Assembly (NCBI RefSeq): GCF_001194135.2
Contig: NC_068981.1
Span: 3,279,262 to 3,343,261, forward strand
Reading direction: 5' to 3'
Source of the DNA: Octopus bimaculoides
Lineage: Eukaryota
Length of the DNA stretch: 64,000 nt
A program made the translations under genes and the position numbers. Of the stretch, positions 1 through 64,000 are shown piece by piece. The notes under the pieces are model-generated. The model searched no databases, had not been told where the DNA came from, and worked only from the letters and a program-made list of their open reading frames with translations. How positions within the stretch are numbered: the first letter of the stretch is position 1; every line of letters begins with the position of its first letter.

Positions 1-2137
1 CTGCAGTTACTGTAAATGACCTTGAACAATAGTTCAAAGCAAAGCAATGTAACTCCTAACCTACGACTGCTGCAAGGCCTCACAGTGAATGTTAATTTGT
101 ATACTATGAACTGAACTTCACTGACTTGGAAGAGAAAGTGTTTTAGAGTTTTCTATGGCCAATAGATCATCATTATCATTATCTAATATCCACTTTCCAT
201 CCTGACATCAGTAGGATGAGTAAATAACATTTTAGCTGTCATCAAATAGGATTGAAACTACTTACGTTTAGTTTCTGAAGCCTATTAGCCAGCTAATTGA
301 AGAGATAGATAAACTAGCAAGATGGCTTTTACACTTATTTCAGCTGCTTGATGTAGCAACCAACAAACTCCACACATTCTTCAAAATGTTTTAAAGTCTT
401 AAATCAGAATAGCCATGATAGAAATAGAACAGCCAAAGCTAGATACACCAATTAAATGTTTTTTCTTGATCAGATATATTTGTGCCATAAATCTGTTGAA
501 GGAAAACTGCCTGGGTTTTGTCTAACACAAACTGTTAATTTACAATTGACCATATAAAATAACCAGTATAATGCTGTAAGATTTACAAACAGTACTGTGA
601 TGTTCAGTAATTATATGGGGGAACCAAGGACATGTATAGAAATAATATTGAATTTATTTTCTAACCATAAAAATATAATCAAATTTTTTCATTTGATTTT
701 TTTTTGTATTGTTTTTACTTTTTATAAAGCCTCAGAACTTTTACAAAGTTAGAGCTGAGTTTGACAATGTAAAAAAAAAAATGAGAAAAAAATCCCGACT
801 GAGATTTTATAAATTGTTTCAAGTAACATTCTGTTATTTACTGTGGAAAGATTAGGGTTTTAGATCATTTATAAGTTGAAATAATAAAAATGTATGTTAG
901 GGACACTGTACAAATTTTCTCTCATCCTGTCACTCACACACACACTCTCTCTCTCACACATACATGCATGTTTGTGTGTATAGATAATTAAAAATGCAGG
1001 TGAGTTTCATAAAAATACATGCAACCATGGCAACAGAAAATGAAACTGATCACTGCCATCTTTTTTCTTTTTTTATATTTTTGGTTTTTGCAGAAACACA
1101 TTTTTACTTTTCTTAATTTGTGAGCGAGTTTGACCATTTTTCCCATTTGGATTCCCAAAATTTCTAAACACTGACTTTTAAAAAAATGTCTGAATCATAA
1201 AAATATAGTTTAAAATGAAAACTGATGATATATTTTTGTATCTGAATGATTGCCAATGACAAATGTTGACATTTTAATTCACTTTTTCACTCTTTTGCAC
1301 CAATCAAGCTTAAAATGTTGATAAAACTGTACAGATTCCAGCTCTGACCTTCAACCAAATTGGGAAGATATTTTAGTCGAGAGAAAAAAAAAATACAAAA
1401 CGAAACAAAAAACCCCCTCATGTATGCGCATATGAAATTATAAATTTTCATTTAAACGAATTTATCACAAGAACATTACCGTAAGCTTCTCAAATGTATT
1501 TACATGATATATTTTACAATAATTTCTCTTGCCTGGAAACTTAACCTTCAAGACACTTGTGTACTAATGTCAGATCATTTAAAATTCAATAGTTATTTCT
1601 GAATATTAATTACCTGATTTATTTAAAAGAAACTGATTTTAAACCACAGTTTAATTTGACATTAGGGAAAGAAGCCTCTCAGACATAAGGTTATATGAAA
1701 TGTGGTGGCAGAGAAATGAGAGTTGAGTTTTTTTTGTTTTGTTTTTTTTTAATGATTACAATACTAGACTAAAACAAATACAGAATTCATTTTATAAAAA
1801 CAAACAAAATACTAATCAATAATTCCTCTAAACAAAAAAATAGAAATCCACTAAAATTTGTCTATTAAAAACTCAATTTGGTGGCTAAAAAAAAAAAGCA
1901 TCTAATTTTTTTGTTTTTAAAGTATTTAGACTAGCCCTCTAAATAAGAAATTTACTCGTTACGAATGTTTGGTGAATCACAACACTGCTACATTTGGAAA
2001 ATAATCTTCATTAAATAATAATAATAATTAATGACAGAAAAAAAAAACATAAGTCATTACATTATGGAAATTATGAACATAAATAATTTTCAGTAGAGAA
2101 ATTTGTAAAATAATTAAGCAGTGATAAACAAAGTTGC

Positions 2138-2138
<1 letters not shown>

Positions 2139-2200
<62 letters not shown>
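2139..2200. repeat. (CA)n microsatellite in the presumed 3'UTR region
   Basis: Read directly from the sequence. Confidence 0.95.
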
Positions 2201-2203
<3 letters not shown>

Positions 2204-2385
2204 TTTTACAGTCAAAAAATATTACAAAAATGAGGTGGTGAGATTTTTGCCCATAGGAATATTTTGAAGTGACATGATATAATTATCGACAGCGACAGTT
2301 TGAAGAGATAAAAAAAAAAAAAAACCCATTAGAGAACCAAACTGTAACAGGAATAAAAACAAATTGAATTTCAATCTGCAATGTT

Positions 2386-2663
2386 TCAAGTATTTTCTGG
2401 AGTGCTATGAGATTCTTTAGTAGCATTCTCCCCCTTCAGCAGTTCATAGAGAAGCCCATATGATGAAATGTCATTAAGCTGAGTGTCTGTTATGAGTTCT
2501 TTTCCTTTAATGCTGATACGAGACAAGATGGGCAAAGTAAGGATCATTTCTCCAAATTTGTTTGGATGTTGAGGGTAATGGCTACCCGTGTACATATCCA
2601 ATGCTTCACATAGCTTTTCTTGATGTTCTCTGATTGTTTCTGGATGTTTCAAACCCTTTACAT
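2386..2663 (-). CDS. Hr39: NR5B-like terminal coding exon: LBD helices 9-12 and AF-2
   Basis: Within ORF 2386..2721. Acceptor ctcctcag|AT. Reads [18 protein letters not shown]...[16 protein letters not shown]...[11 protein letters not shown] at 2388-2386. Confidence 0.94.
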
Positions 2664-2719
2664 CTGAGGAGAAAAAAGAAGAAAAAAAACTTAGTTGGAC
2701 AAGGAATATCAAACACAGC

Positions 2720-2764
<45 letters not shown>

Positions 2765-5700
2765 GACTGTTTATTCTGAGTTCAAATCCCACCTAGGTCA
2801 ACTTTGCTTTGCATCCTTTCGGAGTCAATAAAGTATCAGTCACACACTGGTCGGGGGTTATGGTCAATTTAATCAAGTAGCTACCTTCTCCAAAATTCAG
2901 GCCTTGTGTCTATTTAAGAAAATTATTTTTATGTCTTTCAGCTGAATGACTTCTTGGATGTAATCAAAAGTGAGTCTGTCTTTCCCCACTTATTGAATGC
3001 CCTGTCTCTAAATGTTCGTCGAAAATAGTTTAGAGTTGAAGTATTTTCTGTCACTGATACAGTTTCATAAAGAAAATATAGAATGGAATAGAGTATAGTT
3101 ATTCAACATGAAGTATAGTCTAATAGGATATCATGAAAGATGCCTCAACATTTAACCAAAGGTAGTGTGTTGTTTATATGATGTTTCTGTAATTATCAAT
3201 GATGGTTGTTGTAATTATTAATAGCAATAATTAGGATGGAGGGGTGGCAGAAATGGTAGATCTCATACTAAATGTCTTACTCTGTTAAGATTTGTACCTC
3301 TAGGTTTGTTTTTCTTAAAATAGATCACAACCATGTATTCAATAGTCTATTTATGCCACCTTATAAGATGGTTAGGCTGTTTGCCAATCTAAAAAATTAC
3401 ATAACTCACAAAAATTATTATTAATACAACTTGTGACTTTATGTTCTGAGTTCAAATTCCATCAAGGTCAACTTTGCCTTTCTTCCCTAGAGGGATGAAA
3501 AACAAAGTACCGGTCAAGTACCAAGATTGATGGTATCAACTAACCTCACTCCCTTCAAAATTGCTGGTATCATACCCAAGCTAAAAACTATTATTATTAA
3601 GAGTGTTGAGCTGTTAGAATTGTTAGTTCACCAAACAAAAAGCTTAGCAGTATTTCTTCCAGCTATGTGTTCCAAGTTCAAATTCTGCTGAGGTCAACTT
3701 TTACTTTTCATCCTTTGAGCAATGGGGTTGATGTAATTGATTAGCTCCCTCCCTCTAAAATTTCAGGCCTTGTGCTTATAGTAGAAATAATTAAGGCAGT
3801 GAGCTGGCAGAATGATTAGCACACCAAGCAAAATGCTTAGTGGCATTTTGCATGTCTTAATATACTGAGTTCAAATTCTGCCGAGGTCAACTTTGCTTTT
3901 ATCCTTTCAGGGTTTGATATGTACCAGTTGAGCACTGAGGTCAATTTAATCAACTATCCCCATCCCCCCAAATTTTAGTCCTTGTGCCTACAGTAGAAAG
4001 GATCTACTATAATAATACACTTGTGTTTTTCTCTGTCACAACATATGAATGAAAGGAAGGGGTGATGGCAAACTGATAGTGAGTGTTTCAACTCTGTGTG
4101 AGTATATGTAAAAGGGAGGTGTGTGTGCAATGGAAGTGAGATGGTGAACATTCAATGCTGAAAAGAAAAATCAAACAGCGTTTCAACTCTGTGTGAGTAT
4201 ATATGTGTGTGTACAAGGGAAGTATGTGACTGTTTGTATGTGAACCAGCGTTTTTTCAGTAACAAACGATGATTGATGTCACATCTCAAAAGACAACCTC
4301 TAGATAACATTGACAAGTATATTAATTTGATTTACCATCCATATTCTATCTTTTGTCTTTATCTATATATAAAATACTACAATTAGCCATAATTTTTGAC
4401 GGCACAGGGCCAGCTAATTTATTACAAATCAAGAAGGCAGTGAGTGGGTGAAATTGTAAACATGTTGGATAAAATGCTCTGTGGTGTTTCTTCTGGCTCT
4501 TTACATTCTGATTTCAAATTCTGATGAGGTCCACTTTACCTCCAGGATTGATAAAATAAAGCATCAGTCAAATACCGGAGACGATGATTATGACTTACCC
4601 ACTCATCTCAGAATTGCTGGCTTTGTGCCTAAATAATCAACATTATTATTATTGTGAGTTCAAATCCCAACTTTGTCTTTATTCTTTTAATCCTGAAAGG
4701 ATCAAAGTACTCTTCAAATACTGGGGTTGATGTAACAGACACCCCCCACCTCATTGTTGGCCTTATGCCAAAATAATAATTATTATTTATTATCATTATA
4801 CAATGGGTATTACATGTTAATTTAACTAAATAAGAATTGCCTGGGCAAAGTTCAAGGAGCTCCTACCTCTGCTACACAGCAGTGAAACATGGGCCATGAT
4901 TGCTGAGGACATGCGTAGGCTTGAAAGAAATGAAGCTAGTATGAACTGCTGGATGTGTAATGTCAGTGTGCATACATGACAGAGTGTAAGTGCCCTGAGA
5001 GAAAAGTTGGACATGAAGTATCAAATATTGTGTGCAAGAGAGACGACTGTGCTGGCATAGTCATGTGTTACGTATGGATGAGGATAACTGTGTGAGAAAG
5101 TGCCACTCCCTCACTGTGGAAGGAACTTGTGGAAGAGATAGATCCAGGAAGACATGGGATGAGGTGGTGAAGCATGACTTTCGAACATTGGGCCTCACAG
5201 AGGCAATGACAGTAGACAGACCTTTGAAGATATGCTGTGATTGAGAAGACTTGGCAACTAAAGTGAGATCACAGTCATGGCCGATGCCAGTGTTGTATGT
5301 CTGGCCCATTTAAGAGTACCCTTGATGCATCGGGCAATATGATATGCTTGAGAAGACCTGTTGAGTCAAGTAAAACCAAAATCGAAGTTGTGGCCAGTGC
5401 CCCAACTGGCCCCCATTCGAACGTGGTCAATGCCAGTGTCCCCTGACTGGCTCGCTGTGCCAGTGGAATGTAAAAAGCACTATCTGAATGTGACTAATGC
5501 CAGTACCCTCTGACTGGCTCCCATGCCGGTGGTACATAAAAAGCACTATCCTAACGTGATCGATGCCAGGCCCACCTGAGTGGATCCTGTGCCAGTGGCA
5601 TGTAAAAAGCACCCACTACACTCTCGGAGTGGTTGGCATTAGGAAGGGCATCCAGCTGTAGAAACACTGCCAGATCAGATTGGAGCCTGGTGCAGCTGCT

Positions 5701-8700
5701 GGCTCTCCAGACCTCAGTCAAACTGTCCAACCCATGCCAGCATGGAAAGCAGACATTAAACAATGATGATGATGAGATATTATCAGAGGTTTGGTAACAA
5801 GTCTCCTCAGATCTCAAACATCTTTCTGATGGTTCTTGTAGAAACGTAGAGATTCTGGCACTTTTCTGCAGATTGACGTCTCATTTCAAATATCCTTCAA
5901 CCTCATAAAAACAAAAGAATAGGGCAATCAAAGATTAAACAACTAAACGTTTCAATATTTCACCTAACTAGAAGATCAAATCATTCAACCAAATACTGTC
6001 AAGGTAAATTCACTCTTAATCAAGGAGTTAACATTAACAATACATGGAATGAATGAAAGGAAGGAAAAATTTCTAAAGAGATAATTGATAAAAAAATTCC
6101 TTTACCTGGAGTGATGAGCACCAATACTTTCAGACCAACAAATTCATAAAGATCTACTTTAAGTCGGTTTAACTGCTCAGCTAACTCAACAACCATTGAC
6201 ACTACACTGCCCAGACCAAGAGATTTTGCTGTTTTCACTGAAAGAGTGGCTCCTTGAGCAAGGCGGATTTCAGATGGTTTCTCTTTAGATCGGTAACAGC
6301 ACTCTAGCAGAAGAAGATCTGACCAACAATTCTGAAGTAGCAGTATTTGATCATCAGTCTGGAAAATAAAAAGAAAATCAAATATATTTGAGGGACAAAA
6401 GTCTTTAAGAAATTATGACTTCACCTTAGAAGCTTTGGAAAACTGATTTTGCATTTAAGCCATGTTCATCCCATCTGCTTTTCTGATATATTATGTATCC
6501 AGTACTGAATTACCCAGTACATATTTATTTCATGTATTTTAACCCCTTTCATATCAATCTGCCCCAAAACTGCTCCTACCTTGAGGATACAAACTTCAAA
6601 CAAATTTCATTTTAAATTATTATTCCAAATACCAGTTTTGATAATGACAGTAATACTTTGTGTTTTTAGAATCAATAAAAAAAAAATGTAGTGTATTACA
6701 AAAGAAATATGGTAACAAAAGGATTAAGGTAAGTAGGATGAGACATGAGGCGAGATCTGAATGTTATTTGTAGCAGGTAGAGTACCTCAATAGAGGCTTT
6801 CTTGACTTGAAAATTTTTGTTGCTGATAAAGATCTATCTTAGATGAAATACAACATTTGTCAGTGATACTACTGTCAAGTGACAAGTTATATCAGCTGAA
6901 GGTATCTTTAAAGGTGAATGTAGCCATTGTCAGTAGATCTAACCATCAAGATCTGAATGCCCTGGACTAGGATGTGAACTAATGACACTTTGGTTGTTTA
7001 GTCATCTGTGATTCCTTGGGATTGATGGCAGCAAAAGCTATGGACTGGTTTCTTCCACTTTCTTTATCTTATCATCTTGCTCTTTATTATTGTTGTTAGT
7101 GCTATTGAGGGTAAGAGAAGGTGATGTAAATTCAAGATTACATGTACAAGAAATAACTTTTTTCTAAAATGAGGTTTTTGCAATCGATAAATGAAACCAG
7201 TTTTAAAAAGTAGCAATGCCATGTATTAGATCTGATATCAACAATGATTGATCTATTTTCTGTTGATGAAAATGTTTCAAATTATTCTGAAATACCGAAT
7301 GGTGGATATTTTATCTATCAAGATATTTGATTCTTTTTACTCAGACCAACAACTTCTAATCATATACAGGGAAGAAGTTTGAGAGAGTATCAAATAATAC
7401 CAGATTTTATGATAATTTTTTGTTAATCTTTTTGATACCAACCTACCTCTGACTATCCCTGGTCCAAATATTACCATCCTACCAGGAACTAGCTGTATTA
7501 TCATATTCACATCTAAATTAAAACTTCCCTATCTCAAAACCATTTTTATTCCATGAATAACAACACCAGATTGCAGTTGATAAAAATCCCATTGTAATTT
7601 TATATGAGGACCCATTAAATTGTATTACAAACCCTTGAATAATATACTAATATATAGGTTACAATTATTTTACCAAACCCTTTGAAATTCTTTAGACACA
7701 GGTAGAATATTTTCATTAGAAATAATGTTACAAAATAATTAAACCTAATAGTAAATATGGTAGAAAAAAATACTTGGTTTGTTTTGTATGAGTAAATAAA
7801 AAAAAAACCCAGCAATACACTGTAAACAATAGATTAGACAAAGAAACAAAAATCACCACTGTGATACACTGTTGGATTAAAATCTTAAAATCTTCTGTCT
7901 CTCTGATACATTCTTCCAGTTTTCGTTTAACCTATTTGTTATCATATTTCTACTGAAATACACTACTTTTGCTTCACTTAATTTCAAAACTAATGTTGGA
8001 TTTAGTAAAATAACTGTTGATATTAAGCTACTGTTTGGAACATGAAATTTTGATGGGAAGGTTTTTTTAGATTGTTTTAGAAAAGGAACTTTTGTATCAT
8101 AGATCCAGAATGGTCTCGGGTGGGTTGTTATCAAAAGGGTTAATAGGAAGACCTGACATTATTTCACAGGCTTCTTACTTTGTCAGAAATACAATGTCAA
8201 TTTTTTCAGCTCCTCTCTTTCTCTGTCTGACTCAATAGACAAACAAACCAATGAAGGAGCTGTTACATGTTTACCAAATCTGAAAGAAATAGTAATTTAA
8301 CTTCCCCATATCACATCCAACTAGGTCTTAAAAGAGGGGATGAAGGAAGGACACACTGAACAATGTTGTCCAGATATACAAAAAGACAAGGTGGTTACAG
8401 CTAGAACACCTCTGATCTACTCAGAGCTGACGCAGGGCTAAACAATAACAACAAAAAACATTCATATCAAGTTATGATTGTTTTTGAAATGCGAACTAAA
8501 AGGTAAAATTACGCAGTCACTGTTATAGACAAAAAAAAAAAATACAGCAATACTCACAGAAATTGATGCAAACTGAGAAAGATTCCTGGCCCAGCGTACA
8601 ATTTTGTAAAGACGATCTTCAGTGATTTGCATCAGAGAAGTGTAACTTGTTGGGTCTTCCAATAGAATTTGAGTGTTTGGTTCATCATCACAGAGTAATG

Positions 8701-11700
8701 ATTCTAAATTCATAATGTCTGTAAGAATCTGTGGAACAAAAGGTTTTTTGTCATCAGAACTACTGTTACGGCTTAGTATAGCAACAAGCTGACTAGCCTT
8801 GTTCTGACCAACTTTCTGTATTGCCATATTTGGAATGGTCACTGACCGTTGGGAATGCTGCTGTTGTTGATGATGACTGTTGGGTTTCACTGTGGTCAAT
8901 TTCTGAAGTTTCTGTTTGTCAACAATATCACGTGTACGACCATGCGGTGAACAGCCATCATATGAACTTCTACCACCACGTGTACGATCAAGACGGATAG
9001 CTAGAAAGTAAATGGAAAGTAGGAGAGAAGAAGTTAATAAAGGCATGCAAAATGCAATCAGATGAAACAACAAGTGCAACTCTGAATTCTTCGTCTAATT
9101 ACCCATTCTAATATCATCATAATAATTGTAACTAATTAAGAAATCCTAATTCTCATAGAAGGATTTTGTCACACTCGTGACATCTCAGCATGGTTTATAT
9201 GGAAGCTAGTTATAGATAGATGAACTATTTTAAGGAGCCAGAAGCAAGAAGACTTTGTATCCATAATTTGAAATGATAGCATTTTACTTGCTGATAAATT
9301 AACTTGAATTCAGTGAGTGCAATGCAGTCTAATTGATATAAATTTGCTCATTTTATTTGGAGATTAGATTTTGCTGAGATTGTTATTAAAGAAAATAAGT
9401 TTCATGTGTGTGTGCATGTTGGATTGTTGGTATGGCTGTTGTATGTGTTGCACTGTCTGAAGCCACCTTTCTGCCAGTTCTTTGACCTCCCCCCACACTG
9501 ATACCAGTTCTTATCTTCCAAGGCAAAGAATCCTTTCACTGAGCCTTGGGACTTCCATTAGAGATCTGTTAATCAGTCTGCAGAACAATTCTGCTTCCTC
9601 TTTACCAACCTCCAAAGATTTTGGTTTAACCAGGTTTCCTCCTACCATCTACCAACATTCAAGCTACACATCTTGTTACTCTCTGAAACCCAAATTTCTC
9701 ATGCTCTCTCTCTAAGCCATCTTTCTTGGTCAGGTTATGCTCCCTAGTCTAAACTTAGTTCGGAAAGGTAATATCTTTTTATGCGTGGAACCAACTACCC
9801 CATCACATCACTCCTCTCACCAGAGTGTCACCATAAAAGACTATCTGTTTATTCTCTTATCTTTTCTAATTTATCCACTGCCCCCATCACTCCATCCCTA
9901 TCTCCAGTAGTTATTCAACTATAATTTCTCTAGCATTAAGTACATCCATTACATCTTAACTTTCTCTGAAGTTATTCTTAGTAACTGCATTGAACTTGTC
10001 TTGGCTCTCACACTTCTCTCTAACACTGACATTAATTACTAGTACATTATTTGCTATTCTGAACTATCAACACCAGTTAGCATTCATAGTTACTTGTATT
10101 CCCCAATTGAAGTATACTGTCCAAAACAGACTTTTCATCTTCTTCATTGTAAACCAGTTCATTCTACTTATATTGTTTATATTTAATGATTATTAATGCA
10201 GACCATCACTACTTTCCCCAGATCCTACCGTTTACATTGACCTCAGACCAACTCAATTTTACTAAAACAATCTGAACTCCATTGTTGCACTAAACCCAGA
10301 CAGTGGCTATCAAATGTGATGTCATAATTTTAACCCATTTTTGTTTTTATTTTCTTTTAGAAAAATTCTAAGTAGTTTTTGGTGAATTTTACTACTTTAT
10401 AATTTTTTGAACTTCACTAAGAAAATAATTGTTTAGAGCCACATACTTCAATTGCAATCAAAACAACTTAACCTATTTTAGTTTTCATTATCTGTACAAT
10501 TACTGTAACAAAACCTAATTAGTCAAATGTAATCTAATGGATTGATCAACGAGTGTGAGTCAACTTTTTCTGATTATGTCATGAGACATTCAACCAATAC
10601 AGGGTCAAATTGAACTGAATGTTTGATGGAACAATTTGTTAATTTGCAATTCACAAAAACTGAAATTCTTCTTACCTTCCAATAACATACCACTTTCAAG
10701 ACATTTATTAAACCGACAAGCAGGACATTTCTTTCGATTGTAGACATTTATCTCACAACAGTTTTTCTGATGACACTGATATACTTTTTTGTTCTGTACA
10801 GTACGCTTGAAGAACCCTTTACAACTTTCACAAGAGAAGATACCATAATGGTAACCTAAATAAACAAACACAAAACAAAAATAAAAAGAATAAATTTTAG
10901 AACAAAAGTTTTTTCTAAAAGTTTTTTTTTTTTTATAGTTTAGTCATTGAAGAATCAACAATAACCATAACCTCCAAAACTGAGGAAAGAAAGGCAGTAG
11001 ATGGGTCATTTTTTGGAGTCTTGGCCCAAATATCTAAACACAATAAATTCAACAAAAGACTCCCAAGGTGGTGGAATTAACTAAGTAATCTTTCGCATTT
11101 AGATTACTTTGTCAGATAAAATGCTTGTTAATGCACGATTAATTCAAAACAACATGAATAATCTTGTAGCTTTGAGATTTCAATGATGTGATTGTTTATT
11201 TCTAGAATGACATCATAGGGTAGGTGTGAGAAGACACATCTGGCCAGTTTGAATATAAAACAGGAGGAATATTTTGGCTGGATATGACTGGTTTAAATAC
11301 AACACATCATCATTATCATCATCATTTAACGTAAATACATTAAAATTATATCAAAACATCATAACAGTGGTGATAAGGATTTGAACTACACGCAATATTA
11401 AAAATCCTCTTACTTTGTAAAAGTGATGACAAGGATTATAATTTCAGGCACTTCACAAAAGTGGAGGCAAGGTTTCGAATTTCACGCAGTGAAAAATAAT
11501 ATAAAATCGCCCATTTCATAAAAGTGAGACATTCCAAGTTCTTAGCATGGAAGAACTGTTAGCCTCTGCGGTATAGCAACAATAACAGCAAACTCAGCAG
11601 TTTTTAGAATTATTGCTGCTGTCAAAGAACATGTCAGGTTCATTTTTGGCGGATGGAGTAACCAATTCGATTGGGTAATTTGTTTATAATCCGGAAGAAA

Positions 11701-14700
11701 GGATCATGTTTCCAGCATACTTTAGAAAGTATGGGGAAATATTTAAGGAAGAATGTAAAAGTTGGACAGAGGAAAAGAAGATAAGGCTTCTTTTATGAAA
11801 ATTAGCACTGGCACATCATGAAAAATATTGTAATTACATCTTGCCAGGGAATCTGTCAGAAATTTGTTTCAAGGAAACAATTAGCTTATTAGAGATATCC
11901 AGCAAAAGGATTTCATTATTCAACATTCACTGGGAATGCCAGAATTTGAAAAAAAAATGAAACAGATGACTTTGTTATGTATGCAGGAATCATAAACAAA
12001 GAATGTGAAAAATTCAAGCCAAGCGAGTTAACCCCAGACATGTTCAAATATTTAATCTTTGTAAAGGGATGGGGAAATACGAGCTGGAATATTAACAAAA
12101 TTAGAGCAAGATACTAAATTAACTTTACAAACAGTGGCGGAAGAATACCAAAGGATAATCTATGACAAGACACAGAAAAAACTGAAAGAGACGATGTAAA
12201 TATACAGGCATGTCGACCTATAACAAACAAGGAGAAAATAAAACAATCAAGACTCAAATCATGCTATGGGTGTGGAAAAATACACTTTAAAAGGGATTGT
12301 CTTTTTAATAAAAATTATTTTGGTTGTAGCAAAACAGGACATAAGAATTCACATTGTTGGTTAAAGAAAAAAAGTCAAAAAAGAAAATTTGTATCTGTAA
12401 AAATAACGTAAATATGAATTTGCAATTGGATACAGGAAGTGATATCTTGATAATTAACATTGGTACATGGCAAAAGATTGGAAGGCCTACTTTCAAGAAA
12501 ACGTCAAAAATTGCTCGTGGTATTTCAGGAAAGCAAGTACGATTTTTAGGTGAAATGACAACAGAAGTGACATTTCGTGGGAAGATGCTGAAAGCTAAAG
12601 TTTATGTATCAGAAAATACTATAAACCTGTTTGGGACAAACTAGATTGAGATATTTGATTTATGGAATCTACCCATAAAAACATTCTCTAATAATGTAAA
12701 TGGTCCATACGCCAGTTCAAATAAGGTGTCGGAGAATTTAAAATTTGAAATGGAAATAAAAAATATACTCTGCAACATAGTGCATGAACTACCGGTCACA
12801 TTAAACGAATTAAAAATTAAAGCCAAGAAAGATATATTATTTACATTTGACGGATATTTGTCCTCATCTTGTTCTTTCGGCTGATATACCCTCCAGCCTT
12901 CATCAGGTGTCTTGGCAAAATTTCAAACCTGGCTTCTCATTCCTAAGGTATTTTTTGATGTTATTATTATTATTATTGTTCAGGTCACTGCTTGGAATTG
13001 AACTCGGAATCTTTGGGTTAGTAGCCTGCGCTCTTAACCACTATGCCATATGCCATGATGAAGGCTGGATGAGGACAAATATCTATTCAAATGTACATAA
13101 TTCCTCATCTCTTAAATATAGAACTGCAAGAAAGATATGTTTAAAGAAAAAAACTTATGTAGCTGAGCGTAACACTGATTTGAAATGCTAGGTATGCTCA
13201 GAGGGTTGTAGTACCTGATTCTTCACAAAATCAAATGTTGAAAGAATTTCACGTTGGACATCCAGGAATTGGGAGGATGAAGGCACTTATGAGAAGCTAC
13301 ATTTACTGGCTGAACATGGATCAGGATATTGGAAAAACTGGTGAAAGCCTGCATGGGTTGTGTCCTGGCAGTAAAGGCACCACCTGTAAAAATTCAACCT
13401 TAGCCCAACACTGACGTACCTTGGTCTAGATTGCATATAGATTTTGCAGGGCCACTAAATGGTGTGTATTATCTAGTAGTTGTAGATAGTCACACAAAAT
13501 GGCCGGAAATATGTGAATGCAGAAAGCCAACCTCTAAAATAACAATAGAATTTTAGAATTTACATGGTTGCAAAGCAAACTTCTTAACCACATAGCCATA
13601 TATCTGTGTGAGTGTGTGTGCACATGCGCAATGTACGTGAATGTTGCTATTTGTCAGTTTGAGTGAAATGGTTGATGTTGACATTCTGTGTCAGCATTAT
13701 GAACAGTTGCTCAGTGCTTTTGAAGACTTGTGGAATATGAAGATTCCTTTGCTCAGGCAATGGTTGGCAACAGGAAGAGCATCCAACCATAAGATTCTAC
13801 CTCAAAAATCAATTCTTCCCAACATGGAAAGATGGGTATTAAATGAATAAATTCCTTAATTTCATTCATTTCACTTTCGGAGTGTTTGGCATTAAGAAGG
13901 GCATCCAGTTGTAGAAACCTTGCCAAATCAGATTGGAGCCTGGTGCAGCCTCCTGGCTTACCAATTCTCAGTCAAAGGACGTTAAATGATGATGATGATG
14001 ATGATGATTGAGGTTAATATCTAGATATAGTTATTGTCAGGCCTTTCTATCATCAAAGGTGTTCCAGCTATGACCAGACAGTTTTGAAAATCAGACTGTT
14101 TCTGTTCCTCTTGTGTTCAACAATTTACACTGGTAACTTGATATAGCACACACACACACGTGTGTGCTCTCACTAATACAACTTCTCCTTAGAAAATATA
14201 TGATTTTTAGTCGCCCAATATTTTAAAAATAAAATAAAAATGAGTAAACATTAGTTTTAATATCATTTAAATCAAAACACGGTTACATAAAACTGAAAAA
14301 ATATTTTGTTATCAAGTGATTAAATTACAAAACAATCTAAATTTCAAACTAATGTCTATCGTTTAATGAAATCTATAGTTTTCATTTTCAAGGCTGAATA
14401 TTTTCTATTTATCGCAGATATTGTGGCAAAATTCCAAATCAAAAAGTATTAGTAAATAAATCTTAGTTGTTCTTTAGCACAGATTAAAGGTTTCATAATT
14501 CTAAATAAATCTTGAGAAAATAATCACCGTTATCATGATTATATATGTATGTATACATAATTCTCTCACTTAGATTTATCTTGTACCTTGAGGGTACACT
14601 CACCATTTGTCTCTCTCGTTCCAGCTGAGGAAGCCATGTATCTCCTCTTCAGTAAGACATCTGTTCTGTCACTATATCATACTTTCACCTCTCTCAATAC

Positions 14701-17339
14701 TACACACATTCAGATGAGGAGGGTCTTGTCCTGTGAGTTACTAGTGCTGGTGCCATGAAAAATAAAAGCACTCAGTACACCCTGTAAAGTGGTTGGCATC
14801 AGGAGGGGCACCCAGCTGTAGAAACATGTTAAAGTTGATACTGGAGCTCTGACTCTTCATTCCAGTCAAACTGTCTAACCCACACCAGCATGGAAAATGG
14901 ACATTAAACACTGATGAATGATGATATATATAATCATCATGATTATAATGTGTGTATATTCATCAACATTATAATGCCTACTTTTCCATGCTTGCATGAG
15001 GAGATGAGAGTACACTGGAGCAGAATTCTTTTATGGTCAGATGCCCTTTCTGTCATCAATCCTATTTATTTCCAAGTAAGGTAATCTTTCAGTCTATCAA
15101 GTATTGATTTTTGGTAGACTGCAGGCAAAAATTGCAGTCAGGAGACCATTGTTTACAACCCAGTGAAAGCAAGGAAAATATGAACACACACACACATGAT
15201 GGGCTTCTTTCAGTTTATGGTTACCAAACCCACACAAGGCTTTCATTGGCCTGGTGGAGCTATAGTGGGACTGAACTATAAGCCATGTGGCTGACAAGCC
15301 AACTTTGTTTTTCCACACAACTATGCCTGTGCTTAGAATGGAATTCTGAAATATCTGTGGAATCTTTGGTTTTTATTCAAGGATATTTCTCCAATAATAA
15401 AAAGTGAAGATTTCAATTGTTTCCATGGTTGAAATACAAACATTGTCATCCATATAATTATATAATTAATATACAAAAATATGTAATAAATTTTAATGAG
15501 ATGGACAAATCACTTTATCAAGAATTGAAAGATGAAAATCAAAAATACTTCTTGTTTTAAATATGACATAGACAAGATAGAGAAAAGAAATTATATACAC
15601 AAATATTAATTCCTTTCAAGTGTTGGGCCTCATGGAGGCAAAGTGGCTGAGTTCCTTTTGAGTGTTGAGCCTCACAGAGGCAATGATCGAGACCTTTGGC
15701 ATTATGTCGTGCTTGAGAAGAAGACCCATCAAGCTGAGCAAAATTGCAGTCATGACAAATATCGGTGTGACGCAAATTGGTACCTGTGCTGGCAGCACGT
15801 AAAAGCACTCCAGTGTCAAGCAAATGGCATCTGTGCCTGTGGCACGTAAAAGCATCCAATACACTCTCAGAATGGTTGCATTAAGAAGGGCATTCAGCCA
15901 TAGAAAGCCATGCCAAATCAGTCTGATGATGATGATGATGATGATGACACAGAAACATATATAATCAAACCTTCAAGCACACACAGAGATGTGCATACAT
16001 CTAAACATATTTTATTGAGTGCATTTTAGTGTGACACCAGCACTAGAAAAGTTGCATTTTACCCTTACAAGAATAAAGAGCTTACTATATGTTGTCTCCA
16101 TTCCATTGCCAATCACTTTGAAGAGTGTATTGAGTGCATTTTATTCTGGAACCAGCACTAGAAAGGTTACCCATTTTCTTTACAAGACTAAGGAGTTCTA
16201 GTTTACTTGACTGACAAGGAAAATAAACATGCTCTACTTTATTTCATAGCTGAGGCGTAGCAATAGGAACATTTATGACATCAATCTCACTGGTTTTGGA
16301 GGGCCTGTGATGACTTTGAACTCCACTGTTTTCCCCAGAACCAAAACACTTAAAAACAAATGTAAAAAATTTATACAAAAATATATCATCTTAGTTGTGT
16401 GATCATAGGGAAAAAAAATGTTAAAAAAGAAAAGTGAAACTCACCAGATACTTTGTCACTACAGATTGGACAATTTTCTTTGTCTATGGCATCTTTAGAT
16501 GGAGAATTGCTATTGGTCACTGAAGAAACTGGAATTTTTAAAGATACAATTTCTTCTGGATGAATATAGACTGCATGAATGTTAGAGGCAGACTGTGAGG
16601 TACTGTTGCTGTTTTCCTCATCTCCTCTGCCACTTTCATCTTCTTCAAGACGAGTATACTTCAATGGAGAAGACTGTGATTCCTGATCGCTTGTTGGAGG
16701 TAAATGTCTTTTCTTGGAGGCATCTACAATGCCGCTGTCAGAGTCTGAGACTATAACATCATTATCAGGAGATGGCACTGAAGAACTGTCTCGATTGAAA
16801 CACACTATAACCTCTTCATGTTCACCACACTTCACTCCATCAATCTTAATGGTTTGATTTAATTCAAAAACCAGATTCTTGCTTTTATTCTCATTGTTGT
16901 TTATTGCTGTAAATACATTTACAACATTTGGGTCACTCTGTGAGAATAACACTGAATTTGAATTGGGTTTCACATTTGCTCCCTGATCAAGTTTTAGTTT
17001 AAGCATTGCCTTTAGATCTGGAGTGGTCTCCGTGACATTTTCTGTGATGCCATTAGAATCCATTTGAACTTGACTGATGAGAGATTCTGTGGGTTGGTGT
17101 AGCCCATGTAGAATAGGGAGTATTTTCTTCTCAGAATTTTGGTTTGCATTGACCTGCAAGATATTAGGCTTAATATCCTTCGATTTGCATTCCTGTAATC
17201 TGAATCCACTGGTGTCGCGGTGTTTTTCATGAGAATTATTGTTTAGACAATTTTCAGAATTCACCTCAGAAGATGTAAGGGTATGTGAAATAACCTGCAG
17301 CAAGACTGGTGAGATGCCAACCTCACCTGTGCAGCTCAT
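2386..17339 (-). CDS. Hr39: NR5-family nuclear receptor, HR39/NR5B-like. Spliced CDS complement(join(2386..2663,6106..6358,8558..9000,10676..10855,16445..17339)), 682 aa
   Basis: Joined exons give the C4 zinc-finger [13 protein letters not shown]|[59 protein letters not shown]|[14 protein letters not shown], then an LBD ending in AF-2-like LLYELL. All four introns are GT-AG with matching phases (1,1,0,1); 895+180+443+253+278=2049 nt. The P-box ESCKG and FTZ-F1 box mark NR5. IFSC, RKKCPAC and DRTRGGRS match HR39/NR5B rather than NR5A (LLTC, RKRCPYC, DRMRGGRN). The start codon is the first in-exon ATG and is not proven. Confidence 0.92.
2720..2763. repeat. (AAT)n microsatellite
   Basis: Read directly from the sequence. 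Confidence 0.95.
3443..4004 (+). mobile_element. Three tandem family A SINE copies
   Basis: Repeated GTTCAAATTC..GAGGTCAACTTT..TCATCC core at about 3450, 3675 and 3868. Confidence 0.75.
4831..5776 (+). mobile_element. 5'-truncated RTE-clade LINE (decayed RT C-terminus, 3'UTR, (GAT)n tail)
   Basis: [15 protein letters not shown] and [12 protein letters not shown] motifs in broken frames. Tandem-repeat 3'UTR and ATGATGATG tail. Homologous to 20546-21720. Confidence 0.85.
6106..6358 (-). CDS. Hr39: NR5B-like coding exon 4: LBD signature and central helices
   Basis: Acceptor ttttccag|ACT at 6358. Reads [24 protein letters not shown]...[19 protein letters not shown]. Donor CCA G|gtaaag. In frame with ORF 6020..6238. 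Confidence 0.94.
8558..9000 (-). CDS. Hr39: NR5B-like coding exon 3: FTZ-F1 box, hinge and LBD helices 1-3
   Basis: Within ORF 8462..9079. Acceptor ttctag|CT ATC; donor TCT|gtgagt (phase 0). Encodes [14 protein letters not shown] and [17 protein letters not shown]. Confidence 0.94.
10676..10855 (-). CDS. Hr39: NR5B-like coding exon 2: DNA-binding domain core
   Basis: Within ORF 10605..10871. Acceptor tttag|GT TAC; donor GAA G|gtaag. Encodes [23 protein letters not shown]...CPACRFNKC. Confidence 0.96.
12836..13054 (-). mobile_element. tRNA-headed SINE with hammerhead core (helix III and cleavage site deleted)
   Basis: Head GGCATATGGCATAGTGG (box A) ... GTTCAATTCC (box B), an (AAT)n linker, then GACAC-CTGATGA-AGGCTG-GAGGGTATAT-CAGCC-GAAA joined directly to GAACAAG. 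Confidence 0.8.
13055..13126 (+). mobile_element. Inverted, internally deleted 3'-end copy of the hammerhead SINE, abutting the 5' end of the full copy
   Basis: ATGATGAAGGCTGG|ATGAGGACAAATATC...CCTCATCTCTTAAATATAGAACTG is the reverse complement of the body at 63622-63740, with the ribozyme centre missing. Confidence 0.75.
15600..15948 (+). mobile_element. RTE-type 3' fragment with (GAT)n tail
   Basis: Partial similarity to the RTE 3' region (GCCTCACAGAGGCAATGA..., TAAAAGCACCCA.., (GAT)n). Confidence 0.65.
16445..17339 (-). CDS. Hr39: NR5B-like coding exon 1: long S/D/E/N-rich N-terminal A/B domain and start of zinc finger 1 ([10 protein letters not shown])
   Basis: Within ORF 16386..17438. 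Acceptor ctttttcttcag|G with the exon starting at 17341, ATG at 17339, and donor TCTG|gtgagt at 16445/16444 (phase 1). Confidence 0.9.
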
Positions 17340-17572
17340 TCCTGAAGAAAAAGAAACAAAGAATGGATGGTAAACATCTTCACCTGTTTCAAAGAAAATA
17401 TAATGAAAATAATGCAAAATCACAAAATGTAAAAACAAAGGAATTCTTTGGATATTTCTTGATTAGAAACCATTAAAAAATCATAATATAAAATTAAAAA
17501 TCACAGACTTTAAGAAAACAGTCTTAAACTTCCATTTTATATGATATAAGATATTAGAATATAACAGAAAGT

Positions 17573-17960
17573 TGTTGTTGTTGGCACTCCGTCGCTTACG
17601 ACGTCGAGGGTTCCAGTTGATCCGATCAATGGAACAGCCTGCACGTGAAATTAACGTGCAAATGGCTGAGCACTCCACAGACACGTGTACCCTTAACGTA
17701 GTTCTCGGGGATATTCAGCGTGACACAGTGTGACAAGGCTGGCCCTGTGAAATACAGGTACAACAGAAACAGGAAGAAAGAGTGAGAGAAAGTCTTGGTG
17801 GAAGAGTACAGCAAGGTTCGCCACCATCCCCTGCCGGAGCCTCGTGGAGCCTTAGGTGTTTTCTCTCAATAAACACTCACAACGCCCGGTCTGGGAATCG
17901 AAACCGCGATCCTAAGACTGCGAGTCCGCTGCCCTAACCACTGGGCCATTGCGCCTCCAC
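17573..17960 (-). mobile_element. Young tRNA-derived SINE (family E) with (CAA)n tail and 12-bp TSD
   Basis: tRNA-like head GTGGAGGCGCAATGGCCCAGTGGTTAGG...GGTTTCGATTCC. TSD ATAACAGAAAGT at 17561-17572 and 17961-17972. CpGs retained. Confidence 0.88.
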
Positions 17961-18649
17961 ATAACAGAAAGTATATCTTATTGAAACTAACAACCATTTT
18001 GAGCATGTTAAGAATAATCATATACATATACTGTTAATTTGGATATTTGTAATTTAAACATTACAAACCTCTCTTCACATTATGTATTTTTCATTCATTT
18101 TATACCTGTTTTTCCATGATAGCATGAGTTAGTCAAATATATCATTGAGGTGTTGTTTTATAGCCAGATGCCCTTCCTGTTGCTAACCCTTATCTGTTTT
18201 TTCAAGTAAGCAATCTCATCCTTAACATGTCTTTCAAGGCGTAAAGCCAATGAATAATTTATTGATGGGGAAATGACAGCAACATCACTGCCTTTAGCTG
18301 AACAATTTTATGGAGAAGTGTAAATGCAATCAAATACACATAACTAACACACACCCAACTATATATATAATTCAGTTTTGGGGATTAATAGATATGCGGG
18401 TATTCTATTTCAGATAATACAAAAAAAACAAAAAAAAACCTAATGAGTATATCTGAAAGTAAACTAATGGTATCCATTTGCACATCACGAAATAATACTT
18501 AAAGGACATAACCATTATACCAGCAGGGTGTGTACTATACTTCCTTAATTATCTCCTACTTTAGTTAACACTAAATTAATTAAACATGAAGGAACTACAC
18601 ATGTTTCAGTATTGGAAGATTACAATATATATATATATATATATATATA

Positions 18650-19657
18650 CTAGCAGAAATACCCGGCTTTGCCCGGGTTAAAGAGAATAATAAAATCTAA
18701 AAACGCCGTCTAGACTACGCAACCCTCAACTGTTAGTAGCTACAATACCATATTTCTACATTAATAACTCTCCAATCCATGCCAGCATGGAACATAGACA
18801 TTAAGTGGAATGCCAGTCTCTCATCTGGGAAGGCCTTGAAATCAATGTTACCAACTGGGGACTATGTGTGTCGCAGTGATAATAAAAAGACTCAAAGGAG
18901 GTCTGCAACAAAATAATTTTACTCAACACTTTGCAAGTGAATCAGTGGAGGCAAAGATGCGTCTCATTNNNNNNNNNNNNNNNNNNNNNNNNNNNNNNNN
19001 NNNNNNNNNNNNNNNNNNNNNNNNNNNNNNNNNNNNNNNNNNNNNNNNNNNNNNNNNNNNNNNNNNNNNNNNNNNNNNNNNNNNNNNNNNNNNNNNNNNN
19101 NNNNNNNNNNNNNNNNNNNNNNNNNNNNNNNNNNNNNNNNNNNNNNNNNNNNNNNNNNNNNNNNNNNNNNNNNNNNNNNNNNNNNNNNNNNNNNNNNNNN
19201 NNNNNNNNNNNNNNNNNNNNNNNNNNNNNNNNNNNNNNNNNNNNNNNNNNNNNNNNNNNNNNNNNNNNNNNNNNNNNNNNNNNNATATCTTTACATATAC
19301 GTGTACATATACATCTATATGTATACATATACATCTCTCTCTCTCTGAAAGTATCTGTCATTACAGTATCGAAATGTGATTGTTTCAGTGAGTGGAATAG
19401 TTTCATTTTTAAAGTGAAAGTATTTGACATGAGTGTTTTTGTTTCACTTTTGACACGTAATACTTAAATAGTGGAGGAGATATTATGTTGCTGTGGGCTC
19501 GAACTCTGCAAGAAGTTAAAATTTTTTTTTACTAAAACACAACTGGAACCCTAAGTAAGGCATCTGTAAAATTTGAATGAAATTGGTTGCGTAGTTCTCG
19601 AGTTTTAGGGATTCACACAGACAGACAAACACACATTCTCATTTTTATATATATAGA
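18650..19657 (-). mobile_element. Non-autonomous Helitron-type element (contains an assembly gap)
   Basis: Minus-strand 5' end A|TCTATATATATAAAAATGAGAATGTG at 19657. 3' GC hairpin ACCCGG-n6-CCGGGT (18661-18678) followed by CTAG|T at 18650. A|T insertion site. 11-bp subterminal inverted repeat ACTACGCAACC (18714-18724 / 19585-19595). Confidence 0.72.
18969..19285. other. Assembly gap (N run); others at about 19986-19994, 22291-22491 and 36217-36439
   Basis: Runs of N, mostly flanked by (TA)n. Confidence 0.99.
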
Positions 19658-19693
19658 TATACACACAATTGTATACATACATATATATATATT

Positions 19694-19890
19694 TATATTT
19701 ATATAAGGGCATTACTATACGATAATGCCTCACGCTATGAGGGACTCTAAGGTCAGACTACCATAAAAGGTTGGCTTTGAGAGTTGCATTTCCTCGCGTT
19801 CGGTAAAAATGTGCTTTTTATGGTAGTCTGACCTTAGAGTCCCTCATGGCGTGAGGCATTATTGTATAGTAATGCCCTTATATAAATATA
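19694..19890. repeat. Inverted repeat, 75-bp arms with a 47-bp spacer (MITE-like)
   Basis: 19694-19768 pairs with 19816-19890. TA-rich flanks. Confidence 0.88.
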
Positions 19891-19994
19891 TATTTCGGGA
19901 ATAAATGATGGATTTTTTCATGCTAGCTACTTGATAAATTCTTGTAAAAGAATTTGTCCTATTATTGAATTTACATATATATATNNNNNNNNNN

Positions 19995-20036
<42 letters not shown>

Positions 20037-20545
20037 ATCATCAAATTTACAATTATTCTAACACATCTTCAGGTTCTTTTTCAAAGTATTATTATATTTC
20101 ACTGGTAAAGCTTTAACAAATTTTACTATAGCCTTATTTTTCTGTGAGAGAAATGCATATGGTTGGACTTAGATCCACAATCATAGCGAATAGACTACCT
20201 TAACCGTCCAACTGAGCTGTAAATTCTACAATAAAAAAAGAAAAAAAAAACAAGTAATATATATATATATATATAAGAGAGAGAGAGGTAAGGTGATGCA
20301 AACAGTGAAAATAGAACTCAAAATGTATATTTTCATTAATATTTAGCAGAAGCAACAGAGTGACTCAAGGACCAAGTGTTTCGTGCATTGGCACTTATCA
20401 TGCTAGTTACATTTTGAAAGGCTGTGGGCTTATATCGCTGGTGATAATTACATTTTCCTCTCGATGGTTCTGGATTAAATTTTAAAACCTTAATAATGTC
20501 ACATGGATAATTCATATTTTTCAAATAGTTTGTCCACTGTGTTGT

Positions 20546-21720
20546 TCATCATTATCATCATCATTGTTTAATGTCCGCTTTCTATGCTTGCATGGGTTGC
20601 ACGATTTGATTGAGGAGTGGCGAACCAGATGGCTGCACCAGGCTCCAATCTAATCTCAGAGTTTCTACAGCTGGATGTCCTTCCTAACGCCAACCACTCT
20701 GAGAGTGTAGCGGGTGCTTTTACGTGCCACCGGCATGAGGGCCAATCAGGCGCTACTGGCAACGGCCATGCTCAAATGGTGTTTTTTACGTGCCACCTGC
20801 ACAGGAGCCAGTCCAGCGGCACTGACAACAACCTTGCTCGAATGTTTTTTCACATGCCACCGGTACAAGTTCCAGTAAAGCGATGCTGGTAGCGAACACT
20901 CTCAAATGGTGCTATTTACGTGCCACCAGCATGGAAGCCAGACAGCTGCTCTGGCAATGATCACGCTCGGACGGTGCTGTTAGCACTCCACTGGCATGGG
21001 TGCCAGTCATCCAATTTCGTTCAGTTATGATTTCGATTTCACTTGCCCCAACAGGTCTTCGCAAGCAGAGTTTAGTGTCCAATGAAGTAAAGGTACGCAT
21101 AAGTGGCTACACCCCTGGCAAAGGCCATGGGTTATGGTCTCACTTGGTTTGCTGGGTTTTCTCACGCACAGCATATTTCCAAAGGTCTCGGTCACTAGTC
21201 ATTGACTCGGTGAGGCCTAATGTTCAAAGGTCATGCTTCACCACCTCACCCCAGGTTTTTTCCTGGCTCTACCTCTTCCACAGTTCCCCTCAACTGCTAG
21301 GGTGTGGCACTTTTTCACACAGCTATCCTCATCCATTCTCACTACATGACCATACCAGCGCAAGCATTTCTCTTGCACAAAGACGATTGTGTTGTGATGC
21401 TGCTTAGGTCCAACTTTTCTCTCAAGGTACTTACACTCTGTCGAGTATGCACACTGACATTACACATCCATCGGAGCATACTGGCTTCATTCCTTACGAG
21501 CTTACGCATGTCCTCAGCAGTCACGGCCCATGTTTCACTGCCATATAGTATGGCTGTTCGTACACATGTGTCATACAGTCTGCCTTTTACTTTGAGTGAG
21601 AGGCCCTTTGTCACCAGCAGAGGTAAGAGCCCTCTGAACTTTGCCCAGGTTATTCTTATTCTAGCAGCTACACTTTTAGTGCACCCTCCCCCGCTACTGA
21701 CTTGGTCACCTAGGTAACGG
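20546..21720 (-). mobile_element. 5'-truncated RTE-clade LINE
   Basis: ORF 21342..21614 contains LYDTCVRTAILYGSETWAVT...MLRWMC, the RTE C-terminal signature. Same 3'UTR repeats and (GAT)n tail. Confidence 0.88.
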
Positions 21721-22048
21721 AAGATATCAACTACTTCTAGTTGTTCAATAAGTCATTATTACATAAATAAATACAGAAACCTTGTGCGTCTCTTCACACT
21801 CAAACAAGGTTTCTTTCTTTTCTTTATTTATTTATGTATTTACTTATTGAATGACATAATAGGCAAACTATTTGAAAAATATGACTTTTCGTTGTGACAG
21901 TGTTATGGTTTTAAAACAATCCAGAGGAAAATGTAATTCTCATCAATTATATAAGCTCATGGTTCTTCAATCTGTAACTAGTTTGTTAAGTGCCAATGCA
22001 CGAAACTCTCAACCCTTGAGTCACTCTGTTGCTTCTGCTAAACACACA

Positions 22049-22087
<39 letters not shown>

Positions 22088-22139
22088 CTTAAAATAGAAG
22101 CAGGAAAGTATAAATTTTACATACAGTTCATACTTTGTG

Positions 22140-22258
22140 TTCAACAGCTGTTTCATTAAGATAAACATCATTATATGCATAATTACAGATACATAATTAA
22201 AAAATTTAAATTAAATTATACATTTAATGATGTTTTTCTTAATGAAACAGCTGTTGAA
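22140..22258. repeat. Inverted repeat with 34-bp arms (33/34 match)
   Basis: TTCAACAGCTGTTTCATTAAGATAAACATCATTA (22140-22173) against 22225-22258. Confidence 0.8.
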
Positions 22259-22491
22259 GACATTATGTGAAATTTATATGTGAGATTTATNNNNNNNNNN
22301 NNNNNNNNNNNNNNNNNNNNNNNNNNNNNNNNNNNNNNNNNNNNNNNNNNNNNNNNNNNNNNNNNNNNNNNNNNNNNNNNNNNNNNNNNNNNNNNNNNNN
22401 NNNNNNNNNNNNNNNNNNNNNNNNNNNNNNNNNNNNNNNNNNNNNNNNNNNNNNNNNNNNNNNNNNNNNNNNNNNNNNNNNNNNNNNNNNN

Positions 22492-22529
<38 letters not shown>

Positions 22530-23549
22530 TCTCATGGATTTACTGCAATGTAATAAACATGTTGAAGTTTAATGGTCTCTTTATCTGTAGATCTATTTTT
22601 TCATATTTATGCATCAATTCTCTATTTGGGAATATATATCATAATTAAATTCAGATACTTAGTTATCAGCCAATTGTTTTATGGAAAAAAAAAATATTAG
22701 TAGCAGATGATAAAGTGAACAGTTAAAGAGTTTTGTGGCTTTTCCATCTTGGATTCATGCTTGCAAAATGTTTAACTTAATGTTTAAAAATAATATAACG
22801 TATCTATAATGCATTATGTCTTCAGTTTTGTTCCATAGTTAAAGAAGGATATGCATGTAAACTGAAGCACGATATTATATTAGAGAGAACATAATTCAGT
22901 AAAGTCTAAATAAGCATGACAATTTGAATAAAAGATCAATATTTCTTCTTGAAGTATTAGTGAAAAACAACAACTTCCAAATAAAATATAAAATCTGGCT
23001 AAATAAGCAAAAATCCTCAAAAATTATGTTAGAAATATTTTAAATGAAAGATTTGAATAAAAGATTTATATATATTTTTTTCATTTGCATGAAAAAAGAA
23101 AATCTCTGATACTGACATACACTCACATGCATGTATGTAGTCATTCACATACATACACATGAAACTACAACCATCCAAATGCTCACATAGACATACGAAT
23201 GCATTCCTCCACAAACACACAGGTGTGCATTTATCTACAAATGTGCACATGGATACATTCATTCATTCACAAACACACAAATGCATCTACTCATGAACAC
23301 ACACACACACACACAGAGTAATATATCCACTCATAAATAAATGCATACACAAATGCATCAACTCATAAACAGACATGGGTAAATTATACATTTCCTTTTT
23401 ACAATATTTTGACTAAGTTTCTAATCCAAAATAATAATGTGAATGGATATGGTCAATTAACTTTACAATTAATGACTTTAGTAAATGCTTAGTTTTACTT
23501 CAATCACAGGAGATCAAGTAATAAACCGAATTACTCAGAAATCTTAAAA

Positions 23550-23822
23550 TTACAATGGATGAATAGGTGTCCTCATCTTGTTTGTTGTTATCACAATGTT
23601 TCAGCTGATGTACTCTCCAGCCTTCATCAGGTGTTCTGGTGGAGTTTCAAACCCAACCTTTATTTGACTAATGGGGTACTCTGTTCTCATTTCTTAGGTA
23701 TTGGGTATTTTTCTGATGTTATTTTTTGTTGATATTATTTCTCAAGTCCCTGCCTGGGAGTGAACTCAGAATTCGAGAGTCAGTAGCCTGTGCTCTTATC
23801 CACTATGCTATATGCTCGTAGG
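23550..23822 (-). mobile_element. Older tRNA-headed hammerhead SINE copy with a degenerate ribozyme
   Basis: Minus strand AACAC-CTGATGA-AGGCTG-GAGAGTACAT-CAGCT-GAA-ACAT-T-GTGAT at 23590-23635, showing CpG decay in helices II and III. tRNA-like head at about 23750-23822. Confidence 0.75.
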
Positions 23823-25763
23823 CAATTGTAGAATGAATTTTTGGGCTTATAAATTATTTTTTTAATTCTAATTTTGTCAATATTTAAGCAGATTAATTAA
23901 TTATTATTTAAAACAGATTAATTTAATTTATTCTATTGAAGAATTTCTTGCAATCTTAGAGTGTATACTTTTCTGCTAGAATTGGCATTTACCTGAAGTC
24001 ATTACAAACTATTTGTTTAATATTGCTTAGAAAATGTGAACTTTTACTATTACACCTGCTGCTTCATTTTGAAGCTGAAGTTTTACCTAAAGGAAAAGCG
24101 ATTTCCCATGGTTTTCATGGATGGAGTCATTCAAAACACAAAAAAAGGAGAAATTCATTGTTTTATCTTATGCTTTTAGTTGTGGTTTGGAGGGATCTGA
24201 ACATCAAAGCTGTTGGAAATCACTCATTCTTTGGGTAAAATTTCACCTTCAAAGTGATATGGGTGTAATTGTAAAAATTTACTCAAAATGCCTTGTTGTA
24301 TTTAGTTACATCCTTTCATGTTGTTCTGAGTTCAAATCCCACTGAGGTCCACTGTGCCTTTGATTCCATTAGGTTCACTCTGTCCTTCCAGTTGAAGACG
24401 ATAAAGACTGATATTTAATTGATCACTGAATGAATATTGCTGTTTAGTACTCAGGTGGTCATTAAGTAGACTTTTGGTAAAAGCTTTCAAACCATGACCA
24501 TCCCATCTATTTTCAGAAAATATGGTCCTGTTTTCTTTTTGTTTGTTACTTCTAGCAGGCTAAAGGATCATATGGAGAGTTCCTACTCCCACTCTTTCAT
24601 CTCTGGCTCTGTAAGCAGAAGATTCATTTGGTGGTTGCTATAGTTAGTATGTCAAATCTAGATCCCTGCCTAGCTGTGATTAGTAATTTTGTTGACAGTT
24701 GCCACACCTCTGCTTTGTAGTCATATTCCTTTGAACTATATTCTATCCTGAACGGGTTGTATGGAATCGTGTTTATACTTGTGTGGAGATTATCCAGAAA
24801 TCTTATAGTATTTATATATTTCAATGAAATATATAAAAGGCTACAACAGTTGAAGGTGCAATTTATTTTCAAGGATCCACCTAGCATAAAGAAAATCTTA
24901 CAGTTCATGGAAACCACAAAAAAAAAAAAGAAAAGATCAACACCAAAAACATTTAACTGTTCTTTAACTCTGTTTTCTTCTTTCTAGTGTTAGTGCAGAG
25001 TGCAGCAGAAAAATCTCCCACATTTTGCATAACCATGTGGTGTGACACTAATGAAGTGAGGCAAGTAATAATAGTGTCTTCATAGAGCTAATGCTGTACA
25101 ATTATTGTTTTTTGGCTACCATTATGGTTTGCAGCAGTGAACACTGTGCATTTGCAGTTGAAACAGTAGTTTTTGCTGCATTAATATTAGTTTCTTTTTC
25201 ATCAGGGTTATTGTATATCTTCCTTAACCTGTTGTGAATTACCAGCTTTACACAGATGTTTAAATTGATTAGATAAATAAGTATGAGAAACTAAAAAGTT
25301 ATCCCATTCACATATACTGCTATATTTATCATCTCACCAATATTCTCCTCTTGCACCTTAAACTGAAAGTCCAGGAAATGAACCCATGATTTTATGATTG
25401 TGAGCTGAACACCATAACCATTTGGCCACACACCTTTTCATACAAGCAGAGTAAATATGTGAAGTACAGATTTGAAGTACAGATATTTTCAAATAGCTGC
25501 AGCACTCAATAATTTGAGGCTTGTTTTACCTTTGTTATTAATAGCAACATAACAAAATATCATCATCACCATCATCATTTAGTATCTGTTTTCCATGCTG
25601 GCATGGGTTGGACGGTTTGACTGGAACTGCTAAGACAGAGAGCTGCACCAGGCTCCAGTCTGATTTTGGCTTGGTTTTTACAGCTGAATGTCCTTCCTGA
25701 CACCACCACCAAGAATGTAGTGGGTGCCTTTTACGTATCATCGGCACTAAAACATAAGGTACA

Positions 25764-26115
25764 GGTGTGGCTGCATGATTAAGAAGTTTCTTTGCCAACT
25801 GTGTACTTTCAGGTTCAGTCCCACTGTGTGGCATCTTGGGCAAGTGAGTTCTACTATAGCTCTGAGCCAACCAAAGCCTTGTGAATGGACTTGGTTAACA
25901 GAAACTGAAAGAAGCCTGACTGTGTGTCTGTGTGTATTTGAGTGTACTTTTGTTTTGACATCATGTGATGTAAACAAGCATCAGCATCTTACAAAGGATA
26001 TTCTTTGTTTTCAGTCTTCTGTTGAAAATGTCTGGCCATGGGAAATATTACCTTATATGGCTGTTGAAAATTCTATCTGATCCATGCAAACATGGAAAAA
26101 TGAATATTAAAATGG
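25764..26115 (+). mobile_element. Family B-headed SINE with an RTE-like 3' tail (also 38428-38710 and 45420-45820)
   Basis: Family B head, then GGAAATATTACCTT... ending CCATGC(A)AGCATGGAAAA..TTAAAA..(GAT)n as in the RTE tails. Confidence 0.7.
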
Positions 26116-29100
26116 TGATGATAACTCTAGTTTCCAGTAGTATCCATTATATTAAAAGAAAATAAGAAATAATATTGATTTCTAGCATTAAAAGCAGGTT
26201 AGTATTAATTTTTAACAAGGGAAATAATAAACAGATTTTAGTACTTAAATGGATTTTATTTTACCAAACCTAGAAGGATAAAAAAAAAAAGGCAAAATAG
26301 ACCCTAGTGAATTTTGAACTCAGGACAAAACCTTGACTAAAAACGGGTTTTTTACTGATTTGGCTATCATTACTACTGCCCACCTTTTAGAAATATATAA
26401 AAAAAGATATTGGTTTCAGTGGTTTTTGAGCAAAGTCTCTCCATTTCCATTAGCCAGCAGCTAATTTCATTGGTTAGTGGCCAGCAAAGATATTTTTGTT
26501 TTCTTCAAAGATATTCTTTTTCTTTTGATATTTTGGCTTGCAATTAAAATGCAGTTGTTAAATTTTTCCCCAGAAGATTTCTCTCTCTCTCTCTCTCACA
26601 CACACACATACATACATACAGAAAGGATATTTTGGCTTGCAATTAAACATGTCGTTATTCTCTTTCTTGTGTTTGTTGTTGAATTAAGTTCAATTACTCC
26701 ATTTACTGCAGCATTTGAGACTTAGTGTGAAAACACTGGGGAAGAGTGATTGTATCTGATCGTTTACAATTTGTTATTATTGTCGTTCATTTTCCTGTTG
26801 CTGTTTGAAAGCCCAAATATAAAACCAAAACTAGACAATTTTGATTGCAAGTGAAAATACCTCCACCCTCACCCCAGTCTTCACTGGATACCAAGTGAAA
26901 TCATACTAGTTATCAATTAACTAGAGGAGACAAGAACTAAAATATCATCTTGATTTCTAACACGACAAACATTTTGGTGGGAAGGGACAATTGATTATGG
27001 TGAGGTTTGAACTCTGAGTATAAAGGGATATCAAATTAAAACATGAAAATAATAGTTTAAATATCAATAGAAGTACTTAGAACTTGACTGAACACCTGAG
27101 AAGCAATAATGGACTGTGTTGGATTCAGGAATCTGGAGATTAATTATAACAGTCAATTCTTTGATAGATTTGTTTTTTCTTTTAATAAAGACTAATTACT
27201 ATACTTTGGTTGCCCAGTAACTTAAAAAATCTCAGGAAAAGTTAAACGAAATTTTAACTGAGAAAATATTAGAGCTCTCTCCCTTACTAACCCATCCAGT
27301 CTAAGTAATGTTAATTTGCATTTAATAATACTAAATACACTTTAGTTACATCTGGCCTGTATTGTTTATTTAACATTTAGAAAAAATATATAAATAACCA
27401 CATAGATCATTAAACTTGTTGCTCTGGATTCATTGGAGGCAGTAAAATAAGGAGCAATGATAATAATGGTAATATTGAATGTACTCAATGAATGCATCAT
27501 AAAAAATCTGAGTTCAAATCTTGCCTTCATCCTTGTGGGGTTGACAAAATAAAGAATTGGTCTAGTAAAATGGTCAAGAATCAATGTAATCGACTAAACC
27601 CCTTGCCTTCGAAACTGCTGGCCTTGTTCTTAAATCACAAATCACTAAATGCCAGAAACTCCCCTACCAGTGGCTTACAAACTTGAAGAATTTTACACTT
27701 TACTCATCTAAGGTCTGGCTTGGGCTACAGTGTCATGAACATCACAACATCCATTTGAAAGACTTAATTATTGATATGCTAGATGTTGTAGTAGTGACTA
27801 AACTTTCAGTGAAGTATGTCCTCAGCATTATTTCATTCATGTTACTAATGACCTGGGTAAAAATACAGTCTCATTTCCTTAGGTGTGACGTAACTGAGAT
27901 GTGGGTGGCACCTCTGAAGAGAGCACATGCATCATTGCCAGGAAGAGAGATATATGACCTTAGTGAGGTAACAGCTGACCAAAAGGCAGAGGTGTCAAAG
28001 GTGCTTTTAGTGTCCGTAAGAAGGAATCTAATGGAGAACTGGAGAGAAAGCTAGAAAGCTTCAACTTTTAATCTATTAATGCGAAGCAAGACTGGTTTAT
28101 TATCAGAGAACTACTCTACTCATGGAACACCTTGGTTCTAGAATACACAAGTATTAGGAACTATAACATTGAAATACAGGTCCTCCTGGACCACAAACAA
28201 CATTTTTGAGAGCTCACCAGAATAATGACAGCTCATGCCACATCAAAATGGATGCTTTCATTTTGGTGTGCAGGACTACTTGGGCCAAGCCTCAACAGAG
28301 GCAGCACTTATGGAACAATAAAAAGGGAGATTATAATCACTCCCATGCAGACAGCAACAGTTCATGAGGTTTCTAAAATGCTTTGAGAGCTACCTATGAC
28401 TCATAGGTCTCTTGGCTTATTGCCATTACTGTATCATGAAAGGCCTGGTTGGAGACCCAACCTTCCGAGCTCTTTTACACGGCTTAGAAAAACTGAAGGA
28501 CCACTGTGATAAGTGTGTGAATCTGAGATGGGAAGAATATGTTGAATAGAATCATAATTAACTGATCCTCCTCTATTTTCTTTTACCCAAAACCAGCAAC
28601 TTTTCAGCACTCCCTCATACAACATGGTAGGATATGATTAAGGAGAGAGTTGGCTGTCTGTGTTTAGCCCTGAACAGACCATGACCATATTTTTGGGAAT
28701 ATTCAAGAATGCTTTATCTAATGTTTTCTATCATTTATATAAAATGTTAGTATGTAATCTGAATGATTTGACTGCTATTTCTAGCAGGTCGTGTGGCTAT
28801 ATTGAGGTCTCTTGCTGGCTCAAGTTGCCAACTATAATGTTACATCTACAGGGTGCAGCAAAACCCACATCAGCTACATGAAGGCACTGATTATCACCTG
28901 CCTAGCTTCACAAGTGCCATGTCAATAGCCATGTAAAATAAAGGATTTTTTGCTCATAATTTACACAACCACTGGTGTGGAACTAATGAAATTAAGCAAG
29001 TAGTAATGGTGTCTTTATGTAGCTAATGCGGGAAGTTATTTTTGCTGCATCTTGTATAGGTATCCAAATCTTACGTACACACATCACTAACTAGTTACGT

Positions 29101-29173
29101 AATATACAAATTTTATCTTTAGAAATTATACATTTCTAAATCTCTCAGAGAGATTTATGCAGTAGTGATACGA

Positions 29174-29427
29174 TGAAGTAGTTGTATGCTGTCAGCTTAA
29201 TGTGACAGTCCCCTGAAGGGACTGTTGGTTAGACCTAGGAAGCTGCACCGATTCCTGTCGGCCTTGATACATTTCCTGTGTCCTTATGTCTCCCCCTTGT
29301 AAACATAAGGACGCAGGAAATGTGTCAAGGCCGACAGGAAGCGGTGCAACTTCCTAGGTCTAACCAACAGTAGTAGTATTCCCTTCAGGGGACTGTCACA
29401 TTAAGTTGACAGCATACAACTACTTCA
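29174..29427. repeat. Long near-perfect inverted repeat (arms of about 116 and 125 bp, 13-nt loop)
   Basis: 29174-29289 pairs with 29303-29427. A few transitions and a 9-nt insertion in the right arm. Confidence 0.9.
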
Positions 29428-30930
29428 CAAATTTTATCATTATAAAATTTTAGAAGTTTCTTTTACTATACCATGTCTCTGTCAGTCAAGGATGACCATG
29501 CATATATATTATGTGCAAAGACCTGGGCATGATTTTTTTGAGAAAGATTGGCAGGTGCCCACACATAAAAATCTTTCTTTTGTGTGCCACCAATGTTTAT
29601 CCAAGGGAAAAACCATTGTCTTAGGGCCAATACAGCTTAGCACCAGTGTTGTTGCTGTCAGAATGCAAAGTGGAACAGATGCAGCAAAGCATTTTGTCTC
29701 ACTTTCTGACAGCTCCACCACCCCATCGTTTTGTATTGGTACCTTTTCATGAACTTCAAAAGGAAGAAAGACAAAGTTATCCTTGGAGGCACTTAAACTC
29801 TGAGAGGTGCAGAAAATTCAGAACATGTACCAAGAAGCATTCTCTCCAATGTTCCAATGAAACCACTTTGCCATCTTTTTAAATCATCTCTGTTCATTAC
29901 AAACAATATTTAGAAAATTTAAGCTCGTTTGCAAAATAAACTGAGAGAGTCTGTGGTAAATTTTAACTATTAAACTCACCTTACCTTAAAAGGTTAGGGT
30001 TAGAGTAAGAATAATCATTGAAAGCATGCATGCAATATGAAGCTATTCTGGCACTCAAGTTATTCAACAGTTAATGTGTATTTCTAGATGGAGACTATTT
30101 GTCTGCCATGTCTAGCAAGTCATGGTACTACATACTGATATTTCCTTTCCCTAAGCTATCAGCTGCAAGGATGGGGTTTATCTAAAGAACAAGTGATTTC
30201 CAGTTTTGATGGTCAGATTTGTTTAAAATGTACAAAAATCCATAAGGAAAAGCATTTCAACTTTAAAGCAGGTGCCATGTAAAAAGCACCCCGTACCTCT
30301 GTAAAGTGGTTGGTGTTAGGAAGGGCATCCAGCCATAGAAATCATGCCAAAACAGACAATGGAGCCTGGTGCAGCCCTTGGTCTTACCAGCTCCTGTCAA
30401 ACTGTCCAACCCATGCCAGTATGGGAAATTGACATTAAATGATAATGATGGGTATAAAAGTAAAAATTTACTGAAATTACCTTCTCTTACGCAATTTCAA
30501 AATGTCAAAGTTATATTTTCTAAACTATGAAGTGAGCAAGATAAGAAATGTCAGTGGAAGCCAGTAAATTATATAATTAATGTCAACGTATTAAAAATCT
30601 AATTAATATAATTGAGTAGAGACAGATAATGAATACTGTTGTTTCACCCTCAGGTAAGCACTGACCAATCAAACATGACCACAAATAGTCCAGATGTGAC
30701 AATGCTGCATTGATAAGGGTGAACTTGGCCATCCTGTCTTTTATTTTTCAGGCAGTACATTTAGGACGTTATTCAGTGTCCTTTTTTTATGATGACTGAA
30801 TGTGATTTGATGGAAACTTGGCAGCTATTTCTTGGAGGTTGATGATTACCACATTATGAGATCTCTAGGCAGCTGGAGTGGAGAAGTGAGATGGAGTGGG
30901 TTGAATTTACTGTAGGGTGTATGACTGATT

Positions 30931-31290
30931 GTGGCACTCTATTGGTTATGACGACAAGGGTTCCAGTTGATCCGATCAATGGAACAGCCTGCTCATGAAA
31001 TTAATGTGCAAGTGGCCGAGCACTCCACAGACACGTGTACCCTTAACGTAGTTCTCAAGAGAGATTCAGCATGACAAGGCTAGCCTCTTTGAAATACAGG
31101 TAGGTACAACAGAAACAAGAAGAAAGAGTGAGAGAAAGCAGGGTTTGCCACCAGCCCCTGCTGGAACCTCGTGGAGTTTCAGGTGTTTTCGCTCAATAAA
31201 CACTCACAACGCCCAGTCTGGGAATATGAAATTGCAATCCTACAACCGCGAATCTACTGCCCTAACCACTGGGCCATTGCACCTCCACCA
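30931..31290 (-). mobile_element. tRNA-derived SINE (family E), older copy
   Basis: Colinear with 17573-17960, with CpG decay and small indels. Confidence 0.85.
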
Positions 31291-31305
31291 TATAACTGAT
31301 ACGTA

Positions 31306-31344
<39 letters not shown>

Positions 31345-31800
31345 GTTGTTGTCAATGACATATTTCTAGCAGAGAGTAATAATTTACTGAATAAAGATCA
31401 ATAATTAGATAGATAGAGATGACTAGAGAAAGATTAGTGACTGATGTTATTTTAATGGTTTCAATAAGGGGGACAACTTCAGGCATATTTCAATTTATTA
31501 TTATAATTTCCTTATCAGCAAAACAAACTTTCAGCCTACTTGCTGAAGTAATGTAAGAATCTCAATGTAAACATGTACAATCTTGTACAACTTTGGTTGG
31601 TGCAGAAAAATAGAGTTGTTTAGAGAGAGAGAATAAATAACAGAGATAGTGCGATAAGATGTTCAGTCAACCGTGTTGTGAAGTTATGTTGTGGAGCAAC
31701 AACAGATTTAGCTGTGCCAATCAACAAATGTACAAGGTTTCAGGTTTTGTGAAAGAATGGTAAATGTTTAGCAAATTACATACACACACACACACACACA

Positions 31801-31838
<38 letters not shown>

Positions 31839-32270
31839 GTTAAACTGAATATTCAAATCTTTTTTTAGTTTCTTTTTTCACTTTTGTTACTGAATTTTTA
31901 AAGCCTGAAGATAAATTTTTATCATGACCAGAGCCCTTACACCACTTCTCAATCAGGTAGAAATAGTAGCTAACTCTTCCTCAAATCAGAGGATAGCTAT
32001 ATTGGACACTTGGTGTACACCACTTCACCAACACACACACACATTCAGTTAAACTGAATGCTTATAGTCACAGGACAGCTGAAAATAGCTAACTAGAAGC
32101 TAAACCAATTCACTGCATACCTCCAGAATGAAGATTTAAATAGAAAACATTTTGACACTAAAATAATTAGTCAGCATGTTAATTAACAACATATTTTGAA
32201 GAGAGTTGACAGAATATTCGTGATTACCGGAAATTAACAGAAGGTTGTAATGAAAGTTTTATGGAATATT

Positions 32271-32650
32271 CAGTGGCTGTGTGGTAAGAAGCTTATTTCC
32301 CAACCATATGGTTCCAGGTTCAATCTCACTCTATGGCACCGTCTGCAAGTGTCTTCTACTATAGCTTCAGGCTGATCAAAGCCTTGTGAGTGGATTTGGT
32401 CAATGGAAACTGAAAGAAGCCTGTTGTGTATATGTGTGTCTTTGTGTCTGTCCACCACCACCGCTTAATAACTAGTGTTGGTGTGTTTATGGCCCAGTAA
32501 CTTAGTGGTTTGGCCAGATATCCACAGAATAAGTACCAGGTTAAAAAGAAAAAAGGTACTGGAGTTGATTTATTTGACTAAAAATTCCACTATAAATTTT
32601 TCAAAGTGGCACTCCAGCATGGCCACAGTCTAATGACTGAAACAAGTAAA
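32271..32650 (+). mobile_element. Family B SINE
   Basis: Colinear with 43959-44253. Confidence 0.82.
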
Positions 32651-33439
32651 AAAAAAAAAAGAACTTGGGAACATTAAGCCTGCCAGCATCAGCATTGTGC
32701 AACAGTCAACCTCATCTTCAGAGGCCACCACATCAACACTATTCCTACTCTATTTCATAATATTTTGTGTTTATTCGTTTGTTCTATTGTCTTCATAACA
32801 TAAGGCAGATTGGAAAAGAAAAGGCTGATCCACAACCATTATAAGTCTTTAATCTCAAGCATTAACCTTTCCTGCTATAGCGCCACCTTAAGTAAGAAAA
32901 AAGTTAAAGCTTATCATGCAAATTTGCTCATAAAGAAGCTCTTAATTATTTTTAACATAGACACAAAGCCATAAATTCGGAAGGTGGGGATTAGCTGGTC
33001 ACAAGTATTTGACTTGTACTTATGGACCTCAGAAGGGTGAAAGACAGTTGGACACAGGGAGATTTGAACTTACAATGTTTACTTGAAAAAATACTGTAGA
33101 GCAATGCTATTCAAAGTAGCTTCCAGAAGAGAAACATTATAAAATGCTTATGTAATATTGTATTATTTGTTTACAAAATTAATATAAGATAAAAAGAATT
33201 GTCAACTTTTATTATATTCATTATATATCTTGCTTCTGGTATAAATTAATATTACTAAGAAATATTACTGATCCCTGGTACATTGGAAAAAAAAAAAACT
33301 GCTGGTACGCCACATCAGATAGTTTGAGAAGCACTGCTGCAGAGCGTTTGCTTTTGCCCAATGCTCTGATGATGACAGCAGATCACAAATTTGGAGTACG
33401 TATATGGCCAAACATGCGACCTTCAGTTTGATTTCTATA

Positions 33440-33690
33440 TCTATCCTCACCTTTGGTCATGAATGTTGGTTAATGACTAACAGGGTATGATTGTGAATAG
33501 AAAAGGATTTTGACAGGGTTTGTAGTTCAGAGATTGGAGAATCTCTCCAGGTTGAGAAGCTACAGAACATCACAGGAAAGAACTGATCAAAGACTTTGCA
33601 ATTCAAACCAGGTCAACCTGTAGGAGACCTAGGGGTAGACCAAGAACAAGAAGGTTGGATGCTATCTATAGTCTCAGTTGGACAAGCTTG
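33440..33690 (+). mobile_element. Old RTE LINE remnant (second family)
   Basis: LTFGHECWLMT (the LxYGxExW motif) and a downstream RPRGRPRT, both typical of RTE ORF C-termini, with stops. Confidence 0.55.
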
Positions 33691-35836
33691 GAAATCCAGA
33701 CAAAAAATGAAATGAGAGTTGCTTATGATAGAACCCTATAGAAGAGCTGCCTGAGGACTCTACACCCATTACTCTTCCAGGAATAGGGGGTGGAAAAATA
33801 ATAACTAATAAAATCATCCCTAGACTGGAATTTTATTTTATCAACCTCAGAAGGATAAAAGGCAAAGGTGAACTCAGTATAATTCGAACTATGATCATAA
33901 AGAGCCAGAAAAAAATACCTCATTTTGTCTGATGCTCTACTGATTCTGCAAATCCACAACCCTTCCTTTAAACACAAGGTCACATATTCTAAGGACAGTG
34001 TAGTTCTTTTTATCAGTTGCAATGTTTGACTGGTACTTTATGAACCACAGAAGGACGAACAGTAAAGTTGAGCCCAGCAGGATTTGAACACAGAATGTAA
34101 AGAGAAGCAACTCCAGTGATTTTTACCATCCAAGTCCTTACTATTGATTGTTGTTGTTTAACCACTGGTAGGGTAGACCTCTGATCTTATTTTTTAATCA
34201 ATATATTTAGGACCACATCATTCAATATCCTTCCACTTTTTAAAGACAGTAGGGTGTAGTTTGGTGGAAACTTGGCTGCTATTTCTACTAGGTCAACAAT
34301 TATGTGAAGGCTCCCTAGCTGGGGCGTTTAGTTGCTCTCTTTCATATATGTGTGTATGTGTGTATTTTACACACACACACATATATATAGGGCTGTCTTA
34401 GTAGCATCATAGGGCCCTAGGAAAATCAAGGCACTGAGCCCTGTACAATTTATTTATTGACAGCAAGCTACAGCATACATACATACATCAGAAATGGGCC
34501 CCTAGACTCAGGGCCAGATTAAGACCCATCGAGGCCCTAAGCACTTAAAAAATTTTGGTGTCCCCCATAAAAGATTATGTTGTTCAAAATATAAACAATA
34601 ACAAACCATAAAATAAATCCTTATTTTTCAAAACAAAACAAAACAATTAGAAGGAAAATAAAGTTTATCTTTGTCTACTTCCACTTTATTTATATTTGAA
34701 AAGTTTCCGCTGACTTTTTTGAATTGCAGAGTCTTTGATCAGTCCCTCAAAATTAATCTTAGGTAATACATCTGCATCTATGCTTAGTAGAGATAAAGGC
34801 ATCCCGAATATTATTTTATCAAGTTTAAAGTGATTTCTTTTGTGCCGTAAACCATTTACCATTTCCGTGGTGCCTCCTCCTTCTCTTGATGCCCTGAACA
34901 CCAGCTTATTTTGCTTAACGGCTAATCCAACGCTGCCTAGACCTGTGAGATCCCTGAGCAACTACCCAGTGTGCTTATGCCTTAAGACAACAATGTATGC
35001 ATGTATGTATGCGATGAACGAGCAAAAAAGAAGACAAAGAAGAAGAAAACACAGGAGAGACAATTATTAGTCTCCCGCTTGAAAAGAAAAGGGGAAAGGA
35101 TCTTTACGCTTTGGACATTAGCATTCTTCATAAGGAAACCCCCCCCCCCCAGAAAAAGAACGGTGGAAAGAAGGGAAGAAGAATGAAAAAAAGTTTAGGG
35201 ACCATGTGGGAATGCAGTTCTATGGGGGTGAATTAAGACGAGAGGGAGAGACGGGGGTGTTGCGTGCAAAGAGTATGTGGAAAGAGATGGGCATGGGGGG
35301 GGAGGAAGGTGTGCGAGTTGAATGGGGTAGAAGCGATATATCTGTATATATATTTATACACACACACACACAAAAGTCGATGACCGGATGGGTATATGGC
35401 ATATTTCCAGCAGAGAGTATTCATGTTTTTAGAAAATATTGCGACTATGAAGCGGGAAAAATTGTAAATAAATAAAAGCAGCAGCAGATGTAGTAGTCCT
35501 CCCCCCCTCCCCACTACTGCTGCTGCTGCTTCAGCCGCAGCTGTGGCATGGCTGTGAATGCTCATGATTTGCAGAGAAAAACAAAACAACGTGGTTGGCT
35601 CGAACCGGCTTGCTAGAAATAGCAACTAAATCTCCATCAAATTATTAAAGGCGAAGAGAAGGCAGGATACATTGGCTAATGTAGTCCGATATGTATAATA
35701 TGCCTGACCCCCCCCCCAAAAAAAATGTGGGTTAGTCACGGCTAGAATGCTTTATAGTCAGTTAAACATCAGACACGAGACACCGAGGTGAACCTCTATA
35801 TGGTTACATGGTCTGCTAGAAATACCAGCTAAATCT

Positions 35837-36030
35837 GGTGGAGTTTCGGATTAGGCACCCGTATCTCGTAAGAAACGAAAAGGTTATAGAAAAAAAAAAA
35901 AAGCAGGTGTGTAACTGTAATTTCTGTTGAATGAAACACAACTACTAAAAAAACAAAACAAAAACAGAACATAAAAGGAAAAACCCTTTTTCTTTTCCCT
36001 TATGGGAGCACCTAATCCGAAACCCTGCCC
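35837..36030. mobile_element. Probable MITE with imperfect TIRs of about 45 bp
   Basis: GTTTCGGATTAGG (35843-35855) and CCTAATCCGAAAC (36011-36023). It splits the otherwise contiguous GCTAAATCT/..CCTCGAATCAC repeat. Confidence 0.5.
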
Positions 36031-36439
36031 CAGGTCTTCCTCGAATCACTCCCTACTGTCTTAAATACTGGAAGGACATCTTAGATAATAGAATTATCTA
36101 CATTTGGGAGTCTAAAATATCTATATTTAGGAGTCTTAATTTTACTAGAATATCTCTGATCATGTATGTCTATTGAATGTTGGACGACCCAGGGTTAAAT
36201 AACAGCAAGGTTACTGNNNNNNNNNNNNNNNNNNNNNNNNNNNNNNNNNNNNNNNNNNNNNNNNNNNNNNNNNNNNNNNNNNNNNNNNNNNNNNNNNNNN
36301 NNNNNNNNNNNNNNNNNNNNNNNNNNNNNNNNNNNNNNNNNNNNNNNNNNNNNNNNNNNNNNNNNNNNNNNNNNNNNNNNNNNNNNNNNNNNNNNNNNNN
36401 NNNNNNNNNNNNNNNNNNNNNNNNNNNNNNNNNNNNNNN

Positions 36440-36484
<45 letters not shown>

Positions 36485-36681
36485 ACGTGTGCGTAATCTT
36501 TCGACACACCTGATAACATTAAATATCTATATAGTCAAATATATATACTAATATATAACCTCAACATAGCCATTTATAACCCTTCTACATTACACACACA
36601 CTCATATAATATATATAAATAAATAAATATATATAATTATTACATACATCTATATTACACATTCATTACCGTTATTAGTCA

Positions 36682-36731
<50 letters not shown>

Positions 36732-37054
36732 TATATTATTGCACACCCACATTACACATCCACGTACACACACACTTTCATTCGTCATTTACATACAGGC
36801 AATACATTACGCACATACATACACCTACCTACATCACTGACATATATTGTATAATGACACATGCACCCGCAAACATTTCCCGCGAACACATGTATCTCTC
36901 TGTTTAACATAAACACACACATGGAAACAGTCATTACTCGCATACAAACGTATACATGTTTATACAGACACTTGCCTCTATAAATGCATCCATGTTATTG
37001 GGAATATTAGTTGAGAAGTGCTGATCAAATAAGCGATTTTGTCATTGTACTCAC

Positions 37055-37551
37055 CGCGAATGATTTAGTAAATAACTGGCTTATTGGAAATTGTTTTCGA
37101 TCAGAACTATTTATCTAGAACGAGGGAGGAGGGTATGAAGACAGGCGGTGCCAGCAAACGTTCCCATAGCCATCTTATTATCATTTAGCAACAACAAACA
37201 ATAACACGTGTATGGCACTTTGTTGTATGAGCGGTGCTACGTATTATTACCTAAATGAGTGTTTGGTGAGGTGGCGGCGATGGAAGCAAGCTGATTGTAG
37301 CGGTGATGGCGGCGAAGATGATGAATGGGCGGTGGTGTTGATGTTAGCAGTGTTTGGCGGTGTGTAGTTGTATGATATCAGAGATGATATTTCTAATGGT
37401 GGTGCTTGGAGACGGAGTTTGTTAAGCAGAGCAAAATTAAATATAAAGAAGCAAAACGTGACGAAGCAAGCAGCAATCGTAGTGACAGAGTATATATATA
37501 TGTATCAATAATTATTTAACTTAATCATCATTACGACCATAAATGAGAGAG

Positions 37552-37599
<48 letters not shown>

Positions 37600-37800
37600 T
37601 GAGTGAGTGAGAGAGAAATGAAGTGTAAACTAGACGCGCAACTGAAAGAAAAGGGATCCGGTGATATTCGATTTATAAGTAAAAGAGAGGAGGGGGGGGG
37701 GAACAGAGTCTCCCGATTTTTTTTTTTTGAACGAAAATGGCTCGTATCAAATTGCACGTAAGATTACCCCACCCCACTGCAATTGTGACTTAACCGACTG
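37055..37800 (-). promoter_or_regulatory. Candidate promoter and non-coding first exon of the NR5B gene
   Basis: Coding exon 1 has a splice acceptor, so an upstream exon is required. This region is visibly CpG-enriched, lacks recognisable transposons, and ends in a consensus minus-strand donor CGCG|gtgagt at 37055/37054. No transcript evidence. Confidence 0.4.
37547..37616. repeat. (GA)n(GT)n(GAGT)n compound microsatellite
   Basis: Read directly from the sequence. Confidence 0.92.
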
Positions 37801-40690
37801 GTTTATATGATTATATACACACAGGTGATTAGTGTAGGGCCTATACACAGTATTTTTGAGAGAAGGTTAGAGAGAGAGAGAGAGAGACAAGAAGAGGGAG
37901 AGAAAAAGACGGAAAGAAAGAGAAAGTGAAGAAGAGAAAAACAGATTGCTTGTAACAAAAATTAATAACTAATTAAAAGGTTGCTGGCTATTGAAATATT
38001 CTTGCTTAATTGGAAAGTGCTAAAGAGAAAACAAATTTAGAAACTGATTGAAGACACTTATATTCTTGATATAGCGATAAACGGATATGTAAATGGAATC
38101 AAATAAATTGAATTGCAGAAAATTAAGACAAATATCGATTAGCTATGGCGACAACAAAACTGGCGCTGAAAAGTTTTCTTCTGATCATCCAAAGCTAAGC
38201 AGACGATCACAGTTGGCTGTGAAATAAAGCAACATGCCAAGTGTTAACCACATTACAGACTGGACAAAAAAAAAAAGCACTCATCATTATTATTATTGTT
38301 AGATTTCACAGAATGTGACTCATAATGACACTGAATGTGACTCATAGGCATCAAGTTTATTGTCTGAGCAATAAAAAGGGAAAAACAAGTAAAGCTCATT
38401 GACGAAGACTCGACAACCACACAGCCAGGCATGGCTGTGGTTATGAAGTTTGCTTCCACAACTACATCGTTTCAAATTCAATCTCACTGTGCAGCCCTCT
38501 TGGGCAAGTGTCTTCTATATGTGTATTGTGTGTGTGTATACACGTACACACACACGTTTTGAATCTTCTGTGAAAACATCCAGCCATGGAGAAATATTAC
38601 CTTGCTTAGAAACAGATGAGGAAGGCATTTGGCCATAGAAAATCTGTTTCAACAAATTCCGTCCAACCTATACGGACATGGTAAAGTGGACATGAATATG
38701 ACAATGATGATGATAGACAGACAGAAGGATTGAAATTTCGGGACTCCGGCTGACCAAAGCCATGTGAATGAAATTTGGTTAATGGAGTCCACTCTGTTGC
38801 ATGTACTGAGCCAGGTCTCATATTTGACCCCAGTAGTTAACTGATACTTTATTTTATTGACCTCCCTTCTTTTGAAAGGATGAAAAGAATAATGATGATA
38901 ACTGACTATGTTCTGTCCCCAAATTTGTGGCCTTTTGCCTGCGTTAGAAATTCTATAGAGTTCTCTTTAATGGCCTCTATTACTAAAATAGCATTATGTG
39001 ATGGTGGTGGTAGCGGTGATTTTGTATGTGTGTGTGAGTGACGCTTTGACCATGGCTTGAATTTCACCTCTCACATCTTGTTTCAAAAAGTTTGTAGGAG
39101 AGGGTGGATTGTTCACTTGAAATCCAATGACAGACAGGCCCATTATGATTTATCTCACCAGCACTGTCCCCGTGCAGGGTGGTACCGGTTGTAGTGGTGT
39201 CATGTTACAATATACTTCTATATTCGTTTCTCAGTACAAAAGAAGCGGAAATTTGAGAATTCAAGTCTATAATGAAAAGCAATTAGTGCATGATTACTAA
39301 GGCACTATTTCACAAAGAGTGTATGTGAAGAATTCAATTTGTCAACCGTGGAGATTGCAAGAGATATCATCACATGCGTGGATTTTTTTTCAACAAATCT
39401 GGGTCATGTTCATTTCAGTAGTAAGAAATAGTTTGTTGGTGTGGAGTTACAGCAATGACCAACACACATAAGAGTATCTTTAGAGATGGGTCTTATCAAA
39501 TCTGATGACGAATTTGATAGAGGTAAGAATGGAACCTGTGAATTTGAAAGCTGTTCTGTACATCAAATTCAAGATGTGTTCATTTCAATTGGAAGTTTTT
39601 CGAAATCATATCTTGTTTATGGCAGACCAATGACTGCAACACCCTAGCAATGATAGAAGTGTTGCCAATGATTTTAAAATTTTCTGTCTCTGAAATGGAA
39701 CTTCCCTTCATTAACTCATCGCTGGAATACCAACGGTCCCTTGCAGATATTGCCATCAACAACTGAAGCAAACAGTCAAAAGACAAAAACAGCGGCACCA
39801 TTTTAACACCCTAATGGATGCTTAGAGCATAAACTCAGGTTCAAATCTTTCCTTGGTGATTTTTGAAAGGTATATTTCAAATGAACACTTATTTAATATG
39901 CGGGTGTAGGTATGGCTGTGAGGTGTAGTGATGTGGATGAAGGTCTCCATATTGACAGTTTTGACATTGACAGGGCCTTGATGTCAATGGAATTTTGATG
40001 TTGCTCAACAGAGCTTTGATGTTGACAGATCTCGTACAATACGGACTTCACATTCACAGTGACTTTTATGCTAATGGAGACTTGGTGTCCATGAGAACTT
40101 GATGTTCAGGGTGGCTTTGATGTTGAAGAGGCTTTCATGTTTGGGGTGGGGGGAGTGCTTGAAGTCGACAGAACTTATATGTTGATGGAACTTTAAAGTC
40201 AACAAGGGGTTTGATGTCAACGGGGCTTTGATGTCAATGGGACCTTGATGTTGAGAGGCTAAGCACAGACTTTTAACAACAGCTGAGGTTGTAACAAGAT
40301 TTTTGTTTAAACATTTTCATAGTAATGCTTTTCAAAGATCTATGTAAGCAGTTTCGTAATGACTGCTTTTCCACATGGAACACCTTTCTCACATTTTAAA
40401 CATATTGGTACTGGTATTAAGAAGCTATTTAATGCTGTGGGAGAAATTATCATCATGACACTTATTACTGATAACCCCCTTCTCTTAAACTGTTTGTATA
40501 TAACTGCTCAAAAAATCCTTTATTATATAGTTTATAGGCACAGGCATGATCGTGTGGTTAAGAAGCTTGCTTTGAAACCATGTGGTTTTGAGCTCTGTTC
40601 CATAGCATGGCACCTTGAGTGTTATTTAATATGGCTCTACGCTGATCAATGTCTTGTGAGTGAATTTGGTTAAACAGAAACTGAAAGAAA

Positions 40691-40918
40691 GGCAGCAAGC
40701 TGGCAGAGTGGTTAGCACACCGGGCAAAATGCTTAGCGATATTTCGACTGTCTTTACGGTCTGAGTTCAAATTCCGCCGAGGTTGACTTTACCTTTCATC
40801 CTTTCGGGGTCAATAAATTAAGTACCAGTTACGCACTGGGGTTGATGTAATTGACTTAATCCCTTTGTCCTTGTTTGTCCCCTCTATGTTTAGCCCCTTG
40901 TGGGCAATAAAGAAATAA
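40691..40918 (+). mobile_element. tRNA-derived SINE (family A) nested in a family B SINE
   Basis: GGCAGCAAGCTGGCAGAG...GTTCAAATTCCGCCGAGG...AAAGAAATAA. TSD GAAAC(T/G)GAAAGAA at 40677-40689 and 40919-40931. Confidence 0.88.
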
Positions 40919-41325
40919 GAAACGGAAAGAAGTTCACCATACACACACATACACATGAGTGTGTGTGTGTGTGTGTGTATACATAAGTATGGTGAACTGT
41001 CGCAAGGTACTTGACCACAAAATAAGCCAAGAAAGTGATTTAAGGACAACTTAAAAGAATCACTTGGAATCTGTGAGATTTCAAAACAGGAGTGAGAAGG
41101 TATATCATACAATAAGAAAACTTGGATGCAAAAAGTCTATGATGGAGTGAGCACATTCCAGCAAAATGGAAATGAGGGGTCATGCATAAGGAGATCAGCA
41201 CGAAAAGACTATGCCGTTGACCCTACAGTTTCTCACTTAGTCTGAGGTCTATGGCTACATATATATGTCTCGCACAGGCCTGGTGAGCCACAAGAAAATC
41301 ATGTAGAAAGACCTGCTACAAACTA

Positions 41326-41549
41326 CAGGGTGTCCCAGAATTAACTATCTATTTCAATGAAATCAGGCAAATCTAAAAAAAAACCAAAAAAACTGACAGA
41401 ATTTGATGTTTCCTTATTTAATAAAATTATTTAAAAAATTTAGAATTTAAACACTTTTAACATATATTAAATCCGATAAACATAAATGAAAGTAAGTTTT
41501 TAAGAAAATTGTCCTATTTCACTGAAATAGATAATTCTGGGACATCCTG
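41326..41549. mobile_element. Tc1/mariner-type MITE (TA TSD)
   Basis: TA|CAGGGTGTCCCAGAATTA ... TAATTCTGGGACATCCTG|TA. The TIR similarity extends about 34 bp. Confidence 0.85.
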
Positions 41550-43235
41550 TATGATGACTTTCTTACTGACCTCACATGCACTGCACTGTCTGTGAGAAAA
41601 CCTGTAGAGGTCACTCAGGTTTAACTAGGTGCACAAGGGTGCACAGACAGAATTATCAGAATGATCCAGAACAACCAAGAAGTCAAAAGAATTTGTATGA
41701 ACGTTGAGTCTGCAACAAGTTCTGTAAGTCACTGACAGGAATCAAGAGCCATTGTTGTTTTCACAGCATGTAAGACTGTGACACATTTTATTTAGTCAGC
41801 CATGGTCATACTCATGACATCCCTTGTTGATGACCAGTTGCTTTGCACTTTGGAATTAAAGATGTAAAATAAAAGAAGTCCTTCACATGAGAAAAGAAAG
41901 CTAACAGTTGATGACAAGAAGAGCATCTGGCTGTAAAATTCTGCTTCAAATATGTTTTCATCTAACCCATGCTGGCATGGACCCACCCCTCCCCCCAATG
42001 TTTAACGAATGAATATTTATACATTTGGGTACTTTATGCCATAATTAGATGGGATAATATGATCGGGTGGAGTATACTGAAGAAAGAACTCGTAGCTCTC
42101 CTCTCAATTCAATATTTTGTTCCACAATATTTCAAGGGCAACCAACATATTCAGGTCATTATTATCAGCGTTAGGTTGTGTTTGCTATAAGTAATTCATG
42201 GCTGAGAATAAATATATAAATAAAAAAAAATATCAAAAAACACACACACACACACACACGGCATACTTGTGCACACAACACACACAACATAAACATGCAC
42301 ATAAAACACACAATGTACACATGCTCACAGAACACACAACATACATATGTACCCCCTTCCCCCACAGATAATTAATCTTTCCCCAGTATGTTTATTTTAA
42401 GACTCTTCTTTCACCCAAAAATATTTCCACTGCAAACATCAGAGAGCTGCAGAAACAGTAAAACAGTATCACACAAAATTAGTATTTTCTCTTTATGCTT
42501 CAAGTTTAAATCTTAATGGGGTTAAGTTCGTCTTTCATCTCGTTACAGTTGATTGCATATGTACCAGTGATACACTGACATGATTCCAAACCAATGAAGG
42601 AGCTTCTAAGTGATCGGTTGGCTTGCTTGAAATAGCAATCAAGCTGCCCTCTCACTAAAATAACACCCAATCGTCTTGAAAAATATGAAGGACATAAAAA
42701 TAAGGATAAAGTAGTTCTATATACTTAGAAAGAGTGGCCATGAGTGGAATGTCTTAAATCATAGATCTAACCTGAGGTTAAATACCAACAAGAGGAATTG
42801 ATTAAAGTGACCACATATACACATACATGCACATATACACAAACACATATATACACATAACCATAAGAATAATATATACACATAGACACGTATATTTGCG
42901 TGTGTGTGTGTATGCATGGCTACATAGTATTTATAGGAAAATACAGCAGTGAAACCCAATATTACCTTCGAAGCCATACATAGAAACTTCAAGGACCACA
43001 TGCAGTTTGCAAGCCACAGCTGGGCCATCACATACATACATAAATATATACATACGTAAATATATACATACAGCCTTAGCTGAGTTATTTATGACCGTGA
43101 GTCAAAATATGAAATTTATCTTTAACTTTGAGAGAATTAACATATTTTGTCATAAACATTAATTAGTTAATTAGGAATAATAATTTCATGAGGGAAGAAC
43201 AATATTAGACTTTTACTAATTATTTCAATGCATGA

Positions 43236-43570
43236 CTGTGTGATTAAGAAGCTTGTTTTGTAAATACATGGTTTGCAAGTGTCTTCAAACTATAGCCCCA
43301 ACCCAACCAAAACCTTGAGTGGATTTGATAGATGGAAACTGAAAGAAGCTTGTATATATGTCTATGTATGTGTGTCTTTGTTCCTCACCACAGCTTGACA
43401 ACTGGTGTTAGTTTGTTTATGTCCTTGTAACTTAGCAGTTTAGCAAAACTGTCTGATAGAATAAGTCTCAGGCTCAAAAAAATAAGTACCATGTTTGATT
43501 TGTTTGACTAAAATTCCTCAAGGCAATGCCCCAGCATGGTCACAAGTCTAATGATTGAAACAATCAAAAG
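43236..43570 (+). mobile_element. Family B SINE
   Basis: Colinear with 32271-32650. Confidence 0.78.
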
Positions 43571-43958
43571 AAAACAAAAGGATAAGGGAGACAATTCCAG
43601 ACATGTTTGAATTTTATGAGTTCTTCATCACTGAACATGCTGGAATAGAGATGGGAGGATCACTAAGTCTACATATATGCAAGAATGTACGTGAGTTGGT
43701 GTAGAACAATAGAATCATTTCGACAGTAAATAACTCCAAGGCATTATCTACAGGAAGAACAATAGTTTCTTCATTCTACCTTGAGGTTGTTTTTGTAGAG
43801 AAGACAAAATTGAATACAGACTATAAATAAGTAAATAACTTTAATGACATCAACTCTTCCGCTTTTTTTATGCTTCACTAAAAATATGAAGGCCATAGAC
43901 AAGGGGTGCTCTTTACACGGTCATTCTACTTGTTAGATATAGCAACCAAATCTACCAA

Positions 43959-44253
43959 GGAGTGGCTGTGTGGTAAGTAGCTTGCTTACCAACCACATGG
44001 TTCTGGGTTCAGTCCCACTGTGTGACATCTTGGGCAAGTGTCTCCTACTACAGCCTCGGGCCGACCAAAGCCTTCTGAGTGGATTTGGTAGACGGAAACT
44101 GAAAGAAGCCCATTGTGTGTATATGTGTTTGTCGCCCACCACCATCGCTTGACAACCAATGCTGGAGTGTTTACGTCCCTGTAACCTAGCGGTTTGGCAA
44201 AGGTGGTGCTCCAGCATAGCCACAGTCAAGTGACTGAAACAAGTAAAAGAATA
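43959..44253 (+). mobile_element. tRNA-derived SINE (family B)
   Basis: GGAGTGGCTGTGTGGTAAG...GGTTCAGTCCC head, GGAAACTGAAAGAAG core, and GACTGAAACAAGTAAAAGA tail. Confidence 0.85.
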
Positions 44254-46282
44254 TAAATATGACATATATGTCCAATCCAAGCCAGTATGGAAAGTGAACA
44301 TTAAATGATGATGATGATATATACTTATGGAGGGACACACTTTTGTATGAGGTTCTGAAGATAGTCTTTGTCCAGTTTGTTTACTTCCTTGCTTCCTTGA
44401 TTGTTTTAACCAACTCAGATAACTCAGAAAATAAGAAACCTAATTTTTTTTATTTCACAGATAATTATTTTGTCTTTTGGCTTCTTTTTGTGTGTGTGTG
44501 TGTGACTTGGATATATGATGAGTGTTATTTACTGGAAAAACAAAATCTGAATGTCTAATCTTGCTTTAGCATCTCAAAACTCCTGTAGCTAGGAAACGCC
44601 ATTTTTCTTTATTCCACAGATAACTACGTAAAATGAAAAACAAACATCATTTGTCTAAATTATGCTTTTTATCAAGTTATTTGGATACAAAATGAGTGAG
44701 CTACAAGTTTGAAATAAAAACAAAAACAATTATAAAAGAAGCAAAAACAGTCAGAATATGTTCATGCACCACACTTGTACACACACACACACATTGGTAG
44801 GTAAGTTTATACACTGACACACATAGGAACCACTGGTTTCTTGCACTCTTTTAATACCATCCTGTCCAAGAGTGCCCATGTTTTTATAGTAGAAGATTCC
44901 TGTTTTAAAGTGATCTAAATTGAAATTACCCTTTAAAAGTTCATGCTAATTTAAGTTTTACTATATTCTTCATTATTTCCCAAACTAATTGAAATAAAGA
45001 GGGGATATTTCAACAGGAATCTGGTAATAAAAGGGGATAAAATAATAAATTTTAAAATGGAAGTGAAGAAACACAAGAATGTTTGATAATGGTAACTGCC
45101 CCAAAGATTCTAATGATACAAGAGAAATGGAATGTTGACAACTGGGAATTGAAATGAAACCAGCTCTACAAAAGTTTGTATTAACTTCTGCTTCAAGAAC
45201 AAAGAAAGATAGGAAAATGTGATTAAAAATAGTTGAGGTAGGAGTGTTTGTGACATAAGAGAAACAGTTTCACATGAAAAACCATAACATGGCCTGACAA
45301 GGTTCATTGAGATCTTAATCTAAACATTCAAGCATTCACTACTTACTGATTTATAATTATTTCTTCTCTAATTATGGATTTCAAACTTTCAGAGGAGGTA
45401 CAGACATAGATGTGTTGTTCAGATGTTCGCTTCCCTACCACGTGGTTTCATGCTCAGCCCCACTGTTTTGCACCTTGAGCAAGTTCTGCTACAGCCCAAA
45501 GTCAGCCAAAGCCTTGTGAGTGGATTTGGTGGGCAAAAATGGAAAGACATCCATCACACAAACACGTGTATCATGAATGTGTGGGTGTGTCTTGGCTTTA
45601 CATGATAGTTGTAAGAAAGTGTCACTGTCATACAAGCAGTGTCGTTCATTTCCAGTCTCCCTTGAAGAATGGTGTCTGGCTAAAGGGAAATATCACCTCA
45701 CATGGAAACTGAAGAGAGTTGATAACAGGAACGGTATCTCACTGCACAAAATCTGCCTCAGTGAATTCCGTCTAACTCGTACAAGCATGGAAAATGGATG
45801 TTAAAACAATGATGATAATGAGAAACAGTAAACTTCATTCTTATGAAGTGTATTAAGTAAAAGGGGAATGGCTGGAAATGGGAAAAAGTTTAACTGTTTT
45901 GTAAACATGTGTCAGTGGAAAATTTGTTTTCTATAATAGTCAGTATCACATTAATAATTGACATCAACAAGAATGTTTAATAGGTTTTACATTTGTTCTA
46001 CACCAGCGTGGTTAAGAGAAATAGAATGCTGAAGCATTGTTTAATAGTTGGTTGCATTTCCTGTTGCTAACCCTTATCTGTTTTTCAAGAAAGGGGCCTT
46101 TTATCCCACACATCTTTGAAGAAGCAAAGAAGTCAGTGGATGAATTGTAGCAGCAGAAATAACAGCATCACTGTTTGCAGCCCAATGATTTTTGAAGATA
46201 TACAAACATGAACAAATGCATGCACGTGCACACATACATACACACACACACACACACACATGGCTGTTTCTTTTCAGTTTCT

Positions 46283-46515
46283 TATTTCTTTATTGCCCAC
46301 AAGGGGCTAAACATAGAGGAGACAAACAAGGATAGACAGAGGGATTAAGTTAATTACATCGACCCCAGTGCGTAACTGGTACTTAATTTATCGACCCCGA
46401 AAGGATGAATGGTAAAGTCAACCTCGGCGAAATTTGAACTCAGAACGTAACAGCAGACAAAATACCTCTAAGCATTTCGCCCGGCATGCTAACGTTTCTG
46501 CCAGCTCGCCGCCTT
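46283..46515 (-). mobile_element. tRNA-derived SINE (family A) nested in a family B SINE
   Basis: Near-consensus copy. TSD TTTTCAGTTTCT at 46271-46282 and 46521-46532. Confidence 0.88.
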
Positions 46516-48687
46516 GTTTTTTTTCAGTTTCTGTCTCCTGAATCCACTCACAAAGCTATAGTAAATACTTGCCAAAAAAGAGGTGGAGTGGAAATGAACC
46601 TGAAAATCATGACAGGAAAGCAAACGTTTTAATCAAACAGCCATGCCTGTGCCTTCACTGATGATGTTACATAAGGTAGATATTCAGAACTCAGCTCTTT
46701 CTATGAGTAAAATCCCATGACAGCAAGAACATTGGTTTTCATCATCATCACCAACAACAACATTGGATGAAAGCAGAATTAATTGACTGAACAATACTCA
46801 TGGGATTAAGTTTGTGGTTGCTTAAGCATCTGTTGGTGTTAGAAACCCAATGATTTGGAACCAACGGCATGCAAAGTAGAATAATGTAGAAGACATGTAT
46901 GCGAGGTTATATGATATATTTACTCACTTTACCATGACATTCTCTGACATTCTATATGACTGGTTTTCCTTTTAACTTCGACTGTAAGAGACAAACATAC
47001 TATGAAAGCTTAGAGAACTATTCACCAACACCAGTGGCATGCTGGCTCAGCTAGAAACTGCAGGTGAAATAGTAGAAAACGATGATGCAGAAAGAGGAAT
47101 GGGTAATATTATCAACTGAAAGGACCAGAAAACCCCCTCAAAAAACAAAGAAGGACACACAGACACAAAACATTAAATGAGAGAAAGGAAAAGATAGGAA
47201 ATTTATTATGAAGCAACAAATTATATCACAGATTTATAAACCAGATAGTTATCTATTTTACTCTCTTAGTTTCTGCAGTTCCCAGGATGATACTTGTGGA
47301 TTTATTAGTGCTGATGTCCTTTGAAAGAATGCTTACTACAACCATTTATTGTAATAATTATTGTAATTAGTGTAACAGACGCTGAGACATTACTTAATTG
47401 TGAATGATAAGATTCGTTTTTTGCTGTTGTTGACTTGCCTTTCAACTTAGCTTTGAATGACTTTGATAGTAACAATCTAAACAAAACTAATGGAGCAGAT
47501 AATTAAATTAGGTTCCTGTCATTATCATAATTAAATATTTGCAAGGAAAATGATGATTGTTCATATAGAACCACACAAGATATTTTATGACATAGAACCA
47601 TACTAGATATTTTGTAACAGAGAACTATAGGAGGTGTCTTATATAGAACTATACATACAAGATATTTTATGACAAAGCCATGACAGATGCTTTATGACGT
47701 AGAACCACACTAGGCTCTTCATAGGGGCCCAAAATTTGGTGCCGCATTGTCCTGAGATCAAATTCTCTTGGAGCTGATTTATTTACTTTCGACCAAGAGA
47801 ATCAGTACCAATAAGATACTGGAGAAGCATTACGGTATTGAGCTGCTTCTTTTACAAAATATTGAACTGCAGTTGAAAGAAATAACTGAATCTCGGCATA
47901 GAAATGGAATGGAACAAGTCTGGAGTGAAGCATTTAACATTTGTTACAGCCACACCAAACTTGAACTGGTCGACTGTCAATGTGACAATCGATAGCCTGA
48001 AGATGTGTAGGGGATGTTTTAAAGTAATTGGTTTTAGAGTCTACATCTGGATTCATCATCATTGTCATTATATCATCATCCACCTCACCATCCTCATTTT
48101 AAATGATTTTTGTCTACAATAGTTCCATCTTCATTACCATTATCCTCTTCCTTCTCACTACAGTCCCTCCTCCTCCTCATCATCATCATTACCATCACTG
48201 TGCAAGAAGAGAACACAGAGAGAACTCAACCATCATTAAATATAGCATTATTCACAAATTGAAACAATGCTGAGTTGTACAGACAACATTGATATCTCAA
48301 TACATCCAGCATAAACAACACATACACACACATACAAAACAATATATTGAGGGCAGTGGAGGGTGTTAATTAAAACTTTCCTATTAATTCCATTTTATTA
48401 ATCTCAGCATTCCTTTGGAATATTCAATAGAAAAGAAAATTAAAAAGAAAATATATACCATCATATATATAAAAAAAGAAATACCAATGCAAAATGCATC
48501 CAGCTTTGTAAGATGGAATGGACATTCTGTTGATTATGAAGACAAAATTAATAACGAAATATGAGAAAATCTAAAGTAAATATGCTCAAAACGTAAACAG
48601 AACAAAATCATATGTTTAATAAAATATGTCTGAAAGAAAGGTTGATTCCCATTTATTCTCTCCCTTCCCTCCATTTGTCTGTCTGTT

Positions 48688-48724
<37 letters not shown>

Positions 48725-48964
48725 GAGTGCAGAAGCAACATATCATTCTGTTAGAGGAAGATTATTATACGGTCCAATGCGTTGCAGTAAAATATTGCAA
48801 GAACTATGGCAAGGAGACATTAATGAGAAGAGGAACTTTTATTAATGTTTATCTTGAAAATTAGATTGGGCACAAGTTTCAAGAAAATACTGGAGGTGTT
48901 GAGCAGTTGGTTTATTGGTTGCAATATCTTATCATTCAGCAAACAATATGTAATATCTATCTCT

Positions 48965-49227
48965 TGGCCCCTCCCTCTATCTATCTATCTATCTATATCC
49001 ATCCATTTACATTCATCTATCTATCTATCTCCATCCATCCATCTACATCCATCTATCTATCTCCACCCATCCATCTATCTATCTATCTACATCCATCCAT
49101 CTCCACCCATCCATCCATCTATCTATCTATCTACCTACGTCTATCTCCATAAATCCATCTATTTGTCTGTCTGTCTATCTATCTATCTCTATATCCATCC
49201 ATCCATCTATCTATCTATCTACGTCTA

Positions 49228-49260
<33 letters not shown>

Positions 49261-49300
49261 CATCTATCTATATCCAGCCATCTATCTATCTATCTACCTA
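48965..49300. repeat. Compound (TCTA)n/(TCCA)n microsatellite
   Basis: Read directly from the sequence. Confidence 0.95.
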
Positions 49301-49809
49301 TGTTATTCTGTCAAATAATGCACAGAGAAACAAACGGAAGCAAAATTTTCCTCAGTAGTTATTTTATAATACTGGGAAAAATTACTGAAAAATAAATGTA
49401 AGGTCTTCACTTGTTATTTATGGAGTTTGAACATAAGCCAAGATACTAAAATCAATGCTGGTTACATAGTGCAAGCATTTTATTGAAACAAGACGCAATG
49501 TTACTTTTGGCAACATATATAAAAACAGAAAACTAAATTCTCTCACAAAATCTGTAAATTAAAGGAAGTGAAAATTTAAATATTCTGAAATGTTTTACAC
49601 AAAGTGGTGATGGTAGTGGTGGGAATAATCAATTTGGAAATGTTAATTTATCAGGGAAGTGAATAAGGTAAGAGAGAGATATGGTGCCAATAAGCAATAG
49701 TTGAGATTCAGTTAAATAATGCTGCTAATATCTTTTGAGAAAAGTATTGTATATTGATGCAAATTTTCCATTTGATAATTTAGAAGACATGTTGGTTGGC
49801 AGGGTTTAA

Positions 49810-50033
49810 CCATTTTGTTACCATATTTCTGTACATACTGCTTTTGTTTGAATTAATTTTGAAAACAATGAAGAATTTATCAAAATAACATTGTCATAAT
49901 TAAGCTGGTATTTGGAACAAAAATTAAGATGGAAATTTGATGGAAGGTTTTAATTTAGATCACTTTAAAACAGGAAGTTTGTATGAAAGAACAGGAGGGT
50001 TAGGGTTAGGTGGATGGATTGGTATCAAAAGGG
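49810..50033. mobile_element. piggyBac-type MITE, opposite orientation to 52055
   Basis: TTAA|CCATTTTGTTACCA ... TGGTATCAAAAGGG|TTAA. Confidence 0.75.
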
Positions 50034-50052
50034 TTAAATTACAGTGAAGGTA

Positions 50053-50592
50053 ATCATCATCATCATCATTTAACGTCCACTTTCCATGATAGCATGGGTT
50101 GGACGATTTGACTGAGGACTGGCGAACCAGATGGCTGCACCAGGCTCCAGTCTGATCTGGCAGAGTTTCTACAGCTGGATGCCCTTCCTAACGCCAACCA
50201 CTCTGAGAGTGTAGTGGGTGCTTTTACATGCCACCAGCACGAGGGCCAGTCAAGCGGTACTGGCAATGGCCACGGTCAAATGGTGTTTTTTATGTACCAC
50301 CTGCACAAGAACCAGTCCAGTGGCATTGGCAATGACCTCGCTCAAATGCTTTTTTCGTGCCACCGGCACAAGTGCCAGAAAGGCAACGCTGGTAACAATC
50401 ACGCTCAAATGGTGCTTTTCACGTGCCACCAGTGCAGAAGCCAGACAGCTGCTCTGGCAATGATCACGCTCGGATGGTGCTATTAGTGCTCCACTGGCAC
50501 GGGTGCCAGTCATTGAATTTGGTTCAATTTCGATTTCACTTGCCCCAACAGGTCTTCGCAAGCAGAGTTTAGTGTCCAATGAAGGAAAGGTT
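50053..50592 (-). mobile_element. RTE LINE 3'UTR fragment
   Basis: Near-identical to 20546-21090. (CAT)n tail on the + strand. Confidence 0.85.
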
Positions 50593-52054
50593 GGCATAAA
50601 ACACATTCTAGAGTATCTCTATTGAGAGGTCTGGCAACATTTCTGTGGTTTGTATCCTTAACTCCAAACTAAATGTAGGAACCTCAGCATGGTCACTCAA
50701 CATAGAAATAGCAGCTAATTTCTCTAAAATCAAACCTAACTATCTTATGAAAAAGGAAACGCGCATTAAGTAACGGAAACTTAGATACATTATGTCTAGC
50801 GGGGGGAAGACTGAAAAATTTTGACTATAAGAACAAACTTTGATCAGTGTCACATGGGTTAGTGGGATTTGAACTCAGAACAAAGAGCCAGAATAAATAC
50901 TACAAGGTATTGCCCAATACTCTAACAATTCCACCAATCCACTGCCCAAACAGCAGTAATAATGGTTTCAAATTTTGGCACAAGACCAGCAATTTTGGGG
51001 GAGGGGGTAAGTTGAACCTTAGTGCTTAACTGGTATTTATTATATCAACCCTGAAAGAATGAAAGACAAAAACAACCTCAGTGGAATGTAAAGTTGGAAG
51101 AAATGCTGCCAAACATTTTGTTTTGCACGGTAGTCATTCTGCCAGCATGCCTTCACTGTGACACAATATGCTCTCACAGCCATACAATATACCCTCACTG
51201 CTACACGGTATGCTCTCACTCCCACACTTAATATTACAACAAGGGGGCCCTCATTATCACACCTGTTTGCCCCAACAGCCATACACTGTGATGATGAAAT
51301 CTAGCTTCTGAATACAACTAAGGAAATTCTATTCTAATTTATATTTGTGATTTATGTGGCTGTAGAAACACTAGAGGTTATTTGGTAAAAGTTAGACTTC
51401 CATCAGGTGTGAAACCTGAATCGCTTATTTGAAGAGGTTACATCTTGCCAACACTGGTAACAGGTAAGTAGAAGAGTGTTATTAACTGCTAATACTCATT
51501 GAATCTATTTCACATTAATCTCTCACTTTCTACATATTTCTTATGAACACAAATAATGAAGGAGGTTTTAATCAACAACAGCAACAAAGAGAAATTTGTT
51601 TTCTTTTGTATATTGATGATAAATACACCGGCTCAAATAAATATCTTCTTACTCTATGACTACGTAATCAAGATTTAACACAGTGGACTGCTTACAAGAC
51701 AAACAACAGAAACAAACAGCTACATTTTGTAAGATAATATATCCAAATGGAAGAACACTGGCATGTAAGGCAACAAAAATAACTGAATCACAATGAGCAC
51801 TAAACTAACTTTATTCATTCACTCAATCTCTTCACATATATAAACACATAGTTAAGGACATTGTTCTTTTTCTTATCACTTCACTATTGAATTTATAAAC
51901 CGTTGCAAACACAAGGTAATATATATTGAAGACATTATCATAGAAATTCACTTTTCTAAATCCATTATCCATCCTTTAAGTTTATGTAATTTCTTATAAT
52001 GTGAAACAAAACAAGGTAAGCAGTTGAAGTGGTAGACGGACTTTGCATGTTTAA

Positions 52055-52261
52055 CCCTTTCGATACCAACCCCACCTGAAACTGCCTCTGACTCTGAAAT
52101 ACAAATGTCTTAATTAAAATCTTTCACCAAACCTTAGTCACAATTAATGTTCTTAACACTAGCTTAATGATAACTAAGTTATTTTACTAAATTCTTTGTT
52201 ATATTCAAAATTAATTGAAAGAAACACAAAGTGTCTCAACAGAAATATGGTAACAAAAGGG
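52055..52261. mobile_element. piggyBac-type MITE (TTAA TSD)
   Basis: TTAA|CCCTTTCGATACCA ... TGGTAACAAAAGGG|TTAA, with 12/14 TIR match. Related copies at 49810-50033, about 6543-6724, about 58440-58676, about 7870-8141 and about 60700-60903. Confidence 0.78.
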
Positions 52262-52339
52262 TTAAAGTAGGATTCTTGTCAAACAATGAATAAAATAATT
52301 TTTAGACTGAAGAGATGTGTTGGTGATTGTTAATGAAGT

Positions 52340-52640
52340 AGGGTTTGTGTGACACATGCTCTAGGTTCAACCTTGCTGCATTGGCTGCAAACCCAGGTAT
52401 TGCTGCCCATAACACAGAGGAGAGAAGAATAAATGAATACAAGAGCCTGACCAGTCGCTATCAGTTTGTGCTAGTTGCCATCAAGACCTCATGTGTTCTT
52501 GGACCATGCACTGCTAATTTCCTCTACAAAATCAGGATAACTGTAGCCTATCTGAGAAATGAGCCCCAAAGGTGGGGTGACTGCTGCAGTGAGTATCACT
52601 GGCCATTCTCTATGGCAACAGAGAGGGACCTAACCTAAAT
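52340..52640 (+). mobile_element. Remnant of the restriction-like endonuclease domain of a CRE-like non-LTR retrotransposon
   Basis: CDT...LAALAANPGIAAHNTEERRINEYKSLTSRYQFVLVAIKTSCVLG...FL, then in a shifted frame LLQ*VSLAILYGN. Resembles the D..E/K...QRxSxAIxRGN pattern of RLE domains. Confidence 0.5.
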
Positions 52641-53280
52641 GCTTGCGACAGAGTAGAACCTGTTAAAGGTGTTAACACCAAGTGATTGATTAAGCTTACT
52701 ACTAAAGTGGACCACACTGGGATTTGAACTCAGAATGCAAAGAACCAGAACAAATACTGCAAATCCCCTAACCTGATGCTCTTACCGGTCTACTGATCCA
52801 TTGCTTTCGATTGGTGGCTCTTTATTGACCCCCAAAAGGATGAACGGTAGAATTAACTGCAGTGGGATGTGAACTTTGAGTGTAGATAGTTAGAACAGAT
52901 ATCAGAAGACATTCTACTAAATATTTTAACAACTCTGCCTGTAGTGTTGTGTGAATGCAAGGGAAATCTTTCACAGACAGAAATGCTACAGAGAATGTTA
53001 CAGGAATTTGATCCGAGAAGTGAAAACTAATGGTACAACAATAAATTATGATAGGATACCTCTTCTAGAGACAGTGATGTATTATATCGTCATACAGTAT
53101 CTATTTACACGTGTGTGGACTGATAGGCATAAAGCATAGTACCTGTCAATCCTTAACAGTGGCCAGGCTTTGGAAGCTGCAACTGAAGAAAGTCAAAATA
53201 ATGAAATATTCCAAATACAAGGGCCTCTGTCAGTCAATGTCAATCATATATCAACATATGTATGTAAAGGTAGTTTTTTC

Positions 53281-53828
53281 TATTTGTTTCAGTCATTTGA
53301 CTGTGGCCATGCTGGAGCACCGCCTTTAGTCAAGTGAATCTTTGTAAGCCTGGTACTTATTCTATCGTTCTCTAATGCTGAACTGCTAAGTTATAGAGAT
53401 GTAAACACACCAACATCGGATGTAAAGCGATGTTGGGGGTACAAACACAGACACACAAACATATACATACACATATATATACAACAAGCTTCTTTCAGTT
53501 TCCGCCTACCAAATCCACTCACATGGCTTTAGTCAGCCCGAAGTTATAGTAGAAGACACTTTCCCAAGGTGACACATGATGGGACTGAACCCGAAACCAT
53601 GTGGTTGGTAAGCAAGCTACTTACCACACAGCCACTCTTGCGTCTATATATATACCTACGATGTATATATATGACGGGCAGCTTCTTTTAGTTTCTGGCT
53701 ACCAAATCCACTCACAAGGTTTTGGTTGGCCCGAAGCTATAGTAGAACACACTTGCCGACGGTATCACGAGATGGGACTGAACCCGGAACCATGTGGTTG
53801 GTAAACAAGCTACTTACCACACAGCAAC
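53281..53828 (-). mobile_element. Family B SINE plus a second tandem 5' half
   Basis: Head-containing segment repeated at about 53490-53638 and 53680-53828. Confidence 0.8.
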
Positions 53829-55139
53829 TCTGGTGCATATGGGGAAGATTTTTTTTAAGGAAAACTAGCAGTTGCCTATACATGCAACTCACCCGTCTTC
53901 CACGCCACTGATGTTTACCCAAGAGAAATCCCACCAGCTTGGGTCAATATAGCTCAGTACCTGTGTTGTCCCAAGAATTGGTTGCATCAGAATGCAAAGA
54001 GCTGGATTAGATACCACAAGGCATCTCATCTGACTCTTCAACAGCTCTAAAGATTTATCAATCCCTCAATGAATAATTACTTAAGACAGCCAACACTTCT
54101 CACGGTTTCTTCTTAATATACTGTTTGACAAAGCTGTTTTTATACAAGCTTCTTCAGAAATTAAAGAGCATCTGGAGAAAATTAATAGAATTATATTAGC
54201 TACGTATACTGCATAGATATTTTCCAGGTATATCATGAGAAGTATTTGTCAGGTATACTGCACAAAAAACTGCCAGGTATGATGCACAAGAATTTGCCAA
54301 GTATGTCAATAAATATTGGTATGTTGCACTGGTATTTGCCAGGCATGTGGCACAACAAGTAACTTTAAGATATGTCACTTAAAAATATTTTCCAGGTATT
54401 TTGTTTAGATATTTACTAGGTTATATTACAGGTATTCACCAGGTATTTTGCACAGGTGAATCCTAATGCTCAGTTGTCGGGGATACAACAACACTAATAC
54501 TAACGACAACTTGTAACATAGGCACAAGGCCGTAAATTTGGTGGAATGGGGTGGAAGGTGGGAGGAAGGTGTAGTTTGATTAGATCAAACTAGAGCATGG
54601 GTACTTGATTGATTCCTGTTTCTCAACCCTGGTGGATGAAAGACAAAAATCAGTCTCAGTGGAATCTGAACTCACAATGCAAAGAGATGATGTGACCACT
54701 GTACCATTTCTGTCTCCGTCTCTGAAAAAGACATATTTAACTAAACCACACTCATCATCATCATCACCATCATCATTTAATGTCCATTGTCCATGCCGGT
54801 ATGAGTTGGATGGTTTGAGTCAGGAACTGGAAAGTTAGAAAACCACACCAAGCCCCCACTGTCTGCTTTGACCTGGTTTCTACATTTGGATGCCCTTCCT
54901 AACACCAACCACTTTACAGAGTTTATTTTAGAGGTTTTTTATGTGGCACCAGAACCAGTGAGATCAAGTAACTTGCATGACAAGATCCCCCTCAACTGGG
55001 GGAGGGAGTAGCACCGAGGGTCAGAAAGGTGTCTTGCATGGGAACAGAGGTTGTACCCCCAAGTTACAGGGTGGTGTATATAGTGAAGTAGACTGCAACA
55101 CTCAATTCTGTCACAGGCCCTAATTAATCTCTTTCTAAT

Positions 55140-55800
55140 GATGGCTTCAAAATTTGGCACAAGGCCACTAACCTCATTATTTGACTAGTACTTATTTTAT
55201 AGACCTTGAAAGGATGAAAGGCGAAATCGACCTCACTGAAATTTGAACTCAAAACAAAGAACCAGAAGAAATATCACTAAACATTTTATCCACTGCCCTA
55301 ATGATTCTGTCAGCTTGCCTCTTTATAATAATAACAATAGAAATAATAATAATAGTTTCAAATTTTGGCACAACGCCAGCAAATTTGGGGGGAGGGGTCA
55401 ATGTAATTGACCCCAGTGTCCAACTGGTACTTATTTTGTCAATCCTGAAAGGATGAACAATAAAACCGATCACAGTGGCATTTGGACTCGGAATATAGAG
55501 ACAGACAAAATGCTACTAAGCACTTTTCCAGGCACACTATCAATTCTGCCAGCTCACTGCCTTAATAGCAATACTGCTTCTATTTTAAGCACAAGGCCAT
55601 CAGTTTTGAAGGGAGGAAGCTAGTTGATTCCACTGACCCTCTCTATTCCCTAACATTTAACTGGTACTTCATTTTATCAATCCCCCCAAAATAAAAAAAG
55701 TTGACCTTTGTCAGATTTGAACCCAGAACATAAAGAATCAGAACAAATACAGCAAAGGAGTTTTTCCAGTACTCTAATGAAGCTACTAATCTACTGCCTT
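55140..55800 (-). mobile_element. Cluster of tandem family A SINE copies
   Basis: Repeated GGATGAAAGG..GACCTC..ATTTGAAC core at about 55210, 55450 and 55700. Confidence 0.7.
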
Positions 55801-55884
55801 TATACATTAATCTAATGATGGTAAAAAAAAAAAAATTCAAGAAGTAAAATAAAAAAAACCCCCACTATTTTGGAGATATGCCAT

Positions 55885-56281
55885 GCTTAAGAAAACCCGG
55901 TAAGTCAAGTGAGATCGTAGTCGTGGCCATTTAAAAGCACCCTTCATTCATTGGCCGATATGCCATGCTTGTGAAAACCTGTCGAACTGAGTGAAATTGT
56001 AGGTGTAGCTGATGCCAGTGCCGCCTGACTGGTACTTGTGCCAGTGACATGTAAAAAGCACCATTCAAGTGTGGCTGATGCCAATGCCGCCTGAATGGCA
56101 CCCATGCCGGTGGCACATAAAAAGCACGATTCGAGCATTAAGAAGGGCATCCAACTGTAGAAACCTTGCCAAATCAGATTGGAGCCTGCTGCATCCTCCT
56201 GGCTCACCAGTCCTCAGTCAAACCGTCCAACCTATGCCAGCACGGAAAGCAGATGTTAAATGACAACGATAATGATGATGA
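55885..56281 (+). mobile_element. RTE LINE 3'UTR fragment
   Basis: Same 3'UTR units and (GAT)n tail as 4831-5776. Confidence 0.8.
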
Positions 56282-57367
56282 TTAATAGTTATAATTTCTA
56301 AGACAGGTGCAGGCATGGCTGTGAGGTTAAAAAGTCTGTTCCCCAACCATGTAGTTTTAGGTTCAGTCCCACTGGGTTGTGCCTAGGGCAGGTACCTTCC
56401 AATATAGCCCTGGGCCAACTGAAATTTTGTGATTGGATTTGGTAGATGGAAACTGAAAGAAGCTGACTTTGAGAAGCATTGGTTTACTCAGTTAGGGTTG
56501 ACTTGAGTTTAAAAACACCAAACCCTATGGAATGAGAAAAATTAAGAAGCTTCAATAAGGTTGCTTGACTTGTTAGATATAATAGCCAATTCTCCATCAG
56601 AGACCACATCTTAACCATTTAAAACAAACAAACAGCTAGGTAATATATACTGAGAATACAATGTGATGGTCACAAGTAGAATGTCTTTGATGATAGATTT
56701 ATTCAATCAAGATTGATTTGCAGTTAAAAACCACCACCAACCACCACTACCACCACTGCGGTAATTCTCGTAGCACATATAAATATGGGCAGTTAGTCGA
56801 GACTGTGTGTGGTTGAGTGGAAAGTTGCTTTGATGTTTATTACTGCAGCACCAAATGAAAACGGTAAAAAAAAATAAAACAACAAGAGTAATAACAACAA
56901 AAACTATAACAATAATGATGATGATGATGATGATGATGATAACAATAATAATAAAGATGATGTTGGTAATGAAAATAATAATAATATAGCAATTTAATGG
57001 CAAAGAAGTTAGGTTGGGTGATTATTTTTCATAGATGCTACCGATTTATAAAAAAAAAAAAATCAATAGCAATTAGCCAGCTAACGAACTAACGAAAGCA
57101 GTTAATCAATCAAATCATGTCAAGTAATATTGACCATTAAACCATAATTTCTTGTTTCATAAACTGACCAACCACACTGCTGTAACTCATAAAATATATA
57201 TTCTTTCTAGAATGTTTGCCTTTAATTATTGTCAAATTCAAGAAATTCTGTTCCATAAAAATATAAATAGAAATATAAAAAAAAAACCCACAAAACAAAA
57301 AGTTCATGTAACTGTTATTTCTCTCCCAGTTTTCCTAACTTCTTGAAATATTTCATTTAACCTTTTG

Positions 57368-57743
57368 CATCGACCCCAATGCTCAACTAGTATTTAATTT
57401 ATTGACCATGAAAAGTTGACCTCGGTGGAATTTGAACTTAGAACATAAAGATGGGCAAAATACCGCTAAGCATTTAGCCTGGCATACTGATGATTCTGCA
57501 AGCTCGCTGCCCTAAAGCTATGAAATATTCTTTTCTACACTTTACAAGGCCTGAAATTTTGGGGGAGGAGACCAGTCAATTAGATTGCCACCCATATGCA
57601 ACTGGTACTTAATTTATCGACCCCCGAAAGGATGAAAAGCAAAGTCAACTTCAGCAGAATTTGAACTCAGAACATAAAGACAGACGAAATACTGTTAAGC
57701 ATTTTGCCCAGCATGCTAATGTTTCTGCCAGCTCGCCGCCTTG
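57368..57743 (-). mobile_element. Two tandem family A SINEs; the younger (57530-57743) has a 16-bp TSD
   Basis: AAAGCTATGAAATATT at 57514-57529 and 57744-57759. Confidence 0.82.
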
Positions 57744-59467
57744 AAAGCTATGAAATATTGTATGGTTAATTCAAAAAACAATGTGAATCAATAAGTGTTG
57801 CACTTGACAGTAATTTGAATGCTAAAGGGTTAATAATTGTTGTTACAACTTCAGGCTTCAACAGCACAACATTTCATATGTTGATAGTGAATTCCTATTG
57901 AAGCAAGATCACAACAGGCTTCTGATTCCAGCTGGAATGTTCATGTATCTCCTCTACAGCAATACACCTGTTACCGTGCTTCTCTCAGTCTTTAGTCCCT
58001 CAATACCTGGAATAAAGCCTCAATAAAACTTTGTACTCCCTGCTTTGTCAAGGTGTCTTGTCTTCTGAGTTACTTGGTGACCTCACTAATGCCAGTGCCA
58101 TGAAAAGAAGCATGCTGTACACTTAGTAAAATGGTTGGCATTACGAAGGGCATCCAGCTGTAGAAACCATGTCAAAGTAGACATTGCAGTTTAATGCAGT
58201 CCATCTGATTCATCAGATCCTGTCAGATCACTCAACCCATGGCAGCATGGGAGAGTGCCCTAAACAAAGGCTGGATCATCATGGCTGTAACATAAGGGTG
58301 ACTTGGGGCTAAACACCACCACCAATGTTGTTTCTCCAAGCCCACTCAGGAGCCACTATACAGTTGCTTGGCCAGCTAGAAATAGCAGCTAAAACTTCCT
58401 TTGTTATAATCAAATTATTCGATTGCCTGCTGTCTTAATTGTTTCAATACCAACCTGCCTGAGACTGCCCCTAGTTCTAGGATTGAAAATAAATTCAATT
58501 TTAAATTAATCTAACTTAAAATCTTCCATCAAAATTTCATGTTAATCCATGGTACAAACACAAGCTTAACAATGACAATATTATTTTACTGAGTTCTTCA
58601 CAATTTTCAAAATTAATTGAAAAAAAAAAAAAAAAAAAGGTAGTGTATTTCAAGAGAGATATGGTAACAAAATGGTTAAATGAAGAAACTTTGAACAACA
58701 AATTCCCTGATATACAAAAAAAAACAACACAAAAACCAAAAAAAAAAAAAAAAACAGGCAGGATGTTCATAACTGGAATGCCTTTGATTGTAGCATGGTT
58801 TGGTCAGGGATGATTTAGAACTTAACACCACCACCACTGATACAACAACAACAACAACAACAACCATTCCATGAAATATGAGAGGAGGGAATACAACACA
58901 GTTGAATGCATTGAAATTATTAAGTGAAAGTCTTGCTTCCAAGACGGAACTATAAATGGTGCACCGTTGTGTCAGGTTTCAAGTGTTGATGCCTAAATCA
59001 ATTGGTCTCTTATTTGATTAAAACTGTTTGAGCACCAGCCACAGATTGAATTATCACGTTCTGTTATTAATATCAGCTTAAAGACTGAATAAATATCTGT
59101 AATGCACTGCTTTGTATCGATGTCACTGGACATGAAATGTGTCGTGTTTCAGAAGAGATCCTGTGCAAAACAAACTACGAAAGGAAATAGAAGAAACGTG
59201 GAGAATTAATTAAGACAATTTATTTCTTTACCTGATATGATATTTTTGAATTTTTTTTAAAAAGAAGAAAATTATTGTATAAACTTCTTTTTTCTTGAAG
59301 TAATTCCAATGTGGTAAATATCACTGAGGAGAGAGGTTATCCACAGTTCATTCTGTTTGCACCTAAAATGAAATTAAGAAATTTCTTTCAGAGATACAAA
59401 AGAGAGTTCAGAGCACAAAGAGAATACAATAAAAAAAAAAAGAAAGGGAGAAAATAAAGGAGACAAA

Positions 59468-59782
59468 GGTGCAGGCATGGCTGTGTGGTAAGAAAATTGT
59501 TTCCCAACCATGTGGTTCCAGGGTTCAGTCCTATGGTAGACAGAAATTGAAAGAAGTGTTTGTGTTTGTCCCCTGCCGCCGCTTGACAACCAGTGTTGGT
59601 TTGTTTACATCCCTGTAACTTAGCAGTTTGATAAAAAGCGACTGATAGAATGAGTACCAGGCTTTAAAAAAAAAAGGCACTGGGGTGGTGTGGGTGGGGG
59701 ACTTGATTCACCTGACTAAATTATTCTTCAAGGCAGTGCCCCAGCATGGCCAAAGTCTAATGAATGAAACAAGTAAAAGAAA
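59468..59782 (+). mobile_element. Family B SINE
   Basis: Colinear with 43959-44253, with an internal deletion. Confidence 0.8.
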
Positions 59783-62446
59783 AGATAAATGAAGAATGAG
59801 AAGAATTGTGTTTTTGAGCGGTTAAATTGTGTGTAGGGGAGAGAGAGAGGATCAAGGAGAGAAAGAAGGAAGTGTAGCTAGGTAGATAGTGGTAGGCAGA
59901 TATTGTTATGCTTGAACTGACCTCAGTGGGATTTGAACTTTAAACACAGTAAGACTCTACCATTTTTGTTACTTCACAGAATCTTTGAAAATACAAACCC
60001 TATGAAAATATGAAAAAAATTCCTTCCACAACAAAGACGAAAAAATATGTTATTTTGTTTCATTTTTTCTTTCTTCTTGGAATGTTATCTCATCAGAATG
60101 TAATAAATGTGATGTGTCACAGTTTCTTGTATGATTTATAGACAATGATAATCTTCTTTTACATATAGAACAGGTTGGGGATGGAGACGGAGGAAGGTTG
60201 GAAGAGAAATATTTCTGTGTTCTTGTAAAATGTAGAATGATTCCAGGGAAAAAAAATAATAACTAAAGGTTTCCATTTTTTTTTATGGAAACAGCCATTC
60301 CTGAACTGTGTAGAGCTTGTACACATTTGCATGCATGCACAGACACAGACATAAACACACAGAGGATTATTTCTATACATACATACACAAGAAAGAAAGA
60401 AAGATAAATAGATAGAATTGTTTTGTATACTTTATACCATATTCATATTTTTCTTTATGCAGTAAGATAAATCCAGACAAATGTAACAAACATGAAGAAC
60501 TGAACATGAAAACCTATGATCAAAGTCCTTCCATCCATGACCACTCCAACTTTTATTTTTTTCTCTTTCAGACATAATATATCTAAATTGCATTACCCAT
60601 TTCTCTGTTTTTCTTTCTTTAAACTTAAAAGGGCAGAAACTGAATTGAGGGTGATTTGGCTGCTGGTCCCCCACCATTTCACTTCATCTAACTCTTTCAT
60701 TACCGTATTTATTTTAAGATGCTCTGTGTTTCTTTCAATTAATTTTAAATATAACAAAGAATTTAGTAAAATAACTTAATTATCATTCAGCTAGTGTTAG
60801 GAACATTAATTGTGACTAAGGTTTGGTGGAATATTTTAATTCAAAACTTATGTAAACAAGACATTTGTACTCAGAGCCAGAGGCAGTTTAATAACAAAAG
60901 GGTAAATCAAAGACCAATAATACAATGTAGAGAAAAGAAGGAAAAAGATTGATTTAATTGTCTAAAAGTGGGAATGCAATTAAGAGTTGACAGAACTATT
61001 GTAGTGTCAGAGAAAATACTTTTGTGCTATTTGATGAATGTCCCTTTACTTTCTGAGTTCAAATCCTGCTTAGGTTTGCTTTACCTTTCATGTTTCTTAA
61101 GTTATATAATAATTACTGTAGTCAATTTAATTAACCGTTGAAGGTAATGATCCAATGACTGAAACCAGTAACACTCCAACCCCAAACAAAGTGTTTATCC
61201 ATTGACTGAAATGAGGAAGGGGAGGAGGCGGGTAATGTTGATGACCCTTACAGGTCACATGGCTTTGACCCTTTTGTCGACAGATTTCTGTTGAAACAGT
61301 TTAATATAAATGAATTGTTAAGAAAAAAAAAAAATTTTTAATGGACACAAAATAAACCAGAAGCAGTATAACCACTGGATCTTCCATAATTTTAAAATAT
61401 GCATCATACATAAAAACAGAATGGAAACAATGAGTAAAAAGCTTTCATTATTTTGGATAGAAGATAAAACCCAATATAGCATCAATGTTGAATGTTCCAT
61501 CTTTCTTGGTGGAATGGCATGGGTTGGACAGTTCAACAGTATTTGATGAGCCAGAAGACTCCATCAAGCTCCACTGTCTGTTTTGGCATGGTTTCTACAA
61601 CGGGATGCCCATCATAACACCAACCACTTCACAGGATGTACTGGGTGCTTTTTCTGAGACATCAGTGCTAAATGAAGTCATTATGTAACTCAAAAGAAAA
61701 GCACCCCCCTCTTCTGAGCAGGAGGTTGCAATATTGAGGTGAGTGGCATTATGCTAGGTGCTGAAATGTTAAAGTATGATAGAGGGACAGGTGCAGGTGT
61801 CTTGCTGTAGAGGAATACAAGACTATTCGAGTTGAAAAGACAGAAGAGAGATGGTGGTGACAAGGTGTTGGGGCATACCCCCAAAGTATAAGAAGGTAAG
61901 TATAAGAGGGTCTATGGACAGAGGATTGGAAAAGGTGGGCAATTAAGTTCATGAGAGTGATAAATGGTTAGAGATGGAGATTGAGATGAATGATAATCAT
62001 ATTTGTTATATTCATTTCAATAAATAATTATTTAAATTTTGTGCTGATTAATTAATATCATTGAACTTTTATCTCCTTTGTTTTACACAATTTTGATTTA
62101 CATGGTGACTAGCAGAACCAATCTAATATGTAAACTGAGGGATAACTGTTAAAGGTTTTCAAGGAAGGGTCAATGGAAATTGATTGTTAGTTTGTTATAG
62201 CCATGATGGTTAAGACCAAGCTGGAGCACTTTTTCGAAAGGTTATTGAAAAGGTGAAGTGAAATAATAACAAGTAGAAAATAAAAGCAGGTCAAGCACCT
62301 CATTAGTTGGCAACTTCTATTCAAAACAATATCTGAATAGATGATGGTGTTGAAGGCATTGGATTATAAGCAAACAGAAGAGAAATTAGCTTCAATCAGG
62401 TTTCCTTGATAATACTTAACATTTTACTTTACAATATTGGTTTCAA

Positions 62447-62652
62447 ACTTTGGCACAAAGCCAGTAATTTCAAGGGAGAGTGAAAGTCAATTACATCAAC
62501 CCCAGTATTCAACTGGTACTTACTTTATCAAACCTGAAAGGATGAAAGGCAAAGTCGACCTTGGCGGAATTTGAACTCAGAACATAAAGATAGATGAAAT
62601 ACTGTTAAGCATTTTGCCTGCTTGCTAACGATTCTTCCAGCTCATTGCCTTA
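62447..62652 (-). mobile_element. Family A SINE
   Basis: Colinear with 46283-46515, with a variant tail. Confidence 0.8.
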
Positions 62653-62914
62653 TTTTAATTTACAATATTATTAATTACTAAATATGTACAAACCAAGAAG
62701 TAATTCTTGAAAAGAAGAACATAATTGTTACAGGTAACAGGAAGAAGTTGAGGAATGAAAACTGTCTTATCAAAACCGAGACTGAAAACACTCAGTTTCC
62801 AGCTGCAATAAACCAAATGGACCCCAAAATGTTGAATCACAAGTTTTGTTTATATGCTTTCCCAAGAAATGTTTTGTGGCAGCTTTAGACATGAAAATAA
62901 AATTTTTCCTTTAG

Positions 62915-63388
62915 TCCGCCTAATTGGCACTCGTGCCGTGGAACGTTAAAAGCACATCTGAGCATGATTGTTGCCAGGGCCATAGATTGGCTCCCATGCA
63001 GGTAGCACATAAAAAGCACCATTCAAGCATGATTGTTGCCAGCGTTGCCTTACCAGCACATATGCTGGTGACATGTGACAAACAACATTTGAGCGTGGTT
63101 GTTGCCAGTGCCGCCGGACTGGCTCCCGTGCAGGTAGCACGTAAAAAACACCTTTTAAGCATAGTCATTGCCAGAACTGCCTGACTGGCCCTCGTGCCGA
63201 TGGCACATAAAAGCACCCACTACACTCTCGGAGTGGTTGGCTGGCATTAGGAAGGGCATCAGCTATAGAAACTTTGCCAGATCAGATTGAACCTGGTGCA
63301 GCCTTCTGGCTCACCAATCCTCAGTCAAACCATCCAACCCATGCCAGCATGGAAAGCGAGCATTAAACGACGATGATGATGATGATGA
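62915..63388 (+). mobile_element. RTE LINE 3'UTR fragment
   Basis: Tandem units with TAAAAAGCAC, then AGGAAGGGCATC...CCCATGCCAGCATGGAAAG...(GAT)n. Confidence 0.85.
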
Positions 63389-63621
63389 CTAGCACACCTG
63401 CCACAAGCTGTTGTCAAGACATGCTTGGGCTAAATATTACCATATTAGTGTTACCTGTCATATGTGAATAGGGGAAACTTTGGAAGTATATTTTTGCCAC
63501 TCTTGGTAATATCAGGAATTATGTCATGCATACAAAGAATTAGAACTGAATTTTTATCAAATTTCTTGGTGTTTATACAAAATGATGAAATGAATACTAA
63601 TTTTAAGAGGAAAAATATTTA

Positions 63622-63796
63622 CAGTTCTATATTTGAGAGATGAGGAATTATGTGCATTATTTACATTTGACGGATATTTGTCCTCATCTTGTTTGTTGTT
63701 AACACAACGTTTCGGCTGATGTACTCTCCAGCCTTCATCAGGTGTCCTGGGGATATTTCAAACCTGGGTTCTCATTCCAAAGGTATTTTTCCAATA
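63622..63796 (-). mobile_element. Hammerhead-bearing SINE-like element, 3' part; the 5' side is interrupted by an RTE tail
   Basis: Same body as 12836-13054 and 23550-23822. Terminus ...AAATATAGAACTG is shared with the copy at 13055-13126. Confidence 0.75.
63701..63746 (-). ncRNA. Minimal type I hammerhead ribozyme motif (intact copy)
   Basis: Minus strand GACAC-CUGAUGA-A-GGCUG-GAGAGUACAU-CAGCC-GAA-ACGU-U-GUGUU. Helix I is GACAC/GUGUU, helix II is GGCUG/CAGCC, and helix III is the loopless palindrome ACGU. Core CUGAUGA and GAAA are present. Predicted cleavage is 3' of U17 (position 63706). Activity untested. Confidence 0.78.
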
Positions 63797-64000
63797 TTCA
63801 TCATCATCATCATCATCGTTTAACGTCCGCCTTCCATGCTAGCATGGGTTGGACGATTTGACTGAGGACTGGTGAAACCGGATGGCAACACCAGGCTCCA
63901 GTCTGATTTGGCAGAGTTTCTACAGCTGGATGCCCTTCCTAACGCCAACCACTCAGAGAGTGTAGTGGGTGCTTTTACGTGTCACCCGCACAAAAACGGC
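63797..64000 (-). mobile_element. RTE LINE 3' end (runs off the window), inserted into the hammerhead SINE
   Basis: (CAT)n CGTTTAACGTCCGC... matches 20546 and 50053. Confidence 0.85.

Follow-up and report, generated by a model that had tools for sequence, protein, structure and literature searches.

The minus strand at positions 63701-63746 of the analysed window (the whole stretch of DNA, 64 kb in length) carries what is, judged by its letters, a complete minimal type I hammerhead with the architecture known from Penelope-like elements (PLEs), including a predicted cut site. Every sequence hallmark of the PLE minimal hammerhead (min-HHR) could be recognised within this stretch of 46 bases. 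The copy that contains the motif is dead and promoter-less, and nothing about this fragment suggests a host function. It belongs to a repeat family which is probably a non-autonomous, SINE-like retroposon mobilised by PLEs and bearing a PLE-type min-HHR.

Sequence, fold and rarity of the hammerhead motif

Direct reading of the minus strand from 63746 to 63701 gave GACAC CTGATGA A GGCTG GAGAGTACAT CAGCC GAA ACGT T GTGTT, and the letters reported for this site in the initial annotation were reproduced exactly from the re-extracted sequence. The core, the 5-bp helix I, the 5-bp helix II and the loop-less palindromic helix III described there were all recovered on the same strand. The catalytic core is complete, with a CUGANGA box, a GAAA box and an NUH cleavage triplet, and the topology is that of a type I hammerhead, with an open-ended helix I, a helix II and a G10.1-C11.1 pair. 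The extra A after A9 was likewise present (63734); its earlier description as a tolerated oddity had to be changed, since an additional nucleotide at this place is a hallmark of min-HHRs (PMC4209133). The coordinates of all features are collected in Table 1.

Both strands were scanned with a strict descriptor, which asked for the CUGANGA box with 0-1 extra base behind it, the GAAA box, helices I and II with a minimum length of 4 bp each, a palindromic helix III, an NUH triplet and the strand that completes helix I. The sole match in the 64 kb window was 63702-63745 on the minus strand, while 300 dinucleotide-preserving shuffles yielded a mean of 0.0033 matches per window. With a looser descriptor, the 63701 site was again the only match, compared to 0.22 expected.

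The minimum free energy structure of the 46-mer kept both helix I and helix II (-13.2 kcal/mol, z = -2.39). In the ensemble, the pairs of helix I formed with probabilities of 0.70-0.99 and those of helix II with probabilities of about 1.0. The alternative hairpin CUGAUG/CAUCAG, by which the core could be sequestered, reached an ensemble probability of only about 0.001 and was discarded. For helix III formed in trans, the computed duplex energy of ACGU with ACGU (4 bp) was about -1.7 kcal/mol.

The comparison with the Rfam models Hammerhead_1 and HH9, for which the initial annotation had called, came out negative. None of the hammerhead models (Hammerhead_1, HH9, HH10, II, 3) matched anywhere in the window at the gathering score, and none of the hammerhead families matched the 151-nt slice 63650-63800 at E<=10. 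These models may need a helix III hairpin, which is absent from the motif; for this reason, we infer that the miss reflects a limitation of the models with respect to a loop-less helix III and is not a disproof.

Table 1. Positions of the hammerhead motif, of the repeat copies and of their insertion features in the window
Feature	Positions	Strand	Details or evidence
Intact minimal type I hammerhead motif	63701-63746	(-)	sequence, descriptor, fold ensemble
Helix I	63746-63742 paired with 63705-63701	(-)	5 bp, one G-U
CUGAUGA box (C3-A9)	63741-63735	(-)	
Extra A, between A9 and G10.1, unpaired	63734	(-)	
Helix II	63733-63729 paired with 63718-63714	(-)	5 bp, or 6 with G-U; opens with G10.1-C11.1
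Loop 2 (GAGAGTACAT)	63728-63719	(-)	10 nt
GAA (G12-A14)	63713-63711	(-)	A15.1 = 63710
Palindromic ACGU (A15.1-C15.2-G16.2-U16.1), without loop	63710-63707	(-)	helix III in trans
U17	63706	(-)	end of GUU triplet (NUH)
Predicted cut	between 63706 and 63705	(-)	
Copy c63701: 171-nt, 5'-truncated, head-less copy of the retroposon 3' module, contains the hammerhead	63622-63792	(-)	homology to other copies
Putative target-site duplication, 5' copy (TGAATATT)	63793-63800	(-)	read from sequence
Putative target-site duplication, 3' copy (TAAATATT)	63614-63621	(-)	read from sequence
34-nt terminal extension (GCACATAATTCCTCATCTCTCAAATATAGAACTG)	63622-63655	(-)	also in inverted arm, 13092-13126
Tail stem-loop, GATGAGGA (63688-63681) with TCCTCATC (63646-63639)	63639-63688	(-)	folding; alignment
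(GAT)n microsatellite tail of unrelated SINE-like repeat	63798-63817	(-)	
Headed copy c12837	12836-13054	(-)	box A 13038-13048, box B 12994-13004, (AAT)n 12961-12977
Hammerhead remnant of c12837	12874-12911	(-)	15-nt deletion
Inverted, truncated, internally deleted module arm (TGATGAAGGCTGGA joined to TGAGGAC...ATAGAACTG)	13055-13126	(+)	3 inverted arm pairs
Left target-site duplication (CAAGAAAGATAT(ATT))	12824-12838	(+)	
Right target-site duplication	13127-13141	(+)	14/15 identical to left copy
Older headed copy c23550	23545-23817	(-)	box A 23800-23810, box B (1 mismatch) 23756-23766
Hammerhead remnant of c23550, decayed	23590-23636	(-)	

The repeat family, its promoter-like heads and the anatomy of its insertions

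BLAST and MAFFT delineated a small repeat family in the window, consisting of three sense copies (c63701, c12837 and c23550) and one inverted fragment. A module of about 170-190 nt is shared across the copies, the fourth fragment (13055-13126) lying in the opposite orientation. A 33-nt core of the module recurs on the minus strand at 23598-23630 with one mismatch and at 12874-12906 with three mismatches (0 expected), and the homology of these relatives to the module at the 63701 site extends over 23550-23653 and 12836-12955, respectively.

The initial annotation had placed the hammerhead inside a tRNA-headed SINE, which did not hold for the intact motif: it sits in a 171-nt, 5'-truncated, head-less insertion (63792..63622). 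Homology of this copy to the others opens abruptly at GGAAAAATACC (63792) and closes at ...ATAGAACTG (63622; ...GAACTG). The putative target-site duplication TGAATATT/TAAATATT is identical at 7 of 8 positions and abuts the element at both ends, a similarity that is statistically weak in AT-rich DNA. An unrelated SINE-like repeat (63831-64000 and beyond), which is very abundant in the window, ends in a (GAT)n tail about 5 nt upstream of the inserted module; this position next to (GAT)n represents the same kind of event as the one proposed below for the origin of the composite element. The intact look of the ribozyme in c63701 is put down to the small number of mutations in this copy, in which the CpGs are preserved, and not to selection on the locus. 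The sequence of this copy is equally compatible with descent from the RNA of a headed SINE and with an origin in the 3' end of an autonomous PLE.

Among the copies in the window, an intact hammerhead was found only in c63701. The other family copies lie 40-51 kb away, and both hammerheads there are defective. In c12837, the loss of 15 nt (CGTTGTGTTAACAAC) removed helix III, the cleavage site and the 3' strand of helix I. In c23550, CAGCC was changed to CAGCT and ACGT to ACAT (CCG>CTG and ACG>ACA, both CpG transitions), and GTGTT to GTGAT, resulting in a G10.1-U11.1 pair, a non-palindromic ACAU and one mismatch in helix I. The inverted fragment at 13055-13126 skips from the middle of helix II directly into the tail.

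Identity across the three sense copies was 0.89-0.95 in the hammerhead segment, 0.74-0.82 upstream and 0.72-0.97 downstream; with three copies, too few for a claim of conservation or covariation, this profile hints at no more than neutral decay from a motif-bearing consensus. No tandem or nearby intact second hammerhead was present in the window, where the copies are single and dispersed, and in none of the four does either end coincide with the predicted cut (63706/63705). The window gave no sign of the self-processing, defined ends or circular RNA that the initial annotation had considered possible.

Searches beyond the family in the window were negative. No candidates were obtained when the 43-aa open frame antisense to the module was compared with the protein collection, and pattern scans for the module in metagenomes and in viral sequences returned no further copies. 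Two 20-mer matches in bacteria, from the scan of prokaryotic genomes, had unrelated flanks and were attributed to chance. The 350-aa exon of the neighbouring gene, used as a query for orthologous loci, gave a single match of 26% identity in an ENA contig (L001), which had one 150-bp exon-like stretch in common with the window and no repeat copies.

In c12837 and c23550, both older than c63701, a head of about 75 nt, an AT-rich linker and the module follow one another from 5' to 3'. The presence of the same body behind a Pol III head with box A and box B and an AT-rich linker at two loci, as claimed earlier, was confirmed at 12836-13054 and 23545-23817, and so was the (AAT)n nature of the linker in the former (12961-12977). 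The junction of head, linker and module, AATAACATCA...AAAAATACC, was common to both copies in the alignment, and their flanks were unrelated. A perfect box A (TRGCNNAGTGG) was found in both heads, with six occurrences in the window compared to 0.56 expected. The combined pattern TRGCNNAGTGG-N(25-45)-RGTTCRANNCC was matched exactly by c12837 and with one box B mismatch by c23550, the shuffles yielding 0 and 0.01, respectively. The boxes of a putative internal Pol III promoter of the SINE2 type are present in the headed copies and absent from the head-less c63701. These two were the only headed copies in the window, both with dead hammerheads.

The tRNA-like character attributed to the head proved true of its boxes, which stand at tRNA-like spacing, and not of its fold. 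ARAGORN reported no tRNA genes in the heads with its threshold at the default, at 90% or at 80%, nor did the heads match the Rfam tRNA model at E<=10. A call of tRNA-Leu at the 70% threshold of ARAGORN was treated as noise, as 194 calls were made in the window at that setting. Because box A and box B are present but both programs reject the heads, these are described, from their sequence, as Pol III-promoter-like and tRNA-derived in appearance, with a decayed cloverleaf. They may resemble a tRNA-Thr-type sequence. Mutated positions aside, the sense strand contains no run of four or more T before the 3' end, so that Pol III could read through.

The insertion at 12836-13126 bears hallmarks of the PLE type. 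Its inverted arm (13055-13126) abuts the 5' end of c12837 and carries the 34-nt extension GCACATAATTCCTCATCTCTCAAATATAGAACTG, which is also present in c63701 and is missing from the sense arms of both headed copies, c12837 ending at ...AAATGTAAATAAT. The GATGAGGA/TCCTCATC tail stem-loop is conserved in the inverted arm. On the sense (minus) strand of the element, the order within the unit is inverted tail arm (13126-13055), head, linker and module, and a single target duplication of 12-15 bp encloses all four, which indicates at least one round of retrotransposition of the whole composite as a unit. For c23550, a target duplication and a short inverted arm were sought by eye, and none was convincing.

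Insertions of PLEs are described as 5'-truncated, with an inverted copy, likewise 5'-truncated, directly at their 5' end, a 'tail' of 30-40 bp at one end only and a bias towards microsatellite targets (Craig et al. 2021, PMC8557442). The 12836-13126 unit agrees closely with this description, and c63701 fits it as well. No PLE reverse transcriptase (RT) ORF or pseudo-LTR (pLTR) was found among the ORFs and stop-free stretches of the window, selected fragments of which were scanned against Pfam. These stretches comprised a nuclear-receptor gene and pieces of LTR retroelements, together with many repeats, which is consistent with a repeat-rich metazoan genome. The module itself is a 171-nt fragment and does not lie in the pseudo-LTR of an element with RT and GIY-YIG domains. 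The link to PLEs is one of architecture, not of homology. The proposal that a SINE captured a Penelope ribozyme was partly supported, by the min-HHR traits and the PLE-like insertion anatomy, and not by the intact copy, which has no head.

Proposed mobilisation and competing explanations

In the reading that we favour, a PLE-mobilised, SINE-like family, the head would supply Pol III transcription. The tail, comprising the min-HHR and the GATGAGGA/TCCTCATC stem-loop (63688-63639), would be derived from a PLE and used by the RT/GIY-YIG endonuclease of PLEs. Such use of the tail would account for the inverted arm, for the presence of the 34-nt extension at one side only and for the target next to a microsatellite. 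The composite may itself go back to a PLE tail that inserted into the (AAT)n tail of a tRNA-derived SINE.

The part played by the hammerhead itself is proposed much more tentatively. In source copies, it might be inactive as a monomer and might cut after U17 only as part of a double hammerhead, which two units would form by pairing of their ACGU palindromes. The setting for such pairing could possibly be tandem or read-through transcripts, or two separate RNAs, and cleavage might serve to trim multimeric RNA, a role also suggested for PLEs and retrozymes. Within a single SINE transcript made by Pol III, the hammerhead would probably be a weakly active passenger of the PLE-derived tail. Activity of the monomer is not expected, because helix III in trans contributes only about -1.7 kcal/mol and because cleavage of published min-HHRs in vitro is poor and confined to dimers (PMC4209133).

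A more far-reaching version appears rather doubtful. It combines an origin by fusion of a PLE tail to the (AAT)n tail of a tRNA-derived SINE with a Pol III-driven, PLE-mobilised SINE whose master copies keep an active dimeric hammerhead that trims or circularises the SINE RNA. If it were true, tRNA-SINEs, PLEs and retrozymes would be joined, and PLEs would gain a classical SINE partner. If the composite were a real and numerous family, it would represent a clear case of a Pol III SINE parasitising PLEs. A real composite family would also illustrate a route by which the microsatellite targeting of PLEs creates new SINEs, and, as a compact construct of natural origin (promoter, linker, min-HHR and tail hairpin), it would lend itself to studies on the role of the min-HHR in PLE retrotransposition, a role that has been called unknown and an open question (PMC7761336).

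Among the alternatives, the one that survived best, although we judge it unlikely, is that there is no true SINE, and that the module is the 5'-truncated 3' end of a PLE (a pLTR fragment) which came to lie in the microsatellite tails of SINEs by accident. Given the documented microsatellite bias of PLEs (PMC8557442), such fragments would land in (AAT)n and (GAT)n tails and produce accidental neighbours of head and module. The only intact copy is indeed head-less and directly follows the (GAT)n tail that belongs to another, abundant SINE-like repeat, the linker between head and module in c12837 is microsatellite-like, and most min-HHRs are scattered single motifs for which truncated PLEs are given as the source (PMC4209133). 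However, accident does not readily account for the same head with the same junction at two independent loci with unrelated flanks, nor for the one target duplication that encloses the whole c12837 composite. Accidental landing may nevertheless describe how the composite first originated.

A second alternative, which we consider decidedly unlikely, accepts the module as a real PLE-derived relic but denies it a working self-cleaver: the conserved fold, meaning helices I and II plus the tail hairpin, would, if anything, be part of the RNA recognised by the PLE RT, or a mere hitch-hiker. The low in vitro activity of published min-HHRs agrees with this, as does the fact that their authors left functions other than cleavage open (PMC4209133) and that the role of the min-HHR is called unknown (PMC7761336); so do the marginal helix III in trans, the missing tandem partner and the lack of any copy ending at the cut site. 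Against it, the catalytic boxes, the NUH site and the G10.1-C11.1 pair are all kept in the least-mutated copy, and dimeric cleavage of PLE-associated minimal hammerheads has been reported, according to citations in PMC7761336 and PMC6765202.

A chance look-alike in AT-rich repetitive DNA, of no ribozyme ancestry, would fit the lack of a match to the Rfam hammerhead models, and a rate of 0.003 per 64 kb would produce on the order of a hundred chance matches in a multi-gigabase genome, but it is extremely improbable, because the extra base after A9, the G10.1-C11.1 pair and the repeat context are present without being required by the descriptor and because the motif lies within a repeat family of PLE-like insertion anatomy.

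Comparison with known hammerhead-bearing elements

The combination of elements is less novel than the initial annotation had assumed, since Sm-alpha/Sj-alpha, dispersed PLE min-HHRs and PLE-dependent retrozymes have all been described (PMC6765202, PMC7761336, bioRxiv 10.64898/2026.07.22.740005). In the literature consulted, coverage of which was incomplete, no description was found of a hammerhead in a cephalopod SINE or of a tRNA-headed SINE with a PLE tail. Under the same incomplete coverage, nothing specific was found on hammerheads or retrozymes in octopus or other cephalopods, and the exact element sequences were likewise unmatched. A repeat study of Octopus vulgaris described abundant SINEs and active Penelope families and mentioned no ribozymes (PMC13282606).

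The closest counterpart is the min-HHR of PLEs, defined by the absence of helix III and loop 3, with palindromic positions 15.2-16.2 through which two copies build a helix III in trans between them (Cervera & de la Pena 2014, PMC4209133). Its further traits are a nucleotide that separates position 9 from position 10.1, a conserved G10.1-C11.1 pair and a helix I of 4-5 bp (PMC4209133). Animal genomes contain thousands of such motifs each, most of them scattered singly and assigned to truncated PLEs, and sometimes paired on opposite strands at distances of 100-700 bp (PMC4209133); for these min-HHRs and their dispersed derivatives, Lunse et al. 2017 is cited as well in PMC7761336. The present motif shares with them the type I topology, the ACGU palindrome, the extra nucleotide, the G10.1-C11.1 pair and the length of helix I (4-5 bp). 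It likewise lacks loop-loop contacts and is found in scattered single copies, at times accompanied by a neighbouring motif in the opposite orientation, and by analogy it would be expected to work only as a dimer. In contrast, no PLE ORF or pLTR was found next to the motif or elsewhere in this window, helix II is 5-6 bp long compared to the 6-8 bp quoted for the schistosome and Drosophila families, and two members carry a Pol III-type head, a feature undescribed in PMC4209133.

The Schistosoma elements Sm-alpha and Sj-alpha are SINE-like and contain both a type I hammerhead and a promoter for Pol III (Ferbeyre et al. 1998; Laha et al. 2000), as summarised in PMC6765202 and PMC8490949. As there described, they resemble the present family as short non-coding retroposons in which a Pol III promoter and a type I hammerhead are joined in one unit, and cleavage has been proposed to release units from multimeric transcripts. 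According to the same sources, the hammerhead of Sm-alpha is canonical and active in cis or in trans, possesses its own helix III hairpin and often stands in tandem arrays. In the present family, compared by description, the hammerhead is of the loop-less PLE type, the copies are single and scattered, and the promoter stands on the 5' side of the ribozyme, with a microsatellite-like linker in between.

Metazoan non-LTR retrozymes are presented as non-autonomous, PLE-mobilised and likened to SINEs (Cervera & de la Pena 2020, as reviewed in PMC7761336), and retrozymes are now argued to be non-autonomous derivatives of PLEs (Li et al. 2026, bioRxiv 10.64898/2026.07.22.740005). The likeness to the present family lies in their small size, the absence of coding capacity, the hammerhead, the presumed mobilisation by PLEs and the dispersal of 'solo' monomers. 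Retrozymes differ in that they are tandem repeats which yield circular RNAs, with no conserved promoter module described; head-to-tail tandem repeats of this type were not found in the window, where the copies are single and dispersed.

PLE insertions and their non-autonomous derivatives offer parallels in the 5' truncation, the inverted truncated 5' copy, the one-end extension of 30-40 bp and the microsatellite-adjacent insertion, and similarity of the 3' end to that of an autonomous element is expected for such derivatives (PMC8557442). The non-autonomous Chlamys elements described there differ in being algal and without a tRNA-like head. Considering all these systems, the motif appears, from its sequence, to be a credible but fairly ordinary representative of known kinds, unless it belongs to a large, headed and ribozyme-conserving family.

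Insertion context and possible LINE remnants

Polyprotein fragments of an LTR retroelement, with an aspartyl-protease-like stretch containing DTGS and an Integrase_H2C2 match (E = 4e-10), were found on either side of the insertion at 12836-13126, which comprises a headed retroposon copy and an inverted arm. The LTR element into which the headed retroposon inserted is therefore older, and it is rearranged. Directly upstream, a zinc-knuckle stretch resembling gag was observed.

Two stop-free stretches, read by eye, look like C-terminal regions of LINE reverse transcriptases; the motifs …GSETWAVT…MLRWMCNV… occur in one of the two. No Pfam match was obtained for either stretch at E<=0.01.

Coordinates of features in the window
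Feature	Position	Strand	Remark
LTR-retroelement polyprotein fragments	12345-12641, 13184-13411	+
LINE-like stretch	21345-21752	-
LINE-like stretch	5017-5241	+
Additional box A	17894-17948	-	near-consensus box B at tRNA spacing
Additional box A	29863-29873	-
Additional box A	31266-31276	-
Additional box A	40701-40711	+
Receptor exon	2389-2781	-	Hormone_recep match
Receptor exon	6023-6412	-	Hormone_recep match
Receptor exon	8462-9079	-
Receptor exon	10608-10943	-	zf-C4 match, E = 3e-24
Receptor exon	16389-17462	-
(GAT)n repeat copy	63831-64000	-
Further (GAT)n repeat copies	50082-50240, 20580-20735, 5588-5747, 63194-63354, 25591-25753, 56135-56247, 30268-30424, 13872-13976, and others

Other SINE-like repeats

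The additional box A sites are probably the heads of other tRNA-derived SINE families, and the hammerhead module (the ~170-nt 3' part of the retroposon) was absent after all four of them in the window.

A very abundant SINE-like repeat, at least 14 copies of which lie in the 64-kb window, carries the block GGTTGGCGTTAGGAAGGGCATCCAGCTGTAGAAA and terminates in a (GAT)n microsatellite. In the full copy near 50040-50420, internal tandem sub-repeats of ~60 nt were present upstream. This repeat is unrelated to the hammerhead module, their sole connection being adjacency at 63798-63830.

N runs representing assembly gaps (750 N in total) lie at ~18.9-19.4 kb, ~22.3 kb and ~36.2 kb of the window, most of them beside simple repeats that are (TA)n or (TATC)-like.

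Nuclear hormone receptor gene

A nuclear hormone receptor gene has exons in the window, all of them on the minus strand. The first zinc-finger half forms the end of the 350-aa N-terminal exon, whose sole database relative was an ORF on an ENA contig, with 26% identity. This contig, ctg83191 (58 kb), belongs to the ENA metagenome assembly ERZ25071447. Window 10709-10857, part of the zinc-finger exon, and ctg83191 11796-11944 are 75% identical over 150 bp. The contig looks like eukaryotic (host) DNA carrying an orthologous receptor gene inside a 'metagenome' assembly.
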